Assembly (NCBI GenBank): GCA_043814605.1
Contig: JBDRJV010000018.1
Span: forward strand, 21,545-85,544
DNA length: 64,000 nucleotides
Source of the DNA: Candidatus Omnitrophota bacterium
Lineage (GTDB): Bacteria; Omnitrophota; Gorgyraeia; B26-G9
Direction of reading: 5' to 3'
Positions 1 to 64,000 of the stretch are shown one piece after another (positions within the stretch are counted from its first letter, which is position 1; every line of letters begins with the position of its first letter). The notes beneath the pieces are model-generated. The model did not search any database and was not told the DNA's origin. It worked only from the letters and a program-made list of their open reading frames with translations. Position numbers and translations under genes: made by a program.

Positions 1-85
1 AGTTGAATTAATGCGTTATTATATTCCTTTTTTTAATTGGAAAATAAATTGTTTGTTGTTACAAAAAACTAAGAAAGATTAGATA

Positions 86-1315
86 ATGAGAATTGCGTTT
101 ATTGTTACAGAATTTCCTAATGTTTCGGAGACTTTTATTTTAAATCAAATTACTTCTCTTTTAGAATCAGGCAATGAAGTAGAAATTTTTTCCTGTTTTA
201 AACCAGTTCGGCAAAAAGAAAAGAAGGTTCATCCGGATGTACAGAAGTATAATTTACAGGAACATACACATTATTTTTCGAGTATACCGAATAATCGGAT
301 GCTGAGAATTTTAAAAGCATCATTTTTAGTAATAACTAATGTTTTTAAAGCACCGGTGATGGTTTTTAAATCTTTAAATATATTTCGTTTTAAGAATTTA
401 AGGTTAATCTATAGCCTTGTGCCTTTTTTAAATTTTACAGATAAAACTAAAAAATTTGATATTATCCATTGCCATTTTGGGCCGAACGGAATTTGGGGCC
501 TAAACTTAAAATTTTTGGGATTAAAAGGTAAATTGCTAACTAGTTTTCATGGCTATGATGTAAACAGTTATCCTCAAGAGCAGGGGATAGGTATCTATAA
601 TGATTTATTCAAATATGGCGACGGTTTTACGGCAAACACGAATTTTACTAAAATTCAAGCGGTAAAACTCGGATGCCCAGAAAATAAGATTCATATTGTT
701 CATGAAGGATTAAAATCAGCTAATTTTAAATATTTACCGCGCAAACTGAAGCCGGGTGAGAATATTAACTTATTGACTCTCGGCCGCTTGGTTGAGAAAA
801 AAGGACATAAATATACTTTAAAGGCGCTAAAAGAGATTTTAATGGAAAATAGAAACATAATGTATACAATAGCTGGCGACGGTCCGTTAAGAGAAGAGTT
901 AGAAAAACTTACCGATGAACTGGGGATTAAGGATAATGTTATTTTTTTAGGTAAAGTTGACCAATCAGAAGCAGTGAAATTATATAACCAGGCGCATATT
1001 TTTATTTTAACCAGTGTAACCGCGGCTAATTCTGACCGGGAAGGCCAGGCCTTGGTTTTACAGGAAGCCCAGGCTTGCGGTATTCCGGTAATTGCTACGC
1101 TGCATAATGGAATCCCCGAGGGAGTATTAGACGGTGAATCGGGATTTCTGGTGCCGGAGCGAAACGTAGATATTTTAGTTGAAAAACTTAAAACTTTAAT
1201 CGAGAATCCGCAAATTTGGGGCACAATGGGTAAATGCGGCCAGGAATTTGTCCAGAAAAAATTTGATGCGGATATTTTAAACCTGCAATTAATTAAGGTT
1301 TACAAAAAAATTTAG
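86..1315 (+). CDS. Glycosyltransferase, GT4 family
   Basis: 409-aa ORF. The C-terminal GT-B signature E-x7-E region (EGQALVLQEAQACGIPVIATLHNGIPE) is typical of GT4/GT1 retaining glycosyltransferases. Confidence 0.75.
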   Translation: MRIAFIVTEFPNVSETFILNQITSLLESGNEVEIFSCFKPVRQKEKKVHPDVQKYNLQEHTHYFSSIPNNRMLRILKASFLVITNVFKAPVMVFKSLNIFRFKNLRLIYSLVPFLNFTDKTKKFDIIHCHFGPNGIWGLNLKFLGLKGKLLTSFHGYDVNSYPQEQGIGIYNDLFKYGDGFTANTNFTKIQAVKLGCPENKIHIVHEGLKSANFKYLPRKLKPGENINLLTLGRLVEKKGHKYTLKALKEILMENRNIMYTIAGDGPLREELEKLTDELGIKDNVIFLGKVDQSEAVKLYNQAHIFILTSVTAANSDREGQALVLQEAQACGIPVIATLHNGIPEGVLDGESGFLVPERNVDILVEKLKTLIENPQIWGTMGKCGQEFVQKKFDADILNLQLIKVYKKI

Positions 1316-1339
1316 ACGAACAAATAAATAAAAAAAATT

Positions 1340-2482
1340 ATGTTATATCAAATAAAATCATTTATTGAAAGAGTAATACCTGATTCTCTAATGAAAAGAT
1401 TTAAAACTTTGATTAAGGATGTAAAAAATTCATGGAAATATAGGGGTAAAATAAACAGCAGTTTTTATGATGCAGATATTTATTGGCTTGATCCGCGGGA
1501 CATAAAATATGCAACAAAAACCGGATTAAATAATCAACAATTTAAAAATAAAGTAATTAGAGGGGATTGGGATAAACCATATTATAATTTTACGGATTTA
1601 GATATTTATCAAAGTATTCAGGCCAGAATTACAGCGAATATTTCCTGGGAAGGAACAACAGCTTATAAAAGAATATTAAAGCAAATTGAATTTGGTGAAG
1701 AAAAATGGGGCTGTAAAAATAAAACAGATTTAAATGCACGTTGTAAAAAAATTGATGCCTTAATTCAAGATATAAAAGAAAATGGGTATAAGGCTGATAG
1801 TGATGATGAAATTACGATTAATATTAGCCGGGATGGATTGCTTTTACTTAATCACGGCCGGCATCGATTAGCTTGTGCGAAGTTACTGGATATTAAAAAA
1901 ATTCCGGTTCAAATAGTGGCACGGCACAAAGATTGGGTAAAATTTAAAAAAGAAATTTTGTATTATGCCTGGTGTAATAAAGGAATGGTTTATGCCCCGC
2001 TGGATCATCTGGATTTGATTCATATCCCCTCTTTACATAAGGGAAGGTTTGAATTAATTAAAGCGAATTTGGATGTATGCGGAGGGCGGGTTTTAGATAT
2101 TGGAGCGCATTGGGGGCATTTTTCCTCTAAATTTGAAGATTTAGGTTTTGAATCTTTTGCGGTAGAACAAAATGAGGAATGTCTTTATTTTTTAAAACGG
2201 TTGAAAAAAAGCAAGGCAAAGAAATTTCACGTTATTGCTGATGATATTTTAGCTTACGGATTAAGGCATAATCAATTTGATGTAGTTTTAGCTTTATCTG
2301 TGTTTCATTGGTTTATCCGGGAAAAAGGGACGTATGAAAGGTTTAAAACTTTTTTGAATAATTTAAAAATGAAGGAAATGTTTTTTCAAGCGTATGCTCA
2401 GAATCATACGCAAATGCAGCAGGCTTACAAAATTTCTCTCCAGAGGAATTTATTGAATTTATTATTAATAATTCCTGTTTAA
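1340..2482 (+). CDS. Fusion protein: N-terminal ParB/sulfiredoxin-like domain and C-terminal FkbM-type SAM methyltransferase
   Basis: Residues ~150-190 (ITINISRDGLLLLNHGRHRLACAKLLDIKKIPVQIV) resemble the ParB/Srx fold motif DGxHR. The C-terminus carries VLDIGAHWGHFS, as in FkbM-family methyltransferases (VxDxGAxxG). Confidence 0.5.
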   Translation: MLYQIKSFIERVIPDSLMKRFKTLIKDVKNSWKYRGKINSSFYDADIYWLDPRDIKYATKTGLNNQQFKNKVIRGDWDKPYYNFTDLDIYQSIQARITANISWEGTTAYKRILKQIEFGEEKWGCKNKTDLNARCKKIDALIQDIKENGYKADSDDEITINISRDGLLLLNHGRHRLACAKLLDIKKIPVQIVARHKDWVKFKKEILYYAWCNKGMVYAPLDHLDLIHIPSLHKGRFELIKANLDVCGGRVLDIGAHWGHFSSKFEDLGFESFAVEQNEECLYFLKRLKKSKAKKFHVIADDILAYGLRHNQFDVVLALSVFHWFIREKGTYERFKTFLNNLKMKEMFFQAYAQNHTQMQQAYKISLQRNLLNLLLIIPV

Positions 2483-2608
2483 ATAAACATAAGCTTATCG
2501 GGGAAGAGTCAGGGAGAAAAATTTTTAAAATTTACCAGTAAAAATTTATAAATATAATTAATTTTTCTGTTCAAATGATTTTTTTAACGCAAAGTTCTTT
2601 CATAATTT

Positions 2609-2697
2609 TGGTGACGAAGCCTGTCCCGCAGTAGGCGGGAGAACTCACTCGTCGGCTTACGCCAGGACGAGCTCAAACAGTCCTCGTCCTCACACCT
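2609..2697 (+). ncRNA. GC-rich intergenic island with three stem-loops; candidate structured RNA or regulatory element
   Basis: Hairpins CCCGC-agtag-GCGGG and GGACGAG-ctcaaacagtc-CTCGTCC, plus an outer GACGAAGCC/GGCTTACGCC pairing. Sits in a 400-nt gap inside an otherwise tightly packed operon. Confidence 0.3.
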
Positions 2698-2888
2698 AAA
2701 AATGTGTGATTCCCAAAATTATTCAAGCTGCTTTGCTAAAAACCATATTCACCGAAAAATTATTAGATTTATAAATATACAAAAATATGTTTTTTACATA
2801 ACACGTAACACATTATACAAAAAAGTAGTTTTTAGGTTAACGTTTGAATAAAAAATAAAAGTTATTTTTAAGATTAAGGAATGAAGAA

Positions 2889-3974
2889 ATGAAGATCGGT
2901 TTTTTTTATCCAGAATATTATCCGGTTCGTGCCAGCGCATCAGTACACGGTTATTATTTAGCCCGGGGACTGGTCGATCGGGGGCATAAGCTGCTTTCCT
3001 GCATTGGAGATGAAAATCCTAATTGTATTTTATATCCCCAGTCAAAACCAGGGATGATCAAGTTAATTTTAGATGCTGATGTTTTGTATGTCAGAATCAT
3101 GAGTTATTTTGAGCACGTTTGCACCTGGCGGATGCTGCGTTTATTCAACTTGCCGGTTGTTTGGGAAATTGATGCGCCGCTGGAGGAACAATATGCTTTT
3201 TATGAAGATAAGCAAGCGGCTAAAAAAGAATTAGCGTGGCAAAATTTAAAAAGACAATTTTTTGCGCGGTTTGTAGATGCGGGAATTTGTGTTTCTGATC
3301 AGATGGCTGATTATTCAAAAAAATTTTTAAAAATAAAAAATTCTTATACTATTCCTAATGGATCTAATGCGCAATTTTTTAAAAAAAGTAAAAATAAATT
3401 TAAGCCCCAGGGCTGGGAGGGAAAGTTCGTTATTGTATGGGCGGGTAATCCCACTTTGCCTTGGCAGGCAATGCAATTGATGTTTAATGTTGCGCAAAAA
3501 ATACAAAAAATAGATAAAGATATTATGTTTGTATTTATCAGCAGCGAATTAGAATACAAATTCCCGGAAGAGGATAATATTGCTGTTTTAACCAGAATTA
3601 ATTATCTGAGTTTGCCTAATTATCTCCCTTTTGCTGATATCTGTTTATGTTTGTACAACAGTTATGATTGGTGTCCATGGGGATTTTATAATTCACCCTT
3701 AAAATTATTTGATTATATGGCTGCCGGCGTAGCAGTGATTGCTTCAAATATGGGGCAGATTGCACAAGTTATTAAAGATAATAAAAATGGGCTGCTTACC
3801 GATAACCAGGAAGATGATATAATTAAAAAAATAATTAAATTAAAGGAAGATAGAACGTTAAGTAAAAGAATCGGGAAAGCAGCAGAGAAAAATATTATTG
3901 AATATTATAATTGGGATCGGGTGGCCAAAGAGACAGAAGAGGTTTTACAATCTGTAGTTAAAATCAAATATTAA
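2889..3974 (+). CDS. Glycosyltransferase (GT-B fold, GT4-like)
   Basis: 361-aa ORF. C-terminal FDYMAAGVAVIASNMGQIAQVIKDNKNGLL matches the GT4 donor-binding region. Confidence 0.6.
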   Translation: MKIGFFYPEYYPVRASASVHGYYLARGLVDRGHKLLSCIGDENPNCILYPQSKPGMIKLILDADVLYVRIMSYFEHVCTWRMLRLFNLPVVWEIDAPLEEQYAFYEDKQAAKKELAWQNLKRQFFARFVDAGICVSDQMADYSKKFLKIKNSYTIPNGSNAQFFKKSKNKFKPQGWEGKFVIVWAGNPTLPWQAMQLMFNVAQKIQKIDKDIMFVFISSELEYKFPEEDNIAVLTRINYLSLPNYLPFADICLCLYNSYDWCPWGFYNSPLKLFDYMAAGVAVIASNMGQIAQVIKDNKNGLLTDNQEDDIIKKIIKLKEDRTLSKRIGKAAEKNIIEYYNWDRVAKETEEVLQSVVKIKY

Positions 3975-4124
3975 AATGCAAAAAGCAAAAAGTGATTTAA
4001 AATATAAAATTTAATTTTAAGATTATATTTTTTTAAGTAAATATGTTATGGTTTTAATGTTTTGTATAATTTCAAGGATGTGTTTACAAATTTATATTGT
4101 TCGGTAAAAGGGAAAAAAGGTGAA

Positions 4125-4263
4125 GGTAACGAAGCCCGTTTCGGTAACGTACAACGGTAACGTGTTCAAAGCATTAAAAATACGTCACCGTAACCGATTG
4201 ACGATACGGGCCCGCTACAATGCATATCGAGGTCTCGCTGCTTCTCCGGCGGACATCGTAACC
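4125..4263. repeat. GC-rich intergenic island with 3 x GGTAACG and 2 x CGTAACC direct repeats
   Basis: GGTAACG at 4125, 4143 and 4156. CCGTAACC at 4188 and CGTAACC at 4257. The surrounding DNA is >75% AT. Confidence 0.45.
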
Positions 4264-4357
4264 GTTTAACCTTAGCCGTTATTTTTAAATTTTACATTGA
4301 GACACTACAAATGTTTTTAAAATTTTGATTTTTAATCTTTAAAATTTAATTATTACT

Positions 4358-5479
4358 ATGAATATATTACAGATTGTTTCAAGTTTAGCAGAAATTAGCG
4401 GTCCGGCAAATTCTTTATATTTGGTCGCAACTGGATTAAAGCAAAAAGGCCATAATGTTGTTTGTGCCCATTATGTGGGGGAGAGAGGCCCTTTAGTTGA
4501 AAAACTGGAAAATCAAGGAATTAAGGTTATAAATTTAGGAGGGGGAGATGCGAATCAGCCGCGTTTTATACGTTTAAGAATATTAATACGTCTGATCATG
4601 TTGGTTTTTAAAGAAAAAATAGAAATTATTCAGGCTCATAATTGGGATGCGGATTGTTATGCTCTTTTAGCCGGGATTTTTAAAAAAATGAGAAAAGTGG
4701 TTAGTTTACACAGCCGTTCTTATTTTGATTGGGTTAATAAACATTATGCAAAATATGACAGATTATTTTTTAAATTGGTTGATAATTATGTTTGTGTGAG
4801 TCAATGTATGGCTGATGAATTCAAGGAAAAATATCCGCAAATAAGAAATAAAATTTCTGTCATTTATAATTCACCAGCAGAGCAATTTTTTAAAAACTTT
4901 AATTTTACTAACAGAAAAAAAATTAGAGAAGAATTTAATGTTAGCGATCAGGAAGTTCTTATCGGCAGTGTGGGTAATTTTACCCGGTTTAAGGGTATTG
5001 AATATTTACTGGAAGCTTTAAACAATTTATCCTATGATGATTTTAAAGTGTTGCTTGTCGGACAAGATTATGGGAACATAAAAAATAAGTATAATTCATA
5101 TTTAAAAGACAAACCGTTAAAATCAAAGATAATTTTTGCCGGGTTCCGGCAGGACATTAGGGATATTTTAGATGCCTTGGATATATTTGTTTTTCCTTCT
5201 ACAGAGGAAGTAGATCCGATTGCTTTATCTGAGGCTATGGCTAGAGGCAAAACAATTATTAGTACAATTGTCGGCGGAATTCCGGAAAAAGTTGAAAATA
5301 AAAAAAATGGCATTTTAGTTGAGCCTAAAAATTCTGCAAGCTTAAGAAATGCTTTAGAATTTTGTTTAAAAAACCCGGCAAAAGCACAAGAAATGGCTTT
5401 TAATGCCCGGCAGACAATTCATCAAAAATTTTCTTATGAAAAAATGGTTCAAAGTTATCTAGAAGTATTTAAAAAATAA
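4358..5479 (+). CDS. Glycosyltransferase, GT4 family
   Basis: 373 aa. EVDPIALSEAMARGKTIISTIVGGIPE is the canonical GT4 C-terminal motif. Confidence 0.75.
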   Translation: MNILQIVSSLAEISGPANSLYLVATGLKQKGHNVVCAHYVGERGPLVEKLENQGIKVINLGGGDANQPRFIRLRILIRLIMLVFKEKIEIIQAHNWDADCYALLAGIFKKMRKVVSLHSRSYFDWVNKHYAKYDRLFFKLVDNYVCVSQCMADEFKEKYPQIRNKISVIYNSPAEQFFKNFNFTNRKKIREEFNVSDQEVLIGSVGNFTRFKGIEYLLEALNNLSYDDFKVLLVGQDYGNIKNKYNSYLKDKPLKSKIIFAGFRQDIRDILDALDIFVFPSTEEVDPIALSEAMARGKTIISTIVGGIPEKVENKKNGILVEPKNSASLRNALEFCLKNPAKAQEMAFNARQTIHQKFSYEKMVQSYLEVFKK

Positions 5480-5485
5480 ATAATC

Positions 5486-6514
5486 ATGAAGATTCTTTTT
5501 GTCGGATATCATAACCCTAAGTTTATTGCATTGCCAGAATATTTTGAAAATGCAATTGTGAATCTGGGACATGAATTAGTATCATTTGATGATCGGAAAT
5601 TTATATTTCCCGGCCGGGTAAGGGGGAAGATAAATGTCTTGCAAAAGTGGGAATTAGATCGTATTAATAGCAATCTGCTCAAACTAGTTTTGCATAAAAA
5701 GCCAGACATATGTTTGGTTAATAGTGTGGGTAGAATTAAAGTAGAGATTATACAGAAAATCAAACAACTGGGCGTGAGAACAGCCTATTTAACTACTGAT
5801 TTTCCCTGGGATAGTGATGTTTTAGTCCAGGAAGCTTTAAATTATGAATTTGTATTTTACGGGGGGACTGAGATTGCGCAAAAATTTAAGCAGGCTAACA
5901 TTAAAAAAGCTTTTTGGCTTCCCTTTGCCTGCGATCCTGATCTGCATAAACCAGTTGAATTATCTAGTGAAGAAAAAAAACAATACAGTGCAGATATTGC
6001 ATTTGTCGGTTCAATATATCCTAAACTTTATTCTAATCGGCTTATAATTTTAGAAGGGATCAGTGATTTTAATATAAAAGTATGGGGGCCCGGAGCAGAT
6101 ACGGTCTCTGCTAATTCGCCTTTAAAGAAAAAAATTATGGGTAATGATACCAAGCCGGGCCAATGGCAAAAGATATATTCGGCTGTAAAAATAGGAGTTT
6201 GTATACACTTTGAAGACCACTTAAAAAAAATACCTTGTTATCAGGCAAGTCCCCGGATATATGAATTATTAAGCTGTAAATGCTTTACTTTAGTAGATAA
6301 TCAGGTGGATGTGAGTAAATTGTTTGAAGATGGCAAACATTTAGTAATATTTAAAAGTATTCCGGATTTACGTGAAAAAATTAATTATTATCTGGCTCAT
6401 CCGGAAAAAAGAAAAATAATTGCCGAACAAGGCTTTAATGAGGTAATTAATAATCATACTTATCAACACCGAATAAAAAAAATAATTGCGATTATTAGGG
6501 GAGATAACCAATGA
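5486..6514 (+). CDS. CgeB-like / DUF3880-type glycosyltransferase
   Basis: 342 aa. The C-terminal segment (FEDGKHLVIFKSIPDLREKINYYLAHPEKRKIIAEQG...HTY) resembles the CgeB-family GT1-like C-terminal domain. Confidence 0.5.
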   Translation: MKILFVGYHNPKFIALPEYFENAIVNLGHELVSFDDRKFIFPGRVRGKINVLQKWELDRINSNLLKLVLHKKPDICLVNSVGRIKVEIIQKIKQLGVRTAYLTTDFPWDSDVLVQEALNYEFVFYGGTEIAQKFKQANIKKAFWLPFACDPDLHKPVELSSEEKKQYSADIAFVGSIYPKLYSNRLIILEGISDFNIKVWGPGADTVSANSPLKKKIMGNDTKPGQWQKIYSAVKIGVCIHFEDHLKKIPCYQASPRIYELLSCKCFTLVDNQVDVSKLFEDGKHLVIFKSIPDLREKINYYLAHPEKRKIIAEQGFNEVINNHTYQHRIKKIIAIIRGDNQ

Positions 6515-7212
6515 GCACAGACAATATATTTGATGAGTATTATGAAGCTATTTTCAGAAGTTCAAATAAATATTCACAGGCTGAATATGAAGATCATGTT
6601 AAAAATTTTGATTTGGTTTATGCTAAATATTTAACTCCGGAAAAGCAAGCAAAAATTCTTGATGTCGGATGCGGGACGGGGTATTGGCTTTATTATCTAA
6701 AGAAAAAAGGTTACACGAATTACTCCGGCATTGATATCTCAGCGCAGCAAGTTAAAATCTGTCGAGAAAGGATTAACGCAGAGGTTGAACAAGCAGATGT
6801 ATTTGAATATTTGAAAAACAAAGAAAATTCTTATGATCTGATTGTCGGGCACGATATCTTAGAACATATTCCTAAAACTAAAGTTATAACTTTTTTAAGA
6901 TTAATATATGAAGCATTAAAGCCAGGAGGTAAAGTTTTTTTGAGAACATTAAACTGCGGTAACCCGATGTCCCTGAGAATTCGTTACGCTGATTTTACGC
7001 ATGAATTTGCGGTTACGGAAAAAAGCTTCTACCAAATTCTTTATCTGTCCGGATTCCGGGATATTAAAATTTTACCGAATATTGATAAAGGGTTTTTAAA
7101 TAAAATAGTGGCAAATATGATCCGGTTTGTTTTAAGCAAAATAATGTGGTATCAGGGGTTTGTGGTGCCGCGAATTTTAACCCCGGTAATTTTCGGGATA
7201 GCTAAAAAATAA
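6511..7212 (+). CDS. Class I SAM-dependent methyltransferase
   Basis: Motif I ILDVGCGTGYW and post-I acidic residue. The start overlaps the upstream gene by 4 nt, which suggests an operon. Confidence 0.7.
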   Translation: MSTDNIFDEYYEAIFRSSNKYSQAEYEDHVKNFDLVYAKYLTPEKQAKILDVGCGTGYWLYYLKKKGYTNYSGIDISAQQVKICRERINAEVEQADVFEYLKNKENSYDLIVGHDILEHIPKTKVITFLRLIYEALKPGGKVFLRTLNCGNPMSLRIRYADFTHEFAVTEKSFYQILYLSGFRDIKILPNIDKGFLNKIVANMIRFVLSKIMWYQGFVVPRILTPVIFGIAKK

Positions 7213-7217
7213 TAATT

Positions 7218-8324
7218 ATGAAAATTAATATTGTGCATATTGTTGAAGATTTAAAAACCGGCGGTTTAGAGAGGGTTATTGCGGGCATTGTCACGGGCAT
7301 AGATCCAGAAAGATTTAATCTAAAAATCTGGTGTTTATTCCGGGGCGGGGATATTTATGATGAGTTAAAGGCTCAAGGGGTTAATGTTGAAATTCTGGGC
7401 ATGCAGTCACATCGGGATATTGGATTTATGTTTAAACTGATCAGAAGATTGAAAGAAAATAATATTCATATTATACATACCCATGGCTATACCGGAACAA
7501 CTTTAGGCCGTATTGCCGGGATTATCGCCGGAGTTAAAATAATTCTGGCGCATGTGCATAGTACATATTGGGATTTTAGTTTTAAGCAGCTTTGTATTGA
7601 AAAAATTTTAAGTTTGGCTACAGATAAAATAATTTGTTGTTCTGAATCTGTAGCTAATTTTGTCAAAGGAAGAGAAAAGGTAAATAAGGATAAAGTAACC
7701 GTAATTTATAATGGCGTAGATCTGGATAAATTTATTTTAAAAGACAATCAAATAACGGATAAAGATGAATATGTGATCGGTTGTATTGCTTCTTTATTTG
7801 CGCATAAAGGTCATAAATACCTTTTAGCAGCAATAAAATCGCTGATTAGTGATTGCTCAAAAAAGATCAGACTAATTTTAGTCGGAGAAGGACAATTGAA
7901 AGATGAATTGCAGGATTATTGCCGCAAATTGGGGATTGAGAAAAATGTTAAATTTGTGGGAAATGTTTTAGATATATCCGAAATATTAAAAGGTTTTGAT
8001 ATTGTTGTTTTGCCCTCATCAGAAAGAGAGGGGTTAGGCATTGCTTTACTTGAAGCAATGGCTGTGGGTATTCCGATTATTGGGACAACAATCGGGGGGA
8101 TTCCGGAAATTATCCAAAATGGAATAAACGGAATTTTAATTGAGCCTAAAAATTCCGGGTCATTAGCTTCCGCGATCAATTCAATGCTTGATGATTTTAA
8201 TAAAGCTAAAACTATGGGAGCAACCGGTCGAAAAATAGTTGAAGCAAAGTTTTCACAGGAAAAAATGCTGCAGAAAATAAGCGGCCTATATCAAATACTT
8301 TTTGACCAAAAATATGGAAAATAA
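7218..8324 (+). CDS. Glycosyltransferase, GT4 family
   Basis: 368 aa. SEREGLGIALLEAMAVGIPIIGTTIGGIPE is a classic GT4 EX7E region. Confidence 0.8.
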   Translation: MKINIVHIVEDLKTGGLERVIAGIVTGIDPERFNLKIWCLFRGGDIYDELKAQGVNVEILGMQSHRDIGFMFKLIRRLKENNIHIIHTHGYTGTTLGRIAGIIAGVKIILAHVHSTYWDFSFKQLCIEKILSLATDKIICCSESVANFVKGREKVNKDKVTVIYNGVDLDKFILKDNQITDKDEYVIGCIASLFAHKGHKYLLAAIKSLISDCSKKIRLILVGEGQLKDELQDYCRKLGIEKNVKFVGNVLDISEILKGFDIVVLPSSEREGLGIALLEAMAVGIPIIGTTIGGIPEIIQNGINGILIEPKNSGSLASAINSMLDDFNKAKTMGATGRKIVEAKFSQEKMLQKISGLYQILFDQKYGK

Positions 8325-9411
8325 AAAAATCAATATTTTATTTATGAGCAGTTTTGGCTCCTTGCAAGGCGGCGGACAGCGCAGTCTTTTACTTTTGCTT
8401 AAATACCTGGACAAAAGTAAATTTACGTCTTTTGTAGCTGTGCCGGATTCAGGCGAATTAAGTGAAGCAGTATCAGGTTTGGGTGTAAAAGTTTTTGTGA
8501 TTTCTTTGCCGCGGTTGCGTTCGCTGAATATTTTTCGCACAATTGACTCAATTTATAGATTATTTTTAATTTGCCGGGAGTATAAAATAGATATTATTCA
8601 TACGGATGCGCCGCGGCAGACTTTATACGCAGCTTTAATTAAGAGGTTTTTAAAAATTTCTCTAATCCTGCACTTGCGGGTTACGGATACAGTGGGTTGG
8701 ATCGACAAACTGATTTATCCTTTTACGGATAAAATGATTGCTGTCTCTGTTGCAGTTTCTTATCGTTTCGATTTTGCTCATAATTTTAAAGATAAAGTTA
8801 AAGTTGTTTATAATGCCGTGGATTTAGAAGAGTATCAGATGCAAGATATCCCATCACCAAGGCCTAAGCTGGTGGCGGGTTATTTTGGCCGGATTGCTAG
8901 AAGAAAGGGGATCGAGGTTTTGATAAAAGCCGTAAAAAGGATTCCGGATCAGGTTAAATTAATTATTACAGGCAGCGGGGATTTACAATATTTAAAAGAA
9001 TTAAAATTATTATGTATAGGAATAAAACTAGAAGATATTGAATTTTGTGAATATCATAAAAATGTGATAAAAGAAATAAACAATTGTGATGTAATTGTTC
9101 TGCCGTCAATAAAAGGGGAAGGTCTTTCCCGGGTGATTATTGAAGCAATGGCGCTAGGTAAGGTTGCTATCGTATCTGATTTAGCAGAAAATAAAGAAGC
9201 TTTAGGGGATGAATTAAATGAGTTTATTTTTCCGCAAGGAGATGACCAGGCCTTGTTTTTAATTATTGATAAAATCATTAAAAATAGGGAAATTCTTATT
9301 TTAAAAAGAAACCTTTTAAGGAAAAGGGCGGAAGAATTTTTTAATGCAGCTAAAAACACAAAACAAATCGAAAATATTTATGATGAGCTTATTAGTGCGA
9401 GAAAAAATTAA
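8302..9411 (+). CDS. Glycosyltransferase, GT4 family (start probably the ATG at 8314)
   Basis: 369 aa. GEGLSRVIIEAMALGKVAIVSDL is a GT4 motif. The N-terminus MENKKINILFMSSFGS is typical of a GT-B protein. Confidence 0.7.
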   Translation: MTKNMENKKINILFMSSFGSLQGGGQRSLLLLLKYLDKSKFTSFVAVPDSGELSEAVSGLGVKVFVISLPRLRSLNIFRTIDSIYRLFLICREYKIDIIHTDAPRQTLYAALIKRFLKISLILHLRVTDTVGWIDKLIYPFTDKMIAVSVAVSYRFDFAHNFKDKVKVVYNAVDLEEYQMQDIPSPRPKLVAGYFGRIARRKGIEVLIKAVKRIPDQVKLIITGSGDLQYLKELKLLCIGIKLEDIEFCEYHKNVIKEINNCDVIVLPSIKGEGLSRVIIEAMALGKVAIVSDLAENKEALGDELNEFIFPQGDDQALFLIIDKIIKNREILILKRNLLRKRAEEFFNAAKNTKQIENIYDELISARKN

Positions 9412-10561
9412 AATTATTTTGAAATTTTTTGGTATAAATAACTGCCTGAGAATAATCAGGATTAGGGGGTACTGGATTTTTGATTTTTTTGGTCGTCTTA
9501 TCTTTGGATTATTTAAATCCTTGAGGATTCTAAAACCGGATAAAATATTTAATAAAGATAAAGTTAAGAAAATACTTTTGATTCGTATCGACCGTCTGGG
9601 AGATTTAATACTGACTACGCCGGCAATAAAGGCAGTGCGTAACGAATTTAAACAGGCTCAAGTTCATTTGCTGGTTAACGAATATGCTCAAGATTTAGTG
9701 GTTAATAATCCTAACATAGATAGGCTGTTAATTTATAAAAAAAATTTAAAATTAGAAGAAGGTTATGATTTAGCAGTTTGCTTTCATCGCGGGTATTTAC
9801 CCAATAAAATTGCTTTTAAATCTCAAGCTGTTTGGCGGGTTGGGTTTTCTGGTGCGGGGGGAAGTTTTTTCCTCACCCATGTTCTTTTTGATGATCGTTT
9901 GAAGCGGGCGAGGCATGAAGTGGAATTTTCTTTGGAAGCAGCACAAATAATTGGTGCGGATTTAAAAGATAAAAAGGATAAAAAGCTCGAAATTTCCATA
10001 ACTCAAGCCGGAGAAGAATTCGCGGATAAATTTTATCAGGACAATAAAATATCACGTGATGATTTAGTGATTATTATGCATCCGGGAGCCAGACAGGAAT
10101 ATATTCGCTGGAAAAAACAAGGGTTTGCGGCTGTTGCCGATGAATTAATCAGCCAATATCAGGCTAAGGTTATTATGACTGGGTCAAAAAGTGAACAGGC
10201 ATTACTTTTGCAGATCAAGAATTTAATGAAGTACCCGGCAATAATCACCCCGGGAATAAAGCTGACGGAACTAGTTTCGATTATGGACCGGGGAAATTTA
10301 TATATCGGTAATATTACTGGCCCCATGCATATTGCCTGTGCTTTAGATTTACCAGTTGTTGCGATAACTGGTATGACCGGATCTTTAGATGATACCCGGT
10401 ATTGGGGGCCAAGGTGTAGTGATTTTGAAATTGTATCTAAGGATATGGGGTGTAAAAAATGTGTTCCGGGAGATTGTAAAACTTTTGAATGTATACAGAG
10501 TATTTCTGTAGAAGATGTGATGGATGCTACTTTAAGGATAATTAAACGACATGCAGCGTGA
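9344..10561 (+). CDS. ADP-heptose:LPS heptosyltransferase family (GT9); start uncertain
   Basis: KKILLIRIDRLGDLILTTPAIKAVR and GPMHIACALDLPVVAITG are GT9 (RfaC/RfaF-like) hallmarks. An unusual ~70-aa N-terminal extension overlaps the upstream gene. Confidence 0.7.
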   Translation: MQLKTQNKSKIFMMSLLVREKIKIILKFFGINNCLRIIRIRGYWIFDFFGRLIFGLFKSLRILKPDKIFNKDKVKKILLIRIDRLGDLILTTPAIKAVRNEFKQAQVHLLVNEYAQDLVVNNPNIDRLLIYKKNLKLEEGYDLAVCFHRGYLPNKIAFKSQAVWRVGFSGAGGSFFLTHVLFDDRLKRARHEVEFSLEAAQIIGADLKDKKDKKLEISITQAGEEFADKFYQDNKISRDDLVIIMHPGARQEYIRWKKQGFAAVADELISQYQAKVIMTGSKSEQALLLQIKNLMKYPAIITPGIKLTELVSIMDRGNLYIGNITGPMHIACALDLPVVAITGMTGSLDDTRYWGPRCSDFEIVSKDMGCKKCVPGDCKTFECIQSISVEDVMDATLRIIKRHAA

Positions 10562-11267
10562 GATTAATGCCCAAGTTTATGATCAGAATGTACTGCTGGA
10601 AGGAATTCAAACCCAGATTGATAATTATTACGAGCCAAAATCGCTAGCGCAGCAAAGGCGGATCAAGATTGTTATGAGTGTATTGGCAGCTCAGGCAGAG
10701 GAAAAGATTTTGGATATTGGTTCCGGGGTCGGGACTTTTGCTTATGCGGGTGCAAAATGTAAAGCTGTGGTTTTTGGCATTGATTATTCGCATGAATCCA
10801 TGAAAGTAGCAACATTGCTAGCGGATAAATTTAATACAAAAAATAAAAGTTTTTTTATAACTGCCAGTGCTTTGGCTTTACCGTATCAAAATGCTTGTTT
10901 TGATAAAATTGTCTGTGCGGATTTTATTGAGCATATTACTGATACAGAAAAAAATAAACTTTTAACGGAAATTTACCGGGTACTCAAACCATCCGGTATG
11001 GGAGTGATTTTTACGCCAAATTTAATTCGGGAAAAAATTGGCAAAATATATCATAGGATTAGAAACTTACTTTTTAAGACAAGGATTCCGGAGACAGATT
11101 TGCATTTTGGTTTAATTACGAAATCTTGTTTTGATGTTATGTTAAAAAATAACGGATTTAATTTTGATTTTTTTTATGCAGATACAACCAGGCCTTATTT
11201 AGCAAAAATTCCTTTTTTAAATAATTTTTTAGCTTTAAATTTAATATGGATAATCAGGAAAAAGTAA
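10551..11267 (+). CDS. Class I SAM-dependent methyltransferase
   Basis: Motif I ILDIGSGVGTFA. Methyltransf_11-like spacing to motif II (KIVCADFIEH). Confidence 0.7.
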   Translation: MQREINAQVYDQNVLLEGIQTQIDNYYEPKSLAQQRRIKIVMSVLAAQAEEKILDIGSGVGTFAYAGAKCKAVVFGIDYSHESMKVATLLADKFNTKNKSFFITASALALPYQNACFDKIVCADFIEHITDTEKNKLLTEIYRVLKPSGMGVIFTPNLIREKIGKIYHRIRNLLFKTRIPETDLHFGLITKSCFDVMLKNNGFNFDFFYADTTRPYLAKIPFLNNFLALNLIWIIRKK

Positions 11268-12340
11268 ATTATAAAAAAATATTAATTGTTAATTTAGCCG
11301 GAATCGGAGATATCCTGCTTTGCACTCCGGCGTTACGGGCTTTACAAGCAGATTATCCTAAAGCGGAAATATCTTTTTTAACTACAGAAAAAGTGTATGA
11401 GGTGGTAAAAGACCTGCCTTATTTACACCGTATTTATGTTTTTAGTCTGTCTTATGGAGGAAAATTTATTTTTTTTAATTTACTGCGTCATTTTTATATT
11501 TTGTTTAAACTAAGAAGAGAAAAGTTTGATTTGGCGATAAATATGAGAACATTGGTTAGTGACCAGGGAGCAAAAAAAATAAAATTTTTATTTAAAATAA
11601 TAAATGCGAAAAAAACTTTAGGCCGTAATACTGAAGGACGAGGGAGCTTTTTTAATATAAAAATTCCGGAAACACAAAATGGCCAAAAATATGAATTAGA
11701 ATATGATATTGATACAGTGGGGGCGTTAGGCGTTAAAGTAAAAGATAAAACTATTGATTTTATTATTGAGGAGCGTGATGAGAATAATATTAATCGTTTG
11801 CTTTCCGGCAAAGAATTATCTCCGGATGATCTCTTGATCGGCATTCATCCCGGAGGTATGCCCAGCCGGCGTTGGCCAATTGAAAATTTTAGAAAAATTA
11901 TTGAACTGGTTTATAAAAAAACAAAATGTAAATTTGTGATTACCGGTTCAATGCCGGAAAAAAATCTAGCGGACAGGTTAGTAAATGAATTCCCGGATTA
12001 TGCAATTTCGTTTATTGATAAATTATCCATCAAGGAATTAGGGGCATTAATTAAAAAATGCCGGGTATTTATCAGTAATGATACTGGCCCCATGCACATT
12101 GCGGCAATTCTGGGTGTTCCGTTAATCGCTTTATTCGGGCCAGGGGATATTACGCGTTTTGATCCCAGAAATATTAGCAAAAAAGTAAAAGTGTTTTATG
12201 AAAAAGTTGCTTGTGCTCCGTGTGAAAAAGTTGATTGTGACGATTTAAAATGCATGCAGCGGATTAGGCCGGAAGAGGTGGTCCAGGCAATATGGGAGTT
12301 TCTAATTGCTAATCATATACAGGTAAATCAAGAAGGATGA
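11246..12340 (+). CDS. ADP-heptose:LPS heptosyltransferase family (GT9)
   Basis: KILIVNLAGIGDILLCTPALRALQ at the N-terminus, and TGPMHIAAILGVPLIALFGP. Confidence 0.75.
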   Translation: MDNQEKVNYKKILIVNLAGIGDILLCTPALRALQADYPKAEISFLTTEKVYEVVKDLPYLHRIYVFSLSYGGKFIFFNLLRHFYILFKLRREKFDLAINMRTLVSDQGAKKIKFLFKIINAKKTLGRNTEGRGSFFNIKIPETQNGQKYELEYDIDTVGALGVKVKDKTIDFIIEERDENNINRLLSGKELSPDDLLIGIHPGGMPSRRWPIENFRKIIELVYKKTKCKFVITGSMPEKNLADRLVNEFPDYAISFIDKLSIKELGALIKKCRVFISNDTGPMHIAAILGVPLIALFGPGDITRFDPRNISKKVKVFYEKVACAPCEKVDCDDLKCMQRIRPEEVVQAIWEFLIANHIQVNQEG

Positions 12341-13017
12341 TTAAGAAAATTTATTATTTTTTGCACAAAATGCTTTCAAAGAAAAACGAACGCGGTGAAT
12401 ATTCTGCCGGAGTCTGGCAGCATACAGTGCGGGAGCAGGTTATTGCATTATGCGCCCAGAGTACAGGTAAATTGCTGGAAGTAGGCTGCGGGGAAGGGTT
12501 GCTACTGAGTGAAATAGCCAAATTAAATCATAACCTTGAAATTCACGGCATAGATATCTGGGATGAGATATTGGAAAGAGCCCAAGAGAGATTTAAAGCT
12601 GGTAATATTCAAGGGGTAAAATTACAGCAAGCGGATGCAGCAAAATTACCTTATGCCGATAGATATTTTGATGTGGTTATTTGCATAAATGTTTTTTTTA
12701 ATTTGCCCAGCGATACAATATTCCGGGCTAGTTTAAAAGAAATATCCCGTGTGTGTAAAGAAAATGCAATTTTTATTTTTGATATTCGCAATTGCCTGAA
12801 TCCATTGCTTTATTTTAAATATAAATTAGCCCGTTTTTATGATGAAACCGTAGCAAATTTACCTTTAAGGACTTATAATTTTTCTAAAGTGCAAAAAAAT
12901 TTAGCGGAAAATGGATTCTCAATCTTAAAAAAAATAAATATTGGTTTTCCGCGCAATCAATTTTCGCCGATTTTTGTTATTAAAGCTAAGAAAGAGAAAA
13001 ACAAGGTAATCGTATGA
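12337..13017 (+). CDS. Class I SAM-dependent methyltransferase
   Basis: LLEVGCGEGLLLSEI motif I. ATGA overlap with the upstream gene. Confidence 0.7.
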   Translation: MIKKIYYFLHKMLSKKNERGEYSAGVWQHTVREQVIALCAQSTGKLLEVGCGEGLLLSEIAKLNHNLEIHGIDIWDEILERAQERFKAGNIQGVKLQQADAAKLPYADRYFDVVICINVFFNLPSDTIFRASLKEISRVCKENAIFIFDIRNCLNPLLYFKYKLARFYDETVANLPLRTYNFSKVQKNLAENGFSILKKINIGFPRNQFSPIFVIKAKKEKNKVIV

Positions 13018-14192
13018 TCTCAAAAATTCCCATTAGTGCTTCAAAGATATCTTTATTAAATATCATATCTGCTTTTCCGAGTATTTGGGGCGATAAAGAG
13101 GCACAAGAGGAATTTAAAGAAACAATCGGGCTGCAGGTTTATCAGCCGCAAGTAATTTTACTCAATTCCGGATTAGCCGCGCTTTATGTGATTTTACTCG
13201 CGATTAAAAAAAACAGCTCGAAAACAGAAGTTATTTTACCGGCTTATACTGCGGGTTCTTTGATTGTGGCGATTAAAAAGGCCGGTTTAAAGCCAGTGCT
13301 TTGTGATATCTCACCGCAAACTTTTAATTTGGATAGTGCTTTGCTGGATAAATTAGTTTGCCACAAAACTCTTTGTATTATTGGAGTGCATATGTTTGGC
13401 GTGGTTATGCCGGAAATAAAAGAATTAAAGCAGAAATTTCCGGATGTTTATATTTTAGAAGATGCCTGTCAGAGTTACGGGGCCGAATTTGAATTCCGCC
13501 GTGTAGGCTGGGCTGGGGATATCAGTTTTTTTAGTTTTAACCGAGGTAAAAATACCACATCTTTTGGCGGCGGCGCGATTGCTACGGGAAATGATGAGGT
13601 TTATCAAAAATTACTCAGACAAATAGAAGACATTAAAAAACCGAGTGTATTTGCGCGAATAAAAATTTGGGTTAAAATGATCGTTTTGTTTTGTGTTTTA
13701 AATAAATGGGTGTATGGATTTTTGTTTGGTTTTATTTCCCAGTTTAAGGAAAACAAGCCTCCGGTTGATATACAGGTATCTAAGTTTACAGAAGTACAGG
13801 CTAAAATAGGAATGTTTGCTTTGGAAAATTGTAATAACTCCAGTGGCCAAAGGTTGAATAACGGTATGAAAATTATTAAAGCTTGTTCTGATATAAAAGA
13901 TATAATCTTGCCTAAAATCGAACCTAAAACCAAACCGGCATTTAATCGTTTACCGATTGTATTTAGCAATCCAGTTAAAAGAGAGCAGGTAGAAAAAGCT
14001 TTAGCTGCAGAAGGCATAGAAACTTCACGAATGTATTTAAAGCCGTTGCATCTGATGTTTGATTTAGGTTATAAAAAAGGCGACTTTCCGCAAGCAGAAT
14101 ATCTGGCGGATAACTTATTGACCCTGCCGACCCATCCGTTAATGACTGATTCGGATATTGACTACATAATAGATGTAATTAAAAAAGCTTAA
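13014..14192 (+). CDS. DegT/DnrJ/EryC1/StrS-family (sugar) aminotransferase-like protein
   Basis: HMFGVVMPEIKELKQKFPDVYILEDACQSYGAEF...DISFFSFNRGKNTTSFGGGAI matches the DegT-family core (EDxAQxxG ... SFxxxK). Confidence 0.55.
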   Translation: MISKIPISASKISLLNIISAFPSIWGDKEAQEEFKETIGLQVYQPQVILLNSGLAALYVILLAIKKNSSKTEVILPAYTAGSLIVAIKKAGLKPVLCDISPQTFNLDSALLDKLVCHKTLCIIGVHMFGVVMPEIKELKQKFPDVYILEDACQSYGAEFEFRRVGWAGDISFFSFNRGKNTTSFGGGAIATGNDEVYQKLLRQIEDIKKPSVFARIKIWVKMIVLFCVLNKWVYGFLFGFISQFKENKPPVDIQVSKFTEVQAKIGMFALENCNNSSGQRLNNGMKIIKACSDIKDIILPKIEPKTKPAFNRLPIVFSNPVKREQVEKALAAEGIETSRMYLKPLHLMFDLGYKKGDFPQAEYLADNLLTLPTHPLMTDSDIDYIIDVIKKA

Positions 14193-14205
14193 ATCTATAA
14201 AAACA

Positions 14206-14345
14206 CTAAATCCGAAATCCTAAATCCTAAACAAATCTCAAACTCAACACCCTAAAATAACAACCGATTAACCATTAAATTGAAGATGCTTTAAGTTTTT
14301 AATTTTGGATTTAGAATTTATTTATAGTTTAGTATTTAGGATTTT
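14206..14345. repeat. Long imperfect palindrome built from 'CTAAATCC' units between convergent genes; a direct copy of the unit array lies at 16031-16054
   Basis: Left arm CTAAATCCGAAATCCTAAATCCTAAAC. Right arm (reverse complement) GGATTTAGAAT...TAGTATTTAGGATTTT. Second site TTGATTCTAAATCCTAAATCCAAG on the other side of the - strand ABC transporter pair. Confidence 0.5.
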
Positions 14346-14394
14346 ACGTAACACATGGTGTCTGTAGTCTGTTGTCTATTGTCTGTGGTCTGTA

Positions 14395-15249
14395 TTAGTA
14401 TTGTCCCAGCGTTCCATTTTTCCGGGCATGATTTAAAGCCGCGTTAAAGATTTTTAAACTTAAGGGGACTAAAATGAGAGAAAATATTAAAAGGAACAAT
14501 AATTCTTTTTTTAGTTGCGATAAAGCGTAGCCTTGGTAAACAGCAAGCTGCATAGCGCGTATGGCATGGGTGATGGGAAAACAACGGGCAATAAATTGTA
14601 AAAAAGCAGGCATAACCGTAATGGGAAAATAAACCCCGGCGATTAATCCTTCCAGCGTATTTATAACCCAGGCGATAGGGTTGCCGCGTTTAAAAATGAT
14701 TGTAAATGCAGCAGAGATTATGCCTAAACTACTTAAGGATAAGATACTTAATATTAAAATTAAGCAAGAGGTAAGTATATTTATTTTGGAAAAATCAATT
14801 TTAAATAATAAAACTCCCAGTCCGAAGTAAATTACCACATTAAAAGTTGCAAATACTAAATTCCAAAGCCCCATACTCAAGATAAGTATATTAGTTTTAG
14901 TCGGAGTGAGTAACAGTGATTCTAAAGTGCCTTGCATTTGTTCGGAGCGGATTTTATGAGAAAAAGAACTAATCCCTACACCGATATAACTAAAAAAAGC
15001 CAGTCCTAAAAGAACATAAGAGAAATAATTAACCCCAAACTCCTGCAAATGCGGGCTAAGTTTTGATCCGAAGAGCTTATCAATAAAATAGTAAATCAAA
15101 AGGCTGGTGCAAATACTAAAAATATTTAAAATAAAAGCCAATCGATAACTTGTTTCAATCAAAAAATCCTTTTTAATTATGGCAATAATTTTTCTAATCA
15201 CGGGTAATAACCTTTTTATATACTTGCAGTAAAGATTTTGAAATTGCAT
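14395..15249 (-). CDS. ABC-2 type polysaccharide export permease (Wzm/TagG/KpsM family)
   Basis: 284-aa polytopic membrane protein adjacent to and overlapping the ATPase gene. Six predicted TM segments, typical of the ABC-2 family. Confidence 0.65.
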   Translation of the reverse strand: MQFQNLYCKYIKRLLPVIRKIIAIIKKDFLIETSYRLAFILNIFSICTSLLIYYFIDKLFGSKLSPHLQEFGVNYFSYVLLGLAFFSYIGVGISSFSHKIRSEQMQGTLESLLLTPTKTNILILSMGLWNLVFATFNVVIYFGLGVLLFKIDFSKINILTSCLILILSILSLSSLGIISAAFTIIFKRGNPIAWVINTLEGLIAGVYFPITVMPAFLQFIARCFPITHAIRAMQLAVYQGYALSQLKKELLFLLIFSLILVPLSLKIFNAALNHARKNGTLGQY

Positions 15250-15982
15250 TAAAACTTGCTCTTAATTCCTCGGCTGATCCTTGTGCTTTAATTTTTCCTT
15301 GATCTAAGATTAAAAATTTATTACAAATTTTTTCTGCTTCTTCAATATTATGAGTTGCTAAAATTATCGTTATTCCTTGGGTGCTTAATTGTCGGATAAA
15401 ATTTTTTAATTCCACAATTGAATCGTAATCTAAACTTTTTAATGGCTCGTCTAAGAACAGGACTGGGGGCTTATTTAACAGAGCGCGAATCAGAGAAAAT
15501 TTTCTTTTCATGCCGGCAGAATAACTATCAAATCGCTTGTGGGCATAATCAACTCTAAAAAGAGAGGTTAATTCAAAAATTCTAGATTTAGTTTGCTGAT
15601 GGTTCAATCCGTAGAGAGCACTGAAAAATTTCAAGTTTTGTTCTCCGGTAAGCCGCCAATAAAAGCTTCTTTCATCTGCACAAACTAGTCCGATGAGAGA
15701 CTTAATTTTTTGATCATCACGGCCAATAATCAGATCATTAATCTTAGCTTGGCCTGAATCCGGCAGGATTAAAGTTGAGAGGATCTTAAGCAATGTGGTT
15801 TTTCCTGCGCCGTTAGGGCCGATTATGCCTAAAATTTCGCCTTTAGATAATGAAAAACTGATATTATCCAAGACCTTATTCGGAAAAGATTTTTGGCCGG
15901 AGAATGATTTTATTAAGTTTTGAGTGTAAACAATTGTTTTATGCATTAACGATAAGGTAACAAATAACTTAAGGAGAGTCAA
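15194..15982 (-). CDS. ABC transporter ATP-binding protein (Wzt/TagH/KpsT-like, no C-terminal carbohydrate-binding domain)
   Basis: Walker A GPNGAGKTT, signature YSAGMKRKFSL, Walker B VLFLDEP, H-loop ATHN. Confidence 0.8.
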   Translation of the reverse strand: MTLLKLFVTLSLMHKTIVYTQNLIKSFSGQKSFPNKVLDNISFSLSKGEILGIIGPNGAGKTTLLKILSTLILPDSGQAKINDLIIGRDDQKIKSLIGLVCADERSFYWRLTGEQNLKFFSALYGLNHQQTKSRIFELTSLFRVDYAHKRFDSYSAGMKRKFSLIRALLNKPPVLFLDEPLKSLDYDSIVELKNFIRQLSTQGITIILATHNIEEAEKICNKFLILDQGKIKAQGSAEELRASFNAISKSLLQVYKKVITRD

Positions 15983-16066
15983 GAAATAACAGGTTAGGAA
16001 ATTAGTTGGGTGATGCTAGATGCTGGAACCTTGATTCTAAATCCTAAATCCAAGAATAGGCCTTAA

Positions 16067-16262
16067 GTGACACTTTTTTTAATTTAAATATTTTTTATCC
16101 TAAAACATTTTGGATTTTTGCATATAGTGTCTCGTATTTTTTCGCACCGGAACACTCGTTGGGCGATCCGTGTTCGCTCTTGAGGCGATATTTACTTTTT
16201 TAACCTCAAACCATGCCCGCTCACACTACTCAACGTCCGGTTTTGAATAAATATTCGCCATA
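16067..16262 (+). repeat. Copy A of a duplicated ~200-nt intergenic element (copy B at 25325-25527), with a promoter-like -35/-10
   Basis: Shared blocks: GACACTTTTTT, AATTTAAAT, CTCGTTGGG...CGATCCGTGTTCGCTCTTGA, and CCTCAAACCATGCCCGCTCA.ACT.CTCAACGTCCGG.TTTGAATAAATA. Upstream (G/T)TGACA is followed 16-17 nt later by a TAtttt/TAAATT -10-like box. Confidence 0.6.
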
Positions 16263-16466
16263 GTTACCTAACAGTTATGCGCTATTTTGTTTTTAGCTTT
16301 TTAACTCGTCACTGATAATTTATAACTATTAATTTTATTGGTATGAATTATCAGCTATCATCTAGTTACTGTATGATGGTCTATTATCTCTTGTCAATTA
16401 ATTAAGAAACGTGTTAAAATAATAACCATTAAATAAAGATTTTTTTAAAAAATAAGGGGGAAATTA

Positions 16467-17861
16467 ATGAAAAATTACAAATTAATAAGTTTTTTATTGG
16501 TTTTAGTTTTCGTGTTTGGTTTTGGGATAGTATCTTTGCTTGCGCAAGTTGCCGATAACCTTACACAAACTGATCTTGCCGGGGAGTTGTTTAGCACTCC
16601 TGTGCCAATGAATAATTATTATTTTGCTAAACAGGCAGTAGTAACCTTTGGGGCTAAGTGGAGGGGGATACCGCAAACCCGTGAAGAACTTGAGGATATG
16701 GTTTGGCAGGAATTAGTTTTTTCTTTTGAGGCCTATCGCCGGGCGATTGAAGCAAGTGAGGATGAGGTAGATGCAGAAATCGAGAAGATCTTAACCGCGA
16801 ATAAAGTTGATTTTAGCTGGCGTACAGATAAAGAAAAATTTCAGAATTGGACAAAAGATACACTCAGATGTACAATTGAAAGTTTTAAGAATCAAATGGC
16901 GCATCTTGTTAAACTAGAAAAACTGAGAAATGAAGTTCTGGACAGTATCAATCCGGAAGTTACAGAAGAAGAGGCATATCAAAAATTTTTAAATGAATAC
17001 AATACTTTACTTGTAGAATTAAGAGAATTTGTGGATATTGATGAAGCTGAAAAATTTTATCAAGCTGCGCTTAAAGAAGTTACGGAAAAAGATCAAGAAC
17101 AATTAATTTGGCAGGATTTAATATATAGCGATGAGGTTTTTAAGCGTAAAATCGAAATTAGCGATGAAGAATTTGATAAAACCATTTCGTTTCTTTTGAG
17201 AGATAAAGAAGCACGTTTTAAATGGCAAGAAGATGCAGAAACTTACACCGCCTGGGTAAAAGAAAATTTTGATTTAAGCTTAGATGATTTTCAAATTTTA
17301 ATTTTGCAGCTTAGAACCGTGGACAAACTAATAGAAGAAATTTTTCTGGGCAATCAGCCACAGGTAGAGATAAGTCAATATCAAAACCTTTTAGATGAAT
17401 CAATCTCTATTAATCAAGCATATGAAAGATTTATTGAAGAAAGACAGGTGCCGGATCAAAATATTTTCAAATTTAAAACATTTAATGAAGCCGAAGATTT
17501 TTATGAAAAAATTAATCGGGTAGCTGGATTTTGGGAAGAAGAAAAGAGAAAACAACCTAAAGAATTTAAGCAGCCAGGGTTTACAGCTTTAGATTTTTTA
17601 ATTAATATGTGGGGTTTTCGCCAAGTCGATGCCGATAAAATGATAGATAAAGAGATTGGCAGCTATTATCCTCCGGCACCGATATATAAAGGGTATGGGG
17701 TGTTTAAAATCCTAAAAATCAGAAAAGCTGATAAATCAGAATATCCTGAGCGCAAAGATTCATATTTTGAAAAAATGAAATCTATTAAAAAATATCAGGG
17801 ATTTCAGGATTGGGCAATTGCGCTTAAAGATAAGGCCAATATTAAAGTTTATATTAAATAA
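16467..17861 (+). CDS. Periplasmic SurA/PpiD-like chaperone with a degenerate parvulin-like C-terminus
   Basis: N-terminal signal/anchor (ISFLLVLVFVFGFGIVSLLA), then a long acidic helical region. The C-terminal PIYKGYGVFKILKIRKA resembles the parvulin core. Confidence 0.4.
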   Translation: MKNYKLISFLLVLVFVFGFGIVSLLAQVADNLTQTDLAGELFSTPVPMNNYYFAKQAVVTFGAKWRGIPQTREELEDMVWQELVFSFEAYRRAIEASEDEVDAEIEKILTANKVDFSWRTDKEKFQNWTKDTLRCTIESFKNQMAHLVKLEKLRNEVLDSINPEVTEEEAYQKFLNEYNTLLVELREFVDIDEAEKFYQAALKEVTEKDQEQLIWQDLIYSDEVFKRKIEISDEEFDKTISFLLRDKEARFKWQEDAETYTAWVKENFDLSLDDFQILILQLRTVDKLIEEIFLGNQPQVEISQYQNLLDESISINQAYERFIEERQVPDQNIFKFKTFNEAEDFYEKINRVAGFWEEEKRKQPKEFKQPGFTALDFLINMWGFRQVDADKMIDKEIGSYYPPAPIYKGYGVFKILKIRKADKSEYPERKDSYFEKMKSIKKYQGFQDWAIALKDKANIKVYIK

Positions 17862-17923
17862 AATCCTGTTAAAATTATCGGTTTTCCCGGCTTTAAATAA
17901 TACTTTAACCAAAGTCTTTTTAA

Positions 17924-19540
17924 TTGAGGAGTTTTAATTTTGTGCAAACTGAAAAATTGGTCCTCGAAAATAAGATTAATATTTATAACGAACAACTTGA
18001 GAAAAATAAAAAATTAGAAATTAAAATGATCGGCAACTCTATGCTGCCGTTTTTAAAAAACGGTCAAGTTGTTCTGATTAAGCCCGCTCAAATAACCGAT
18101 GTGAAAACCGGAGATATTGTGCTTACCTGTTTTGAAAACCGTTTGCTTTGCCACCGGGTTTTTAAAAAAAATAAATATAGTTTTAGGACAAAGGCAGATG
18201 CTTTTCTAAAACTAGACCCGATAATGACGAAAGCTAATTTAATGGGCAAAGTTGTGGCCTATAAATTTGGTGAGAATTATATTCGGGTGGATAAAAATTT
18301 TTCCCGCTTGCTAGGAATAATAATTTCGCGGTTTTCACTGTTTATGGCTTATTTTTATCCAGTTTTACGTTTTATTAAACGCATGATTGCGGCCAATAGA
18401 AAAAATAATGGAAAATCTCTGGATGATTTAATTTTTTGTTTGCTTACCCCCCACAGTTTAAATGAACCAAGAAAAATATCTCAAGTTTTAGAAAATATAG
18501 AAAGTAATAAAAATTTTGCGTTGGATTTTCTGACTAAAATTCATCAAAATGGAATCAGCGGAGTTATTTTCTATAATCTAAAAAATAAAAAGTTACTTCC
18601 CGTATTGCCGGAAACTATAGTGTCTGAGCTTAAAACAGATTATTTAAATAATTCCGGCCGGGCATTATTTATTGAAAAAAGTTTAACACAACTGATCAAT
18701 CAACTAAATCAGGAAAATATTGATGTGCTTTTAATCCGTGGAATTGATTTTATGGTTAATTTATATCCCGAACCAGGTATGCGGGCAATGAGTGATATTG
18801 ATATTGTGATTAAAAGTGAGGATTTATTGCAAGTAGCAGATGTTTTTAAAAGGCTGGGATATGCTAATCCTCAGGGTTATCTGTATTTATTTTCGCGTGA
18901 TAATCTGCATTATGATATACATCTTGATTGGGCGGGGTTTTGGCGCATTGCTTCTAGAAATGTCAATATTGGCATAAAGAATAAATCAGTCTGGCAAAGA
19001 GCTAAATGTTTTAGCCGGGAATTAACACATATCAGGACATTAGATGATTGTGATTCTATTTTAGCCTGCTGTGCTCATCTGCAGGAACATTCCTATAAAA
19101 GAATAATTTGGTTTTATGATCTGGCGTTATTGCTTAATAAAGAAAATTTTAACTGGAATCAGTTAATGGAACGATCAGAAGAATTTAATCTGAAAAAAAC
19201 ATTATTTTTTGTGCTGAAATATTTACAAAAATTTAATTTTATTCTGGTTCCTGATCCTATTACTGAAGAACTGGATAAACTTAAATTGAATTTTTTTGAA
19301 CAAAAATCATTAAAAATGCTGCAGGCGAACAAAAAGGAATTACTGAGCGGAGAACTTTTACAGTTATTTTCGCTACCTAGTTTTAGCCAAAGGCTTAAAA
19401 GTATTTATGAGACGATTTTTATTCGGGAAAAAGACTTTTCCCAAGCTGGCAAAAAAATTACATTTTTGGATTATATTCTGTGGTTTTTCCGGATACTAGA
19501 GTATAGTATTAAGAAAATAAGCATTATTTTTAGAAAGTAA
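17924..19540 (+). CDS. Two-domain protein: N-terminal S24/S26 (LexA/signal-peptidase-like) peptidase domain plus nucleotidyltransferase-fold domain
   Basis: GNSMLPFLKNGQVVLIKP resembles the SPase I/S24 Ser motif (GDSMxPtl). Residues ~290-320 (RAMSDIDIVIKSEDLLQVADVFKRLGY) give the GS...DxD nucleotidyltransferase signature. The likely true start is the GTG at 17942, preceded by the RBS GAGGAG. Confidence 0.5.
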   Translation: MRSFNFVQTEKLVLENKINIYNEQLEKNKKLEIKMIGNSMLPFLKNGQVVLIKPAQITDVKTGDIVLTCFENRLLCHRVFKKNKYSFRTKADAFLKLDPIMTKANLMGKVVAYKFGENYIRVDKNFSRLLGIIISRFSLFMAYFYPVLRFIKRMIAANRKNNGKSLDDLIFCLLTPHSLNEPRKISQVLENIESNKNFALDFLTKIHQNGISGVIFYNLKNKKLLPVLPETIVSELKTDYLNNSGRALFIEKSLTQLINQLNQENIDVLLIRGIDFMVNLYPEPGMRAMSDIDIVIKSEDLLQVADVFKRLGYANPQGYLYLFSRDNLHYDIHLDWAGFWRIASRNVNIGIKNKSVWQRAKCFSRELTHIRTLDDCDSILACCAHLQEHSYKRIIWFYDLALLLNKENFNWNQLMERSEEFNLKKTLFFVLKYLQKFNFILVPDPITEELDKLKLNFFEQKSLKMLQANKKELLSGELLQLFSLPSFSQRLKSIYETIFIREKDFSQAGKKITFLDYILWFFRILEYSIKKISIIFRK

Positions 19541-19547
19541 AAACCCT

Positions 19548-20396
19548 ATGGGAAAAATATCAATTCAAATTGCCGGAATAAAAATATTAATAATATCAGA
19601 AAACCAAGATCTGATCGAAGGGGTAAAAACCAGCTATTCAATGTTTCAAGTGTGTAATGATCAGCAATATTATTTAAAAATAAATATTACTCTTGATCCG
19701 GTATTAAATCAAGAGAATCAAATGCAAGAAATTTGCCTAGAGAAAGACAACCTTATTTTTAGGCTTAAAGCTGCGGATTTTAGAAGCACAGTTAATTTTA
19801 AAACCAAAACTATTGATGCCCGGATTAGTTCTCAAGCCGGGGCGGTAAGTCTTTTTTTAAGAGTGGTATTCTCGTTAATTCTGTTAGAAAATAATGGATT
19901 CTTAATTCATGCGGCTGGCTTTTGCGATGCGCAAGGAAAAAGCTGGGTTTTTGCCGGTCCATCAGAAAGCGGCAAAACCACTTTGGCCAAATGGGCGGCG
20001 GCAAATAATTATAAGGTATTGAGTGATGAATTAGTGGCTATCCGGAAAATTGACGATCAATATGTTCTGTTTTCCACGCCTTTTAACGGCGAATACAGTG
20101 GACAAATTACTAATTTTCAAGTGGATTTAAAGAATTTATTTTTTCTGGGGCAAAAAATTAAAAGCCAATGTAAAAGGCTCAAAAAATTAGATTGTTTTTT
20201 AAATTTACTAAAAAATGTTTTTTTCTTCAATCGGCAGATTCAAGAAAATCAATTGATGATTAATTTAATGCAGGAATTATCAGAAAGAGTTTGCGCTTAT
20301 CAGATAAATTTGTTTAATCAAGATATCGAAAGGATTATTCATGCCACAAGATCAGATTCTAATACGCAACAAAGAAGCAGCCTGGCAAGAGGTTGA
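19548..20396 (+). CDS. HprK-related kinase (HPr kinase C-terminal-domain-like, P-loop)
   Basis: HAAGFCDAQGKSWVFAGPSESGKTTLA matches the HprK/P C-domain Walker A context. Confidence 0.55.
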   Translation: MGKISIQIAGIKILIISENQDLIEGVKTSYSMFQVCNDQQYYLKINITLDPVLNQENQMQEICLEKDNLIFRLKAADFRSTVNFKTKTIDARISSQAGAVSLFLRVVFSLILLENNGFLIHAAGFCDAQGKSWVFAGPSESGKTTLAKWAAANNYKVLSDELVAIRKIDDQYVLFSTPFNGEYSGQITNFQVDLKNLFFLGQKIKSQCKRLKKLDCFLNLLKNVFFFNRQIQENQLMINLMQELSERVCAYQINLFNQDIERIIHATRSDSNTQQRSSLARG

Positions 20397-20652
20397 GGAT
20401 AATATTGTTGTGATTACCCAGCAGACAAAAAAGATCCATGTTTTGTCAGGCTGCGGCTTAATGCTTTGGCAGAGGTTGGAACAATCTCAGACAAAACAAG
20501 ATTTATTACAGGCAATTTTGGATGAATATGAGGTAGAGCCTGCCCAAGCCCAAGCAGATTTAGATAAATTTTTAGAGGAAGTAATAGCTAAAGATATTAT
20601 TAGACAACAGACAACAGATAAAAAACTAAAACAAAAACAAAAACGAAAATGA
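20341..20652 (+). CDS. PqqD-family protein (RiPP recognition element-like)
   Basis: 103 aa. The W...IHVLSGCGLMLWQRL...DLLQAILDEYEVEPAQAQADLDKFLEEV pattern is typical of PqqD / peptide-chaperone family proteins. Confidence 0.6.
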   Translation: MPQDQILIRNKEAAWQEVEDNIVVITQQTKKIHVLSGCGLMLWQRLEQSQTKQDLLQAILDEYEVEPAQAQADLDKFLEEVIAKDIIRQQTTDKKLKQKQKRK

Positions 20653-20717
20653 CAATAGACATAAAATTACAGGTATTGGGCTAAAAACAAGAAATATTTG
20701 TTTCTAAAATTTTCTGT

Positions 20718-20756
20718 AAGAAAATTTTAGTCTGTGGTCTATGGTCTATGGTCTGG
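20718..20756. repeat. AT-hairpin plus 'NGTCTRT' heptad-repeat element (related copies at 14358-14393 and 51647-51695)
   Basis: TAAAATTTTCT-gta-AGAAAATTTTA hairpin, then AGTCTGT GGTCTAT GGTCTAT GGTCTGG. Copy C has AAAATTTTCTT..AAGAAAATTTT, then AGTCTAT AGCCTAA GGTCTAT TGTCTTT GGTCTTA. Copy A has five heptads: GTCTGT AGTCTGT TGTCTAT TGTCTGT GGTCTGT. Confidence 0.55.
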
Positions 20757-21777
20757 AAAAGTGGATATTTGGACAAAGGTAAAACATACACTTAAGCAAA
20801 AACATATTCCGATTGAAGTAATTTTGGAATTAACTAAGCGCTGTAATTTAAAATGCTGTCATTGTTATAATATTAAAGACAGCTGCCAGTTGAGTTTTAA
20901 ACAAGTAAAAATAATTTTTAAACAATTACGTGATGCCGGCACTTTATTTTTAGTTTTAACCGGAGGCGAGGTATTTTTGCATCCGGATATTATGGAGATT
21001 TTAAATTTAGCGAAAAATATGAATTTTAATTTGAAAATTTTCACAAATGGCACCCTGATTACAGAAGAGATTGCGAGAAATTTAGCAAAGATAATGCCGA
21101 GTGAAATTGGAATCAGTATTCAAGGGGCAAGGGCGAAAACACATGATTTAATTACTGGCGTTAAGGGCTCATATGAGAAATCAATTCAGGCAATAAAGAT
21201 ATTAAAAGCTAAGAGTATTAGTGTAAATCTTAAAACAACGCTCATGCAGCAGAATTTTTCTGAGTTTAAAGAAATCATTAAATTAGCCGCGGATTTAGGA
21301 ATAGTTTATATTATGGATCCGGTTATTGCGCCGCGGGATGATGGATCCTGTGATGTTTTAGCTTATCGATTGACGGATGCACAATTAGAAGAATTTTATC
21401 AGTTTGAAGTTGAACTAAAAGGGTATATCTATGAGCCTGAAGAAAAAGAATATTTTTGTCAGGCGGGATTTACTTTTGGCAGTATATCTGCAAACGGGGA
21501 TGTGTACCCGTGTATACAATTACCGCATAAACTGGGAAATATTTTTGAGCAGGATTTTAGCGGGATTTGGCAGAATGCAGAATTTTTAAAAAAGATGCGC
21601 CGCAGTAATGCTTATGATAATCCGGAATGTCAAAGTTGTAAGATTGCCGATGTTTGCACGCGGTGCCCGGGGCTGGCATTTTTAGAAGACGGCGATGCTT
21701 TTGGGAAATCCGCTGTGGCTTGCATGCACGCGCAAGTCTACAAAAAACTGGGTGATAGGGTGAAGGGTGAAGGGTGA
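20734..21777 (+). CDS. Radical SAM enzyme with C-terminal SPASM domain (peptide-modifying or anSME-like maturase)
   Basis: CNLKCCHCY (CxxxCxxC) near the N-terminus. GGE motif (LTGGEVFLHPD). C-terminal Cys-rich SPASM region (CQAGFTFGSISANGDVYPC...CQSCKIADVCTRCPG). The start is uncertain; the ATG lies inside a repeat element, and GTG 20761 is an alternative. Confidence 0.75.
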   Translation: MVYGLWSGKVDIWTKVKHTLKQKHIPIEVILELTKRCNLKCCHCYNIKDSCQLSFKQVKIIFKQLRDAGTLFLVLTGGEVFLHPDIMEILNLAKNMNFNLKIFTNGTLITEEIARNLAKIMPSEIGISIQGARAKTHDLITGVKGSYEKSIQAIKILKAKSISVNLKTTLMQQNFSEFKEIIKLAADLGIVYIMDPVIAPRDDGSCDVLAYRLTDAQLEEFYQFEVELKGYIYEPEEKEYFCQAGFTFGSISANGDVYPCIQLPHKLGNIFEQDFSGIWQNAEFLKKMRRSNAYDNPECQSCKIADVCTRCPGLAFLEDGDAFGKSAVACMHAQVYKKLGDRVKGEG

Positions 21778-21836
21778 ATTTATTTTACTCTCTACTTTCT
21801 GCTCGCTACTGATTCAAAATAAGGTATAATATAATT

Positions 21837-23789
21837 ATGCAAAATAAACTAATTCATAAACTAACCATCCAAATCATAATTATTGTTGTGATTATTGCCG
21901 GGGTTTTTTCTTTTTTAATTAATATGCAAACCAAGGAATTAGAAAAAAGAATTTCAGAAAAATCTGAACTTTTTTCAAAAATTTTAGGCGCACATTTAGA
22001 CAATATTATTGGCAATAATCTTATTGCTTATAATTCATTACAAGAGAAAGTCGAAAGGTTAATAGAGGGCAATAAAGATATTGAAGAGCTGATTATCATT
22101 GGCCCGGAAAAAATAGTTATTGCATCAAGTTCTGGCAGGAAAATCGGGGCATCTCCGGATATGCAATATATGGGGATTATTAACGAAGTAGTTCAGACAA
22201 AAAAATCCAAGGCAATTGTTAAATCTGATTTAGGCAAAGAATTAGTAATCCATTTTTTGCCAATTTTTTCTTCTGCGGGTAATGCGGATAATCTTATCGG
22301 AATAATGCAAATGAAAGCAAATTTTCCTTCCCAGCAGGGTGAATTGGTAACAGCACTGCGAAAAAACAGGAATTATTTTTTTAAAGAAGAAGCACTCCGC
22401 TTTGCTCAGGATCTATCCCGGGATTTAGAATTAGTTATGGCTGAGGTTAACAGAAATTCCGGATATTTAGACCGCTTAATTCAAAATATACTGGAAGATG
22501 CGGAAATTAAGGATATTAAATTATATTTGAAAGATCTGCAATTTCTAATCTCCGGAACCGGGCGTGATTCATACATTTCGCAGGATGATATCCAAAGAAA
22601 TTATTTTCGTGCGATGCAAGAGAAAATAACGTTCAAAGCTCAATATAAAAAACAAGGCCATTTAACTCAGTTTATCAGCCCGTTATTTCTCACAGTAGAC
22701 GGAAAACGTAAGGTAAGCGGTGCGGTAGGAATATTAATCTCTTTAGAACGTGTATATGATGTAATTAACACAAGGAGAAATTCTATTGTTTTGATGAGTT
22801 TTTTGATAATTTGCGCCTTTGTTTTAATTATTGGATTATTTTTTAGAAATTCAATTATTGCACCTTTAAAAAATCTAAGCAATATGAGCGCAAAAATCGG
22901 TAAAGGGGATTTCTCACAAAAAATAAGTATTAAGGGGACTGATGAAATCAGTGATTTAGGAAAATCATTTAATCAGATGTCAGACGAATTATTGCGTTCT
23001 AAAAAAGAAATTGAAGAGTGGAACAAAAAACTGCAGGAAAAAGTAAAAATAATCTCGAATGAATTAGAAGCCAAGCAGGCCCAGCTTATTGAATCAGAAA
23101 AAATGGCTTCTTTAGGTGTTCTTTCCAGCGGAATTGCCCATGAAATTAATAACCCCCTGGGAATTATCATTGGTTCAGTGCAGATGATTCTTAAGGAATT
23201 AAAGGAAAAACAAACCCTGGCTAATCCCCAACAGACAGAGGAATTGCTTAAAACTGTGGAAAATTATACGCGGCGCTGTTCGCATATTGTGAATAGTTTA
23301 TTGCAATTTGCTAATAAAAAACAAATGCAATTAATTGAGTCTGATGTGAATAAATCTGTAGAAAATGCTTTATTGTTCACGGAAAATCATATCAAGAAAA
23401 ATAATATTAATTTGATTCAATCCTTAGAAAAAGACCTTCCCCAGGTTTTAGCGGATCCCATAAATTTAGAGCAGGTATTTATCAATATTATTCTTAATGC
23501 GCAGATGAGTATGCCGGAGGGAGGGCAGCTGAAAGTTTCCACTGCGCTTGCGGGCAATAGGGTGATGGTAAGTTTTGAAGATACGGGTATGGGGATTGCC
23601 GCAGGGAATATGCATAAAATTTTCGAGCCGTTTTTTTCAACCCGTGAACCGGGTAAAGGTGCGGGGCTTGGATTATCGATAAGTTATGGTATTATTAAAG
23701 CACACAATGGGGATATAAAGGTAGAAAGTGCAGTGGGTAAAGGGACAAAGGTTACGGTGGAAATACCGATTAAAGAAAGAAAAGAGTAG
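21837..23789 (+). CDS. Sensor histidine kinase (membrane-bound, HAMP + HisKA + HATPase_c)
   Basis: Two TM segments flank a ~290-aa periplasmic domain. H-box SGIAHEINNPL. N/G boxes (IILNAQMSM...DTGMGI...GKGAGLGLSISYGI). Confidence 0.85.
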   Translation: MQNKLIHKLTIQIIIIVVIIAGVFSFLINMQTKELEKRISEKSELFSKILGAHLDNIIGNNLIAYNSLQEKVERLIEGNKDIEELIIIGPEKIVIASSSGRKIGASPDMQYMGIINEVVQTKKSKAIVKSDLGKELVIHFLPIFSSAGNADNLIGIMQMKANFPSQQGELVTALRKNRNYFFKEEALRFAQDLSRDLELVMAEVNRNSGYLDRLIQNILEDAEIKDIKLYLKDLQFLISGTGRDSYISQDDIQRNYFRAMQEKITFKAQYKKQGHLTQFISPLFLTVDGKRKVSGAVGILISLERVYDVINTRRNSIVLMSFLIICAFVLIIGLFFRNSIIAPLKNLSNMSAKIGKGDFSQKISIKGTDEISDLGKSFNQMSDELLRSKKEIEEWNKKLQEKVKIISNELEAKQAQLIESEKMASLGVLSSGIAHEINNPLGIIIGSVQMILKELKEKQTLANPQQTEELLKTVENYTRRCSHIVNSLLQFANKKQMQLIESDVNKSVENALLFTENHIKKNNINLIQSLEKDLPQVLADPINLEQVFINIILNAQMSMPEGGQLKVSTALAGNRVMVSFEDTGMGIAAGNMHKIFEPFFSTREPGKGAGLGLSISYGIIKAHNGDIKVESAVGKGTKVTVEIPIKERKE

Positions 23790-23859
23790 AGAGTAACGAG
23801 TAGAGAGAGAAAAAACAAAAACAATTATTCTCTCTACTATCTACTTGCTACTCGCTACT
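23784..23859. repeat. Palindromic 'GAGTAGAGAG / CTCTCTACTC' element between the kinase and regulator genes; one member of a dispersed family
   Basis: Arms AGAGTAGAGAGTAACGAGTAGAGAGAG and CTCTCTACTATCTACTTGCTACTCGCTACT surround an A-rich loop. Related copies lie at 21788-21810, 25275-25304, 25604-25643, 44036-44056, 44112-44121 and 51552-51567. Confidence 0.6.
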
Positions 23860-23860
23860 T

Positions 23861-25273
23861 ATGAAATGGAAAATTTCTATGAAGCAAGATCGAATACTAG
23901 TTGTTGACGATGAGCCGGGCATGCGGCAATATTTAAAAAAATTACTTACGGATAACGGGTATCAAGTTGAGATTGCGGAAAATGGGATTCAAGCGCTGGA
24001 AATGATTAATGAAAAAGTTCTGGATCTGGCACTGATTGATTTTAAAATGCCGGGGATGGATGGAATACAGCTTTTAGCTAAAATTAAGGCAGAGCATGAA
24101 CATGTGATTGTAATCATGATGACGGCTTACGGAACAATGGAAAGGGCAATTCAAGCGATGAAGTTAGGGGCTTATGATTATTTAAGTAAACCGTTTGAAG
24201 TTGATGCGATTTTATTGATAATTGAAAAAGCGCTTAAAACCAAAAGGCTGGAAGATGAGAATATTATTTTACGCAAAGAGCTTAAAAAAACCTATACTTT
24301 TGCGGATATTATTTCGGAAAATTCCCAGATGCAGCATATTTTTGAGATTATCCAGAAAGTAGCCCCGGCTAAAAGCACTGTCTTAATTCAAGGAGAAACC
24401 GGTACAGGTAAAGAGCTGATTGCCCGGGCATTGCATGCGTTAAGCCCGCGGAATCAAAAACCGTTCATTCCTGTGGATTGCGGGGCATTAAGTGAGAGTT
24501 TACTGGAGAGTGAATTATTTGGCCACATAAAAGGTGCGTTTACCGGAGCAACACAGGATAAAAAGGGGCTGTTTGAAACTGCAGACGGCGGCACAGTATT
24601 TTTGGATGAGATTGGGCATATTTCATTAGCTATTCAAGCTAAGTTATTACGTGTTTTGCAGGATGGCCAGATCAAACGCGTGGGTGAAGCAGCTTCACGC
24701 AGTGTGGATATCCGTCTTGTAGCAGCGAGCAATGAAGATATTGAAATGGGGATTAAAGAAGGCAAATTCCGCGAAGATTTATTTTATCGTTTAAATGTTG
24801 TACCGATTTTTGTGCCGGCTTTGCGTGAGCGTAATGAAGATATCCCGCTTTTAGTTGAGCATTTCATTCATAAGTACAATAATATTGAAAAGAGAAATAT
24901 TCAAGGCATTAGCCATGATGCTTTGAAAATGCTGATGTCTTTTTCCTGGCCGGGGAATGTAAGAGAGTTAGAAAACTTAGTACATAGAGCTGTGGTTATG
25001 GCAGATAAAGATAATATTGAAGTAATGGATTTACCTTTAAACGTAAAAACTTTGTCTGTTGCGGAAAGAAGGATAGATGCAAATCGTACGCTTGATTTTC
25101 GCAAAGCAAAAAATAATGCTTTAGCTGCATTTGAAAAAAGATTTTTAATTGAAAGTTTAATGCGCCATAAAGGCAATATCAGCCGCGCGGCAAAAGAAAT
25201 GAACTTAGACCGCAGAAACCTGCACCGCAAATTAAAGCAGTATAATATCACACCTAGCAATTATTTATCTTAA
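23861..25273 (+). CDS. Sigma-54-dependent response regulator (NtrC family: REC + AAA+ sigma-54 activator + Fis-type HTH)
   Basis: REC domain with D at [14 protein letters not shown]. Walker [15 protein letters not shown] motif ([12 protein letters not shown]). C-terminal [27 protein letters not shown]. Confidence 0.9.
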
Positions 25274-25324
25274 AAGTAGCGAGTAGCAAGAAGAGAGTAG
25301 AGAGAATGTGTTATCATGCAATAG

Positions 25325-25527
25325 TTGACACTTTTTTCATTTAATTTAAATTTTGTTTTTTACAGAAACTGTTTCGTATTTATTCATCCCGGAATTCTCG
25401 TTGGGTCCCAGCGAGACCCAACTTCGTTCGGCGATCCGTGTTCGCTCTTGAAGCTTTATTTATATTTTTTAGCCTCAAACCATGCCCGCTCATACTGCTC
25501 AACGTCCGGGTTTGAATAAATACTCAC
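25325..25527 (+). repeat. Copy B of the duplicated ~200-nt element, flanked by imperfect inverted 'AGTAGCGAGTAG...AGAGAGTAG' repeats (25275-25304 and 25604-25643)
   Basis: Direct sequence comparison with 16067-16262. Contains a 26-nt hairpin insertion (GTTGGGTCccagcgaGACCCAAC). The indel is not a multiple of 3, so it is non-coding. Confidence 0.6.
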
Positions 25528-25827
25528 CGATAATATCAACTATTAGCAATAAAATTTAAAACTGTTAATCTTTTTCAAGATAACATATATTGTTTTCTCG
25601 CTACTTGCTTGTGCTTTTAAGGATGCTACTCTCTACTCGCTACTAATTGATTTTTAACCAATTTGTGGTATACTTATTTATGTGTAAATATTGTCTCAAT
25701 GAGGCGTATTTTACACAATATTTTGGTTAATTTTAAAATTTTCTGAAACAGTCTTTTTATTTTACTCTGTAACATGTTTATTTTTAAATGATTAAGTTTT
25801 TGATAAATAAAATATTTTATTTTGTGT

Positions 25828-25843
25828 TGGCACGTTGATTGCT
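25828..25843 (+). promoter_or_regulatory. Sigma-54 (RpoN) -24/-12 promoter for the giant gene
   Basis: The sequence TGGCACGTTGATTGCT matches the consensus TGGCACG-N4-TTGCW exactly, with 10 nt between GG and GC. It lies 19 nt upstream of the ATG at 25862, downstream of an NtrC-type activator gene. Confidence 0.7.
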
Positions 25844-25861
25844 TAATATTAAGAGGTTATT

Positions 25862-28800
25862 ATGAGAAAAACAAATAAAATTCTAAAAATCATTGGTTTT
25901 ATTTTTCTGGTTATGGCAGTTATTCCAACCAGCGCGCAGGCGCGTTTAATTGTGCAAAAAGGCACGTCCACTATTGCTGCCGGGCAGACAACATATGTTC
26001 AGTCGATTAATGCTGTCAGCAGCCTTTCTAATGCTTTTGTGTTAATGTGGTCTACAGGAGACAGCGGGGCAAGTAATTCACAATATCATCAGGCCACTGG
26101 GGTGCTTACTTCTACCAGCCAGATTACATTTACGCGTCAGGGAACAACTGATGATTGCCGGATCGGCTGGTATGTAATTGAGGCAGAATACGGTGAGTTT
26201 GAAGTTGTAAAGAGAAATACCATAACTATCGGCACAACCGCAACTACCCAGGATGATGCGATTGGCGCGACTATTGACCAGTCACGTTCGTTTATTGTTT
26301 CTAATTCACGGATTGGAGGAAATGGCGGAACTGCTAATGCCTACAAGGGATATGCTACGACGCATTTTTTAAATGATACTACAATCCAGGCAGCCCGCGG
26401 GGTTTCGGGTACTTACACCACAATTGTAAGTTATGCTGTAGTGCAATGGTCTGCTGCTTCCGGGGTTACAGTGCAGTCAAAAGAACTAAGCGCTTCCATA
26501 GGTACTACTGAAGTAACTGATACAATTAACACAGCGGTAACTCCGGTGCAAACCTGGCTGTACGCAACGGCGCGGCATAATTCAAACGGGCTTTCACAGA
26601 CTGCGGTAAATACTTATTTAAAAGACGGAACAACTGTAGGTTTTAGCCGTTATACCGGTACTTATACCTCAGCCATACGCTGGTGGGCAATCCAATTTCC
26701 TGAAGGGGTTCCGGTACAGCGCCAGTCGCTTAGCGCTGCCAGCGGCGACCTTACAGAACCGGCAACATTAGCTTCCAATGTGACTATCGGCTATTCCTGG
26801 TCGGATAATTATAATGATTCCAATGGTACAGGTACAGCTTATCCCCGGCAGTCCTGGTATTCGCAGATTACTGCGGTTAATCAGGTAATAGCTACGCGTT
26901 ATTACAGCGGGCAGGCAGCAAACTTATCCATGCAGGCGATTGATACCAGTGCCTGGATCCCTCCATTAGTGACAATAACAATTACGCCGGATCCTTGTAA
27001 AGCAGTGGGTATTGGCGGGCTTGAAACCAAGCTTGTATTTAATCTGACTATGAATACATCTGTTGAACCGATTATAACCTATGACCCGCAAGGCGCAACC
27101 GGGCCTCAGGCTTGTACCGCAGGCACATGGTCAACGACAACATATGCTAATGATACATACACTGTTTACAATGATTACGAAATTAATGCTTCTACGGGTG
27201 ACGGTACTGCCGTAATCAGTGTTAGCGGAGCAAAAAGTGATTTAGGTATAACTATGTACCCGGATACTGATGATTCCTTTATTATAGATGCTACTGTCCC
27301 GAATAATCCGTCATATCCCTGCGGCAGTTGGGATTCCAGCAGTAAGACAGCCGCGATTCCGAATGATACCTGGCAGGAGATAGATAGCACGCCTTATTTT
27401 GAATGGACCGGAGCCAGTGACGGAGCTGGAACCGGAGTTAGCGGTTATTCTGTTTATTGGGGAAATTCCAGTATCGGCGAACCGGCAACTACTCAAGAAC
27501 AGTCTGCGGAAAATTATGATGTAGCTACTCCGGTAGATGACGGAATATATTATTTAAGGGTAAGGACATTTGATAATGCGGGAAATTACAGCGAGCCGGT
27601 TACAATATTTATTTTTCAGTACGATGCTTCTGCCCCAATTAATCCTGATGTTCCGGCAAATTCCTGGGAGTCAAATTTAAAACTAACTCCCATAACTAAT
27701 GATACCTGGCAAAAGGATGATAATACACCGTATTTTGAATGGACTGGCGCTAATGATTCCGGCGGTTCTGGGGTAAGCGGTTATTCTGTTTATTGGGGAA
27801 CAGACACTAACGGCGAGCCCGGGCAGACACAGCAGCAGTCAAATATGAATTATCAGGTAAGTACCCCGGCAGATACAAATACTTATTATTTGAGAGTAAG
27901 AACTTTTGATAATTTTAATCATTATAGTAATCCTGTAACTTTATTTATATTTAAATATGATGATACACAACCCACAAATCCCGTACAGCCTTGCAGCGGT
28001 TGGGATTCTCCTTCTAAAGGAAACATGCTTTCCAATAATAAGGCGCAGGGGTTTGGCCAGACGCCGTATTTTGAATGGACTGGTGCCTCCGATGCTAGCG
28101 GCAGCGGCGTGAGCGGTTATTCTATTTACTGGGGTATGGATTCAGAAGGCGAACCAGGCTTAACCCAAGAGCAGGCTAATGCGGATTATGAAATCAGCAC
28201 CCCAACAGGTGAAGATACGTATTATTTAATTGTCAGGACATTTGATGCTTTGGGTAATTACAGCGAGCCGGTTACTTTGTTTACTTTTATTTACGATGAA
28301 ACTAAACCCACCGTAACAATAACTGTTAGCCCGGATCCGGCCGGACACAGCGCAGCCGGGGAGTTGGAATTTAAACTTGTTTTTTCTGAATCCATGGATA
28401 TTGCGGTAACCCCGAGTGTAAGCTATGACCCGCAAGGCGCAACCGGCAACCAGACTGTAGATACAAATGGTGCCTGGTCAACCACAACTTATACTAATGA
28501 TACTTACACAGTTTATAACAGCAATGTGATTAACAGTACTACTGGTGACGGAGCCGCAGCAATAAGTGTGAGCACAGCTCAGGATGTTGCGCTAAATACA
28601 ATGTTAGCGGATACCAATGATAGTTTTACGATTGATACGCTAGTGCATCATTTTGTGATTGCTCATGACGGGATGGCAGTAATAAATATTCCGGAAACTT
28701 TAACCATTACGGCTAAAAACAGTACGAATTGTACAGTGTTAGATTATACCGGCCAGGTAACATTAAGCACTTTAAACGAAACCGGAGAAATAACCTGGGC

Positions 28801-31800
28801 TTTAGTCAGCGGAGCCGGAGTGTTTAATGATAACGGCGCAGGCCAGGATACCGCAACCTACACATTTGCTGCTGGCGATAACGGAGTAGTTACAATTCAA
28901 ATAACAGATACGAACGCGGATAATTTGGATGTGGAAGTAACAGACACGATAAATACTGATGATGATACTGAAGGAAACTTAGTTGTCTCTACTATACCTT
29001 TAGGCTGGTTTGTGATCTCGCATGATACGGCGGCAATTGCCGGGACTCCGGAAACAATCACGGTTACAGCCAAAGATATCAACGGCCAGACAAAAACCGA
29101 TTATGCGGGAACAATTAATTTAGATACCAATGGTACAGCAACCACAATTACCTGGGGACTGAGCTCTGGCTTAGGAATATTTGCTGATGGCGGTGCGAGT
29201 CTGGATACTGCTGCTTATACTTTTCATGATAATGATAACGGTGTAGCAGTATTTACAATAAAAGATACTAAGGTGGAAACAATTAATATCTCGGTAGAGG
29301 ATAACGGAAAGACTGATAATGATACAGAGGGAAATTTAATAGTTAGCCCGGGTGCGGTCAATAGTTTTATTATTGCTCATGACACACAGGCTACAGCAGG
29401 GATTGCGGATAATGTCAGCATTACGGCTTATGATACGTATAGCAATATTAAAACAAATTATACCGGTACAATAACTGTGGATACAAACGGCACAACCACC
29501 ACAATTACCTGGGCAAATGTTAGCGGCCTGGGTATGTTTAATGACGGCGGGGCTGGCGTGGATACAGCTACTTATACTTATGCTGCCGGAGATAATGGAA
29601 CAGTTACCTTAAGCATTACGGATACCAAAACCGAAAGCATTGATATTGATGCCAGTGCCAGCGGCAAGACTGATAATGACAGTGAAGGTAATATGCTCAT
29701 CGTGCCGGCAGCTATTGATTATTTTGTGATCAGCCATGACGGTGCAGCTTCTGCCGGTGTGTCAGATCAGATGAGTGTGACAGCCAAAGATGCTTACGCA
29801 AATATCAAAACCAATTATACGGGCACAATTACTTTGGATACTAACGGAACAGCCACAACTATTGATTGGGCATTGGTCAGCGGCAGCGGCGTATTCAATG
29901 ATAACGGCGCAAGTGTGGATACCTCAACTTATACTTTTGATGCTGCAGATAACGGTACAGCAATTTTTTCTATTCTAGATACTACGCAGGAGTCTATAAA
30001 TATTTCTGTCATCGGCGATACTAAAACCGATGATAACACAGAAGGCGATCTTAATGTTGGGCCGGCAGTGATCTGGCTATTTGACATTACGCATGACGGG
30101 AATGCTAATGCCGGGGTTTATGATGATGTGACGATTACAGCCAAAGACAGCTTGGGCAATATTATGACAAATTATACCGGCACAATAACTGTGGATACAA
30201 ATGGAACAGCTTCGGCGGTTTCCTGGGCTAAAGTTACCGGCCTGGGAACATTTAATGACGGCGGGGCCAGTGTTGATACTGCTACCTATACATATGCATC
30301 CGGTGATAATGGTGTAGTAGTGTTAAAGATCAAAGATAATGTGCAGGAATCAATAAACATCAGTGTTAGCGGTGATGGCCGGGTAGATAATGATACTGAA
30401 GGTAATTTAATTGTGGGACTTCCTTTATTAAGCCATTTTGTGATTGCTCATGACGGGGCTGCTGCAGCCGGTACTGCAGAAAATATTATTATTACCGCAA
30501 AGGACACAGTCGGCAATACGAAAACCGATTATACCGGTACAATTACTGTGGATACGAACGGAACTGAAACAGCAATTACCTGGGCTAAGATTACCGGAGC
30601 CGGCGTATTTGTAGATGGCGGAGTAGATGCAGATACAGCTACTTATGCCTATGCTGCCGGCGATAACGGAGTCGTGACCCTGAGTATTAATGATACAAAG
30701 GTAGAAACAGTAAACATCTCCATAACCGGAGATGGGAAAACTGATGATAATACTGAAGGGGATTTAGCGGTCAGCCCCGGAGCTTTGGATCATTTTAAAA
30801 TTGTGCATGACAGCTCAGGTATTGTGAATATCGCGGAAATGGTAACTGTATCAGCTCGTGATAGTAATGATAATATTAAAACAAATTATACCGGAACCAT
30901 AACTTTAGATACAAACGGCACAGCTACGGCCATTACTTGGGGCTTACAATCTGGCAGCGGTGTATTTACGGACGGCGGGGCCAGTGTGGATACGGCAACT
31001 TATACTTTTAATGCTGAGGATAATGGAGCGGCTGTATTCCGGGTAACTGATTCTATTGCTCAGACAATTAATATTGCGGTATTCGGAGATACGAAACCTG
31101 ATGATAATACTGAAGGTAATTTAGTGATTGGTGCGGCCGGCACGCAGACTACAGGCTGGTTATCTCCCACTGCTAATACCGGTGGTTTTACTAATCCGAC
31201 TGAGGCCTATGCTGATGGCGGTAGTTATGCGTATTCTCGCAGCGGCTATGAGCATCAATATAGTAATTATGGATTTTCCTTTCCTTATAATGCGATAATT
31301 ACCGGAATTCAGATAAGATTAGATGCCTGGGGGCAAAGAAACGGATATTCTTATTCCGGGGAATTATCTTGGGATGCAGGTACAAATTTTACCTCCAGCG
31401 GCTGGAGTACTCCGGCCATGACAACAAGCCAAGTTACTTATCTGAGCGCAAATGATCTTTGGGGCCGGACAACCTGGTCTAAGACCGAGCTGGCTAATGC
31501 TAATTTTAGGGTGAAATTAATTGCAACTGGTTCTACTCTCAGAAACAATTATTTGGACTGGGTGCCAATAAATGTTTCTTATGAGATCGGCGCCAATGCT
31601 GCGGCAAATAATGTTACGACAGCTGATGTGGGAGTAGGCAGCAGCGGAAACCTGATCCTGAATACAACTGTTACTAATAGCGCTAGTGTGCAGGATACTG
31701 TGACCTCGATTACTGTTAACAATACAGGTACAGCAACAGACGCGGAAATCACATCTGTAAAACTTTATTATGATAGTAATAATTCCAATGATTATACTCC

Positions 31801-34800
31801 TGGTGTGGATACACAGATCGGATCCGGAACTTTTTCATCTGGCGCAAAAACTTTTTCCGGTTTAAATATCAATATTGCGGCCAGCGGCGGCAATGAATAT
31901 TTCTTCGTGATTATGGATGTGGCCAGCTCTGCGGTTAGCGGCCATACCTTGGATGCAGTAATCCCGGCTAACGGTATCACGCTGACAAAAACAGGCACGA
32001 TTGAACCCACCCAGATTAATTCCAGTGGTAATAGAATAATTAAAATAATGCTGGATCATTTTGTCATCAGCCACGACGGTGCAGGTATTGCCGGTTCAAA
32101 CGAGACCGTAACTGTAACTGCAAAAGATGCTTTTAATAATACGAAAACTGATTATACCGGTCAGATCACCTTGGATACAACCGGTACTCCAGGGACAATA
32201 TCCTGGAGCTTGCAGAGTGGTAATGGTGTGTTTAATGATGGCGGAGCTAGTGTGGATACTGCAACCTATACCTTTAATGTCGCGGATAACGGTACAGTAA
32301 CTTTTAGCGTAAATGATACATTGTCTGAAACTTTTAATATCAGTATTAGCGGTGATGGAAAAACTGATGATAATACAGAAGGTAATTTGGTTGTGGCTCC
32401 GGCGGGAATAGATCATTTTGTGATTAGTCATGATACTGCAGCAATTGCCGGAATAGCTGAACAGGTTTCTGTAACAGCAAAGGATGCTTACAGCAATACC
32501 ATAACAAATTATGCTGCACAGATAACTTTAAATACTACTGGAACAGCTAATACAATTACCTGGGCTTTGATTTCCGGATTCGGTACATTTGTTGACGGCG
32601 GTGCCAGTGTAGACACAGCAACTTATACATTTTCTCCCAGCGATAATGGCCAGGCTGTGTTTACAGTCATGGATAATACTGCAGAAACAATCAATATCTC
32701 TGTAATCGCTAACGGAAAGTTTGATGATGATACTGAAGGCAATCTGGTAGTGGCTCCGGCAGGCATTGATTATTTTGTGATTAATCATGACGGAACCGCG
32801 ATTGCCGGAACGCCAGAACAAGTAACAATCACAGCCAAAGATGCTTTGGGAAATACCAAGATTGATTATACCGGTCAGATCACCGTGGACACTACGGGCA
32901 CAGCTACAACAATTACTTGGGCTTTACAAACTGGAAGCGGTGCTTTTGTTGAAGGCGGGGCTTCGGTGGATAGTGCTACCTACACTTATAATTCCGCGGA
33001 TAACGGCGTAGTAGTGCTGACTTTAAATGATACTAAAAAAGAGACAGTCAATATATCTGTTAGTGGCGATACCAAAACTGATGATAATACCGAAGGTAAT
33101 TTGGTTGTTTCCCCGGGTGCAATTGATTATTTTGTAATCAGCCATGACGGTGTAGCAACAACCGGGGTTTCGGAAAGTGTCGGGATCACGGCTTATGATG
33201 CGAATGATAATATTAAAGATGATTATATTGGCCAGATAACCATAGATACCAACGGTACACCCACAACCATAACCTGGACATTGGTTAGCGGTGACGGAGA
33301 GTTTGTTGACAGCGGTGCTTCTGATGATACGGCAACTTATACTTATGTCCTGGGAGATAATGGAACAGTTAGCTTAAGTATTGTTGATTATACCTCAGAG
33401 ACAATCAATATTTCAGTAACCGGTGACGGCAAGACTGATGATAATACTGAAGGAGATCTGCAGATCGCTTCTTCAGGAATTGACCATTTCCTAATATCCC
33501 ATGACAACAACGCACTGGCGGGCACGCCTGAGAATATTACGATTTATGCTAAGAACGCGAATAACGATACATTGCAGAATTATCAAGGCCAGATCACAAT
33601 TGATACTAGCGGAACACCGTCGGCGATTAGCTGGATTTTGGTTTCTGGAAACGGTATTTTTGCTGACGGCGGAGTGGGTATGGACACAGCTACATACACA
33701 TTTACAGATAGCGATGATGGTACAGTGGTTTTATCAATTATAGATACAGCAGAGGAAACTTTGAATATCTCTGTTAGCGGAGAAGGCAAGACTGATGATA
33801 ATACCGAAGGCAATTTAGTAATAAACCCAGTTGGCTTACATCATTTTACAATCAGCCATGACGGAGCTGCTTTTGCCGGGGTAGCGGATGCTGTGACAAT
33901 TATTGCCAAGGATGCCAATAACAATACAGTAACAAATTATACCGGGCAAATAACTGTAGATACGAATGGCACAGCTACGGCAATTACCTGGGCTAAACAA
34001 ACCGGCAGCGGAAGTTTTGCTGAAGGCGGGCCAAGTGTAGATACTGCGACATACACTTTTGTATCCGGAGATAATGGACAATGCGTTTTAACAATCACGG
34101 ATAATAAAGTGGAAACCATTAATATTTCTGTTTCCGGCAGCGGTAAGAGCGATGATAATACTGAAGGAAATCTTATTATCGGTCCTGGAACAATTGATCA
34201 TTTTGTGATCAGCCATGATTCTAGCGCAGTGGCCGGGATAGCGGATAATGTGACGATTATTGCTTATGATGCCTACAATAATATTAAAACAAATTATACC
34301 GGGCAAATAACTTTAGATACTAATGGTACAGCCGCAACTATTACCTGGGCTAAAGTTACCGGAGCCGGAGTATTTGTGGACGGCGGCGCCAGCGTAGATA
34401 CAGCAACGTATACCTATGTTGCTGGTGATAACGGCCAATGTGTTTTAAGTATTAATGACACCACAGCGGAAACTTTAAATATTTCTGTTGCTGGGGACGG
34501 GAAAAATGATAATGACAGCGAAGGCAATTTAGTTGTCATGGCAACCACTGTGGATCACTTTGTGATTATGCATGACAATAGTGCTGAGGCTGGAGTAGCA
34601 GAAAGCGTGAGTATTACGGCTTATGATGCCTACAATAATATTAAAACTGATTATACCGGACAGATAACCGTAGATACTAACGGCACAGCAACAACTATTA
34701 CCTGGGCTAAGGTAAGCGGTGCGGGAAGTTTTGTGGACGGCGGCGCCAGCGTAGATACAGCTACTTATACTTATGCCAGCGGTGATAACGGAGTCGTGGG

Positions 34801-37800
34801 ATTGACGATTTCTGATACGAAAAAGGAAACAATTAATATTAATGTCAGCGGCGACGGAAAAGTTGATACAAATACTGAAGGGAATTTAGTTGTTGGCCCC
34901 ACGGGTTTAGATCATTTTGTGATTAGCCATGACACTGCTGCAATTGCCGGAGTGGCAGATAATGTGAGTATTACGGCTTTTGATACATATTCTAATTTAA
35001 AAGATAATTATACCGGAACAATAACCGTAGATACCAATGGTACAGCGGATGCAATTACCTGGGCCAAGGTAAGCGGTGCAGGAAGTTTTGAGGACGGCGG
35101 CGCCAGCGTAGATACCGCTACATATACTTATGCGGCGGCAGATAATGGCGTAGTGACTTTAAGTATTGCGGATACCAAGACTGAAACGATTGATATTGAT
35201 GCACAGGCCGCAGGAAAATATGATGATGATTCAGAAGCAAATATGGTTATTGGACCCTCAGATATCAATGATTTTGTGGTTAGCCATGATACCCAGGGCG
35301 TAGTTAATTCTGCAGAGCCAATCACCGTAACTGCCCGGGATATTTACCAGAATATTAAAACTGATTATACCGGACAAATCACAGTTTCGGTTACCGGAGA
35401 AAGCGGAGAAATTACCTGGGCTTTAGCAGCTGGGTCAGGTCTATTTAATGATGCCGGAGCTGGCCTAGATACTGCAACCTACACTTATAATGCTTTAGAT
35501 CTGGGATTAGTGGGTTTAACAATCACCGATAATACTGCTGATACGATCAATATTGTAGTCAGCGGTGACGGAAAGAGTGATGAAAACAATGAAGGGAATT
35601 TGTCATTTACATCCAGCTATATTGTTATTGATAATTTAGATTCCGGATATTCAGAAAATACAGTAGATAATGATTGGACGACCAGAACTACGGGTAATGA
35701 GTATGGGACTAATTGGCGTAGGGATACGACTCGTAATGACGGCGATTGGGCACGTTGGACACCGAACATAACTATTCCGGGAAACTATGAGGTTTTTGCG
35801 TTTTGGTCAGATCTAGGGACAGCTAATGCTACGGATTCTCCTTATACTGTGTATTATAATGGCGGCAATAGCGGTGCTTTAGATCAAAACCAGGAAGTAA
35901 ACGGTAATCAATGGAACAGTTTGGGTGTTTATGAATTTGCTGTGGGTACCGGAGGGTATGTGCAATTAGGGGATGCCGCTAATGATGATGTTTGCGCGGA
36001 TGCGATTAAGTTTGAACTTAAAGGCAGCGCAGCAGCTGCGGCGAATAGCGTAGACAGTTCTTCTGTTGGCGCAGGAGCCAGTGATGTACTGATATTAGAT
36101 GTCACGGTTTCTAATAATGCGATAAATAATGATACGATTACTTCGGTAACCGTGAATAATATCGGCACAATAAGCGATGCGGAAATCGCCGCGGTTAAAC
36201 TTTATTATGACAGCAATAATTCGCAGGATTATACCCCGGGAACGGATGTTCAAGTGGGTACCGGGACATTTTCTTCTGCGGCAAAAACATTCAGTAATTT
36301 AAATATTACGTTAACCGGTTCCGGCACGGAAAAATTATTTGTGGTTTTGGATCTAGCGCAAACTGTTGATGACGGGGATAGTTTAGATGTGCAAATCCCG
36401 GCAAACGGAATAATTCTGGCCAATGCGCCGGATATTGCGGATGCGGCGTTAAATTCTGCCGGAACCCGAACAGTTTCTTTAAACCTGGATCATTTTGTTA
36501 TTTCTCACGACGGAGCAGCGGCTGCCGGAATTCCCGAACAAATAACCGTAACCGCAAAAGACGAATACGAAAACGTTATTATTTATTATACAGGTACAAT
36601 AACTTTAGATACGAATGGAACAGCGGCTAGCATCAGCTGGTCATTGCAGACAGGCAGCGGGGTTTTTAATGATAATGGTGCAGGTGTGGATACGGCAACC
36701 TATGCGTTTAATGCCGCAGATAGCGGCGTGGCTGTATTTAACGTTACTGATAACAAAGCGGAAACGATTAATATCTCGGTTTCTGGCAATGGGAAAACTG
36801 ATAATAATACTGAAGGCAATCTGATTGTTGCTCCGGCAGGCTTGGATCATTTTGTAATCACGCATGATGCTTCGGCAATTGCCGGCATAGCCGATAATGT
36901 CACTGTAACCGCAAAAGACGCATATGAAAATACAGTTTATGATTATACCGGGTCAATTACCTTAGATACCAATGGAACCGCTAATGCTATTGAGTGGGCA
37001 TTGGTTGTTGGATTCGGAACTTTTAATGATAACGGAGCCGGTGTGGATACTGCAACATATACATTTTCCGCATCAGATAATTCTACAGCAACTTTTACAA
37101 TCACAGATACGCAGTCAGAAAGCCTGAATATTTCTGTTTCCGACGGAATCGGGCATAATGATAATAATAGCGAAGGCAATCTGGTTGTTAGCGCTGCCAA
37201 TCTGCATCATTTTGTGATCAGTCATGACGGAAATGCCGAGGCTGGAGTAGCGGATAATATTACGATTATTGCCAAAGATCAATATGAAAACACATTAACC
37301 AATTATAGCGGACAAATCACTATAGATACGGACGGTACTGTGGGGTCCATTGCTTGGGCAAAAGTTTCCGGCAGCGGCACATTTGTCGACGGCGGCATTG
37401 ATGCGGATACAGCGACTTATACTTATAATACTGCGGATATGGGTGTGGTAATTTTAAGTATTACTGACACTACTTTAGAAAATCTGAATATATCCGTAAC
37501 CGGAGACGGGAAAAACGATGATAATACCGAAAGCACTTTAAATGTCGGACCCGGACTGATCGAATATTTTACAATTACGCATGATGGTTTTGCTCTGCAG
37601 AATCAAGCGGAAAATATTACAATAAAAGCGTATGATGCCTATAATAACATAAAAACCGATTATGCCGGGCAGATTACTTTGGATACCAACGGTACAGCAG
37701 ATGCGATTACCTGGGCTTTAATTACTGGTAACGGGACGTTTAATGATAACGGACCAAGTGTGGATACAGCCACTTATACTTTCAATACTTCAGATAACGG

Positions 37801-40800
37801 AGAAGTGATTTTATCCATAACGGATGCAACTGCAGAAATAATTAATGTATCCGTAACCGCAGGCACGAAAACAGATGACGACAACGAAGGAATTTTAGAA
37901 ATTGTGGCTGCGGGATTTCATCATTTTAAAATTTCGCATGACGGAAATGCTGTAAACGGAGTACCCGAAGCAATCACAATTACAGCTAAGGATGCTAGTG
38001 ATATAACCATAACAAATTATGCCGGAATCATGACTGTAGATACTAGTGGAACAGCGACAACGATTACCTGGGCTTTGCAAACTGGTAACGGTACATTCAA
38101 TGACGGCGGTAGCGGAGTAGATACAGCAGAATATACTTTTGATGCGCTGGATAACGGTGTAGTAATTTTAACCATTACCGATACTACTTTAGAAACCATA
38201 AATATTAACTGTTTTGGCAGCGGGAAGACAGATGATAATACTGAAGGTAATTTAGTAATTAATCCTGCGGGATTAAATCATTTTACAATCACACATGATC
38301 ATAATGCCGTTGCCGGAGTTGCCGAAAATATCGTAATTTCAGCCGAAGATGCAAATAATACCGCAGTTAGCGGATACACCGGCACCATAAATTTAGATAC
38401 AAATGGTACGGCCGGTGCGATTACCTGGGCAAATATAGACGGTGCGGGAATTTTTAGCGATGGCGGTGCGGTTGTAGATACAGCCACCTATACTTTTGCC
38501 AGCGGAGATTTAGGTAATGTCACTTTAAGTATTAATGATACAAAAGCAGAAATGATAAATATATCTGTAACCGGAGACGGAAAAACTGATGATGACCAAG
38601 AGGGAAATTTAACAATCAGCCATGGAGTAATTGATCATTTTATAATTAATCATGATCAGGCAGCTGAAGCGGGAACTGCAGAAAATATTACAATCACGGC
38701 CAAAGATGTATATAACAATATAATTACTGATTACACAAGCCAAATCACTGTTGACACAACTGGAACTCCGGCAACAATCACTTGGGCTCTAACAACAGGT
38801 TCGGGAATTTTTAATGACGGCGGGGCTGGGGTTGATACCGCAACTTATACTTATCAGACAGCCGATAATGGAGTTGTAGTTTTAAATATTACAGATACAA
38901 CAGTTGAATCAATAAATATATCTGTAACCGGAGACGGAAAATTAGATGATAATACAGAAGGAAATTTAAGCGTGGGCGCAGGTACAATAAATAAATTTGT
39001 GGTTACGCACGATGGTAATGCTCAAGCTGGCAGTGCGGAATCCGTTATAATTACCGCTTATGATATTTATAATAATATTAAAACTAATTATACCGGCACC
39101 ATAACTTTAGATACAAACGGAACTGCGAATTCAATCACCTGGGCTTTGAGTTCAGGATTAGGAAGTTTTAATGATGGCGGAGTATATTTAGATACAGCAA
39201 CTTATGGATTTGTTAGTGCGGATAACGGAACGGCTGAGTTTACAATTACCGATACAAAAGCAGAAATAATTGATATTGATGTATCTGGTAATGGAAAATT
39301 TGATGATGATACAGAAGGAAACTTGATTATTGCACCCAGCGGATTAGATCATTTTTTTATTTCTCATGATGGTAATGCTCAAGCCGGGGTGAGTGAAAAT
39401 ATTATTATTCAAGCACAAGATTATTATGATAATATTCAAACTGATTATACCGGACAAATTACTGTGGATACTAACGGAACAGAAACCGCAATTACCTGGG
39501 CTTTAATTACTGGCAGCGGAACTTTTAATGATCACGGTGTAAGTATTGATACAGCGACCTATACTTTTGCTCCGGGTGATAATGGAGCAGTAACTTTATC
39601 AATAAATGATACAAAAGCTGAAGATGTTAATATTTCTGTAAGCGGTGATAGTAAATTTGATGATGATACAGAAGGAAATTTAACAGTTAAACCTAATGTT
39701 TTAAATTATTTTATTGTGGCGCATGATAATGAAGCAATTCAAGGAGTAGGAGAAGAAATTACTGTAACGGCCAAGGATAGTTATGCTAACACAAAAACAG
39801 ATTATACCGGCACCATAACTTTAGATACAAACGGTGATGTAAATAATATTAGTTGGAGTTTGAATACAGGCTCCGGAACTTTTAATGACGGCGGTGCTAG
39901 CGTAGATACAGCAACTTATACTTATGCTGTTGGCGATGCCGGGGTGGCTTCTTTTAATTTAACGGATGATACAGCCCAGACAATTAATATTTCGGTAAAT
40001 GACGGAGGGATTACTGATGAAAATAATGAGGGAGATTTAGTTATCCAAGCTTCTTCTTTAACCATTGATGCCGTGGTTAATGCATTATCCAGTGGTTATA
40101 TCGGAGCAGGAACTAGCGGGCAGTTAGTTTTAGATTTAACCTTGACTAATAATAATGTTTTAGCGGCAGATACAATCCAAACTCTTACTATAAATAATAC
40201 AGGAACAATTTCTGACGCACAGGTACAAACAGTAAAGCTTTATTATGATAGCAATAATTCTAATTCCTATACCGTGGGTATTGATACCCAGGCAGGTACA
40301 GGCAGTTTTTCCAGCGGGACTTTAGCTTTTACAAATATTAATATTCAAATTTCTGCAGCCGGCACAGAAGAATTATATGTGGTAGTCGATTTGACCGCAA
40401 CAGTAACTAATGCAGTAACAGTGGATGTGAGTGTGCCGATTAATGGGATTACCTTTACTAATTCTCCGGATACTGATGATGTAATCTTAAATTCTTCCGG
40501 AATTTTTACCGTTGATTCCGGAATTCCAGGCATTGTTTCCGGGTTAAGCTCAACAAGCCATAGCAATGCGATTAGTGCTTGGAATAATCCGCAATCACGC
40601 GATAATACTGTTTCTGTTAACTGGTCACCGGCAACTGATCCTGAAAGCGGAGTTGATGGGTATTCTGTTCTTTGGGATACAAATCCGACAACTTTGCCAA
40701 ATACTACTAAAGATATTGAACAAACCCAAACAACCGTAACAAGCACTGCATTATCAGACGGTACAGTACACTATTTCCATATCCGCAGTGTGGATAATGT

Positions 40801-43800
40801 CGGTAATTGGTCAAGTACCGCAGCCCATTTAGGGCCTTTTTATATTGATACGCAAGGGCCTGCTTCGGCAAGCATTTATCAAATCACCGAACTTGCCGGC
40901 CAAGATTATTTATACGTAACGGGAAATACAATTTATTATTCAGGGAATGCCTATTCTGCGTTTAATGTTTATGTTAGCGCAACGGATACAGGTTCAGGTT
41001 TAAAACAAGCTCAATTTCCGACTACAATTAGTGCCGGTGGTATTGATTCTACAGTAGATACAGGGGCTTATCAATTTATTTATACCTATGTTGTGAGTGC
41101 AGCAGGTGCTACTTATAATAATACTAATGTGATTGTTTATGATAATGCCGGAAATTCTGCTAATGTTCCGTTTAATTTAATGCTGGATAATACACCGCCA
41201 GCTTTAGTTTCTAATTTAACTTCCAGTACGCACACCGTAGGAATATCTTCATCAGATAATGATATTACTTTTACCTGGAGTGATGTTTCGGATGCGCAAT
41301 CCGGAGTTGCTGGTTACAGTTTTACTGTAGATACTTCATCAAGTACTTTACCTCCGAAATATCGAAATATAAATACCGGGGTGCAGAGTTATGCAGCAAA
41401 TGATTTACTTAGTGGTAATCATTACGCACATATCCGGCCGGTTGACCGTGTGGGTAACTGGACAGCTCAAGCTACACATGCCGGAGCATATATTATCGGC
41501 CGGGGACAATTGAGCGCATCAATAAATGCCAGCTCGAATGTGATTAGCACAGACCAGGAATTTACCGTAACAATGACAGTAGAAAATACAGGCAGCAGTA
41601 CAATTAATAGTGTTGACATTTTGTCTTTAACTTTAAGCTCAACCAGTGGTGCTACTGCAACCACTGTTTCAAATCCGAACTCACAGGATATTGGGCCAAC
41701 ACAACAGAGAAATTTCCCATGGACCTATACTGCAGGTTCAACCCCAGGAACCGTAAATTTTACAGGCTATGCACAGGGTTCTGATTCTGAAGGAAGTATT
41801 ATATCAAGTACAGTAACTTCCAGTGATATTGTGATTGAAAACAGGGCAGCTTTAATCGTATCTGTAAATGCAACCCCATCAACTGTAAATACAAGCCAAA
41901 CAATTACTATTGCAGTTACAGTTTCTAATACCGGACAGGCACAGGCACTTAATGTTGCCCCGAGTTTAATCCCTTCCGGGAGTGCCAGCCCCAGTATAAG
42001 TACTGGCCCGAGCCCGTCAACCGCAACAGTAAACGGAGGCCAATCACAAACCTTTACTTATACAGCAACCGCGAGTTCAGCTGGTACAGCAATATTTACA
42101 GCAAATATTGCTTCGGGTTTAGATGAAAATTCTAATGCTGGTTTAACTGCAACTAATGCCCAAGATTCAGTTACTGTCGAAGCAGCGCCAACGTATGCAT
42201 TAACTTCATCCATCGCAGCTGCGCCTCAAGCAGCTAATGTTGCGGGTACGATAACAGTGACAATGAATGTACAGAATACAGGTACAGATATTATCAATAA
42301 TATTGCGCCTTCTGGTTTAAGTGTTGGCGGCTCCTCATCAGATGCTATTTACGTTTCCGGGCCTGTTCCGGCAAATGTATCCAGTTTAATTTCAGGCGCA
42401 ACCCAGAATTTTGTTTGGACCTATACTGCAGGCACAACTTTAGGGACAGTAACTTTTAGCGGTAATGCCCAAGGCACAGAAGCTGTTTCAACCGCAACGA
42501 TTTCTAATGCAGTTACAATTCAGGCAGAAGCAGCAGCGCTTTCATCAAGTATTAGTGCCACACCGACAAGTTTACTCAGTAATGCGACAATTACCATTAC
42601 CATGACAGTTAATAATACAGCTGGTTCTGGCGGAGCAACTGCAGAAAATGTTAGCCCTTCAATATTAACCTTAGGCGGCACAAGTGCACAGGCAAACTTA
42701 TTAACCGGCCCTACACCAGCTAGTGCAAATATTAATGCCGCTAGTTCTCAGAATTTTATCTGGACCTATCGTGCCGGAACAACAGCAGGAACAGTTAATT
42801 TTACCGGAAATGCTTCGGGTATTGACGGTAATTCACAAAGTACGATAAGTTCAACAGCAACTACATCCAATAATGTGACAATTTCAACCTTAAATCCGGA
42901 GTGGATGTATCCGACTGGAACAGATATTGTGGGTCCTGTCCGCAGTATTCCGATTGCTTATTGGGGAATGTATAATAAAATTTATTTTGGTTCAGATGAT
43001 CATAATCTCTATATTTTAGACGGAGATACACACGGGCTTGATTTTAGTTATACAACATCAGGTGTAATCCGCGGATTACCCTATCCATCTACAGATGTTA
43101 AAGGAGAGGGGCTTGAGGATATTGTTTATTTTGGTACTTTAGGAAGAACAGTTTACGGTATTTGGGCGGATAATAGTTTGCGGTTTGAGAGGATTTTAGG
43201 AGAAGAACTTTCCACCACAGTGCTTTATGATTATGTGTCGAATATTTATTTTGGCACAACAGCCAATAGAGCTTATTGCATTGATGCTGCTGACGGAACA
43301 GATGTTTGGTCTAATCCGGCAACTGTGGGCGGGCCAATTGAATCATCACCGGCGATGATTTTTGTGCCGACTTTAGATTATGATGAAATTTACTTTGGCG
43401 CAACTGACGGAAAAATTTATGCGTTTAAAGCTGCAGATGGCACGGGTGCGAGAACTTTTGATACTGGCTTTGGCGCAGAAGCAGACATAAAAACTGCACC
43501 GGTTATTAGTTTGCAAAACCCCAGCAATAGCGGTTCCAGAAGATTAATGTTTTTTGGTACAGGTAACGGCAGGTTTTATTGTGTGAACACTGCAAATTTA
43601 AGCGCATCTACTGCAGATACAGGCTGGGCAACGAATCCTGTAATTTGCGGTGATAAAGTATATTCTGCGCCTTGGGTAGATGTAGATACAAGATATGTAT
43701 ACTTTGGCTGCCAGGACGGAAAACTTTATGCTTTAAGTTTAAATGACGGAAGTTCAAGAGCAAATTTTCCGGTGAATATTGGTTCTCCGATTGATTCCTG

Positions 43801-44035
43801 GCCTTTGGTTGAAAATGGTATTTGTTATTTTGGCGCAGACGACGGAAAATTTTATGCGGTTAATATTAATACCGGACAGATTGTTCCGGGATGGCCTTAT
43901 GATACCGGCGCTCCGATTAAAAGCGGCGCAGCATTACATGTTGTTTATGATACAGAAACCTGGGAAGTAATTGATACTTATGTTTTAGTGGGATCAGATT
44001 CTGGTAAAATATATAGTTTTAAAGTGGTACAATAG
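25862..44035 (+). CDS. Giant secreted surface protein (6057 aa): signal peptide, N-terminal triplicated unknown domain, FN3-like x3, 27 Big/Ig-like repeats in blocks of 7/10/10, three ~160-aa 'NNTGTISDAEI' domains, FN3-like x2, CARDB-like x5, C-terminal PQQ-type beta-propeller
   Basis: Uninterrupted 18.2-kb ORF with an RBS (AAGAGG) and signal peptide (MRKTNKILKIIGFIFLVMAVIPTSAQA). The repeats carry a conserved HFVISHDG...ITVTAKDAYxN...DxxTYTF...INISVSGDGKTDDNTEGNL core. The C-terminal IYFG..DG.LYA. repeats are typical of PQQ/BamB-like propellers. Confidence 0.85.
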   Translation: MRKTNKILKIIGFIFLVMAVIPTSAQARLIVQKGTSTIAAGQTTYVQSINAVSSLSNAFVLMWSTGDSGASNSQYHQATGVLTSTSQITFTRQGTTDDCRIGWYVIEAEYGEFEVVKRNTITIGTTATTQDDAIGATIDQSRSFIVSNSRIGGNGGTANAYKGYATTHFLNDTTIQAARGVSGTYTTIVSYAVVQWSAASGVTVQSKELSASIGTTEVTDTINTAVTPVQTWLYATARHNSNGLSQTAVNTYLKDGTTVGFSRYTGTYTSAIRWWAIQFPEGVPVQRQSLSAASGDLTEPATLASNVTIGYSWSDNYNDSNGTGTAYPRQSWYSQITAVNQVIATRYYSGQAANLSMQAIDTSAWIPPLVTITITPDPCKAVGIGGLETKLVFNLTMNTSVEPIITYDPQGATGPQACTAGTWSTTTYANDTYTVYNDYEINASTGDGTAVISVSGAKSDLGITMYPDTDDSFIIDATVPNNPSYPCGSWDSSSKTAAIPNDTWQEIDSTPYFEWTGASDGAGTGVSGYSVYWGNSSIGEPATTQEQSAENYDVATPVDDGIYYLRVRTFDNAGNYSEPVTIFIFQYDASAPINPDVPANSWESNLKLTPITNDTWQKDDNTPYFEWTGANDSGGSGVSGYSVYWGTDTNGEPGQTQQQSNMNYQVSTPADTNTYYLRVRTFDNFNHYSNPVTLFIFKYDDTQPTNPVQPCSGWDSPSKGNMLSNNKAQGFGQTPYFEWTGASDASGSGVSGYSIYWGMDSEGEPGLTQEQANADYEISTPTGEDTYYLIVRTFDALGNYSEPVTLFTFIYDETKPTVTITVSPDPAGHSAAGELEFKLVFSESMDIAVTPSVSYDPQGATGNQTVDTNGAWSTTTYTNDTYTVYNSNVINSTTGDGAAAISVSTAQDVALNTMLADTNDSFTIDTLVHHFVIAHDGMAVINIPETLTITAKNSTNCTVLDYTGQVTLSTLNETGEITWALVSGAGVFNDNGAGQDTATYTFAAGDNGVVTIQITDTNADNLDVEVTDTINTDDDTEGNLVVSTIPLGWFVISHDTAAIAGTPETITVTAKDINGQTKTDYAGTINLDTNGTATTITWGLSSGLGIFADGGASLDTAAYTFHDNDNGVAVFTIKDTKVETINISVEDNGKTDNDTEGNLIVSPGAVNSFIIAHDTQATAGIADNVSITAYDTYSNIKTNYTGTITVDTNGTTTTITWANVSGLGMFNDGGAGVDTATYTYAAGDNGTVTLSITDTKTESIDIDASASGKTDNDSEGNMLIVPAAIDYFVISHDGAASAGVSDQMSVTAKDAYANIKTNYTGTITLDTNGTATTIDWALVSGSGVFNDNGASVDTSTYTFDAADNGTAIFSILDTTQESINISVIGDTKTDDNTEGDLNVGPAVIWLFDITHDGNANAGVYDDVTITAKDSLGNIMTNYTGTITVDTNGTASAVSWAKVTGLGTFNDGGASVDTATYTYASGDNGVVVLKIKDNVQESINISVSGDGRVDNDTEGNLIVGLPLLSHFVIAHDGAAAAGTAENIIITAKDTVGNTKTDYTGTITVDTNGTETAITWAKITGAGVFVDGGVDADTATYAYAAGDNGVVTLSINDTKVETVNISITGDGKTDDNTEGDLAVSPGALDHFKIVHDSSGIVNIAEMVTVSARDSNDNIKTNYTGTITLDTNGTATAITWGLQSGSGVFTDGGASVDTATYTFNAEDNGAAVFRVTDSIAQTINIAVFGDTKPDDNTEGNLVIGAAGTQTTGWLSPTANTGGFTNPTEAYADGGSYAYSRSGYEHQYSNYGFSFPYNAIITGIQIRLDAWGQRNGYSYSGELSWDAGTNFTSSGWSTPAMTTSQVTYLSANDLWGRTTWSKTELANANFRVKLIATGSTLRNNYLDWVPINVSYEIGANAAANNVTTADVGVGSSGNLILNTTVTNSASVQDTVTSITVNNTGTATDAEITSVKLYYDSNNSNDYTPGVDTQIGSGTFSSGAKTFSGLNINIAASGGNEYFFVIMDVASSAVSGHTLDAVIPANGITLTKTGTIEPTQINSSGNRIIKIMLDHFVISHDGAGIAGSNETVTVTAKDAFNNTKTDYTGQITLDTTGTPGTISWSLQSGNGVFNDGGASVDTATYTFNVADNGTVTFSVNDTLSETFNISISGDGKTDDNTEGNLVVAPAGIDHFVISHDTAAIAGIAEQVSVTAKDAYSNTITNYAAQITLNTTGTANTITWALISGFGTFVDGGASVDTATYTFSPSDNGQAVFTVMDNTAETINISVIANGKFDDDTEGNLVVAPAGIDYFVINHDGTAIAGTPEQVTITAKDALGNTKIDYTGQITVDTTGTATTITWALQTGSGAFVEGGASVDSATYTYNSADNGVVVLTLNDTKKETVNISVSGDTKTDDNTEGNLVVSPGAIDYFVISHDGVATTGVSESVGITAYDANDNIKDDYIGQITIDTNGTPTTITWTLVSGDGEFVDSGASDDTATYTYVLGDNGTVSLSIVDYTSETINISVTGDGKTDDNTEGDLQIASSGIDHFLISHDNNALAGTPENITIYAKNANNDTLQNYQGQITIDTSGTPSAISWILVSGNGIFADGGVGMDTATYTFTDSDDGTVVLSIIDTAEETLNISVSGEGKTDDNTEGNLVINPVGLHHFTISHDGAAFAGVADAVTIIAKDANNNTVTNYTGQITVDTNGTATAITWAKQTGSGSFAEGGPSVDTATYTFVSGDNGQCVLTITDNKVETINISVSGSGKSDDNTEGNLIIGPGTIDHFVISHDSSAVAGIADNVTIIAYDAYNNIKTNYTGQITLDTNGTAATITWAKVTGAGVFVDGGASVDTATYTYVAGDNGQCVLSINDTTAETLNISVAGDGKNDNDSEGNLVVMATTVDHFVIMHDNSAEAGVAESVSITAYDAYNNIKTDYTGQITVDTNGTATTITWAKVSGAGSFVDGGASVDTATYTYASGDNGVVGLTISDTKKETININVSGDGKVDTNTEGNLVVGPTGLDHFVISHDTAAIAGVADNVSITAFDTYSNLKDNYTGTITVDTNGTADAITWAKVSGAGSFEDGGASVDTATYTYAAADNGVVTLSIADTKTETIDIDAQAAGKYDDDSEANMVIGPSDINDFVVSHDTQGVVNSAEPITVTARDIYQNIKTDYTGQITVSVTGESGEITWALAAGSGLFNDAGAGLDTATYTYNALDLGLVGLTITDNTADTINIVVSGDGKSDENNEGNLSFTSSYIVIDNLDSGYSENTVDNDWTTRTTGNEYGTNWRRDTTRNDGDWARWTPNITIPGNYEVFAFWSDLGTANATDSPYTVYYNGGNSGALDQNQEVNGNQWNSLGVYEFAVGTGGYVQLGDAANDDVCADAIKFELKGSAAAAANSVDSSSVGAGASDVLILDVTVSNNAINNDTITSVTVNNIGTISDAEIAAVKLYYDSNNSQDYTPGTDVQVGTGTFSSAAKTFSNLNITLTGSGTEKLFVVLDLAQTVDDGDSLDVQIPANGIILANAPDIADAALNSAGTRTVSLNLDHFVISHDGAAAAGIPEQITVTAKDEYENVIIYYTGTITLDTNGTAASISWSLQTGSGVFNDNGAGVDTATYAFNAADSGVAVFNVTDNKAETINISVSGNGKTDNNTEGNLIVAPAGLDHFVITHDASAIAGIADNVTVTAKDAYENTVYDYTGSITLDTNGTANAIEWALVVGFGTFNDNGAGVDTATYTFSASDNSTATFTITDTQSESLNISVSDGIGHNDNNSEGNLVVSAANLHHFVISHDGNAEAGVADNITIIAKDQYENTLTNYSGQITIDTDGTVGSIAWAKVSGSGTFVDGGIDADTATYTYNTADMGVVILSITDTTLENLNISVTGDGKNDDNTESTLNVGPGLIEYFTITHDGFALQNQAENITIKAYDAYNNIKTDYAGQITLDTNGTADAITWALITGNGTFNDNGPSVDTATYTFNTSDNGEVILSITDATAEIINVSVTAGTKTDDDNEGILEIVAAGFHHFKISHDGNAVNGVPEAITITAKDASDITITNYAGIMTVDTSGTATTITWALQTGNGTFNDGGSGVDTAEYTFDALDNGVVILTITDTTLETININCFGSGKTDDNTEGNLVINPAGLNHFTITHDHNAVAGVAENIVISAEDANNTAVSGYTGTINLDTNGTAGAITWANIDGAGIFSDGGAVVDTATYTFASGDLGNVTLSINDTKAEMINISVTGDGKTDDDQEGNLTISHGVIDHFIINHDQAAEAGTAENITITAKDVYNNIITDYTSQITVDTTGTPATITWALTTGSGIFNDGGAGVDTATYTYQTADNGVVVLNITDTTVESINISVTGDGKLDDNTEGNLSVGAGTINKFVVTHDGNAQAGSAESVIITAYDIYNNIKTNYTGTITLDTNGTANSITWALSSGLGSFNDGGVYLDTATYGFVSADNGTAEFTITDTKAEIIDIDVSGNGKFDDDTEGNLIIAPSGLDHFFISHDGNAQAGVSENIIIQAQDYYDNIQTDYTGQITVDTNGTETAITWALITGSGTFNDHGVSIDTATYTFAPGDNGAVTLSINDTKAEDVNISVSGDSKFDDDTEGNLTVKPNVLNYFIVAHDNEAIQGVGEEITVTAKDSYANTKTDYTGTITLDTNGDVNNISWSLNTGSGTFNDGGASVDTATYTYAVGDAGVASFNLTDDTAQTINISVNDGGITDENNEGDLVIQASSLTIDAVVNALSSGYIGAGTSGQLVLDLTLTNNNVLAADTIQTLTINNTGTISDAQVQTVKLYYDSNNSNSYTVGIDTQAGTGSFSSGTLAFTNINIQISAAGTEELYVVVDLTATVTNAVTVDVSVPINGITFTNSPDTDDVILNSSGIFTVDSGIPGIVSGLSSTSHSNAISAWNNPQSRDNTVSVNWSPATDPESGVDGYSVLWDTNPTTLPNTTKDIEQTQTTVTSTALSDGTVHYFHIRSVDNVGNWSSTAAHLGPFYIDTQGPASASIYQITELAGQDYLYVTGNTIYYSGNAYSAFNVYVSATDTGSGLKQAQFPTTISAGGIDSTVDTGAYQFIYTYVVSAAGATYNNTNVIVYDNAGNSANVPFNLMLDNTPPALVSNLTSSTHTVGISSSDNDITFTWSDVSDAQSGVAGYSFTVDTSSSTLPPKYRNINTGVQSYAANDLLSGNHYAHIRPVDRVGNWTAQATHAGAYIIGRGQLSASINASSNVISTDQEFTVTMTVENTGSSTINSVDILSLTLSSTSGATATTVSNPNSQDIGPTQQRNFPWTYTAGSTPGTVNFTGYAQGSDSEGSIISSTVTSSDIVIENRAALIVSVNATPSTVNTSQTITIAVTVSNTGQAQALNVAPSLIPSGSASPSISTGPSPSTATVNGGQSQTFTYTATASSAGTAIFTANIASGLDENSNAGLTATNAQDSVTVEAAPTYALTSSIAAAPQAANVAGTITVTMNVQNTGTDIINNIAPSGLSVGGSSSDAIYVSGPVPANVSSLISGATQNFVWTYTAGTTLGTVTFSGNAQGTEAVSTATISNAVTIQAEAAALSSSISATPTSLLSNATITITMTVNNTAGSGGATAENVSPSILTLGGTSAQANLLTGPTPASANINAASSQNFIWTYRAGTTAGTVNFTGNASGIDGNSQSTISSTATTSNNVTISTLNPEWMYPTGTDIVGPVRSIPIAYWGMYNKIYFGSDDHNLYILDGDTHGLDFSYTTSGVIRGLPYPSTDVKGEGLEDIVYFGTLGRTVYGIWADNSLRFERILGEELSTTVLYDYVSNIYFGTTANRAYCIDAADGTDVWSNPATVGGPIESSPAMIFVPTLDYDEIYFGATDGKIYAFKAADGTGARTFDTGFGAEADIKTAPVISLQNPSNSGSRRLMFFGTGNGRFYCVNTANLSASTADTGWATNPVICGDKVYSAPWVDVDTRYVYFGCQDGKLYALSLNDGSSRANFPVNIGSPIDSWPLVENGICYFGADDGKFYAVNINTGQIVPGWPYDTGAPIKSGAALHVVYDTETWEVIDTYVLVGSDSGKIYSFKVVQ
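28644..31140 (+). repeat. Coding tandem repeat block 1 (7 x ~357 bp Ig-like units)
   Basis: Periodic recurrence of catcattttgtgat...catgacgg every ~357 nt. Confidence 0.8.
32056..35614 (+). repeat. Coding tandem repeat block 2 (10 x ~357 bp Ig-like units)
   Basis: Same periodicity as block 1. Preceded by a ~0.9-kb insert domain (31138-32055). Confidence 0.8.
36487..40048 (+). repeat. Coding tandem repeat block 3 (10 x ~357 bp Ig-like units)
   Basis: Same periodicity as blocks 1 and 2. Preceded by a ~0.9-kb insert domain (35614-36486) containing a second copy of the 'NNIGTISDAEIAAVKLYYDSNNS' domain. Confidence 0.8.
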
Positions 44036-44153
44036 AAGTAGCGAGTAGAGAGTAGCACCTTTACGGGTACGAGCAAGTAGCCCTCCTACGCTAAAGCTTC
44101 GGAGGGTAAAAAAGTAGAGAGCAAAAACAAAAAGTTTTTAAATAAAAAAAATA

Positions 44154-44234
44154 ATGTAGGGGGCGATCCCTGTGTCGCCCCGTGTAAATAATAAATATCA
44201 TTAATTTTGTAGGGGCGGTCCTTGTGCCCGCCCG
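44154..44234 (+). other. Two tandem copies of a GC hairpin unit TGTAGGGGCG(A/G)TCC(C/T)TGTG(T/C)C(G/C)CCCG upstream of the propeller gene
   Basis: GGGGCGAtccctgtgTCGCCCC and GGGCGGtccttgtgCCCGCCC each form 7-bp GC stems. The second sits 32 nt upstream of the ATG at 44266. Confidence 0.4.
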
Positions 44235-44265
44235 AATATTAAAAGATAATCAATTGGAGATAAGC

Positions 44266-45396
44266 ATGAGAAAAATAATTTTTGTGCTGCTAATATTATT
44301 TTTATGCAGTAGGCAGGGATTTTGCGCGGATTGGCCGATGTTTAGAAAAGATAGTGTTCATTCCGGCCAAAGCACAGAATTATTACAGCCGCCATTAAGC
44401 TTGAAATGGAAGTTTGAAATCAAAGAAAAAATTATTTCTTCGCCCTGTGTTTATCAAGGCAAACTATTTATTGGCGCCCGCGATAATAATTTATATGCTT
44501 TGGATGCGAAAACCGGAAGTCTGCTCTGGAAATATTCTTCTGATGGCTGGATAGATTCCTCACCGGCAGCAGCAGGGGATAAGGTTTATTTTTGTTCCCG
44601 GGACGGGTATCTTTATTGTTTAAACATTGCCAGCGGGGATTTAGTTTGGAAATATAAAACCGGCGGCAATGATTTATCTTCGCCGTTAGTAGAGGGGCAG
44701 AGATTATTTTGCGCAACCGGATTCCCAAATAAATATATTTATTGTATAAATTCTCAAACCGGTGCGGAACTCTGGAAATTTTCTACTGAGCAAATGGTTT
44801 ATTCTTCCGCTGCTGTTTTAGAAAATAATATTTATATCGGTGCTAATGACGGGAATTTATACTGCTTGAATAAAAAGAACGGGACTGAAATCTGGAAATA
44901 TAAAACCAAAGGCGGGATTTACTGTGCATCACCGGTAATCAGTGATGAAAAAGTTATTATTGCTGCGGGTGATTTTGATTGGGATGTGCAGGCTTTAAAT
45001 ATCAGTTCCGGACGCAATATCTGGACTTATAAAATTGAGGATAATCAACCCACGCCAAATTATGTTTCCACAACAGCGTTGGCCCAGGGGTTGGTTTTTA
45101 TTACTGCCGGGTATCAAAACCAGCAGTTATATTGTTTAAATGCAAATAAAGGCACATTAAAATGGAAAGCAGATTTAGACCCGGCACTGAGGTTTGGCTT
45201 TTCTTCTTCTTGTGTGGTTACCGAAGATACTGTTTATGCAGCCAGCGGAAAAGGGATTCTGAGAGCTTTTGAAATATCAACCGGAAAATTAAAATGGCAG
45301 TATGGCTTAAGCAGCGGGGTTCTTTCTTCTCCGTGTGTTGCCCACGGAATACTTTATGTTGCGGATTTAAACGGAACATTATATGCATTAGAATAA
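44266..45396 (+). CDS. Secreted PQQ-repeat beta-propeller protein (BamB/YVTN-like)
   Basis: Signal peptide MRKIIFVLLILFLCS. Repeated 'G.LLWKY...G.I.SSP...VYF.S.DG.LYCLN' PQQ-type blades. The start is moved to the ATG at 44266 (RBS GGAGA); the ORF track begins at an upstream GTG (44224). Confidence 0.7.
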   Translation: MRKIIFVLLILFLCSRQGFCADWPMFRKDSVHSGQSTELLQPPLSLKWKFEIKEKIISSPCVYQGKLFIGARDNNLYALDAKTGSLLWKYSSDGWIDSSPAAAGDKVYFCSRDGYLYCLNIASGDLVWKYKTGGNDLSSPLVEGQRLFCATGFPNKYIYCINSQTGAELWKFSTEQMVYSSAAVLENNIYIGANDGNLYCLNKKNGTEIWKYKTKGGIYCASPVISDEKVIIAAGDFDWDVQALNISSGRNIWTYKIEDNQPTPNYVSTTALAQGLVFITAGYQNQQLYCLNANKGTLKWKADLDPALRFGFSSSCVVTEDTVYAASGKGILRAFEISTGKLKWQYGLSSGVLSSPCVAHGILYVADLNGTLYALE

Positions 45397-45765
45397 ATTA
45401 AAAGCAGTAGAGTTTTATAATAAGGCTTAAGTTCTGTAAGCTATACAATCACTTCCTGGCGCGATAAACAAAACGCATTTGATGTGTATTAGTAATTTTT
45501 GTAGCTCTAGGAAAGCTGTTTTGTGCCGCGGATACAGCTTATGGATAATGATATTGCCGTAGATGAAGGGCATTTTGCACAGCCTAAAGCATTAACCTCA
45601 TAAATTTCCCGGGTATCAACTTTCGGCGGTTTATATTTTTTTTTCTTTTTCTTTTCCATTACAATTCTATTATAGCATATTTAATAATTTTTAGCTAAAT
45701 TTTTATTTCCACATAAATTCTCATAAATTTACAGGATTTGTGATTTAAAATTTGGTATTCACGTA

Positions 45766-45880
45766 AGCGGATGTGAAGAAAACTGTTTTCACTTGTTTTT
45801 TCATCCTTGAAATTTATGACATCCGTGTCAAATAAATCTAAGCGAATCGGTGTAAAAACAGTTTCCCCACATCCTTTAAA
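45766..45880 (-). terminator. Long-range inverted repeat (20-bp arms) immediately 3' of the secretin gene
   Basis: GGATGTGAAGAAAACTGTTTT ... AAAACAGTTTCCCCACATCC. These are reverse complements with two mismatches, ~70 nt apart. Confidence 0.35.
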
Positions 45881-45886
45881 ATTTAA

Positions 45887-47740
45887 TTATGGCTGTTTTT
45901 CTGGGGTATTTGGGCTTCTTCTTTTCATTTTTTCTTTATAGGCTTTTCTTTTTGCGGCTTTTGCCTCGTATTTTTTTCTTCTTTGTTCCTTAACAATTTC
46001 TTTAGTGGTTACTTCCCGCACGGCTTTTTTTAAACCACTGGTTGATTTAACCAATTCTAATTGATCTAATTTTTCTTTGGATGTTTTGGTTATGGTTTCT
46101 AAATCTTTAACACTATGCAGAACATGAGGCGTAAGAAAAACTAACAGTTCAGTTTTTAATACGGTTTTTTGGGTTTTCTTAAATAAATCTCCCACTAAAG
46201 GTAAATCTCCTAAAACCGGAATTTTATTTTCGACGATACTGTCATTATCCCGCATTAAACCGCCCAAGACTACAGTGTGGCCGTTGGGTACCATGACTTT
46301 TGCATTCGCTTCGCGTTTATTAATAATACTAGCATCGTATAATGTCTGAGCGCTGAGGTCTTTTAGTTCTGCATGGACTTTTAAATTAACATAACCGTCC
46401 TGGCTAATGCGCGGCGTGACTTTCAACGCTAGGCCCACATCTTCGTATTTAAAATTTACAGTGGTAACATTATTAACTAGGTCAGTGACTGAAGATTCAA
46501 TGATCGGGATTTCCTGTCCTACGGTAATGGAAGATTCTTGATTATTCGAGGCAAGAATCCGCGGAGTTGAAAGGACTTTACTGTTTTCCTGTGTTTTTAA
46601 AATAAAGCCTAAAAGATTGGTACTTTCTTTACTGTTTAAAATACGGTAAGTAAAGCCTTGGGTAGAAGCATCAGTGGATAAGCCTAAAAGAGAATGAAAA
46701 ATACTCTCATCATGTCCGTCCTGGCCCCCCAAGTCGAGTTTAATTCCCTCTGTAGTTACCGTCGGGCTGGTGGCTGAGCCGTATTCAACCCCCATTTTAA
46801 AACTATCATCTAAAATTACATCCATTAATACCACTTCAATCATTGCCTGCGGCGGAAAGATATCTAACTTATTGATCAGTTTTCCCAGCGCAGCAAAATT
46901 TACCGGGGCTGTAGCGACAACAATAGAATTAGTTTCTTCCTCAACATAGGCTTCAATCTCGCCGTAAATTTCCAGCGGCTGGTCCTCAAGTCCTAATTCC
47001 CGAAATTCCGGGTAATTTTTTTCCTTATCTTCTTTAGATAAGCTGTTTAAAATTTCCGCGATTTTTTTTGAATCCCCGTAATTAATCACGAATGTTTTTA
47101 CCTGTATCGGAGAGGGAAGAGCGCGATCGATTTGGGAAATTATTGTTGCCAAGCGTTTAATGTTTGATGATGCATCAGTAATAATAATTGTATTAGTTCT
47201 TTCATCTGCAAGAATATTGCCGTATTTACCGATTAAATCTTGCAGTTCGTTTTTCAGTTTTATCGCAGAAGCATGGGCTAGCGGCATGACCTGGGTAATG
47301 ACAACGTCCTTTTCCTGAATAAAATCCGGGCCAGCTCCGACCTGGACATCAACATTGGTCTGTTTTATTTCTGAAACCGGCAATACTTTTAAGGCATTAC
47401 CGGATTTGACTAACGTAAACCCGCGGATCATTAATGCACTCTCCAAGACACTAACAATAGTTTCGGGCTTAACTTTTTCCATGCTGACAATAGTAATCGT
47501 GCCTTGAAGCTGGTCATGGGGGATGATAATTGTTCCGGTAATATCGCCGATAACCTTTATGGCCTGGTTAATATCTGTATTTTGAAAACTCAGCGAGATC
47601 AGATTATCCTGCTTTAATTCAGAAAATTCAGAAGTTCTGGAAAACTCAGATTGAGCAAATAAATCCCCAGAGACAGAAAATAACAGCAGTAGAAGCAGTA
47701 TTAAATGTAAATATAAAATTATCGTTTTAAATTTTTTCAT
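45887..47740 (-). CDS. pilQ: Secretin (PilQ/GspD family) with a lysine-rich C-terminal tail
   Basis: C-terminal secretin domain VVLGGLMRDNDSIVENKIPVLGDLPLVGDLFKKTQKTVLKTELLVFLTPHVL. N-terminal signal peptide. The unusual K/R-rich tail is KEQRRKKYEAKAAKRKAYKEKMKRR. Confidence 0.8.
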   Translation of the reverse strand: MKKFKTIILYLHLILLLLLLFSVSGDLFAQSEFSRTSEFSELKQDNLISLSFQNTDINQAIKVIGDITGTIIIPHDQLQGTITIVSMEKVKPETIVSVLESALMIRGFTLVKSGNALKVLPVSEIKQTNVDVQVGAGPDFIQEKDVVITQVMPLAHASAIKLKNELQDLIGKYGNILADERTNTIIITDASSNIKRLATIISQIDRALPSPIQVKTFVINYGDSKKIAEILNSLSKEDKEKNYPEFRELGLEDQPLEIYGEIEAYVEEETNSIVVATAPVNFAALGKLINKLDIFPPQAMIEVVLMDVILDDSFKMGVEYGSATSPTVTTEGIKLDLGGQDGHDESIFHSLLGLSTDASTQGFTYRILNSKESTNLLGFILKTQENSKVLSTPRILASNNQESSITVGQEIPIIESSVTDLVNNVTTVNFKYEDVGLALKVTPRISQDGYVNLKVHAELKDLSAQTLYDASIINKREANAKVMVPNGHTVVLGGLMRDNDSIVENKIPVLGDLPLVGDLFKKTQKTVLKTELLVFLTPHVLHSVKDLETITKTSKEKLDQLELVKSTSGLKKAVREVTTKEIVKEQRRKKYEAKAAKRKAYKEKMKRRSPNTPEKQP

Positions 47741-48306
47741 CTTTGACCCCCAATTCCCATTCTTAATTTTTGCATAGTATTTAAATTTCTTAAATTCGGA
47801 TTAGTTGGTTTTTGTATATTTTGAGTTTGTGTTTGTTCTGGTGCAGAATCAGCTGCCGGAGAAATTCCCTGGTTAAGTTTTAATTCAAAAACCTGTTCAT
47901 TTCTTTCTAAGATAATTTTATTTATTTTTATATCACGCACCAGATAATCTTCAATGGCGTCATTAATTGAAACATAAAATCCTTTTTTTTGGGAAATTTT
48001 TTCAACAATTGCTTTATAGCCGTTTTTTATTTCGATAACTCCGGTAAGCACAAAGTCTAAGCCGCTGTTTGTCTGGTTGGTTTGTTCTTCGGGTAAATTA
48101 TATTCATTCTCAGATGGATCATATTGCGGCCGGAAAAAATTTCTTTGCTCAATTATCTGATAATATTTTAATTCCGGATCTTGATTCAGAGAAGAATCTA
48201 AATCATTTATCTGTGCGGAGCAAACCTTAATTTCCATTGCCGAAAATAATAATATGAACAGTATCAGGATAAATTTTAAAAATCTGGAAAATTCTAAAAA
48301 TTTCAT
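47737..48306 (-). CDS. PilP-like pilus assembly lipoprotein/periplasmic protein
   Basis: 189 aa with a signal peptide, positioned between the PilO-like and secretin genes (conserved pilMNOPQ order). Confidence 0.4.
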   Translation of the reverse strand: MKFLEFSRFLKFILILFILLFSAMEIKVCSAQINDLDSSLNQDPELKYYQIIEQRNFFRPQYDPSENEYNLPEEQTNQTNSGLDFVLTGVIEIKNGYKAIVEKISQKKGFYVSINDAIEDYLVRDIKINKIILERNEQVFELKLNQGISPAADSAPEQTQTQNIQKPTNPNLRNLNTMQKLRMGIGGQR

Positions 48307-48842
48307 ATCTGATCCTTTAAAAAAATAGTTGAAATCACCAGATGCCCTTTTAATAGTGCAGAGCGGTCTGATTTTGGTTCAAGCTGTAATCTGTTTGCCG
48401 TAAGCACCACAGATGATTTCCTCATCTGGTACAGAAAACGGACAAGATTGCCTAAATTTGATTCCATATTTATTTCTACTGAAAGTTCCCGGAAAAAACC
48501 TAAGTCCCTAAACGGGCGCGGGTTCATGGTGACAATATGCAGGTTTGTATCCTGTGCCACATTACCGATTGCTGTTAAAAAGTTACTTTGGCCGCGTTGT
48601 GCGGGAAGTTTGGCCTGAATTCCTTGACTGATTGCGGCGAATTTTAACTTAAGTTCTTCCTCCTGGGCAATATTAGCCCGGCTTTTTTCAAGGTGTAATT
48701 TTTTTTCTTTTATTAATTTTGACTGTGTATTCCATTTGCGGGCAAAGGGAAGAAAAATGTTTATAAACAAGATTATTGCAGAGAAAATAATCAATGCCCG
48801 GATGATTTTATTTTTGTTTTTCAAATTTTTTAAATCAAACAT
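48303..48842 (-). CDS. PilO/GspM-like bitopic inner-membrane pilus assembly protein
   Basis: 179 aa: N-terminal TM helix, coiled coil, small periplasmic domain. Synteny. Confidence 0.45.
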   Translation of the reverse strand: MFDLKNLKNKNKIIRALIIFSAIILFINIFLPFARKWNTQSKLIKEKKLHLEKSRANIAQEEELKLKFAAISQGIQAKLPAQRGQSNFLTAIGNVAQDTNLHIVTMNPRPFRDLGFFRELSVEINMESNLGNLVRFLYQMRKSSVVLTANRLQLEPKSDRSALLKGHLVISTIFLKDQI

Positions 48843-48866
48843 ATATTTCTACCAATCATTTATAAC

Positions 48867-50750
48867 TCATATTTTTTTTAACTGACAAAATATTTCAAAA
48901 TCAATAATTTCCTCAAACGGAATATTTCTTTTTCTCGTATAAACAATTTTAGAATTGACAAACGAATCCGACTCATTCAATTTCTCGGTTAATCCGACAA
49001 CCGCGGAATGTGACTCAGCCATGCCGACTAAAACAATTGACGCGTTTTTCTCAAAAGAGAAACTGTTAATCGTAATATCAGAGGGAATTAAAATGCTCAA
49101 TTTTCTTAATATCTCCATGCAGGAGTTTTCTAAAGATACATAATCTTCAACTGTCTGGATTTTATCTCTCAGATCCTGGATATAAGTTATTTTTGGCTTA
49201 AGGGTATCAAGTTCTTTTTGCAGGCGGTTAATGTGTGCATCTCTTAGTGCCAGAATCCAGAGCGGAAAAAGGAAAAAGGCAAAAACTATTAAAATACAAA
49301 TTGCCGCAACTGTGATTCTTTTGTTTAAAATACGTTTTGTTTTTTTCTCCTGCTTGATTTTTTTCGGCAGTAAATTAAACTCAATGCTTTTTATTTTTCC
49401 GGCGGCTTGCGTCTTCTTAAAGCCTGAGGCTAAACCTAAAAGCGGATGCAGAATTTGTATGTTGGCGTGGTATTTTTCTGCCCGCGCTGCGATTTCCACT
49501 TGTGTTGCTGGCTTTTCCTGGATAACTTTTTCTTTTAATGCGGTTTTTAAATATTCATCCAGGTTTTTTAGATAACTACCGCCGCCGCTTAGACGGATCT
49601 GGTTAATTTCCGCTGCGCTTGAGGTCATTTGATAAGATTCCAGTGTGCGTTTAATTTCAGCACTTAATGCATCTGCCCAATTAGCAGCGATAGAGGAAAT
49701 GCTTTTCTGAGTTTTATTACTTGCAGTTTTAGTCAGGATAATACCGTTTTCCTTTTTAATTTTTTCTGCATCATCGAAGCTGATGCTTAATTCCCGTGTT
49801 AAATCCTGGGTTAAATTCACAGAGCCTAAGTGAATACTACGGCATAAACACAAACTTCCATTTTCAATAATGTTGATGTCTGTATCTGCGGCGCCGATAT
49901 GCAGCTGGACATAAACGCCTTGTTTTTGAAAATTTTCTGCGGCTGCGTTATAAATTGCAAGTGAACTAATCTCAATAATGTCCGGGTCAATATTAGCATT
50001 TTTTAGTAATTTTAAATATTTATCCAGTACTTCTTTTTTAACTGCAATAAGTGCAACATTAGTATTCGGGGGAATTTTTCTTACAATCTGGTAATCAAAT
50101 TCCACATCGGACAGAGAAAAAGGGATGTGTTGTTCTGCTTCAAATTCAAGCATGTTTTTAATTTCTGCTTCATCCTGAGTGGGAAGATCGATGAATTTAG
50201 CGATTACAGCTGAACGCGGTAAAATCGCATAGACTTTTAATTGCTTAAAAAGCGGATGTGTGCTGATTCTGATTAAGTTTTCGTGAATAAAATTCTTTAA
50301 TTTATCTTTAGTTGTGGTTACGATGTAAGGGATAGGGATAATCATGATGTCCTGCAAAATTATTTTTTCTTTATCATATGTTAAATAAATCATTTTAATG
50401 TTACTTGTACCGATATCTATAATGATTTTATCTTCTGTTTTTTTTGTGATTAATTTTTCCAGGCTATCTACCAGCCGGTTAAAAATTGATTTTGCCTGAT
50501 CTAAGTGCAGGAGCGGCAGATGAGAAATTCCTTTTTGGATTTTTTCGATGATTTGTAATTCCTGCGGCTGGGCGGCTTTTTGTTTTGTCGGATAATCAGG
50601 CTTATCTTTTTGTGAAATATCAACCTGATGAAACAAGGCATCAAGCCCTAAGCCCTTGATTTTTGACTTTACAACATCGTTAAGCCTTTTTTGTTCTTTT
50701 TTATTATTATCCTGGCTATTATTGTTCATGGTTTTTTTGGATGACCTCAT
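48867..50750 (-). CDS. Fused PilM (actin-like ATPase) - PilN (TM + periplasmic) protein
   Basis: IIDIGTSNIKMIYL (actin/FtsA-like phosphate-1 motif) and a ~350-aa PilM-like region. Then a single TM (ITVAAICILIVFAFFLFPLWILAL) at ~aa 470 and a ~150-aa periplasmic tail. Confidence 0.6.
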   Translation of the reverse strand: MRSSKKTMNNNSQDNNKKEQKRLNDVVKSKIKGLGLDALFHQVDISQKDKPDYPTKQKAAQPQELQIIEKIQKGISHLPLLHLDQAKSIFNRLVDSLEKLITKKTEDKIIIDIGTSNIKMIYLTYDKEKIILQDIMIIPIPYIVTTTKDKLKNFIHENLIRISTHPLFKQLKVYAILPRSAVIAKFIDLPTQDEAEIKNMLEFEAEQHIPFSLSDVEFDYQIVRKIPPNTNVALIAVKKEVLDKYLKLLKNANIDPDIIEISSLAIYNAAAENFQKQGVYVQLHIGAADTDINIIENGSLCLCRSIHLGSVNLTQDLTRELSISFDDAEKIKKENGIILTKTASNKTQKSISSIAANWADALSAEIKRTLESYQMTSSAAEINQIRLSGGGSYLKNLDEYLKTALKEKVIQEKPATQVEIAARAEKYHANIQILHPLLGLASGFKKTQAAGKIKSIEFNLLPKKIKQEKKTKRILNKRITVAAICILIVFAFFLFPLWILALRDAHINRLQKELDTLKPKITYIQDLRDKIQTVEDYVSLENSCMEILRKLSILIPSDITINSFSFEKNASIVLVGMAESHSAVVGLTEKLNESDSFVNSKIVYTRKRNIPFEEIIDFEIFCQLKKI

Positions 50751-51486
50751 TAGCTAAGGCATTAAACATTGTTGTTGCCGGATCCTGCGGTGCGTATTCA
50801 ATAATGCTTTGGCCGTGGATTTCTGCTTCCGGAATTTTGGGATTGCGCATAATCCGGGTATTAAAAACCTTACGCTGTGTAAAATACTCAATGATTGCTT
50901 CACTGATTGATGTATGCAGCATAATTGACTCATCATACATATTAATCACAACGCCGAGAAAATAAGCGTAGTGCTCTAAATCCTCTTTAATTTTAAGAAT
51001 CGTACTCATGAGCATGCTCATACCTTTTAAAGCATAAGAATTTGGCTCAATCGGGACAAGTAAGTCAGTACTGGCGACAATTGCATTGACGGTTAAAATC
51101 CCCAAAGATGGCGGGCAGTCAATGATAATATAATCATATTTTGAAATTTCCGGGCGAAGAGCTTTTCTTAATTTAAACGGCCGCGAAATATCTGATGCCA
51201 GTTCAGTTTCGGCACCGGATAAACTGATATTTGCGGGTGTAATAAATAAATTTTTCAAAGATAGGGGAATGACAATATCGCTTAAAGGTACATTATTAAT
51301 TAAAGCATCGTAAATGGTGTTTTCTAAGCCATTGGTTTCCACGCCTAAACCGTCTGAGGAATTACCCTGCGGGTCTAGGTCAATAACCAATACACGGTAT
51401 CCTTGCATAGCTAGGGATGCAGAGAGATTAATCGTAGTTGTGGTTTTACCCACACCGCCTTTTTGATTAGTTACGGCAATAATCAC
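50719..51486 (-). CDS. ParA/MinD-family P-loop ATPase
   Basis: Deviant Walker A AVTNQKGGVGKTTTTINLSASLA. Overlaps the pilM-N start by 32 nt. Confidence 0.8.
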   Translation of the reverse strand: MIIAVTNQKGGVGKTTTTINLSASLAMQGYRVLVIDLDPQGNSSDGLGVETNGLENTIYDALINNVPLSDIVIPLSLKNLFITPANISLSGAETELASDISRPFKLRKALRPEISKYDYIIIDCPPSLGILTVNAIVASTDLLVPIEPNSYALKGMSMLMSTILKIKEDLEHYAYFLGVVINMYDESIMLHTSISEAIIEYFTQRKVFNTRIMRNPKIPEAEIHGQSIIEYAPQDPATTMFNALANEVIQKNHEQ

Positions 51487-51690
51487 TTTTACTCCTTTTT
51501 ATAAGAAGCAAGTAGCCCCGCTGTAGCGGGATTTCGCTAAAAAATACATTAATGTTCTCAACAAGTAGAGAGAAAAGATATTTATTTTTTGTATAACTTA
51601 CTAATTTACTCGCACAATAATGTCTTAACAAAATTTTCTTTATTTATAAGAAAATTTTAGTCTATAGCCTAAGGTCTATTGTCTTTGGTC

Positions 51691-51933
51691 TTAAGATGCT
51701 AGTTTTTTAATACCCTTTTTGTGTTTTAACTGGCGTATGTCCTGTTCATAAAGCGCTTTGATTTTAATTATGTCTTCCTTAGTATAATAGCGCCAGCCTT
51801 TATCGTCTTTTCTGGCTTTGGGGATTATGCCCATTGCTTCGTAATTTTTTATAGTCTGAATAGCGATTTTTAGCTCTTTAGCTAGATGACTGATCTTAAA
51901 TTTTTGTTTTTCCATATTCAATCTAGTTTTCAC
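51691..51933 (-). CDS. Small MerR-family helix-turn-helix DNA-binding protein
   Basis: KISHLAKELKIAIQTIKNYEAMGII...GWRYYTKEDI matches a MerR-type N-terminal HTH. 80 aa. Confidence 0.55.
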   Translation of the reverse strand: MKTRLNMEKQKFKISHLAKELKIAIQTIKNYEAMGIIPKARKDDKGWRYYTKEDIIKIKALYEQDIRQLKHKKGIKKLAS

Positions 51934-52147
51934 CTACAGAGAACTTTAGCGACTTTTAATTCTAAACCCACTAAAAGTGTACCATTTTAAGGGTATGTTG
52001 TCAAGAGATTAGCGACTTTAAAGAAAAAATTGTAAGTTAGGGGTAAGGTAAGGGCATAGTAACTGTTGGGGTTATGACGTTTCAAAGGGTAAGGGGTGTA
52101 GCAGCTTTCTGATATATATGATATACTTTTTTACTCATTAATAATGA

Positions 52148-53203
52148 GTGTTTAATAAAATAAAGGAATATAAAGTGGGAAATAAAAGTTTTAAGATATC
52201 TATAATTTGTTTACTTTTTGTTGTAGTATTTTGTGCAAAAGCACAAGCTTTTTCCTTAAATTGCCTTGCTCCGCGTTTGCAAATTAATCAACAGATTTTT
52301 CTTGAAAATGTTAATATTAACAAATCGCTGAATATTAATTGGGGTGTGCAGATTGAACCCTGGGTAAAAAGCCAATTGTTAAATGCACAGCGCAGGGAAA
52401 GATTTATAGAACGGGTTGTTGCAAAAATTCTTAATAAAACTGATAACGCAATAGAAATTTATGCGGTTAATGTTTCCTTATTTAATAGGGGGAAAAAAAA
52501 TAAATTTTCTTATCGGATTAAGGTTGATTTAATTACAGGAGAGAGAATAGAATTTATTCTAAAATCATACAAATATAACCGGTCTGTGAGATTTGAACGG
52601 GAAGTAGAAAGTTTAGCTCTTTTAGGCCCAGAGCATGTAGCCTTGCTTTATGGATATTGGACGCATACTCCAACCTGTAATAAAAATGAGCAGTTAGATG
52701 AAAATAATTATATGTTTTTTGCGCAAAGCTATGAATTAGGCGCGACTTTACAAGAGTATTTAGATAGCTTACCAAAGCTAATCACCGGGATTCATAAAAG
52801 TGATATAAAAGATGTGTTATCTTTAGCCATTAATCGGTATGCCCGAGTCCAGAAAATAACCCAAGGATATTTTCAACTGACGAATACTAACCCTAATAAT
52901 ATTATAATTAATATTTTAACCTCGGGAAAAATAGTAGTAAAAATTATTGATACCGGAGGGCAGATACAGGGTTATGACCACGAAAGATGGTGTGCAAATA
53001 TTATGCAAAATTTGGTTAATCCCGTACAATTATCACGGCCTGAGTTGCGGGGACTGCTGGATATTCAGGAGATTAAGAATATTACGCATGATATTTTAGA
53101 TCAAGAATTTACATTCTTGATACCTGATAAAAAGCTGACTAAGAAAAGGTATTTATCCCACAAAGAATTTTCAGCAGTGCAATTGTTAAACAGTGCGATT
53201 TAA
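52148..53203 (+). CDS. Hypothetical secreted protein
   Basis: Signal peptide (ISIICLLFVVVFCAKAQA). No confident family assignment; weak kinase-like 'IDTGG' remnant. Confidence 0.4.
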   Translation: MFNKIKEYKVGNKSFKISIICLLFVVVFCAKAQAFSLNCLAPRLQINQQIFLENVNINKSLNINWGVQIEPWVKSQLLNAQRRERFIERVVAKILNKTDNAIEIYAVNVSLFNRGKKNKFSYRIKVDLITGERIEFILKSYKYNRSVRFEREVESLALLGPEHVALLYGYWTHTPTCNKNEQLDENNYMFFAQSYELGATLQEYLDSLPKLITGIHKSDIKDVLSLAINRYARVQKITQGYFQLTNTNPNNIIINILTSGKIVVKIIDTGGQIQGYDHERWCANIMQNLVNPVQLSRPELRGLLDIQEIKNITHDILDQEFTFLIPDKKLTKKRYLSHKEFSAVQLLNSAI

Positions 53204-53669
53204 GTAATATTTTCTCCTCATTGTTTTCCTTAAAATGATTAAAATCCATTAAAATGTTATCCAAGATTATATTGACGAAATTATACCAATATTGTAATAT
53301 TTATATATGATTTGTCACAAAAAACTCTATTTTCCATTTAAAAAGGATATAAAGAGGTTATGGGCAAAAGAAAGAAAAAGGTAAATTAAAAGATAATTTC
53401 TAAATAAAAAAATTGTCTTTTTTTGTTTTAGTTATTTAAATGAAATTTTGTGTAAAGGAGCGAGGCACCCTACGGGTAGAGGCTTGCCCCTAAAACGGAC
53501 GAAGGGGATTTATCGCATATCCCCTTAAAATAGAGGAAGAGTCAATCCCCTTGCCTAAACATTGGAAATTCACTCAAGAAATTTCCTGTTAGACTACGGG
53601 TATAAATTTGCACAGTTACTTATGAGCGTTTCGCTCCGTAAGTAACGTGTTCATTTAAAGGAGGAATTT

Positions 53670-54878
53670 ATGGGATTATTTAATGCAGTTTTGAGATTTA
53701 AAGATAGATTGACAAAATTTAGTGATGAAGAGCCACTAAGTAAATTAGCTTTAGCGATTATTATTTTATTGGATATTTTCATATTATCTATTGTCTCTGG
53801 GGGTTTATCCGCGCACACATCCCAACTAACATCCCCGGATGAATATTTCCCTTACAAGTGCAGAAATATTTTTATTGATAAACAATGGTCACAAGCCAAC
53901 AAGATGGATAATCTCCAGAATTTTGTTCTCTCTGATTACAATAATTATTCTTACAGATATGATAGTGCTTTTGATAGATCTAGAATAGATAAAATGCATC
54001 CTATTTGCAAAAAATTTTATGATACTTCAAAATTGATATATGAAAACAGTGAATTAAAAAAACTATTTGTCCAGCGGCAAGAATTAGCCAAGGAAAAAAA
54101 TCAGTGGGCGCAGCAATATAATAGGAATAAAAACATATATGATACATCGCTTTTAGAGAACATAGCAGGACAAAGTAAAGAGGAGTTAGATGTTATTTCC
54201 AGCTCAATGAAAGAACAATCTAAAGAGATCGAAAGAATTAGTTTTGAAATAGCAAAAATCAACAACCAACTTAACCGCAATACGCTTGTAAATAACCTGT
54301 GGGAAATAATCCGGCCGGGGGACATTAATTTTAGAGATAAAATGATTAGAGACGTCAATAAATTTGAACGAATTTATTTATTCAAGGAGCTTATTTGGCA
54401 ATTAATATTTATGTTGCCTCTTTTTATAGTTTTTTATATCTGGTATAGTAAAAGTATTAAAAAAAGCAATACAATTCAAACTTTAATATCATCTCATTTA
54501 TTAGTAATAGCCTCAATTCCTATTGTTATAAAAGTTATTGAGGTTGTTCTAGATCTAATCCCTTACCATTTTTTCAAAGAATTATTTAAATTACTCGAAT
54601 TATTACATATTATCGCATTATGGCATTACATTGTAATCTTTATTTCAATTGGTGTGGCCATGTTTTTTATATATTTTATTCAAAAAAAATTATTTAATAA
54701 AAAACGGCTTTACCAAAAAAGACTGATGAAAGGAGCCTGCTACTTTTGCGGAAAGACGCTCCCCGGAAAAATAAATATTTGTCCATTTTGCGGCACAAAT
54801 CAGCTGAAAAAATGCGAGCAATGTAATGCCGATACTTTTGTGGGTGGCGAATATTGCATAAATTGTGGGAAAAACTAG
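53670..54878 (+). CDS. Membrane protein with C-terminal double zinc-ribbon
   Basis: Several TM helices in the C-terminal half. CYFCGKTLPGKINICPFCG...CEQCNADTFVGGEYCINCG gives four CxxC pairs. Confidence 0.5.
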   Translation: MGLFNAVLRFKDRLTKFSDEEPLSKLALAIIILLDIFILSIVSGGLSAHTSQLTSPDEYFPYKCRNIFIDKQWSQANKMDNLQNFVLSDYNNYSYRYDSAFDRSRIDKMHPICKKFYDTSKLIYENSELKKLFVQRQELAKEKNQWAQQYNRNKNIYDTSLLENIAGQSKEELDVISSSMKEQSKEIERISFEIAKINNQLNRNTLVNNLWEIIRPGDINFRDKMIRDVNKFERIYLFKELIWQLIFMLPLFIVFYIWYSKSIKKSNTIQTLISSHLLVIASIPIVIKVIEVVLDLIPYHFFKELFKLLELLHIIALWHYIVIFISIGVAMFFIYFIQKKLFNKKRLYQKRLMKGACYFCGKTLPGKINICPFCGTNQLKKCEQCNADTFVGGEYCINCGKN

Positions 54879-54978
54879 GGTCTCCACAGATTTCTAACTA
54901 AAATTAGAAACCTAGGCACAGAGATAATTCGGGCAGATAACTTAACTTAATTTTGTTCACTTAAAAAAGGAGGAAAAA

Positions 54979-55557
54979 ATGAGAGGTTCTGGTTATTATG
55001 ATGGGATGATTTTTGCCAGTCTTGGTATTACAATAGGAATAATTTTTATTGCAACATTAGTCATCGCAGCTCTCACACGAACTAAATTAGAAAAAATTTC
55101 TCCCAAAATTATTTATTTTTACACGATGGCATTTATTAGTTTAATTTTTGTAGCAGATGGGATTGGAACATTTATCTCCATGATTGCGGATTTAATTGTA
55201 GCCTTAGGTATTTTTAATATTGAGATTAAAAAAGCTTTTTTAACTTTCTTCTCAATACTTGTAGTAGCTATACCTTCATATTTATTCCATTGGACTAAAA
55301 TGTTAAAAGGATTAGGATTAGAGGAAGAAGAAAAAATTTTATGGCCTTATTATAAATATATGGTCCTCGGTTTAACGGCAATAGCATCTTTAGTTTTTAT
55401 CGGAACTCTATTCTATCAGGCGTTGAGTAGTTTGCTGGGTATATCAAAATTCAATTGGAGCAATTTTAATATTGTATTAGGATATGGAATCGTGGGAATC
55501 GCTGCCTGGGTATATCATTGGGGTGTAAAAATGCAATTTGACAATAAAAATACCTAA
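54979..55557 (+). CDS. Small polytopic integral membrane protein, hypothetical
   Basis: 192 aa with ~5 hydrophobic helices. Confidence 0.45.
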   Translation: MRGSGYYDGMIFASLGITIGIIFIATLVIAALTRTKLEKISPKIIYFYTMAFISLIFVADGIGTFISMIADLIVALGIFNIEIKKAFLTFFSILVVAIPSYLFHWTKMLKGLGLEEEEKILWPYYKYMVLGLTAIASLVFIGTLFYQALSSLLGISKFNWSNFNIVLGYGIVGIAAWVYHWGVKMQFDNKNT

Positions 55558-55714
55558 CAGCCTAAAATTATGAGAGGGAGATTGATTAATTTTAAGCTGC
55601 AAGTTTCAGGTAAAAATCTTTAAGCTTGAAGCTTGGTGCTTGTGGCTTACTTAACCTCATTCTGAATTTTAATGTTTGAAATCTAATTTTCCGATATCTG
55701 TTGAAAATTAAAAA

Positions 55715-57521
55715 CTATATAGCTGAAGTAATTAATGGAATACTTAAAAATAGTAAATTATTTTGTGATTTTATAATGGGTTGTGTTGCATCCACTTTTT
55801 GTTCTTGAACTAATTCTTTATGAAATTGTAAGGTTGATTGTTTAATCGCAGATAGTCCTTTTAGATTACCGCTAAATTGGATGAATTCCAAAGTAGCTCC
55901 TCCAGCTAAAGATAAATAGCTCAAGTCTGCATTGGCTTCTCTTGCCGCATAGGTTGTTTCTCCGCCTGCACTCATAGAAAAAATTTCTTGTTCTTTTGTT
56001 GCCTGTTCTATGGCTTTAAGCAACGTTAGTTCCCACAGCTCCTTCAGGAATTTTAGGGTCATCCGCAATACCCATGGGCCCAGCAATAATCACAATTCTT
56101 GCACCCTGCTGATTATTGTATTTTTGCTGTGTCTCAGTGCCAATATCAATTCCGTACCACCCTCTGGGAATACGTGTTTGATTAAATTTAATTTCTCCGG
56201 TTATTTTATTACAAATTGTATAATCTTTAGGAATTTCCACATTAATACCTGCAGCTTCGGCTGCAACTAATAAACTTGCAAAATTGGCAATCCTACTGTG
56301 CGCTTCTTTTAGCCCCTTTTCGGTTTCTAAGGTAATTTCTTTTTTGAGGTTCTCATCAATAATATAAGAATCACCGATTAAATCTTTAATTACTTTTAAA
56401 TTAATATTTTGCTGCATAAATTTTTCCAGTCCTTGAGAATCTTGGACTTTTCCTTGAGAGTCAAAAAATAATTTAAGTTCATTTAAAAATGATTTAGCAA
56501 TCATAAAACCATAACTTACACCACCGCCAATCCTGATTTCATCTTCATTCTTGTTTCTCATTAAGTTGCGTAAAATTAAATCCCGAGCAACAACAACTTT
56601 TGAAATTTTACCTGGCTTATTTTCTATTTTCTTGCCACCAATATATAAAATAAATTTACCACGATCTGGTTCTGCTAATATTTTTAAAACTTCTTCTCCT
56701 TTTATAATTTCCTCAGCCATATGATCGCCCACATAAGCCGGAACAAAATTCGGTAAGCCGGTTATATCAGTCGGAGGACGGTGCTGTTGATGAAAGTCGT
56801 CGTAAACTGCTAAGTCCACAATTTTTGCCAGAGCTTCTCCAATACCGGGATCTGCTTTATCATACTCAGGATCCATGCGAGGATTTTCTAAAAAAATGAT
56901 TTGCACTTTATTTTTTTCTCTTAATTCTTTTTGAACCAAAACAGAAACTTCATCAATATTAGCGTAGACAGATTTAACTTCGTTAGTATCGAGGTTTGTG
57001 GGGGCAAGGATCATTTCATCAGGGTCATGGATAATTCCTTCTTTTAATAACAAATCTCGTGTATATAAGAATAAACTTGCAGTACTAAGCTTGATATCTA
57101 CTCCATCTGGCCGGCCCATCCAGCCTGGTTGCCAGAGGATTTTTCCTTGGTTACCCAAAATATGCCTGATTACAGGTAAAACTACTTTTAATCGGACAGG
57201 GTCTTTTATGCGTTTAGGATTAAATTCTGTGGATTTCTTATCAAAAGGAACATCTCCGCCGCCTCTAAAATAAGTTACCTTAGTCCTGAGTTTTTCAGGT
57301 GTTAGCTCTTGATAGCTGCGATAACCTAATTTTCGCAGGGAATAAGATATATCTGAAAATCCTTTTACAGGTTCTGGTTTTAAAAAAAACGCGTGCTGGA
57401 TAACTTGGCTATTAATATTCAAATACGGCGATAACATTTCTGCAGCGGTAGCTAAGTTTGTAAAGAGAAAGACCTGAATAATTATGAGCGTAATAATTTT
57501 AATATTTTGTTTATTTTTCAC
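55715..57521 (-). pseudogene. pgk: Phosphoglycerate kinase-like gene with N-terminal signal-peptide-like extension, split by a frameshift near 56016-56086
   Basis: The 501-aa ORF carries PGK motifs (VLPVIRHILGNQGKILWQPGWMGRPDG, FILYIGGKKIENK...IRIGGGVSYGF, GIDIGTET, IVIIAGPMGI). The PGK C-terminus (SMSAGGETTYAA...LAGGATLEFIQ) continues in another frame in the overlapping 123-aa ORF. Confidence 0.6.
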
Positions 57522-57765
57522 AATTTAATCCTTCCATTTTAAAAATTAGTTAATTGTTAATAAACAAAAATCAAGAAAGTATACCTTATTTTTTTTCCCT
57601 TCGCAAGAGGAAAGTAAGCATCATTTTTATTTTTTTAACTATTTCTAATTAAATGACTTAAGAAAAATAATTAATTTTTAGCAAAATTATTTTTATTATG
57701 ATATACTTTTGTATCTTTTTTTTAGTTTATTTAATTTTTAAAATTGTAATTATAGGATAAAGAAT

Positions 57766-59211
57766 ATGATTAAAAATAAAGTATCTTCATTATTATTAAT
57801 TATATCAATGCTGCTTAACAATACAGGATTAGTTTTTGGTAAGAATTTTGATAATTTGGGTAGGGAATACTTAAGTCCTGGGATTAGTTTGGATAATTTA
57901 ACAATAAATAATATTTTCAATGATTTGATATTAAAACATATTAAGCCAGTAAAAGAAATATTTGCAATCACTGATTTTGCTGAGCATGATCAAGCTAAGG
58001 TAAGTTTATTAAGAAGATTATTTTTAAAAAACGCTATCAGCACCGAAGAATTTATTAATATAATATTAACTTACTTAGATAGATCAACTTTACCGCGAAT
58101 ACAAAATAATATTGCAAACCCACCAATTCCTTATAAGTACGGACGATGGGTTGCCGACACATTTAAAGAAGGCCCTGCAAGTAAATTTGCTGATCTGATT
58201 GAACGCAGGAATGAAGGTGACCTGAGATTTCTGAACAATGCTTTAGATCAGGATGAAAATACAAGAAGCAAATTTACTAAAGCGATTAAAACTTTTCTTT
58301 CTCTGCCGCAGGTTAAAAAGATGGCTAATTTAGAAATAATGGAAGTAAGTCTGGCAATTACACGCATTGCAACAAACGGGGTGGATCCGGCGCAAAAAAT
58401 TAAAAATAGCGCTTCTGCCTGGGCATTGTCCTTAAAAGATTATATTCGAGCGTTAATTGATAATGCCGATGATTCCCTGGAAGCAGCTTTAAGACTTTCT
58501 GCTATTGGTAATTTTCTGGATTTTTCTGATCCTAAAACAAGTAAAAAACTATCTGATGATGGTTTTTCGCTTGAAAAATTAATTAGTGTAGAATTTGAAA
58601 AAGAAAATTTTTGGGCGAAAAAGAATAGAGAAAATATAGATATTTTGAAAAGTAAAATATCGGCAAAAAAACAGCAAAAAGTATTTATTGCCGTAGATAA
58701 TGCCGGAGAAACAGAAATAGATATCTTTTCGATAGTATATGAACTTCTAGAACAAGGGCATCAGGTGATCCTTGCAGGTAAAACATTGCCAGCGACAAAC
58801 AATTCAACTAAAGTTGATATATTAAATCTTATGCAAAATCAAGCAATTCGGGAATTATTAGGCGAAAAAATAAAAAATATAACTGTAATTGATTCTGGTA
58901 CTCTGGGGATAGGATTTGATCTGGCACGCATGACTGATGAATGTAAAATGGTATTTCTTGCGGCAGATCTAGTTATTTTTAAAGGACAAGCTAATTATGC
59001 TTGCGTGAGAGATTTTAATTTAGCCAAAGATTATTTTCTGATTTTAAGAACAAAGTGGCCCGAAGAATTAAGCAATCGTTACCAAGAAGGGGAGTATGTA
59101 ATTGAATTCGTAGAACATAAAGAAAATGTAAAGCATGCAACTGTTAAGAAAGATGTTATTGTTAAAAAGAAAAATTTATCATTTCAACAACAAATAGATA
59201 GTTCTATTTAA
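57766..59211 (+). CDS. Secreted protein with C-terminal DUF89/ARMT1-like (damage-control phosphatase fold) domain
   Basis: Signal peptide. The C-terminal VDNAGETEID...IFKGQANY resembles the DUF89 motifs DNxGxE and KGxxNY. Confidence 0.4.
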   Translation: MIKNKVSSLLLIISMLLNNTGLVFGKNFDNLGREYLSPGISLDNLTINNIFNDLILKHIKPVKEIFAITDFAEHDQAKVSLLRRLFLKNAISTEEFINIILTYLDRSTLPRIQNNIANPPIPYKYGRWVADTFKEGPASKFADLIERRNEGDLRFLNNALDQDENTRSKFTKAIKTFLSLPQVKKMANLEIMEVSLAITRIATNGVDPAQKIKNSASAWALSLKDYIRALIDNADDSLEAALRLSAIGNFLDFSDPKTSKKLSDDGFSLEKLISVEFEKENFWAKKNRENIDILKSKISAKKQQKVFIAVDNAGETEIDIFSIVYELLEQGHQVILAGKTLPATNNSTKVDILNLMQNQAIRELLGEKIKNITVIDSGTLGIGFDLARMTDECKMVFLAADLVIFKGQANYACVRDFNLAKDYFLILRTKWPEELSNRYQEGEYVIEFVEHKENVKHATVKKDVIVKKKNLSFQQQIDSSI

Positions 59212-59524
59212 CCCAGTCTAGTTATTTCCCCCTTTTTATGTTAATTGACTGCTTTTAGTAACTTCTTTATAATAAATATATATTCATGATTTTTTAAAGC
59301 GATGGAGATTGATTAATTTTAAGTTGCAAGTTTCAGGTGAAAAGCTTTAAGCTTGAAGCTTGGTGCTTGTGGCTTACTTGAAACTAGGGGCGGAGAAATG
59401 TAATGGTTAGCGGATAGAGAAAAATAAGTTTTAAGAAAAAGATTTTTTCTCGCGATTCTTTGCTAGTTACTTGTTAAGAATATTAATGTAATTTTATTAA
59501 TTACTAGATAAAAAATTAATAGTT

Positions 59525-60379
59525 ATGATAGGATTGAAAAATTTTATTCGAAAATTACCATATCCGATTAAAAAAATATTTCGAGATACTTATTTAAAGG
59601 CACTTGATTATAAAGACCAGCTTATTAAAAAAAATATTGATTTAACTCCTCCCAGATTACTGCATCGTATAGGTCATGGTAATTATAAGATTATTGGGAA
59701 AAGATATTGCTCGCATTTTATTAATAAATGCGCTTTAAAGCAAAAAGATACTGTCTTGGATATCGGATGTGGGACAGGAAGAATGGCTGTTCCTTTATTG
59801 AATTATCTTGATGGCGCAGCGCAATATATTGGTTTTGATATTTCTAAAAAAGCCATTGCTTGGTGTCAAAAAAATATTACCAGTCGAAATCCAAATTTTA
59901 GGTTTTACTGCTCAGATATATATAACAAGGAGTATAATCCTCGCGGGAAAGTTGCGGCGGATCAATACAAATTTCTGTGTAAAGATGATAGCGTGGACTT
60001 AGCAATTGCAGTATCAGTTTTTACGCATATGAAGCCGTTGGAAGTGCTAAATTACATGAAGGAAATCAGGAGAGTATTAAAACCAGAGGGGAAAGCTTTG
60101 CTTACTTTTTTTATTATTGATGATAATATAGATCAGCATAAAGGCGCTCCTGATGGGCACTATGATTTTAAATATAGATTTAATGACTATTTTTCAATAG
60201 ATAATAAAATTCCGGAAATAGCTATTGGTTATAGGGAAAATGTGGTACAAAATTTGATAAGCGAAGCAAACTTAAATATTGACGAGCCGATTTATTATGG
60301 ATGTTGGTCAGGAAGAAAAAGTATGCTGGATTTTCAAGATATTATAATTGTTAAGAAAATAAATCAAGTCTCAACTTAG
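59525..60379 (+). CDS. Class I SAM-dependent methyltransferase
   Basis: VLDIGCGTGRMAVPL motif I and downstream DLAIAVSVFTHM. Confidence 0.7.
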   Translation: MIGLKNFIRKLPYPIKKIFRDTYLKALDYKDQLIKKNIDLTPPRLLHRIGHGNYKIIGKRYCSHFINKCALKQKDTVLDIGCGTGRMAVPLLNYLDGAAQYIGFDISKKAIAWCQKNITSRNPNFRFYCSDIYNKEYNPRGKVAADQYKFLCKDDSVDLAIAVSVFTHMKPLEVLNYMKEIRRVLKPEGKALLTFFIIDDNIDQHKGAPDGHYDFKYRFNDYFSIDNKIPEIAIGYRENVVQNLISEANLNIDEPIYYGCWSGRKSMLDFQDIIIVKKINQVST

Positions 60380-60572
60380 GCAGCAGAGATTGTTTCTTGA
60401 CTCAAATAATACCCAATTCTGACCCCCGCGGTCAGAATTGGGGTGCATTATACATATCAGGTTAAATATTCCGCAATAATCAGGTTTTTCCTTCATTGAC
60501 CCCTGTATCCTATTTTGCTATAATACTAAAAGATACAATAAGTTAAATAATTATATAGGGGCAGGCTACGGA

Positions 60573-62312
60573 ATGACACAGGATACTCGGTTTCAATTTA
60601 TCAGTAAATTGTTAGAAGAAAAAGGGGTTTTAACCAAAGATAAAATTGATGATTTTTGGCAGAAATTTAAAAGCAATATTCCCAAAACCCAAGAAGCGTT
60701 AGAAGAGTTTCTCATCGAAAAAAAACTGGTTACAGAGAAAAATTTACTTGATGCGTACAGCCAATACTTAGGCATGCTGCATCAGGATTTGGAATCTGTA
60801 CAAATCCCTCCGGAAGTTTTAGCTTTAATCCCGGCAAAGTTTGCAAACCGTAATAAAGTTATTGCGATTGAAAAAAAAGATTCAAGTTTGGTTGTGGCAA
60901 TCAGAAATCCCTTTGATATTAACGTACTGGATGAGCTGAAAATTCTAACTAAGCTAAAAATTATTCCAATATTAAGTAGAGCCGGCAGTATTGAAAAAGC
61001 AATTCAAACCCATTACGGCCTGGGCGCAGAAACAGTAGAAACATTAGTTGCCGATGCCCAGCAAATCTCTGCACCGGAATCATCTCCAGATGAATTAGTG
61101 ATAAAACAGAGTTCTGATGATTTGGAAAAGATGTCAGAGGATGCTTCTATAATTAATTATGTTAATCAAATTATTCATGATGCCTATAAAAGAAGGGCAA
61201 CGGATATTCATATTGAGCCTTTTGAAACAACTTTAAGAATTCGCTACCGGATTGACGGAGTTTTACAGGAAGTGAAAACATCTCCGGATATAAAAAAACT
61301 GCAATTGTTTATTATTTCGCGTTTAAAAATTATGGCAAATTTGAATATCGCGCAAAGACGCGTGCCCCAGGATGGAAGAGCTAAATTAAAATTGCCGGAA
61401 GAAGAAATCGACCTGCGTTTATCAACATTCCCAACGCTTTTTGGTGAGGGTGTAAGCGTGAGAATTTTAAGCAAGAAAATGATTGTTTTTGGCCTGGATC
61501 AACTGGGGTTTCCGGATAATAAAGTTGAAGAATTAAAAAATATTTTAAAAAAACCCAACGGTATTGTTTTAGTTACCGGGCCCACGGGCTGCGGGAAAAC
61601 TACTACGCTTTATGCCTGTCTTAATTATATTAATGATTCCCAAGTGAATATTATCACTTTAGAAGACCCAGTAGAATACCAATTAATGGGAATTAACCAG
61701 ATTCAGATTAATACTGCAATTGATTTAACTTTTGCTAATGGCTTGCGTTCAATACTGCGGCAGGATCCGGATATTATTATGGTCGGTGAAATCCGCGATT
61801 TAGAAACCGCGCAAATATCAATTCGCGCCGCACTCACCGGGCATTTAATTTTCAGTACGTTGCATACAAATAATGCTATCGCAACAATAACCCGGTTAAT
61901 GGATATTGGTATAGAATCGTATTTGGTTGCAGGGACAGTTAAAGCGGTTGTTGCGCAAAGATTAGTCAGAACAATTTGTTTAAAATGTAAAACCAAATAT
62001 CATCCAGATAAAGGAATACTGAAACTTTTGGAAATTAATACAGGCAAAATTAAAGATAATACCGTGTTATATAAAGGCAAAGGATGTAAAGAATGTGCTC
62101 ATACCGGATATCAGGGCAGAACAGGTATTTATGAAATTCTGGTGGTTAATGAAAATATCAGCGAGTGTATTATCAGTGAGGCATCCAAAGAAAAATTAAA
62201 GAATGAAGCTTTAAAAAATTCCATGGTTACTTTAAGAATGGACGGCTTTGAAAAAGTGAAGCAGGGAATTACTACGGTTGATGAAGTTTTGAGAGTAACT
62301 GAGGAAAGTTAA
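60573..62312 (+). CDS. Type II secretion / type IV pilus assembly ATPase (GspE/PilB family)
   Basis: N-terminal GspE_N-like domain. Walker A GPTGCGKTT. Tetracysteine motif CxxC...CxxC (CLKCKTKY...CKEC). Asp/His boxes. Confidence 0.9.
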   Translation: MTQDTRFQFISKLLEEKGVLTKDKIDDFWQKFKSNIPKTQEALEEFLIEKKLVTEKNLLDAYSQYLGMLHQDLESVQIPPEVLALIPAKFANRNKVIAIEKKDSSLVVAIRNPFDINVLDELKILTKLKIIPILSRAGSIEKAIQTHYGLGAETVETLVADAQQISAPESSPDELVIKQSSDDLEKMSEDASIINYVNQIIHDAYKRRATDIHIEPFETTLRIRYRIDGVLQEVKTSPDIKKLQLFIISRLKIMANLNIAQRRVPQDGRAKLKLPEEEIDLRLSTFPTLFGEGVSVRILSKKMIVFGLDQLGFPDNKVEELKNILKKPNGIVLVTGPTGCGKTTTLYACLNYINDSQVNIITLEDPVEYQLMGINQIQINTAIDLTFANGLRSILRQDPDIIMVGEIRDLETAQISIRAALTGHLIFSTLHTNNAIATITRLMDIGIESYLVAGTVKAVVAQRLVRTICLKCKTKYHPDKGILKLLEINTGKIKDNTVLYKGKGCKECAHTGYQGRTGIYEILVVNENISECIISEASKEKLKNEALKNSMVTLRMDGFEKVKQGITTVDEVLRVTEES

Positions 62313-62328
62313 AAAAGTTAATAAAAAA

Positions 62329-63534
62329 ATGTTAAATTTTAAATATAAAGCTCGCGATAAAAACGGTAATCAGATTGAAGGGATAGAATACGCAGCGAAT
62401 AAAAATACAGTCGCCGAAAGACTGCGTGCAAAAAATCTCTTCCCGATCAGTATCGAACAAGCCAAGCCCGAAGAAAAGAAAATTACGTTAAAACAAATCA
62501 AATTAAATGACAGCGAGCTGATTTTTTTCACCCGCCAAATATCAGACCTTTTAGATTCAGGAATTTCTTTAGTACGTGCGATTGAGCTTTTAATCAATCA
62601 AACCAGTAACCTGAAAATAAAGCAAATAACAAAACGCATTCATGATTATCTTACTGAAGGCGGATATTTATGGGAAGTATTGTCAGAGTATCCGGCTAGT
62701 TTTAACCAGGCTTATATCGGTATGGTCAAAGCCGGGGAAACCGGAGGAAAACTGGAGAATGTTTTTAGCAATCTTGCGGATTTTATTGAACGCAAAAAAG
62801 AAATTAAGGATTCGTTGATATCAATGCTGATGTATCCAGCGATTGTTTTAGTTGTAGGCTTGGGTACAGTATTTTTTCTTATGGCTTTTGTGATTCCGCG
62901 TATGATTTTTGTGTTTACAGATAATCAGGAAACTTTACCTTTAATCACAAAAATTTTAATTGCCGTGAGTGTGTTTTCTGCTAAGTTCTGGTGGGTACTT
63001 TTTATTTTGCTAGGAGGCGGAGGGATTTTCCTATACAAGTTGTATACGGATGAAAAAAACCGGATATTGATTGACCGCATTTTGTATGAGTTGCCATTGG
63101 TTGGTAATCTCCTGGGTAAAATGATTTTTTCCCGGTTTAGTTATGTCCTGAGCTTGTTATTGTCTAACGGGTTATCGATCATGGAATGTTTAGATATATC
63201 CCGGGCCGTTGTTACTAACCGGATGATCAACGAAAAATTAAAACGCATTAGAAATAATGTAGCACAGGGAGGATCGCTTTCTAAAAGTTTGCAGCAGGAG
63301 AAAATCTTCCCGCAAGGTATGATTGATATGATTTCTGTGGGGGAACAAACAGCGCAGCTAGAAAAAATATTATTGAAGATATCTTCCAGCTTCGAACAGC
63401 AAATAAAACAAGATATTAAACGCATATTAATAATTTTAGAGCCAGGCATAATTTTATTTATTGCTCTTATTGTCGGCTTGCTGGTTGCGGCAATCCTTTT
63501 GCCAATTTTTCAGCTTAATTTTCAAATGATGTAA
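62329..63534 (+). CDS. Type II secretion / type IV pilus inner-membrane platform protein (GspF/PilC family)
   Basis: 401 aa. Duplicated GspF-type domains and three TM helices. Synteny with the ATPase. Confidence 0.85.
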   Translation: MLNFKYKARDKNGNQIEGIEYAANKNTVAERLRAKNLFPISIEQAKPEEKKITLKQIKLNDSELIFFTRQISDLLDSGISLVRAIELLINQTSNLKIKQITKRIHDYLTEGGYLWEVLSEYPASFNQAYIGMVKAGETGGKLENVFSNLADFIERKKEIKDSLISMLMYPAIVLVVGLGTVFFLMAFVIPRMIFVFTDNQETLPLITKILIAVSVFSAKFWWVLFILLGGGGIFLYKLYTDEKNRILIDRILYELPLVGNLLGKMIFSRFSYVLSLLLSNGLSIMECLDISRAVVTNRMINEKLKRIRNNVAQGGSLSKSLQQEKIFPQGMIDMISVGEQTAQLEKILLKISSSFEQQIKQDIKRILIILEPGIILFIALIVGLLVAAILLPIFQLNFQMM

Positions 63535-63568
63535 AATTTAAATTCGGGGAAGTTTTAGTGATTAAGTT

Positions 63569-63940
63569 ATGATGAATATTAAAAAAAAATCAGGCTTTAC
63601 ACTACTTGAAGTCATTTTGTCTTTAGCCATGGTTAGTATTGCTTTGGTTGTAATTATCCAGTCTTTTTCCCTTGCCTTGCGCAGTCAAATAAAAATGCAT
63701 AATAATATTAAAGCTTGTTTTTTGGCGGATAAATTGATTACGCAAATACAGATAAAAGGATTGAGTGACGTAAAGCGGGAAGGAAATTTTGATGCGCCAA
63801 ATGAGAAATTCTCTTGGCGTATTTTAAATAAAAGGTCTGGGGATGATTTAGCGGAAATCGAGGTATTTATTTACGGGGATAAACTAAATGAGCAGAAAAA
63901 AATCAGTATTACGACCCAGGTGAAAAAAGAAATTTTATGA
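63569..63940 (+). CDS. Minor pseudopilin (GspI-like), prepilin-type N-terminus
   Basis: KKKSGFTLLEVILSLAMVSIALVV carries the G/FTLLE class III signal. Confidence 0.7.
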   Translation: MMNIKKKSGFTLLEVILSLAMVSIALVVIIQSFSLALRSQIKMHNNIKACFLADKLITQIQIKGLSDVKREGNFDAPNEKFSWRILNKRSGDDLAEIEVFIYGDKLNEQKKISITTQVKKEIL

Positions 63941-64000
63941 GAAATTTTATAGGGAAAAAATCGGGGTTTAGTTTAGTTGAGTTAATTGTATCTGTGGCCA
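63937..64000 (+). CDS. Pseudopilin/prepilin-type protein, 5' partial (runs off the window)
   Basis: ATG overlaps the previous stop (ATGA). MRNFIGKKSGFSLVELIVSVA is a prepilin signal plus hydrophobic helix. Confidence 0.6.
   Translation, partial: MRNFIGKKSGFSLVELIVSVA

What the first reader, a model, noticed from the sequence alone, without database searches (positions are those of the whole stretch)
16067..16262. Duplicated ~200-nt non-coding element with its own promoter-like boxes (second copy 25325-25527): candidate sRNA or shared cis-regulatory leader
Two intergenic regions 9 kb apart share a co-linear ~200-nt sequence with indels that break any reading frame. The 64-aa ORF at 25325-25519 is therefore spurious. 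Both copies begin with (G/T)TGACA-N16/17-TAxxxT, so each could be transcribed rightwards. Copy A sits in the divergent promoter region between the ABC exporter and the chaperone gene. Copy B sits between the sigma-54 regulator and the giant gene. The conserved core (CGATCCGTGTTCGCTCTTGA ... CCTCAAACCATGCCCGCTCA) is much more GC-rich than the surroundings and forms small hairpins.
Basis: seen in the sequence. Interest (0 to 1): 0.6.

Follow-up and report, generated by a model that had tools for sequence, protein, structure and literature searches.

The report
Duplicated orphan non-coding element, Omnitrophota
Two copies of a roughly 200-base non-coding sequence sit 9 kb apart in an uncultured Omnitrophota genome; they are real and probably make a small folded RNA, but no relative was found anywhere else, so the function is unproven and the finding is of modest interest.

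Summary
Copy A (16067-16262) and copy B (25325-25530) are co-linear, same-strand and the only two copies in the window. The core is 90% identical over 99 nt and has 45-55% GC against 20-25% GC flanks. No reading frame survives in both copies, and nothing matches in Rfam or in a search of 5.8 billion proteins.

The host is a Candidatus Omnitrophota MAG. Relatives with the same ten-gene order lack the element at both sites. At site B two relative genomes (L017; L018/L019) carry a Y1-transposase gene instead. Both downstream genes have their own conserved promoters downstream of the element, so it is neither their leader nor the sigma-54 enhancer.

Each copy has a promoter-like block, a variable spacer, and a core closed by a 16+5 bp stem around two or three hairpins. 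The stem differs by one compensatory change and two G-U changes. The interior is more conserved than the stem arms.

Best reading (about 0.4): a young, lineage-specific structured RNA gene, with B ancestral and A a decaying duplicate. Main rival (about 0.3): a non-autonomous mobile repeat. Two sequences cannot settle this. Interest is modest.

The parts
16067..16096 (+). Copy A: conserved promoter-like block (GTGACA-16-TATTTT; TGACACTTTT..TTTAATTTAAAT shared with B)
   Evidence: Promoter scan. The block is significantly similar to B, z = 6.4. TGACACTTTTTT occurs only at the two copies.
16097..16133 (+). Copy A: variable AT-rich spacer (the 5' leader if transcribed), poorly alignable with B
   Evidence: Alignments.
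16134..16161 (+). Copy A: 5' arm of the closing stem (P1 16134-16151; P1b CGTTG 16157-16161)
   Evidence: RNAalifold consensus and pair counts. Single-sequence minimum-energy fold.
16162..16178 (+). Copy A: hairpin H2 (GGCGA-TCCGTGT-TCGCT), 17/17 identical to B
16180..16209 (+). Copy A: hairpin P3 (TTGAGG ... CCTCAA) with an 18-nt U-rich loop
   Evidence: Minimum-energy fold. Pair counts. The loop is variable, 14/18 identical.
16210..16230 (+). Copy A: conserved C-rich unpaired stretch ACCATGCCCGCTCACACTACT (19/21 identical to B)
16231..16262 (+). Copy A: 3' arm of the closing stem (P1b CAACG 16231-16235; P1 16236-16254) plus the short shared tail TTCGCCATA
   Evidence: Similarity to B ends here.
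25325..25358 (+). Copy B: conserved promoter-like block (TTGACA-16-TAAATT)
   Evidence: Promoter scan. It lies where relatives have a TTGAAA-17-TAAAAT box after the regulator gene.
25376..25403 (+). Copy B: 5' arm of the closing stem (P1 25376-25393; P1b 25399-25403)
   Evidence: P1 in B has 17 paired bases in the single-sequence fold.
25404..25429 (+). Copy B only: 26-column insertion. Its perfect 8-bp hairpin GTTGGGTC-CCAGCGA-GACCCAAC spans 25400-25422. Imperfect 8-nt direct repeats TCGTTGGG (25398-25405) and TCGTTCGG (25424-25431) lie at its two ends.
   Evidence: Alignment, fold, and direct reading of the sequence.
25430..25446 (+). Copy B: hairpin H2
25448..25478 (+). Copy B: hairpin P3 (TTGA-A-GCT ... 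AGC-C-TCAA)
25479..25499 (+). Copy B: conserved C-rich unpaired stretch
25500..25530 (+). Copy B: 3' arm of the closing stem (P1b 25500-25504; P1 25505-25523) plus the shared tail
25268..25315 (+). Context: left arm of a long duplex built from 7-nt-period arrays (AGTAGCG/AGTAGAG...). It pairs with 25578-25623, so copy B lies in its loop.
   Evidence: Duplex energy -41.5 kcal/mol, z = -5.8. Tandem Repeats Finder period 7. blastn inverted hits.
25578..25623 (+). Context: right arm of that duplex
16391..16420 (+). Context, not part of the element: the SurA-like gene's own promoter, TTGTCA-18-(TG)TAAAAT. A closely similar box is present in the relatives L005, L008 and L010.
25681..25717 (+). Context, not part of the element: enhancer-like palindrome TGTGTAAA-N21-TTTACACA, conserved in relatives upstream of the giant gene
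   Evidence: Alignment with L017 and L018. Sequence.
25828..25843 (+). Context, not part of the element: perfect sigma-54 promoter TGGCACgttgaTTGCT, 19 nt before the giant gene's ATG
   Evidence: It is the only zero-mismatch site in the window. Conserved in L017 and L018.

Best explanation
This is a young, lineage-specific non-coding RNA gene present as two paralogous copies in one Candidatus Omnitrophota genome.

**Anatomy of each copy.**
- A sigma-70-like promoter block comes first.
- A short variable 5' leader follows.
- A 120-150 nt GC-rich core comes last. Its two ends pair into a long closing stem (16 + 5 bp).
- The stem encloses two hairpins (H2 and P3; B has a third, H1) and a 21-nt C-rich unpaired stretch that is almost invariant.

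**History.** Copy B is the older, intact version. It lies in the loop of a pre-existing intergenic hairpin just after the sigma-54 regulator gene. Copy A is a duplicate placed upstream of the promoter of the same operon. It has lost hairpin H1 by slippage between 8-nt direct repeats and is decaying.

**Proposed mode of action.** Rightward transcription makes a rod-like RNA. No terminator follows, so the RNA is either cut out at the base of the closing stem or remains as an optional long 5' extension of the downstream mRNA. The conserved unpaired stretch and the H2 loop are the likely contact surfaces for a partner RNA or protein.

**Shown:** the duplication, the non-coding nature, the absence from relatives, a compatible shared fold, and uneven conservation.

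**Inferred:** transcription, direction, processing and any regulatory role.
For: **Real and non-coding.**
- The repeat is real, with exactly two copies in the window.
- No frame is shared, and concatenated translated segments from all six frames of the core hit nothing in 5.8 billion proteins.

**Composition.** The core is a GC island (45-55%) in 20-25% GC intergenic DNA, which is the classic signature of structured RNA in AT-rich genomes (the interpretation rests on general knowledge).

**Shared fold.**
- The consensus fold gives 98% of cells paired at register 0, against 33-50% when partners are slid by 1-3 columns.
- The closing stem differs between copies by one compensatory A-U to C-G change and two changes that keep G-U pairs. 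Those G-U pairs would be A-C mismatches on the minus strand, which favours + strand RNA.
- Copy B folds far better than shuffles (z = -4.6).

**Uneven conservation.**
- The interior (H2, the P3 3' arm, the unpaired stretch and P1b) is 52/54 identical. The rest is 64/80 (Fisher p = 0.008, grouping chosen post hoc).
- The stem arms (31/37) are less conserved than the interior (58/61). A transposon's terminal repeats would be expected to show the opposite.

**Promoter block.**
- It is conserved between copies (z = 6.4).
- At site B it lies where relatives have a TTGAAA-17-TAAAAT box driving another gene.

**Direction of descent.** The insertion in B has imperfect 8-nt direct repeats at its ends (TCGTTGGG / TCGTTCGG), and A folds no better than shuffles (z about 0). 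Both fit A being the derived, decaying copy.
Against: - There is no transcription evidence.
- There is no intrinsic terminator at or after the 3' boundary in either copy.
- The one terminator-like hairpin inside A (16174-16188) is not kept in B.
- A 4-nt indel lies inside the supposed promoter spacer, so the two -10 boxes are not homologous positions. Promoter-like sites are also common by chance here (6 and 12 found against about 3 expected).
- Covariation has no statistical weight with two sequences (237/500 shuffles equal it).
- Copy A is not more stable than shuffled sequence.
- No relative carries the element and no database holds a homologue, so purifying selection over time cannot be shown.
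- No target stands out for the conserved stretch among the window's translation-initiation regions (best -19.4 kcal/mol against a shuffled-seed mean of -19.75).
- If the duplication is recent, the high core identity needs no selection at all.
Confidence: 0.4

Rival explanations
1. It is a non-autonomous mobile or selfish DNA repeat of the MITE, ERIC, Correia or PATE/REPIN type. The long inverted repeat is what a transposase encoded elsewhere in the genome recognises, and any transcription is incidental.
For: **Presence/absence polymorphism.**
- All eight syntenic loci fetched from five relative genomes lack it at site A. In the closest ones, the intergenic region there is only about 180-215 nt (model searches).
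- Site B is an insertion hot spot. L017 and L018/L019 carry a Y1-transposase gene (PF01797) exactly there, flanked by direct repeats. The L020, L021 and L022 contigs break about 220-260 nt after the regulator gene.

**Element features.**
- It is small and non-coding, with a 17-bp imperfect inverted repeat near its ends.
- Copy B sits in the loop of a long hairpin, a target type known for some IS families (the target preference is from my own knowledge).
- The same genome has at least one other duplicated intergenic module, at 55574 / 59301.
Against: - No target-site duplication is visible at either plausible pair of boundaries (sequence).
- Homology extends 55-70 nt to the left of the left arm but only about 6 nt to the right of the right arm. 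The inverted repeat is therefore not terminal, and the unit that was copied is not the unit bounded by the repeat.
- The arms are less conserved than the interior, and they change in a way that preserves pairing.
- No transposase, recombinase or reverse transcriptase is present in the 64-kb window (Pfam; tblastn with three Y1 proteins).
- The non-coding flanks of the relatives' Y1 genes show no similarity to the element.
- Only two copies lie in 64 kb, and none was found in any collection.
Confidence: 0.3
2. It is a neutral relic: a single recent segmental duplication of about 200 nt of intergenic DNA, for example by template switching or illegitimate recombination. It has no function as RNA or DNA, and the two copies are simply drifting apart.
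For: - The element is confined to one genome.
- A looks degraded: it has lost a hairpin, has a mismatch and two G-U pairs in the stem, and folds with z about 0.
- Indels concentrate in AT-rich, slippage-prone tracts.
- This genome has expanded many intergenic spacers with repeat arrays, so intergenic DNA is evidently fluid here.
Against: - This does not explain what the GC-rich, strongly folding sequence (B z = -4.6) was before it was duplicated.
- Conservation along the unit is uneven (p = 0.008, post hoc).
- The stem changes preserve pairing.
Confidence: 0.12
3. It is a shared cis-regulatory DNA or leader element: a common operator, enhancer or 5' UTR that co-regulates the SurA-like operon and the giant gene.
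For: - Both copies lie upstream of, and in the same orientation as, functionally linked genes (a chaperone / two-component operon and a giant surface protein).
- No terminator separates the element from the downstream gene, so an upstream promoter would give a long leader.
Against: - Both genes have their own promoters downstream of the element, conserved in relatives that lack it.
- The sigma-54 enhancer is identified separately as the conserved palindrome at 25681-25717.
- There is only one sigma-54 promoter in the window, and none near A.
- The element ends 205 nt (A) and 332 nt (B) before the start codons.
- No riboswitch or leader family matches.
Confidence: 0.08
4. It encodes a small protein, for example a type I toxin-like peptide (GTG-start MFALEALFIFFSLKPCPLILLNVRV in B) or the 16-28 aa ORF MPAHT(T/A)QRP(V/G)LNKYSP. 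The long 5'-3' pairing would then control its translation.
For: - A long 5'-3' closing stem around a tiny ORF is the architecture of hok- and aapA-type toxin mRNAs (my own knowledge).
- In the MPAHT frame, 4 of the 6 substitutions are synonymous (reading).
Against: - Neither start codon has a Shine-Dalgarno sequence, although the neighbouring genes have strong ones (AAGGGGG, AAGAGG).
- The hydrophobic ORF is frameshifted between the copies by the 1-nt indel, yet the downstream nucleotides stay 91% identical.
- Four of 6 third-position changes in some frame is expected by chance about 30% of the time (my calculation).
- There are no protein homologues.
Confidence: 0.04
5. It is an orphan retron-like msr-msd RNA: a promoter followed by an RNA whose terminal inverted repeats (a1/a2) enclose hairpins.
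For: The generic layout matches: a promoter, a terminal inverted repeat, internal hairpins, and a length of 130-170 nt.
Against: - No reverse transcriptase lies next to either copy or anywhere in the 64 kb.
- No retron-related Rfam hit was found.
Confidence: 0.03

Closest known systems
Paralogous bacterial small RNA genes (e.g. Qrr1-5 beside luxO, OmrA/B, PrrF1/2, GlmY/Z)
   Same: - It has its own promoter-like block and a 120-170 nt GC-rich structured core.
- Two diverged copies in one genome show conserved unpaired segments and stems whose sequence is free to vary.
- One copy lies directly beside a sigma-54 response-regulator gene, as qrr1 does beside luxO (that comparison is from my own knowledge).
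   Different: - It has no intrinsic terminator and no U-tail.
- Its promoter is sigma-70-like rather than sigma-54-like.
- It is not conserved in any relative.
- No target is evident.
- It has no Rfam family.
Bacterial MITE-like intergenic repeats (Correia, ERIC, RUP, REPIN)
   Same: - It is short, non-coding and intergenic.
- It has a long imperfect inverted repeat that would fold as an RNA hairpin.
- It is present in one lineage and absent from syntenic sites in relatives.
- It may carry an outward-reading promoter, as Correia elements do.
   Different: - The inverted repeat is not terminal.
- There is no target-site duplication.
- The interior is more conserved than the arms.
- Only two copies were seen.
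- No cognate transposase was found.
IS200/IS605-RAYT systems and their palindrome-associated derivatives (PATE, REP)
   Same: - Two relative genomes (L017; L018/L019) carry a Y1 (HUH) transposase gene at exactly the position of copy B.
- Such systems leave no target-site duplication and use hairpins rather than terminal inverted repeats.
   Different: - No Y1 gene is present in the window.
- The flanks of the relatives' Y1 genes share no sequence with the element.
- No matching subterminal hairpins occur at the two ends.
- No conserved tetranucleotide precedes the left end (TAAG in A, ATAG or TAGT in B).
6S RNA (ssrS), co-transcribed with and processed out of the ygfA transcript
   Same: - The RNA would be rod-like with paired ends.
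- It has no terminator of its own.
- A downstream gene lies on the same strand.
   Different: - No Rfam 6S hit appears even at E <= 10.
- It is much shorter (122-149 nt).
- Its interior is a multi-hairpin junction rather than a central bubble plus a long apical stem.
- It is absent from relatives, whereas 6S RNA is a housekeeping RNA.

Membership tests
Any Rfam 15 family | Covariance-model score at or above the gathering threshold | tested here: not met
   There are 0 hits in the whole window at gathering threshold. In E-value mode on both loci only noise appears: rydB 13.8 bits against a threshold of 50, and ES173 14.5 bits against 90.
MITE | Terminal inverted repeats at the very ends of the repeated unit | tested here: not met
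   A 16-17 bp inverted repeat exists. However, homology between the copies runs 55-70 nt beyond the left arm (z = 6.4), so the repeat is subterminal.
MITE | Target-site duplication flanking each copy | tested here: not met
   No direct repeat is seen at either the homology boundaries or the arm boundaries (reading). Only a trivial TC dinucleotide occurs, and it lies inside the shared region.
MITE | Many dispersed copies in the genome | not testable with these tools
   Two copies lie in 64 kb. The rest of the MAG is not in the contig index. The species is absent from the genome collection that was scanned.
MITE | Parent transposon with matching ends | tested here: inconclusive
   No transposase is present in the window. 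The rest of the genome was not seen.
REPIN / RAYT system | A RAYT (Y1) gene flanked by the repeat, and the repeat being a doublet of short REP palindromes | tested here: not met
   tblastn with three Omnitrophota Y1 proteins finds nothing in the window. The flanks of the relatives' Y1 genes are unrelated to the element. The 'spacer' between the arms is more conserved than the arms.
Hfq-type or terminator-ended trans-acting sRNA | Intrinsic terminator (GC hairpin plus U-run) at the 3' end | tested here: not met
   The scan finds none at either 3' boundary. The internal candidate in A is not conserved in B.
Hfq-type or terminator-ended trans-acting sRNA | Own promoter | tested here: inconclusive
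   Promoter-like boxes score 9/12 and 10/12, and the -35 block is conserved. However, there is a 4-nt indel in the spacer and a high chance background.
Structured RNA in general | Statistically supported covariation | tested here: inconclusive
   There is 1 compensatory pair and 2 one-sided changes among 32 pairs. With 2 sequences, 237/500 shuffles do as well.
Riboswitch / cis-acting leader | Lies in the 5' UTR between the gene's promoter and its start codon, with an expression platform | tested here: not met
   The conserved promoters of both downstream genes lie downstream of the element. There is no terminator or SD-sequestering hairpin adjacent to the genes.
Sigma-54 enhancer (bEBP upstream activating sequence) | Palindromic activator site about 100-150 bp upstream of a -24/-12 promoter, conserved with it | tested here: not met
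   That role is filled by TGTGTAAA-N21-TTTACACA at 25681-25717, which is conserved in L017 and L018. No sigma-54 promoter lies near copy A.
Retron msr-msd | Adjacent reverse-transcriptase gene | tested here: not met
   No RT domain is found in any window ORF.
Type I toxin-antitoxin | Small hydrophobic ORF with a ribosome-binding site, conserved in all copies | tested here: not met
   The candidate ORF is frameshifted between the copies and has no SD.
Integron attC site | 5'-RYYYAAC ... GTTRRRY-3' at the base of the hairpin, next to a cassette ORF | tested here: not met
   Matching heptamers are present (GTTGGGC/T and RCTCAAC), but in the reverse order on both strands, and they lie 17 bp inside the stem (reading).
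tRNA / tmRNA-derived attachment site | tRNA-like sequence | tested here: not met
   ARAGORN finds no tRNA or tmRNA in the window.

The most novel reading that the evidence does not exclude
The element is the founding member of a new structured-RNA class restricted to one Omnitrophota lineage. It arose inside the loop of an intergenic hairpin beside the sigma-54 two-component system. Acting as a processed small RNA, it couples that operon (chaperone, peptide-modification cassette, sensor and regulator) to expression or secretion of the neighbouring 6057-aa surface protein. Alternatively, it is a new kind of hairpin-loop-targeting mobile RNA/DNA element that moves without terminal repeats or target duplications.
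Probability: 0.12. Interest if true: 0.55.

Novelty: new member of a known kind. Interest (0 to 1): 0.3.

Why it matters
If it is a real RNA gene, it would be one of the first candidate regulatory RNAs described for Omnitrophota. This phylum has almost no cultured members and is noted for giant surface proteins. The element would also sit at the control region of such a giant gene, next to its sigma-54 regulator.

It would be a rare chance to see a small RNA gene just after birth and first duplication: one intact copy and one decaying copy.

If it is only a mobile repeat or a neutral duplication, it is ordinary. As it stands, it is an orphan with two copies in a single metagenome-assembled genome, so its value is as a lead, not a result.

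Tried and rejected
**Searches for more copies. All came back empty or with chance hits only.**
- An exact 20-mer scan of 185,579 species genomes gave four hits in GC-rich Alphaproteobacteria, Oscillospiraceae and similar. None extended beyond 20-24 nt.
- A gapped two-anchor scan of JGI metagenomes gave five hits in 61-69% GC contigs, about the number expected by chance from my own rough estimate. None extended.
- Three scans of viral contigs found nothing.
- blastn against phage and plasmid collections found nothing.
- Translated segments from all six frames of the core, concatenated and searched against 5.8 billion proteins to catch spurious ORFs called over other copies, found nothing at E <= 10.
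- A covariance model searched over 15 loci from Omnitrophota relatives found nothing.
- The source contig could not be fetched by exact-protein look-up.

**Interpretations rejected.**
- Sigma-54 enhancer: the real one is conserved elsewhere.
- Attenuator (mutually exclusive GGCGA/TCGCT/GGCGA hairpins plus a U-run in A): the terminator arm is not kept in B.
- attL/attR of a 9-kb island: relatives have the same 9-kb operon in the same place without the repeats.
- Remnant of the Y1-transposase gene or of its ends: no similarity.
- attC site, 6S RNA and tRNA-derived site: see the membership rows.
- Local sRNA target: duplex energies are no better than for shuffled seeds.
- Extension of homology downstream of the element: not above control.
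- My first idea that the 7-nt arrays bracket genes as 5'/3' mRNA pairs: local pairing across intergenic spacers fits better.
Full report
**1.

None is expected by chance, even with three mismatches allowed.
- An all-against-all blastn of the window's intergenic regions aligns 16156-16253 with 25424-25522 at 90% identity over 99 nt (E 3e-27).
- A covariance model built from the two cores recovers only these two sites (204 and 166 bits; the next hit scores 9.5 bits).
- The AT-rich 5' part is also homologous. TGACAC-TTTT[4-nt indel]TTTAATTTAAAT scores z = 6.4 against shuffles.
- Similarity beyond 16262/25530 is no better than an unrelated AT-rich control.
- B carries a 26-column insertion (25404-25429), and the copies differ by a 1-nt indel in a T-run.
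- No reading frame is shared. The 64-aa ORF at 25325..25519 is confined to B.
- Translated segments from all six frames of the core, concatenated into one query, hit nothing among 5.8 billion predicted proteins at E <= 10.
- The core has 45-55% GC in flanks of 20-25%. The window as a whole has 36% GC.

**2. Host and neighbourhood**

The 464-aa protein downstream of copy A is 100% identical to MFH1459656.1 from a Candidatus Omnitrophota MAG, on a 104-kb contig. Its closest other homologue is only 55% identical. The regulator's closest other homologue is 71% identical. No close relative of this genome is therefore in the databases.

Pfam gives this gene order:
- glycosyltransferases, methyltransferases and DegT
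- ABC-2 exporter (minus strand)
- **copy A**
- SurA-like chaperone
- S24-peptidase fused to NTP_transf_5
- a 282-aa ScmC-position protein
- PqqD
- radical-SAM/SPASM enzyme
- histidine kinase
- sigma-54 response regulator
- **copy B**
- a 6057-aa Ig-repeat protein
- BamB-like protein
- type II secretion / type IV pilus genes

No transposase, recombinase or reverse transcriptase is present anywhere in the window. tblastn with three Omnitrophota Y1 transposases also finds nothing.

**3. What relatives show**

Four relative loci have exactly the same order of about ten genes from DegT to the regulator. They are L017 (GCA_043805415.1), L018/L019 (GCA_018817165.1), L020 and L022. In L017-L019 the order continues into the giant gene. 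The L020 and L022 contigs end shortly after the regulator gene.

- **Site A.** The ABC-SurA spacer in these relatives is only about 180-215 nt and lacks the element. More distant relatives (L005-L011) also lack it.
- **The SurA-like gene's promoter.** TTGTCA-18-(TG)TAAAAT lies at window 16391-16420. L005, L008 and L010 carry a closely similar box, and it lies downstream of copy A.
- **Site B.** L017 and L018/L019 carry a 283-296 aa Y1-transposase-family gene (PF01797) between the regulator and the giant gene. It is flanked by direct repeats of a promoter-like box, GCAATGCTTGAAATGT.
- **Contig breaks.** The L020, L021 and L022 contigs break about 220-260 nt after the regulator gene.
- **Control elements of the giant gene.** When the inserts are removed and the spacers aligned, two features are conserved downstream of copy B. 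One is a palindrome, TGTGTAAA-N21-TTTACACA, at 25681-25717. The other is a perfect sigma-54 promoter, TGGCACgttgaTTGCT, at 25828-25843. It is the only zero-mismatch site in the window.

The element is therefore a lineage-specific insertion at both sites. It is not the enhancer and not the native leader of either gene. Site B is an insertion hot spot.

**4. Anatomy**

Each copy has three parts.

(i) A promoter-like block. In A this is GTGACA-16-TATTTT at 16067-16094. In B it is TTGACA-16-TAAATT at 25325-25352.

(ii) A variable AT-rich spacer.

(iii) A core whose ends pair.

- RNAalifold gives a closing stem of 16 bp (P1) plus 5 bp (P1b, CGUUG/CAACG).
- Inside the stem are hairpin H2 (GGCGA-UCCGUGU-UCGCU) and a further pairing of the TTGA(G/A)GC segment. 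RNAalifold pairs that segment with GCUCA in the C-rich stretch.
- The single-sequence folds instead pair it with CCUCAA to form hairpin P3, which has a U-rich loop. I used the P3 version for the pair counts. Both alternatives are conserved, so they cannot be told apart.
- A 21-nt C-rich unpaired stretch, ACCAUGCCCGCUCA(C/U)ACU(A/G)CU, is also inside the stem.
- B has an extra perfect 8-bp hairpin, H1.

On the alignment, 98% of cells pair in register, against 33-50% when partners are slid by 1-3 columns.

P1 differs between the copies in three pairs:
- one compensatory change (A-U to C-G);
- two one-sided changes that keep G-U pairs. These would be A-C mismatches on the minus strand, which favours a + strand RNA (or single-stranded DNA).

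One further position (alignment columns 13/148, left unpaired in the consensus) pairs in B but is a U-U mismatch in A.

With two sequences this has no statistical weight. 237 of 500 shuffles do as well.

B folds much better than shuffles (z = -4.6). A does not (z about 0).

Conservation is uneven:
- H2, the P3 3' arm, the unpaired stretch and P1b together are 52/54 identical. The rest is 64/80 (Fisher p = 0.008, grouping chosen post hoc).
- The stem arms (31/37) are less conserved than the interior (58/61, p = 0.08).

B's insertion has imperfect 8-nt direct repeats at its ends (TCGTTGGG / TCGTTCGG). A probably lost H1 by slippage, so A is the derived copy.

**5. Setting of copy B**

This genome has many 7-nt-period low-complexity arrays at gene boundaries. 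They pair locally across intergenic spacers.
- 23783-23812 pairs with 23827-23861 between the kinase and regulator genes (z = -5.3).
- 25268-25315 pairs with 25578-25623 (-41.5 kcal/mol, z = -5.8). This encloses 25316-25577, that is, copy B plus 47 nt.

Copy B therefore lies in the loop of a long hairpin. Copy A's flanks are not complementary (z = -0.4).

In the relatives, the corresponding genes abut or overlap. These hairpin spacers are therefore specific to this genome.

**6. Interpretation**

I favour, at about 0.4, a young structured RNA gene. On this reading B is ancestral and A is a decaying duplicate placed upstream of the same operon's promoter. The supporting points are:
- the GC island in AT-rich DNA;
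- the conserved promoter block;
- the variable leader;
- pairing-preserving changes in a stem whose sequence is less conserved than the enclosed loops;
- strand-specific G-U pairs.

No terminator follows either copy. The RNA would therefore have to be cut out at the base of P1, or it would persist as an optional long 5' extension of the downstream mRNA. Transcription, direction, processing and function are all inferred.

The main rival, at about 0.3, is a non-autonomous mobile repeat.
- For it: the presence/absence pattern, the hot-spot site shared with a Y1 transposase gene in relatives, and the inverted repeat.
- Against it: no target-site duplication, an inverted repeat that is not terminal, arms less conserved than the interior, and no transposase in view.

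Lesser rivals:
- a neutral recent duplication (0.12);
- a shared cis-regulatory DNA or leader element (0.08);
- a small protein or type I toxin (0.04);
- an orphan retron-like RNA (0.03).

**7. Comparison with known systems**

No Rfam family matches. The element works most like a paralogous sRNA gene or a Correia/ERIC-type transcribed repeat, but it fails defining tests for each:
- terminator-ended sRNA: no terminator;
- MITE: no terminal repeats and no target duplication;
- REPIN/RAYT: no Y1 gene, and the interior is more conserved than the arms;
- retron: no reverse transcriptase;
- riboswitch or leader: wrong side of the promoters;
- sigma-54 enhancer: that role is taken by another conserved site;
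- attC: heptamers in the wrong order;
- tRNA-derived site: none found.

**8. Verdict**

This is a real, non-coding, lineage-restricted duplicated element of unknown family. It is most likely a small structured RNA or a repeat derived from a mobile element.

It is a new member of a known kind, not a new kind. The decisive data are the rest of the genome, more copies, and transcript maps. None of these can be reached with the present tools. Interest: 0.3.

Noticed in passing
window 14206-14231, 14327-14394, 16018-16052, 20602-20618, 20730-20754, 21750-21810, 23783-23860, 25268-25315, 25578-25644, 44033-44081, 51640-51684, 55620-55652, 59342-59379: Low-complexity arrays with a 7-nt period sit at gene boundaries. 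Examples are AGTAGCG/AGTAGAG, CTACTCN, GTCTGTN, CTAAATC and AAGCTTG. They pair locally as inverted partners across intergenic spacers, forming 25-40 bp duplexes (z -5.3 and -5.8 for two of them). In the closest syntenic relatives the same genes abut or overlap, so these hairpin spacers are specific to this genome. I do not know of a described equivalent. They may be intercistronic RNA processing or stabilising hairpins.
   Followed up: partly
window 55574-55652 and 59301-59379: This is a second duplicated intergenic module: 79 nt, 95% identical, 3.7 kb apart. Each copy lies just after a + strand gene (DUF5671 protein; ARMT1-like protein) and contains an (AAGCTTG)n array. The element studied here is therefore not the only copied intergenic segment in this genome.
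   Followed up: no
window 25681-25717 and 25828-25843; L017 about 12397-12432 and 12541-12558: The giant 6057-aa gene has a perfect sigma-54 promoter 19 nt before its ATG. An enhancer-like palindrome, TGTGTAAA-N21-TTTACACA, lies about 110 bp upstream of that promoter. Both are conserved in relatives. The giant gene is therefore very probably controlled by the adjacent histidine kinase / sigma-54 regulator pair.
   Followed up: partly
L017 11462-12352; L018/L019 11497-12348; L008 2396-3247: Omnitrophota relatives carry a 283-296 aa Y1 (HUH) transposase-family gene. In L017-L019 it lies exactly between the sigma-54 regulator and the giant gene, flanked by direct repeats of GCAATGCTTGAAATGT. In L018 about 110 nt of the regulator's 3' flank seems to be duplicated. 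In L008 the gene is flanked by REP-like palindromes, GCAACAAAAGTGTT..AACACTTTTGTTGC. This looks like a domesticated RAYT-type gene.
   Followed up: partly
window 17924-21777; L017 4307-8052; L005 3708-8259: A conserved peptide-modification-like cassette travels with the ABC-2 exporter, the SurA-like gene and the two-component system across Omnitrophota. It comprises S24 peptidase, NTP_transf_5, ScmC, PqqD and a radical-SAM enzyme. That enzyme carries a SPASM domain in the window's lineage but not in the cassette copy of L005, L008 and L010. In the window's lineage the cassette lies after the SurA-like gene. In L005, L008 and L010 it lies on the other side of the exporter and includes a 56-57 aa ORF that may be the precursor. 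No precursor is evident in the window.
   Followed up: no
window 25862-44035: The 6057-aa ORF contains more than 20 tandem 357-nt (119-aa) repeats, 60-73% identical at the DNA level, between about 28.6 and 40 kb. It is followed by BamB-like, secretin, PilM/N/O and T2SS E/F genes.
   Followed up: no
window 15940-15985: The ABC ATPase ORF's longest start (TTG at 15982) coincides with a -35-like TTGACT that is conserved in relatives (TTGACG/TTGACT). The real start is probably the ATG at 15946, which would give a very short or absent 5' leader.
   Followed up: partly
L020 11500-11646; L022 11500-11608; L021 end: Three independent contigs from relatives end 220-260 nt after the regulator gene. The break lies just past a hairpin-forming sequence, GTCATCGCGAGGAGTGAAGCGACGAAGCGATCAC. 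This suggests a multi-copy repeat at this site that breaks assemblies.
   Followed up: no
window 16311-16354: An inverted repeat, CTGATAATT-N26-AATTATCAG, lies between copy A and the SurA-like promoter. It may be an operator or a hairpin.
   Followed up: no

What the first reader, a model, noticed from the sequence alone, without database searches (positions are those of the whole stretch)
17924..21777. Orphan peptide-modification cassette: S24/S26-peptidase-nucleotidyltransferase fusion + HprK-related kinase + PqqD + radical SAM/SPASM, with no recognisable precursor gene
Four consecutive, tightly packed genes encode the components expected of a RiPP-like maturation machine. These are a PqqD-family recognition element, a SPASM-domain radical SAM enzyme, an HPr-kinase-like P-loop kinase and a nucleotidyltransferase-fold enzyme. 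HprK-like kinases and nucleotidyltransferases are known accessories in some lasso-peptide clusters, but here the lasso cyclase and B2 protease are absent. Instead there is an rSAM-SPASM enzyme and an S24/S26-type serine peptidase domain fused to the nucleotidyltransferase. No ORF of 60 aa or more, and no obvious short ORF with an RBS, encodes a leader/core peptide nearby. The cassette sits between a periplasmic chaperone gene and a sigma-54 two-component system that appears to control an 18-kb adhesin gene. The substrate could be a larger secreted protein or a precursor encoded elsewhere. From memory, the combination resembles an uncharacterised 'HprK-related kinase A / PqqD' neighbourhood described only bioinformatically; no function is known.
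Basis: partly seen in the sequence, partly recalled or inferred. Interest (0 to 1): 0.85.

Follow-up and report, generated by a model that had tools for sequence, protein, structure and literature searches.

The report
Peptide-modification cassette with a distant precursor
The four genes do look like a machine that modifies a small ribosomal peptide, and its likely 50-residue substrate is encoded 24 kb away beside a secretion-pore gene, so an apparently orphan enzyme set becomes a testable pathway in an uncultured Omnitrophota bacterium.

Summary
The four genes and their domains are as described. They are a signal-peptidase-like (S26B-type, Ser/His) domain fused to an NTP_transf_5 nucleotidyltransferase, an HprK-related P-loop protein, a PqqD protein and a radical SAM/SPASM enzyme.

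The set is conserved in nine related loci from Omnitrophota, a PVC-group bacterium, Planctomycetota and a bin labelled Woesearchaeota. There it travels with a SurA-like chaperone gene and a sigma-54 two-component system. Looser versions occur in Firmicutes, Bacteroidota, Elusimicrobiota and Methanosarcina.

No precursor lies next to the cassette, but "orphan" is wrong. Distant cassettes carry small genes with a K-x-Y-x-x-P-x-[IV] leader. A profile built from two of them finds one significant match in the window: a 50-aa ORF at 45507-45659 (minus strand, E = 1.8e-6).

That ORF belongs to a conserved family with three invariant Cys and an invariant C-terminal Ser. It has its own -10 box. It always sits after the secretin gene, facing the giant-protein gene.

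Proposed pathway, all steps inferred:
- PqqD binds the leader.
- The rSAM enzyme cross-links Cys, as in sporulation killing factor (SKF).
- The kinase and nucleotidyltransferase decorate a Ser.
- The peptidase cuts after Ala-Leu-Gly.

It fails the membership tests for every named family I checked. Verdict: a new variant of a known kind, with moderate to high interest.

The parts
45507..45659 (-). Candidate precursor peptide, 50 aa: MEKKKKKKYKPPKVDTREIYEVNALG|CAKCPSSTAISLSISCIRGTKQLS. The bar marks the predicted leader/core junction.
   Evidence: It is the only significant window hit to a profile of the L070 and L021 precursors (E 1.8e-6; next best 0.65). It has 25 homologues of 49-55 aa at 62-82% identity, with invariant Y9, P12, N23-C30, C42 and C-terminal S50. 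Codon-position differences are 849/536/2082, the pattern expected of a coding sequence. Its position after the secretin gene is conserved in every locus examined.
45669..45674 (-). TATAAT -10 box, 9 nt upstream of the precursor ATG. This implies an own promoter and a leaderless or near-leaderless mRNA.
   Evidence: Read directly from the sequence. A TATAAT or TAAAAT box lies 6-10 nt before the ATG in most homologous loci (20 nt in L075). The generic promoter scan did not call it, because the -35 element is weak.
17924..19540 (+). Fusion protein (probable start GTG 17942). The N-terminal domain (about aa 30-115) is S26B/SipW-like, with Ser39, His77 and Asp92, and has no N-terminal membrane anchor. 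A hydrophobic linker follows (about aa 125-150). The C-terminal domain is NTP_transf_5 (aa 202-437; G273, D291, D293). Proposed roles: leader peptidase plus phosphate-decorating transferase.
   Evidence: Pfam and NCBIfam hits. Invariant residues in an alignment of 29 fusion proteins. The deep search found many fusions as well as stand-alone halves. The two halves are separate adjacent genes in L002, L003, L006, L008 and L010.
19548..20396 (+). HprK-related P-loop protein (GPSESGKT). Proposed peptide Ser kinase.
   Evidence: NCBIfam HprK_rel_A 2e-5, ScmC 3e-3 and HprK_rel_B 7e-3, all far below cut-off. The L001 orthologue carries a weak precomputed Pfam ScmC hit. A profile of the family gives weak matches to HPr kinase and PEP carboxykinase in the PDB. 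Orthologues are present in all complete syntenic loci. The single-sequence AF2 model was unusable (pLDDT 36).
20341..20652 (+). Stand-alone PqqD-family protein. Proposed leader-binding RiPP recognition element (RRE).
   Evidence: Pfam PqqD 3e-13. The best NCBIfam hit is the lasso PqqD chaperone, 7e-9, below cut-off.
20734..21777 (+). Radical SAM/SPASM enzyme (probable start GTG 20761). It has the CX3CX2C motif and the full SPASM set of seven cysteines. Proposed Cys cross-linking maturase.
   Evidence: Pfam hits. About 80 NCBIfam rSAM/SPASM families match and none comes near its cut-off. It is 30% identical over its full length to the rSAM enzyme of the minimal L070 cassette (E 1e-48), and 37% identical to the L021 enzyme.
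16467..17861 (+). Secreted SurA/PrsA/PpiD-like chaperone, the first gene of the conserved operon. Its role in the peptide pathway is unknown; it more likely serves envelope or secretion biogenesis.
   Evidence: It is 46-51% identical in the syntenic loci that carry it (absent from L005 and L010). Homologues carry SurA_N_3 or Rotamase_2 domains. The AF2 model has pLDDT 90.7 and the Foldseek top hits are SurA, PrsA and PpiD (E 1.7e-5).
14395..15982 (-). ABC-2 permease (14395-15249) and ATPase (15194-15982), divergent from the operon. Candidate exporter, or alternatively a polysaccharide exporter.
   Evidence: Pfam and NCBIfam hits. Syntenic at 53-65% identity in L002, L003, L004 and L008, but absent from the Planctomycetota-type loci.
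21837..25273 (+). Sensor histidine kinase (21837-23789) and sigma-54-dependent response regulator (23861-25273). They are part of the conserved unit.
   Evidence: NCBIfam hits. They follow the rSAM gene in L002-L006, L008 and L010 at 35-71% identity.
25828..25843 (+). Exact sigma-54 promoter, TGGCACGTTGATTGCT, 19 nt upstream of the giant gene.
   Evidence: It is the only zero-mismatch match in 64 kb.
25862..45396 (+). Giant 6057-aa surface protein (25862-44035) and a BamB-like beta-propeller protein (44224-45396), convergent with the precursor gene.
   Evidence: ORFs and repeats. Pfam hits. The junction between the giant gene, the propeller gene, the precursor and the secretin gene is conserved.
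45887..51486 (-). ParA-like, PilM/N, PilO, a 189-aa protein and secretin, forming an operon directly upstream of the precursor gene on the same strand.
   Evidence: Pfam hits. The same order is found in the homologous loci long enough to show it.

Best explanation
The cassette is the enzyme set of a split RiPP (ribosomally made, post-translationally modified peptide) pathway. Its substrate is the 50-aa peptide encoded at 45507-45659 on the minus strand, which is transcribed from its own promoter.

**Shown**
- The enzyme genes form a conserved unit.
- Homologous precursors sit inside related minimal cassettes.
- The window's peptide is a significant homologue of those precursors and is under purifying selection.
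- All catalytic motifs of the peptidase, nucleotidyltransferase, P-loop and rSAM/SPASM domains are intact.

**Inferred, in order**
1. The stand-alone PqqD protein binds the leader through the Y9-x-x-P12-x-V14 motif. This is the type of motif that lasso B1 recognition elements bind.
2. The rSAM/SPASM enzyme cross-links one or more of the three invariant Cys. The core, CAKCPSSTAISLSISC, has Cys at positions 1, 4 and 16 and a hydrophobic residue at position 12. Sporulation killing factor (SKF) has the same layout, so a Cys4-to-residue-12 thioether plus a Cys1-Cys16 disulfide is the leading guess.
3. The HprK-related protein phosphorylates a Ser, most likely the invariant C-terminal Ser50, as the lasso kinases do.
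4. The NTP_transf_5 domain adds a sugar or nucleotide to that phosphate, as in pseudomycoidin.
5. The fused cytoplasmic S26B-like Ser/His peptidase removes the leader after Ala24-Leu25-Gly26. This is an Ala-x-Ala-type site at a fixed 18-residue register from the Tyr.
6. The product leaves by the ABC-2 transporter or the adjacent secretin system.

Its biological role is unknown. It may be a signal for the adjacent sigma-54 two-component system, or a toxin or accessory factor deployed with the giant adhesin.
For: **Domains and motifs:**

**Synteny:** the SurA-like gene, peptidase, NTase, HprK-like gene, PqqD, rSAM gene, kinase and regulator keep the same order in L001-L010.

**Minimal cassettes with embedded precursors**
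- L070: PqqD, then a 45-aa precursor, then the S24/S26 peptidase, then rSAM/SPASM.
- L021: peptidase, HprK-like gene, PqqD, rSAM gene, then the precursor.

**The window ORF**
- It is the only significant hit to those precursors (E 1.8e-6 for the profile, 3.5e-7 for L070 alone).
- It belongs to a family of 26 peptides with invariant Y, P, NALGCAKC, C and C-terminal S.
- It shows a coding signature and a conserved -10 box.
- The cassette and the precursor lie together on a second contig, JAHITY010000072.1, about 30 kb apart.
- The Tyr-to-first-Cys spacing is 18 in three divergent families. Nine of 12 candidate precursors have small residues at Y+15 and Y+17.

**Literature analogies**
- HPr-kinase homologues phosphorylate the C-terminal Ser of lasso precursors. 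A nucleotidyltransferase glycosylates that phosphate and is sometimes fused to the leader protease (PMC8498205).
- The YxxPxL leader motif lies at -17 to -12 in lasso precursors (PMC10368454).
- SKF has a Cys4-Met12 thioether and a Cys1-Cys16 disulfide, and SkfB tolerates hydrophobic acceptor residues (PMC8172795).
- The precursor gives a weak SkfA profile hit (E 0.025).
Against: - Nothing is experimentally tested.
- In this lineage the precursor is never adjacent to the cassette. It always travels with the secretin, propeller and giant-protein junction, so it could serve that system instead.
- Only two contigs are long enough to show the cassette and the precursor together.
- In one genome (L075) the genes beyond the giant-protein genes are unrelated, so the linkage is not universal.
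- The kinase assignment rests on weak profile hits, and the structure model failed.
- The C-terminal Ser is also present in the L070 precursor, whose cassette has no HprK-like gene in the 16-kb locus held. Ser conservation therefore does not prove phosphorylation.
- The rSAM enzyme's top-scoring NCBIfam families are haem-pathway enzymes, although all score far below cut-off.
- The SkfA resemblance is below threshold.
- The precursor has no Shine-Dalgarno sequence.
Confidence: 0.68

Rival explanations
1. The small ORF is an accessory of the secretin, giant-adhesin and type II secretion module, for example a small secreted or pilot-like protein. It would be unrelated to the cassette, whose true precursor would lie elsewhere in the genome, outside the window.
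For: The ORF is strictly linked to the secretin gene in every locus examined, never to the cassette. It has its own promoter. In L075 no cassette lies within 10 kb.
Against: The ORF is significantly similar to precursors embedded in the L070 and L021 cassettes. It shares their leader motif, their fixed register to an Ala-x-Gly/Ala site, their Cys-rich core and their C-terminal Ser. It has no signal peptide or lipobox. No other candidate exists in the window.
Confidence: 0.13
2. The cassette acts on a large protein, such as the SurA-like protein, the giant adhesin or the secretin, rather than on a small peptide.
For: The SurA-like gene is co-transcribed with the cassette and conserved with it. 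The giant gene is co-localised and has a sigma-54 promoter.
Against: Related cassettes in Firmicutes, Elusimicrobiota and Bacteroidota lack these large proteins but carry small precursors. The SurA-like protein folds as an ordinary chaperone. Its N-terminus is a signal peptide, not a YxxPxL leader.
Confidence: 0.08
3. The kinase and nucleotidyltransferase belong to the surrounding envelope-polysaccharide locus, which resembles an XrtA/PEP-CTERM locus. They would act on sugars or lipids, with the ABC-2 transporter as the glycan exporter.
For: Fourteen upstream genes are glycosyltransferases, methyltransferases and a DegT aminotransferase. In the Planctomycetota-type loci the cassette is interleaved with genes whose best hits are PrsT-like, pepcterm_export-like and pepcterm_ATPase-like.
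Against: A PqqD recognition element, a leader-type peptidase and a SPASM rSAM enzyme are peptide-directed components. The same kinase, PqqD and peptidase triad occurs next to small precursors in genomes without such polysaccharide genes. No PEP-CTERM family cut-off is reached, and no exosortase was found among the window ORFs of 120 aa or more that were scanned.
Confidence: 0.08
4. The rSAM/SPASM enzyme is a cofactor or haem-pathway enzyme of the AhbD/NirJ type, and its adjacency to the other genes is incidental.
For: The top NCBIfam hits are AhbD (158 bits), NirJ2 and NirJ.
Against: The scores are under a third of the cut-offs (500-515 bits), and peptide maturases score similarly. The enzyme is always next to PqqD in 13 loci. 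No other haem d1 or alternative haem pathway genes are in the window.
Confidence: 0.03

Closest known systems
Phosphorylated and glycosylated lasso-peptide clusters (paeninodin, pseudomycoidin, Bradymonas Bsf)
   Same: A stand-alone PqqD-type recognition element. A YxxPx[LIV] leader motif about 17-18 residues before the core. An HPr-kinase homologue and a nucleotidyltransferase as tailoring enzymes. A nucleotidyltransferase that is sometimes fused to the leader protease. A C-terminal Ser on the precursor (PMC8498205; PMC10368454).
   Different: There is no Asn-synthetase-like lasso cyclase and no transglutaminase-type B2 protease in the window. The leader protease is instead an S26B-like Ser/His peptidase, and the ring-forming enzyme is an rSAM/SPASM protein. 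The precursor lies 24 kb away. I recalled from memory, and did not verify here, that the lasso 'N' enzymes belong to PF14907.
Sporulation killing factor (SKF) and other sactipeptides
   Same: An rSAM enzyme with auxiliary clusters acting on a Cys-containing core. The core has Cys1, Cys4 and Cys16 and a hydrophobic residue at position 12, as in SKF. The leader ends in a small residue before Cys1. An ABC-2-type transporter is nearby (PMC8172795).
   Different: The SkfA and SkfB family scores are far below cut-off (14.6 against 45 bits; 86.5 against 300 bits). The recognition element is a separate protein, not fused to the rSAM enzyme. SkfB has a twitch domain, not a SPASM domain. SKF is head-to-tail cyclised by a CAAX-type protease. 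Here there are also a kinase and a nucleotidyltransferase, and the peptide keeps a free C-terminal Ser.
SynChlorMet (SCM) cassette, NCBIfam TIGR04248-TIGR04251
   Same: The combination of an HprK-like protein (ScmC), a PqqD relative (ScmD) and rSAM/SPASM enzymes. From memory of the family descriptions, it is known only from bioinformatics and has no identified precursor.
   Different: All three window proteins score far below the SCM cut-offs. The window has one rSAM enzyme, not two. The peptidase and nucleotidyltransferase are not part of the SCM definition.
HPr-rel-A system (HprK-related kinase A and B plus PqqD_rel_X; TIGR04352-TIGR04355)
   Same: HprK-related kinases paired with a PqqD-family peptide chaperone. 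HprK_rel_A is the best NCBIfam hit for the window kinase. The Kordia and Polaribacter cassettes even have two tandem kinases.
   Different: The scores are 23.8 against 200 bits and 22.2 against 35 bits. The window has a single kinase. The rSAM enzyme and the S26-like peptidase are not part of that system's definition.
SipW/Sec11/archaeal-type signal peptidase I (MEROPS S26B)
   Same: The GxSMxP Ser motif, the HR(V/L) His motif and the (K)GD...D motif are invariant in 29 fusion proteins. An Ala-x-Gly/Ala site is predicted in the substrates. The Methanosarcina orthologue passes the TIGR02228 cut-off.
   Different: There is no N-terminal membrane anchor, so the domain is predicted to act in the cytoplasm on a leader rather than on a Sec signal peptide. 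The window domain scores below the family cut-off (41.2 against 51.85 bits). It is fused to a nucleotidyltransferase.

Membership tests
SynChlorMet (SCM) cassette | ScmC protein (TIGR04249, cut-off 125 bits) | tested here: not met
   The window ORF2 scores 17.1 bits, E 2.7e-3.
SynChlorMet (SCM) cassette | ScmD PqqD relative (TIGR04248, cut-off 100 bits) | tested here: not met
   26.9 bits.
SynChlorMet (SCM) cassette | Two rSAM/SPASM enzymes, ScmE and ScmF (cut-off 400 bits each) | tested here: not met
   The cassette has one rSAM gene. It scores 122 bits against ScmE and 112 bits against ScmF.
HPr-rel-A system | HprK-related kinase A (TIGR04352, cut-off 200 bits) and kinase B (TIGR04355, cut-off 200 bits) | tested here: not met
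   23.8 and 15.6 bits. Only one kinase gene is present.
HPr-rel-A system | PqqD_rel_X chaperone (TIGR04353, cut-off 35 bits) | tested here: not met
   22.2 bits.
Lasso peptide cluster | Asn-synthetase-like lasso cyclase (C) | tested here: not met
   No such domain among the window ORFs of 120 aa or more that were scanned.
Lasso peptide cluster | Transglutaminase-like B2 leader protease | tested here: not met
   Absent. An S26B-like peptidase is present instead.
Lasso peptide cluster | PqqD-type B1 recognition element and a YxxPxL leader motif | tested here: inconclusive
   The best PqqD hit is lasso_PqqD_Bac, at 35.7 bits against a cut-off of 80. The precursor has YKPPKV, but with the Tyr at -18 rather than -17 under the predicted cleavage site.
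Sactipeptide (SKF type) | Precursor of the SkfA family (TIGR04404, cut-off 45 bits) | tested here: not met
   14.6 bits, E 0.025. The Cys1/Cys4/Cys16 spacing is shared.
Sactipeptide (SKF type) | SkfB-family or AlbA-family sactisynthase with an N-terminal fused recognition element | tested here: not met
   SkfB scores 86.5 against 300 bits and AlbA 107 against 850 bits. The enzyme starts directly with the rSAM core at about residue 30, and the recognition element is a separate gene.
Sactipeptide (SKF type) | Cys sulfur to alpha-carbon thioether in the product | not testable with these tools
   Needs mass spectrometry or NMR of the modified peptide.
Signal peptidase I, S26B type | Catalytic Ser/His (with Asp) motifs | tested here: met
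   M40/P42 of the GNSMLP Ser motif, H77, R78 and D92 are invariant in 29 homologues; the catalytic Ser39 is conserved but not listed as invariant (Cys in P0008).
Signal peptidase I, S26B type | Family score (TIGR02228, cut-off 51.85 bits) and an N-terminal membrane anchor | tested here: not met
   41.2 bits. The 35 residues before the Ser motif are polar, with no hydrophobic segment.
Haem and haem d1 rSAM enzymes (AhbD, NirJ) | Family score (cut-offs 500-515 bits) | tested here: not met
   158, 147 and 140 bits.
XrtA/PEP-CTERM locus | PrsR regulator (TIGR02915, cut-off 502.6 bits), PrsK kinase and an exosortase | tested here: not met
   The regulator scores 416 bits, third behind AtoC and NtrC. 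PrsK is not among the top 25 kinase hits. No exosortase was found among the window ORFs scanned.
SurA/PrsA/PpiD chaperones (the flanking 464-aa protein) | SurA-like fold | tested here: met
   AF2 pLDDT 90.7. The top 12 Foldseek PDB hits are SurA, PPIase, PrsA and a leptospiral protein (LIC12922), with E down to 1.7e-5. Homologues carry SurA_N_3. The window protein itself has no Pfam hit.

The most novel reading that the evidence does not exclude
This would be an undescribed RiPP class defined by a cytoplasmic S26B-type leader peptidase, a PqqD recognition element and an HprK-type kinase. An rSAM/SPASM enzyme and a nucleotidyltransferase would be optional modules. In Omnitrophota its product would be a phospho-glycosylated, SKF-like sactipeptide. 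The precursor would be hard-wired to the giant-adhesin and type II secretion 'attachment' supercluster. The peptide would be either the signal read by the adjacent sigma-54 two-component system, which switches on the giant adhesin, or a killing factor delivered to the host cell of these epibiotic nanobacteria.
Probability: 0.25. Interest if true: 0.85.

Novelty: new variant of a known kind. Interest (0 to 1): 0.62.

Why it matters
**Precursor rule for known cassettes.** As I recall the family descriptions, the HprK-like/PqqD/rSAM cassettes (SCM, HPr-rel-A) have stood in the databases for years as peptide-modification systems with no known precursor. This analysis supplies a simple rule for finding precursors: a K-rich N-terminus, Y-x-x-P-x-[IVL], small residues at +15 and +17, and often a C-terminal Ser. 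For the Omnitrophota branch it supplies a specific 50-aa substrate. Co-expression and mass spectrometry can therefore test the pathway directly.

**An unusual leader protease.** The analysis points to a signal-peptidase-I-like domain, working in the cytoplasm, as the leader protease.

**A link to giant-protein loci.** It ties a small modified peptide to the giant-protein and secretion loci thought to underlie the host-attached lifestyle of Omnitrophota. Those loci have so far been described only in terms of secretion machinery and glycoside hydrolases (bioRxiv 10.64898/2026.06.07.730766).

Tried and rejected
- **Exact look-ups.** Look-ups of the kinase and of P0001 found nothing on record.
- **Rfam.** A scan of 14-26 kb gave only chance-level microRNA and snoRNA hits.
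- **Wasted literature search.** The first search was swamped by the unrelated acronym SCMC. Searches for SynChlorMet, HPr-rel-A and PF14907, and for the HPr kinase + rSAM + SPASM + RiPP combination, found nothing relevant.
- **Locus search with 29 fusions.** The alignment was too diverse to search with, so it was redone with the 5 closest sequences.
- **Small ORFs near the cassette.** No conserved intergenic small ORF exists within about 8 kb of the cassette in the ten syntenic loci. Every match was the shadow of a real gene in another frame. A local precursor is therefore rejected.
- **SurA-like protein as substrate.** Considered and rejected: it has an ordinary chaperone fold and a signal peptide.
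- **Precursor against curated families.** Pfam gave nothing. NCBIfam gave only the sub-threshold SkfA hit.
- **Kinase and chaperone profiles against the PDB.** The kinase profile gave only P-loop-level matches, with HPr kinase and PEP carboxykinase at E 0.004-0.4. The chaperone profile gave SurA at E 0.4.
- **Kinase structure.** The single-sequence AF2 model was useless (pLDDT 36), so no fold search was run on it.
- **Sigma-54 promoters.** None was found before the cassette operon or the precursor, only before the giant gene.
- **The 105-nt repeat.** The repeat upstream of both the operon and the giant gene is not conserved in related loci. It is not used as evidence of co-regulation.

Full report
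**1. The observation**

The window comes from a Candidatus Omnitrophota metagenome-assembled genome; P0001 is a 100% match in NCBI. Four tightly packed plus-strand ORFs occupy 17924-21777.

- **ORF1** carries Peptidase_S24 (E 5e-6) and NTP_transf_5 (E 2e-38).
- **ORF3** is a PqqD protein (E 3e-13).
- **ORF4** carries Radical_SAM and SPASM domains.
- **ORF2** has no Pfam hit. It gives weak NCBIfam hits to HprK-related kinase A (2e-5), ScmC (3e-3) and HprK-related kinase B (7e-3), around a GPSESGKT P-loop.

An alignment of 29 full-length fusion proteins has invariant M40/P42 (the GNSMLP Ser motif), H77/R78 and D92, plus G273, D291 and D293. The peptidase half is therefore a SipW/Sec11-type (S26B) Ser/His enzyme, and the nucleotidyltransferase half has an intact active site. 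The peptidase half has no N-terminal membrane anchor, so it should work in the cytoplasm.

The rSAM enzyme has the CX3CX2C motif and the complete SPASM cysteine set (read). It matches about 80 rSAM/SPASM families, none near its cut-off. The best is AhbD, at 158 bits against a cut-off of 500.

**2. Conservation**

A search of 1.84 billion representative proteins found many fusions of the same architecture. It also found stand-alone 150-aa peptidases and 380-aa nucleotidyltransferases.

A genome scan returned 70 loci. In nine of them the order is the same as in the window: SurA-like gene, peptidase, NTase, HprK-like gene, PqqD, rSAM gene, histidine kinase, sigma-54 regulator. These nine come from Omnitrophota, a PVC-group bacterium, Planctomycetota and a bin labelled Woesearchaeota.

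In Omnitrophota and the PVC-group locus, a divergent ABC-2 transporter and a DegT aminotransferase are also syntenic. The peptidase and NTase are separate same-frame genes in several loci (TAA, 12 nt, ATG) and fused in the window.

Planctomycetota-type loci insert a TPR protein and a protein carrying only a Sigma54_DBD domain. They are preceded by genes whose best hits belong to the XrtA/PEP-CTERM polysaccharide locus. All of these score below cut-off.

Looser cassettes occur in other lineages:
- Peptidase + PqqD + HprK-like, with or without rSAM and NTase, in Clostridia, Acholeplasma, Sphingobacterium, Kordia/Polaribacter, Desulfobacteraceae, Roizmanbacteria and Methanosarcina.
- A minimal form in Elusimicrobiales (L070), with PqqD, peptidase and rSAM but no HprK-like gene.

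The second refutation test, that the genes do not co-occur, also fails to refute.

**3. The precursor**

The distant cassettes, however, contain small genes.

- L021 has MRKKYQKPQIIDERELETHALACGK...SSRSS directly after its rSAM gene.
- L070 has MKNKKKYIKPKIKAQKIFETAALACGKCLSGPINQLACRTLRRAS between its PqqD and peptidase genes.

A motif scan of the window, followed by a profile built only from those two peptides, picks out one ORF. It lies at 45507-45659 on the minus strand: MEKKKKKKYKPPKVDTREIYEVNALGCAKCPSSTAISLSISCIRGTKQLS. The E-value is 1.8e-6 among 1651 six-frame segments, and the next best is 0.65.

Supporting evidence that this is a real gene:
- It is an annotated hypothetical protein with 25 homologues of 49-55 aa.
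- Y9, P12, E21, N23-C30, I36, S37, C42, I43, G45, K47 and the C-terminal S50 are invariant.
- Differences between homologues concentrate at third codon positions: 2082, against 849 and 536.
- A TATAAT box lies 6-10 nt before the ATG in most loci (20 nt in L075), which implies an own promoter and a leaderless transcript.

The gene directly follows the secretin gene of a ParA, PilMN, PilO, secretin operon. It faces the beta-propeller and giant-protein genes. This holds in every locus examined: those from four protein look-ups and twelve from a metagenome scan, with some overlap between the two sets.

On contig JAHITY010000072.1 the cassette and the peptide gene lie about 30 kb apart, as in the window.

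**4. Mechanism (inferred)**

The leader motif Y-x-x-P-x-[IVL] is the kind that lasso recognition elements bind, at -17 to -12 (PMC10368454). The window PqqD's best family hit is the lasso PqqD chaperone.

The Tyr lies exactly 18 residues before the first Cys in the Omnitrophota, Elusimicrobiales and Eubacteriales peptides. Nine of 12 candidate precursors have Ala, Ser or Gly at Y+15 and Y+17. That is the -3/-1 rule of type I signal peptidases. I therefore predict cleavage after Ala-Leu-Gly26 by the S26B-like domain.

The predicted core, CAKCPSSTAISLSISC..., has Cys at positions 1, 4 and 16 and Leu at position 12. SKF has a Cys4-Met12 thioether and a Cys1-Cys16 disulfide, and its synthase tolerates hydrophobic acceptors (PMC8172795; PMC6231123). 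The peptide's only curated-family hit is SkfA (E 0.025, below cut-off).

In lasso clusters, HPr-kinase homologues phosphorylate the C-terminal Ser of the precursor. A nucleotidyltransferase then glycosylates that phosphate, and it is sometimes fused to the leader protease (PMC8498205). The invariant C-terminal Ser and the peptidase-NTase fusion fit that logic.

Each chemical step is analogy, not demonstration.

**5. Surroundings**

- The 464-aa first gene of the operon is a SurA/PrsA/PpiD-like periplasmic chaperone.
- The rest of the window encodes type II secretion/type IV pilus proteins E and F and a pseudopilin. This matches published notes that Omnitrophota giant genes are flanked by secretion machinery. 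Those reports do not mention a peptide-modification system.

**6. Comparison and novelty**

The system works like a hybrid of three things: a tailored lasso cluster (recognition element, kinase, NTase and a protease fusion), a sactipeptide cluster (rSAM enzyme, Cys-rich core, ABC-2 transporter), and the bioinformatically defined SCM and HPr-rel-A cassettes.

It fails every membership test I could run: SCM, HPr-rel-A, lasso, SkfA/SkfB, AhbD/NirJ and PEP-CTERM. The literature searches found no description of this combination.

I class it as a new variant of a known kind, RiPP biosynthesis. Three features are unusual: a cytoplasmic signal-peptidase-like leader protease, a precursor encoded in trans, and fixed linkage to a giant-adhesin and secretion supercluster.

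**7. Caveats**

- The link between the cassette and the distant peptide is by homology to embedded precursors and by two long contigs. It is not shown by experiment or by a genome-wide co-occurrence test.
- The kinase assignment is weak.
- The L070 precursor keeps the C-terminal Ser although no HprK-like gene is in the 16-kb locus held.
- The biological role of the product is unknown.

**Scores**
- Confidence that the cassette matures this peptide: about 0.68.
- Confidence in the individual chemical steps: lower.
- Interest: 0.62.

Noticed in passing
window 16106-16259 and 25351-25528: A repeat of about 105-150 nt (about 89% identical) lies upstream of both the SurA-like operon and the giant gene. 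It contains a GAACAC...GTGTTC inverted repeat. It is not found in any related locus, so it is specific to this genome. It might be a regulator-binding region or a small mobile repeat.
   Followed up: partly
window 25828-25843: An exact sigma-54 promoter consensus, TGGCACGTTGATTGCT, lies 19 nt before the ATG of the 18-kb gene. It is the only zero-mismatch site in the window.
   Followed up: yes
window 14347-14391, 20710-20754, 51640-51684: Short GTCT-rich repeats (GTCTGTGGTCTATGGTCT...) lie in three gene-boundary regions. One overlaps the annotated GTG start of the rSAM ORF, which is one reason to prefer the start at 20761.
   Followed up: partly
window 55574-55652 and 59301-59379: A 79-nt direct repeat, 95% identical, lies in two intergenic regions 3.7 kb apart.
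   Followed up: no
window 28789-40008: The giant gene contains at least 22 copies of a 357-nt (119-aa) unit at 60-73% DNA identity, and a BamB/PQQ-like beta-propeller at its C-terminus.
   Followed up: partly
L006 6817-7908 (also L007 and L010): In Planctomycetota-type loci, a 363-aa protein with only the sigma-54 DNA-binding domain (RpoN C-terminal part, E 3e-24) sits between the peptidase and nucleotidyltransferase genes. A 622-aa TPR protein precedes the peptidase gene in L006, L007 and L009 (not in L010).
   Followed up: partly
L002 8502-8520, L003 3957-3975, L008 8487-8496: The peptidase and nucleotidyltransferase are separate genes in the same frame, split only by TAA and 12 nt before the ATG. 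The window fusion looks like a recent loss of that stop codon.
   Followed up: yes
L035 5815-9474 and L062 5930-9504 (Kordia, Polaribacter): These cassettes have no rSAM gene. They encode a 31-aa precursor (...YTAPKIIYQQPMETRAGSSGGGPS), two tandem HprK-like kinases, PqqD, the S26-like peptidase and the NTase. They probably make a very short phospho-(glyco)peptide.
   Followed up: partly
window 45660-45886 and homologous loci: The precursor gene has no Shine-Dalgarno sequence. Instead a conserved TATAAT box lies 6-10 nt from the ATG in most loci (20 nt in L075), which suggests leaderless translation. The spacer after the secretin gene is 227 nt in the window, against about 40-60 nt in the annotated relatives.
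   Followed up: partly
window 86-14192: Fourteen plus-strand genes upstream encode glycosyltransferases (GT4, GT9), SAM methyltransferases and a DegT aminotransferase. This is an envelope-glycan locus that may use the ABC-2 transporter instead of, or as well as, the peptide pathway.
   Followed up: partly
window 56016-57521 (minus strand): A 501-aa ORF has only a partial phosphoglycerate-kinase match (residues 103-352). An ARMT1-like damage-control phosphatase gene is next to it.
   Followed up: no

Follow-up and report, generated by a model that had tools for sequence, protein, structure and literature searches.

A predicted sigma-54 enhancer-dependent switch upstream of a giant adhesin-like gene in a Candidatus Omnitrophota bacterium

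Described systems closest to the locus

In the NtrB/NtrC-glnAp2, AtoS/AtoC and ZraS/ZraR systems, the kinase and activator have the same domain order as the pair discussed here, with a GAFTGA motif and a Fis-type HTH in the activator, and NtrB/NtrC-glnAp2 and its kin have, as here, tandem dyads ∼110–170 bp 5′ of a GG-N10-GC promoter. This control scheme is textbook; for Omnitrophota giant genes, there is no report of it in the literature searched. The activator scores highest against the NCBIfam models AtoC and NtrC, but all of its scores lie below the equivalog cut-offs (AtoC 486 vs 714 bits, NtrC 438 vs 559, ZraR 410 vs 760). The top model for the kinase is AtoS (215 bits vs a cut-off of 646), and the pair thus stays below the equivalog level for AtoS/AtoC, NtrB/NtrC and ZraS/ZraR. 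The locus also differs from these systems in its ∼285-aa sensor domain, for which a domain search found no family match, and in its target, a single 18-kb adhesin-like gene rather than the metabolic operon of NtrC/AtoC-type systems. The dyad sequence here (GYGYA-N6-TRCRC) differs from the sites of NtrC, NifA and AtoC.

The likeness to PrsK/PrsR (TIGR02916/TIGR02915) consists of a sigma-54 two-component pair beside surface or secreted-protein genes and a glycan-synthesis neighbourhood. The first-pass annotation had likened the locus to PrsK/PrsR-type control. That comparison is not borne out beyond the family level. PrsR is the third-best NCBIfam model for the activator, which scores 416 bits against the TIGR02915 cut-off of 502.6, and PrsK is not among the 25 best NCBIfam models for the kinase. 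A PEP-CTERM tail is absent from the giant protein (its C-terminus, ...GSDSGKIYSFKVVQ, lacks the PEP motif, helix and basic tail), and no exosortase families were found among the ORFs scanned in the window (the whole 64-kb stretch of DNA analyzed).

Published giant genes of Omnitrophota have type II/IV secretion-like loci as neighbours (West-Roberts et al. 2023, bioRxiv 10.1101/2023.11.21.568195; Seymour et al. 2023, PMC10066038; Nielsen and Lui 2026, bioRxiv 10.64898/2026.06.07.730766). The present gene resembles them in lying in an Omnitrophota MAG and in being a very long ORF with few annotated domains. It is flanked in the window by secretin, PilM/N/O, GspE/F-like and pilin genes, and in its orthologues by mobile DNA. 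At 6057 aa its product is below the giant-protein size classes treated in these three papers, none of which mentions sigma-54, two-component regulators or promoters.

The kinase, the activator and the genes upstream of them

The locus was compared with 12 others from Omnitrophota/PVC (L026, L028, L029, L001, L003, L004 and L105–L110; 13 loci in all), each with an orthologous activator at 53–71% identity. The self-contained module recognized in the first-pass annotation, namely a kinase, an enhancer-binding protein, a sigma-54 promoter and a giant secreted protein, recurs beyond this genome, as the order kinase, activator, TGGC-N7-TTGC promoter and giant secreted-protein gene is kept in 12 of the 12 related loci.

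The membrane sensor histidine kinase (bp 21837–23789, + strand) has Pfam matches to HAMP (8.8e-15), HisKA (1.2e-12) and HATPase_c (2.2e-22), and its parts follow one another in the order TM1, extracytoplasmic sensor, TM2, HAMP, HisKA (H-box SGIAHEINNPL) and HATPase_c. Its orthologue lies directly 5′ of the activator gene in L001, L003, L004 and L105–L110. Here the two genes are separated by bp 23790–23860, a spacer containing an imperfect long inverted repeat of AGTAGCGAGTAG-type units; since the orthologous kinase and activator genes are 0–60 nt apart or overlap, this is a lineage-specific REP-like repeat insertion.

The activator is an NtrC-family sigma-54 enhancer-binding response regulator (bp 23879–25273, + strand). 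Its ORF spans bp 23861–25273, with an alternative upstream ATG at 23861, and the true start is likely M7 at bp 23879, because a 464-aa NCBI protein (P0001, titled [quoted passage not shown]) is 100% identical. Pfam matches are to Sigma54_activat (7.7e-71), Response_reg (3.4e-33), HTH_8 (1.6e-10) and AAA_lid_14. The translation has an intact receiver with its acidic pocket and phospho-acceptor Asp, an AAA+ domain in which Walker A (GETGTGKE) and GAFTGA can be read, and in the C-terminal part a lid domain followed by a Fis-type HTH with its recognition helix, so that the initial description as an NtrC-type activator with these motifs agrees with the domain searches. GAFTGA is present in 12 of the 13 activator orthologues and is GSFTGA in L029. 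The gap from the end of the activator stop codon (25273) to the ATG of the giant ORF (25862) is 588 nt, in agreement with the ∼590 nt first given for the distance between the kinase-activator pair and the 18-kb ORF.

A cassette in synteny with the two regulatory genes lies upstream of them (bp 16467–21777, + strand; assigned by domain searches and gene order). Its products are a secreted protein of 464 aa, an S24-peptidase/NTP_transf_5 fusion, a protein that occupies the ScmC position, a PqqD-like protein and a radical SAM/SPASM enzyme, and the order of the genes is identical in L001, L003, L004 and L105–L110. In the orthologous loci the cassette genes overlap or abut the kinase gene, and the cassette is probably the front of the kinase-activator operon. 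In the clusters of L108–L110 the cassette itself includes a sigma-54-like gene that has an RpoN box. The absence of an rpoN gene from the 64-kb window counts against sigma-54 control. K03092 (rpoN) is listed for both of the two Omnitrophota genomes with KO tables (Seymour et al. 2023, PMC10066038), which supports at phylum level the sigma-54 presumed here.

The promoter, the putative enhancer and the DNA around them

The predicted sigma-54 (−24/−12) promoter, TGGCACGTTGATTGCT (bp 25828–25843, + strand), has the exact consensus, and precisely 10 nt separate its GG and GC elements inside TGGCAC-N5-TTGC(A/T). It had been placed ∼19 nt before the ATG of the giant ORF, and 18 nt in fact lie between the two. 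Exact TGGCAC-N5-TTGC matches number one on both strands of the window (0.12 expected), a count that is weak alone because 12 of 100 window shuffles also have at least one; with up to two mismatches and GG/GC fixed, bp 25828–25843 is the only intergenic match in the window that faces a gene start. The shuffles, together with the abundance of sigma-70-like hexamer pairs in the region (16 vs 7.8 expected), might be taken to mean that the motif is a chance match in AT-rich intergenic DNA and that the giant gene is read from a sigma-70 promoter. This reading is barely credible and looks already refuted by conservation: TGGC and TTGC are invariant in 13 of 13 loci, upstream, in the correct orientation and always directly 5′ of the giant gene, where the surrounding DNA has diverged beyond alignment, whereas the sigma-70-like matches are not conserved. 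The form TGGC(A/C)(C/T)-N5-TTGC(T/A) stands directly 5′ of the giant gene in each of the 12 related loci, and in an alignment of seven loci TGGCA and TTGC are invariant and the flanking DNA is not, the promoter being one of two conserved islands.

With the C of the GC element (25842) taken as −12, the usual sigma-54 spacing would put +1 at ∼25854 ± 2 (bp 25852–25856, + strand) and leave a leader of ∼8 nt. The predicted +1 falls inside the Shine-Dalgarno sequence AAGAGG (bp 25851–25856). An unusually short leader had been suspected at the outset, and the comparison agrees: the four orthologues in which it is measurable have leaders of 27–56 nt, and one of ∼8 nt is predicted only here. Such a leader would be awkward for translation, as other genes in the genome have ordinary Shine-Dalgarno sequences.

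The second conserved island in the seven-locus alignment is the predicted enhancer (UAS), a 35-bp element (bp 25682–25716) made up of two 16-bp dyads, GTGTAAATATTGTCTC on the left (bp 25682–25697, centred ∼−164 from the predicted start) and GAGGCGTATTTTACAC on the right (bp 25701–25716, centred ∼−145). It is the sole match to GTGTAAA-N15-30-TTTACAC in the window (0.01 expected). A double dyad is found in all 13 loci, and in 10 of the 13 its 3′ end is 109–112 bp from the promoter (typically ∼111); in the other three the distance is 118 or 125 bp, values that are not whole helical turns off 111. Dyad-symmetric activator sites 80–200 bp upstream of the promoter are typical of NtrC-type systems, and the two predicted sites lie in this range. 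In the 10 loci the distance is held whatever sequence stands upstream of the enhancer. The AT-rich spacer between enhancer and promoter (bp 25717–25827) is conserved in length and not in sequence, which suggests DNA looping at a fixed helical phase. In L004, where a 1612-aa gene is inserted, the enhancer block is duplicated perfectly (48 of 48 bases), and the promoter-bearing copy remains with the giant gene.

The 35-bp palindrome might instead be an RNA or DNA hairpin that terminates or stabilizes the activator operon rather than a protein-binding enhancer. A consensus scan flagged TGTCTCAATGAGGCG and the T-run that follows it as terminator-like, the element folds as single-stranded DNA (z = −3.1), and where no insert is present it is found immediately 3′ of the activator gene. 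The stem is nevertheless weak (−6 kcal/mol), and the inner hairpin is not conserved in L026, where the left dyad is a perfect 18-bp palindrome, more in keeping with a pair of dimer sites than with a single hairpin. The element moreover keeps a fixed distance to the promoter, whereas its distance from the activator stop codon ranges from ∼10 bp to >5 kb. A hairpin function is thus quite improbable, and bp 25682–25716 are better regarded as a candidate site for the activator.

Between the activator gene and this candidate enhancer lies a non-coding stretch of ∼380 bp (bp 25274–25660), in which inverted AGTAGCGAGTAG-type repeats (bp 25275–25305 and 25597–25644) bracket a 200-nt repeat element (bp 25322–25530). 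The description of bp 25325–25527 as a repeat holds, since a second copy is present in the window at ∼16066–16262 (88% identical over 105 nt). Transcribed as RNA, the stretch has a folding z of −5.4, and an Rfam search with it gave no match. The first-pass annotation also had the element hold the activator binding sites, and it does lie 300–500 bp 5′ of the promoter, within enhancer range, while the second copy, 5′ of the cassette operon, could in principle join two operons in one regulon. This role is very unlikely, because neither of the closest loci, L026 and L028, has the insertion that contains the element, and in both the activator stop codon is 10–50 bp from the enhancer. None of the other loci compared has the element or the repeats that flank it, loci without it still have the promoter and the double dyad, and different loci have unrelated inserts at the same activator-enhancer junction (an IS200-like transposase, a TPR protein, a Zn-ribbon protein and a SecA-like gene). 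By this comparison of loci the ∼380-bp repeat-bearing stretch is a lineage-specific insertion that would lie outside the switch.

The half-sites of the double dyad vary with the activator. Six loci have the recognition helix RRN(L/F)H(R/K)K and half-sites GTG / C(A/T)C / CAC, and seven have RRNLQ(R/K)K and half-sites GCG / CGC / CGC; the inner-left half-site has G in 0 of the 6 His-type loci vs 6 of the 7 Gln-type loci. This co-variation of the half-site middle base with the His or Gln of the recognition helix is suggestive and not statistical proof, because it may reflect a single evolutionary event. It bears on whether a genuine sigma-54 promoter might be served here by another enhancer-binding protein, with the adjacent kinase and activator acting on another target, for instance their own radical-SAM cassette operon. 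The two regulatory genes appear to be co-transcribed with that cassette, and Omnitrophota genomes have more than one activator of this class (K07713 and K07714 are both listed). Against this, the half-sites co-vary with the recognition helix of this activator in particular, in 13 loci the activator gene has stayed next to the unit of enhancer, promoter and giant gene although insertions have repeatedly entered between them, and the window scan found no sigma-54 promoter before the cassette. Service by another activator is therefore unlikely.

It seems likely, on the evidence of these sequences, that a classical sigma-54 enhancer-dependent switch controls the giant gene. The kinase would sense an extracytoplasmic cue through its 285-aa sensor and phosphorylate the receiver Asp of the adjacent activator, whose dimers would bind both 16-bp dyads (bp 25682–25716) and form an AAA+ ring. 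The ring would then loop over the ∼110-bp AT-rich spacer to the promoter, where its GAFTGA loops and ATP hydrolysis would convert the sigma-54 holoenzyme at TGGCAC-N5-TTGC (bp 25828–25842) from the closed to the open complex, and transcription of the 18-kb gene would begin near bp 25854. The assignment of the activator to the dyads, of the holoenzyme to the promoter and of an extracytoplasmic signal to the kinase is what we infer from the arrangement, as are the start site and the presence of sigma-54 in this genome.

The giant gene and its product

The giant gene (bp 25862–44035, + strand) encodes 6057 aa. The protein begins with a Sec signal peptide (MRKTNKILKIIGFIFLVMAVIPTSAQA). A 119-aa Ig-like repeat occurs in it 27 times, in three blocks, alongside a Golvesin_C domain, weak matches to CARDB and, at the C-terminus, a PQQ-like beta-propeller; it has no hydrophobic segment beyond the signal peptide and no recognizable anchor. 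The AlphaFold2 model of the 119-aa repeat is all-beta (pLDDT 95.4), and its top Foldseek matches are filamin, S-layer SbsC, intimin and cohesin domains (E 1e-4 to 1e-3). A signal peptide followed by a long tandem Ig-like array is the organization of Ig-repeat surface adhesins, and from these features and the model the product is predicted to be secreted and surface-adhesin-like.

Identity with the "Archaeovorin" type was considered and rejected. That type is described as rich in transmembrane regions and as having a divergent SecA DEAD domain (West-Roberts et al. 2023, 10.1101/2023.11.21.568195); as the signal peptide alone is hydrophobic in the present protein, with no transmembrane array and no SecA_DEAD match, it is not of the type so described. 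Orthologues of the giant protein in L001, L003 and L026 are 60–64% identical to it. In L004 a separate SecA_DEAD gene has been inserted.

Regulatory genes and predicted promoter of the giant gene

The giant ORF (6057 aa; 25862-44035) follows the genes of a two-component system. The histidine kinase gene (650 aa; 21837-23789) encodes HAMP, HisKA and HATPase_c domains, and a ~285-aa stretch between two hydrophobic segments of its product matches no known family. Next lies the gene of an NtrC-type response regulator (23861-25273; receiver, Sigma54_activat, AAA_lid_14 and HTH_8 domains), whose activator motifs and recognition helix are legible in the translated sequence and whose GAFTGA motif is kept among orthologues. 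A 464-aa NCBI protein, annotated as 'sigma-54 dependent transcriptional regulator [Candidatus Omnitrophota bacterium]', matches the product from M7 onward at 100% identity, so translation probably starts at that codon (23879). A gap of 588 nt separates the activator gene from the giant ORF, and a predicted sigma-54 promoter (TGGCACGTTGATTGCT, 25828-25843) lies 18 nt before the latter's ATG; the first-pass annotation had described this arrangement of kinase, activator, gap, ORF and promoter accurately.

For the exact motif TGGCAC-N5-TTGC the expectation is 0.12 per window, and 12 of 100 shuffles contain at least one copy; taken alone, the match is weak evidence against chance. It is the sole match in the window (with up to two mismatches) that is both intergenic and aimed at a gene. 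Decisive evidence that the putative promoter exceeds chance comes from comparison. Activator scans of genome and metagenome collections, together with exact look-ups of homologues, yielded 12 further distinct loci (here numbered with an L), whose activators share 53-71% identity and whose source MAGs are, where named, Omnitrophota or PVC-group. At every locus TGGC(A/C)(C/T)-N5-TTGC(T/A) stands immediately 5′ of a very large secreted-protein gene, and in a seven-locus alignment TGGCA and TTGC are invariant within DNA that is otherwise essentially unalignable. Sigma-70-like hexamers, including one at 25710-25739 that runs across the right dyad of the enhancer described below, were set aside for want of conservation among the orthologues.

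If the C of the GC element (25842) is taken as -12, transcription should begin near 25854, within the AAGAGG Shine-Dalgarno sequence (25851-25856), and the leader before the ATG would be only ~8 nt long. A very short leader had been proposed from the first inspection, and the promoter spacing bears it out. The ATG itself is secure, because the N-terminus (MRKTNKILKIIGFIFL...) aligns with that of the L026 protein (MKKTAKIFTIMGFIFL...). Between the T that follows the GC element and the ATG lie 18 nt in the window versus 37-66 nt in L026, L028, L003 and L004, so the predicted short leader is peculiar to this genome; it reflects apparently a ~30-nt deletion relative to L026. Translation may proceed from the 5′-terminal AGG, or upstream read-through may contribute. 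In L001 the leader between promoter and giant gene (12790-12990) includes several tandem ~30-nt units (agtatgctaagaaatatgaaaaagg...), which make the start codon there uncertain.

The predicted enhancer and the insertions beside it

The predicted enhancer is a 35-bp element (TGTGTAAATATTGTCTCAATGAGGCGTATTTTACACA, 25682-25716), the only such match in the window, where 0.01 are expected. Its best description is as a pair of 16-bp dyads (GYGYA-N6-TRCRC) at a 19-bp interval, and in L026 and L003 the left dyad alone is a near-perfect palindrome. Ten of the 13 loci have 109-112 bp between the enhancer's 3′ end and the promoter, one has 118 bp and two have 125 bp; the sequence of this spacer is not conserved. 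With +1 near 25854 the dyad centres would fall at about -164 and -145, a normal enhancer position for NtrC-type systems. Six loci have the recognition helix RRN(L/F)H(R/K)K, and the middle base of their half-site triplets is A or T (GTG, CAC/CTC, CAC); in the seven loci with RRNLQ(R/K)K that base is G or C (GCG, CGC, CGC). At the inner left half-site a G is present in none of the six His-type loci and in six of the seven Gln-type loci. This co-variation is the pattern expected if the activator reads the 35-bp site, and we call it only suggestive because it may reflect a single evolutionary split.

The first-pass annotation had placed the activator site in a repeat at 25325-25527. That placement is unlikely: the repeat lies within a 380-bp insertion (25274-25660), framed by inverted AGTAGCGAGTAG-type repeats, that is missing from L026 and L028, where the activator stop codon is 10-50 bp from the conserved palindrome, and it is the 35-bp element that is conserved instead. 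As RNA the insertion has a strong predicted fold (z = -5.4), and no canonical terminator was found in it. The sequence does recur in the window, at ~16066-16262, with 88% identity over 105 nt. The two copies of this ~200-nt non-coding element (16066-16262 and 25322-25530) have the same orientation, each lies 200-330 nt 5′ of an operon start (those of the upstream cassette and the giant gene, respectively), and both begin with a sigma-70-like TTGACA-N16-TAAATT. No copy occurs in any other fetched locus; at gathering thresholds Rfam matched nothing in the window, its one match in 25250-25900 was at chance level, and consensus folding of the two copies was uninformative. A small minus-strand ORF in the element was rejected, since the second copy has an early stop.

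At the junction between activator gene and enhancer, other loci carry inserts unrelated to the one in the window: IS200-like Y1 transposase genes (L001, L003 and L109), a Zn-ribbon gene (L105), a TPR gene (L110) and a 1612-aa SecA_DEAD gene with SecA_DEAD and SecA P-loop domains (L004, 11396-16700). In L004 a 48-bp enhancer block is perfectly duplicated, one copy on each side of the SecA_DEAD gene; the copy that is followed by a promoter accompanies the giant gene, and no sigma-54 promoter lies at the distance expected from the first copy. The activator-enhancer junction is an insertion hot spot, and the enhancer-promoter unit is never interrupted. Y1 transposase insertions recur in the module (L001 11497-12348, L003 11462-12352, L109 7463-8335 and L107 5054-5938), and in L001 and L003 the transposase genes are flanked by AGCAATGCTTGAAATGT repeats.

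The AGTAGCGAGTAG-type sequence is a roughly heptad-periodic repeat present in nine copies in the window versus 0.06 expected (21799-21810, 23792-23859, 25275-25305, 25597-25644 and 44037-44055). Every copy is intergenic, in the spacers on either side of the radical-SAM, kinase, activator and giant genes; inverted pairs are frequent and would fold into long hairpins, and the family resembles REP-type elements. L002 and L027, two contigs of a related species, break at a similar sequence.

Sigma-54 supply and the place of the proposed switch

No rpoN gene was found within the 64-kb window by RpoN-box regular expression or by tblastn with the L108 sigma-54-like protein. K03092 is the KEGG entry for rpoN. 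Source data of Seymour et al. 2023 (PMC10066038) list K03092 for both Omnitrophota genomes examined, with K07713 in both and K07714 in one. These K03092 listings, the conservation of GAFTGA and short genes in L108-L110 lend indirect support to a sigma-54 behind the module. The short genes (L108 607-1632, L109 1-794 and L110 1-933) lie in the cassette upstream of the kinase and encode a Sigma54_DBD domain with the RpoN box ISRRTVSKYRKEL; on TIGR02395 their protein scores 113 bits against a cut-off of 277. A wide E-value gap sets the family (341-407 aa, ~36 clusters) apart from canonical RpoN, and most of its members are annotated as hypothetical. Pfam finds in it the DNA-binding domain only, with no core-binding or activator-interacting domain; against sigma-54 structures the family profile matches over the C-terminal 160-200 residues alone, and an N-terminal Region-I-like match is insignificant.

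The cassette (16467-21777) comprises genes for a secreted 464-aa protein, an S24 peptidase, NTP_transf_5, ScmC, a PqqD-like protein and a radical SAM/SPASM enzyme. It resembles the SynChlorMet type and always precedes the kinase and activator genes, also in L001, L003, L004 and L105-L110. In the orthologues it runs into or directly adjoins the kinase gene; a peptide-maturation system therefore appears to share a transcript with the regulators of the giant gene.

By analogy the module would work like NtrB/NtrC, AtoS/AtoC and ZraS/ZraR, yet it scores below every NCBIfam equivalog cut-off. A likeness to PrsK/PrsR had also been suggested; the score is again below the cut-off, the C-terminus of the giant protein has no PEP-CTERM tail and no exosortase family was found among the window ORFs scanned, and the likeness was rejected. 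Judged by sequence comparison, the locus is conserved and probably a real enhancer-dependent sigma-54 switch of a giant adhesin-like gene.

Giant genes are a hallmark of Omnitrophota, and the role proposed for them is in attaching to or attacking host cells. The main giant-gene papers searched (West-Roberts et al. 2023, bioRxiv 10.1101/2023.11.21.568195; Seymour et al. 2023; Nielsen and Lui 2026, bioRxiv 10.64898/2026.06.07.730766) are silent on how these genes are switched on and mention neither sigma-54 nor two-component systems nor promoters, and full-text literature on Omnitrophota with sigma-54 or rpoN gave no title or abstract concerning this locus. The mechanism is an ordinary, textbook one, and its application to Omnitrophota giant genes is not in those papers; its interest is moderate and lies in that application, in the operator code and in the cassette-linked short sigma-54-like genes of the sister loci. 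The locus offers a concrete, conserved and portable circuit of kinase, activator, 35-bp operator and sigma-54 promoter, with a suggested recognition code that pairs His with GTG and Gln with GCG. Promoters of this class are silent without their activator. Since reconstitution in E. coli is often feasible for sigma-54 systems, the circuit could be tested without culturing the organism, and the sensor domain of the kinase is a handle for finding a host or prey cue.

A more ambitious joint reading, which we think improbable, makes the module a contact- or prey-sensing switch in a private sigma-54 circuit, in which the kinase would turn on the giant adhesin only when a host is encountered. On that reading the compact, divergent, cassette-borne paralogue of L108-L110 may mark such a private circuit in place of a client of housekeeping RpoN, and the products of the operon's conserved radical-SAM/SPASM/PqqD cassette could serve to mature a peptide signal or to modify the adhesin.

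The giant protein and its neighbours

The giant protein has orthologues at 60-64% identity in L001, L003 and L026, and one at 52% in L004. It has a Sec signal peptide and otherwise no strongly hydrophobic segment, a 119-aa repeat present 27 times in three blocks, a Golvesin_C domain, weak CARDB matches and a PQQ-like propeller at its C-terminus. PDB sequence searches gave matches to designed propellers only, at the C-terminus. Modelled with the 27 copies as alignment, the repeat is all-beta (pLDDT 95) and in fold most resembles filamin, S-layer SbsC, intimin and cohesin domains. Because of the signal peptide, the repeats, the all-beta model and these fold matches, we read the protein as an Ig-repeat fibrillar surface or secreted protein. 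It is not of the 'Archaeovorin' type (multi-transmembrane, SecA-DEAD).

The window is AT-rich (32-36% GC, as in the flanking genes), versus 37-45% GC, mostly 40-45%, in the giant gene (26001-44000); Gly/Ala/Thr-rich repeats or a foreign origin could account for the difference. Downstream lie a BamB-like propeller gene and, at 45887-51486 (minus strand) and 60573-63940 (plus strand), type IV pilus/type II secretion-like genes, a neighbourhood that agrees with published accounts of Omnitrophota giant genes. This set comprises a secretin, PilO, a 627-aa PilM-PilN fusion, a ParA/MinD-like ATPase, GspE/PilB, GspF/PilC and a pilin with an N-methylation motif. Two similar GC-rich hairpins, GGGGCGATCCCTGTGTCGCCCC (44160-44181) and GGGGCGGTCCTTGTGCCCGCCC (44212-44233), neither followed by a T-run, lie 3′ of the giant gene and may be a further repeat family or unconventional terminators.
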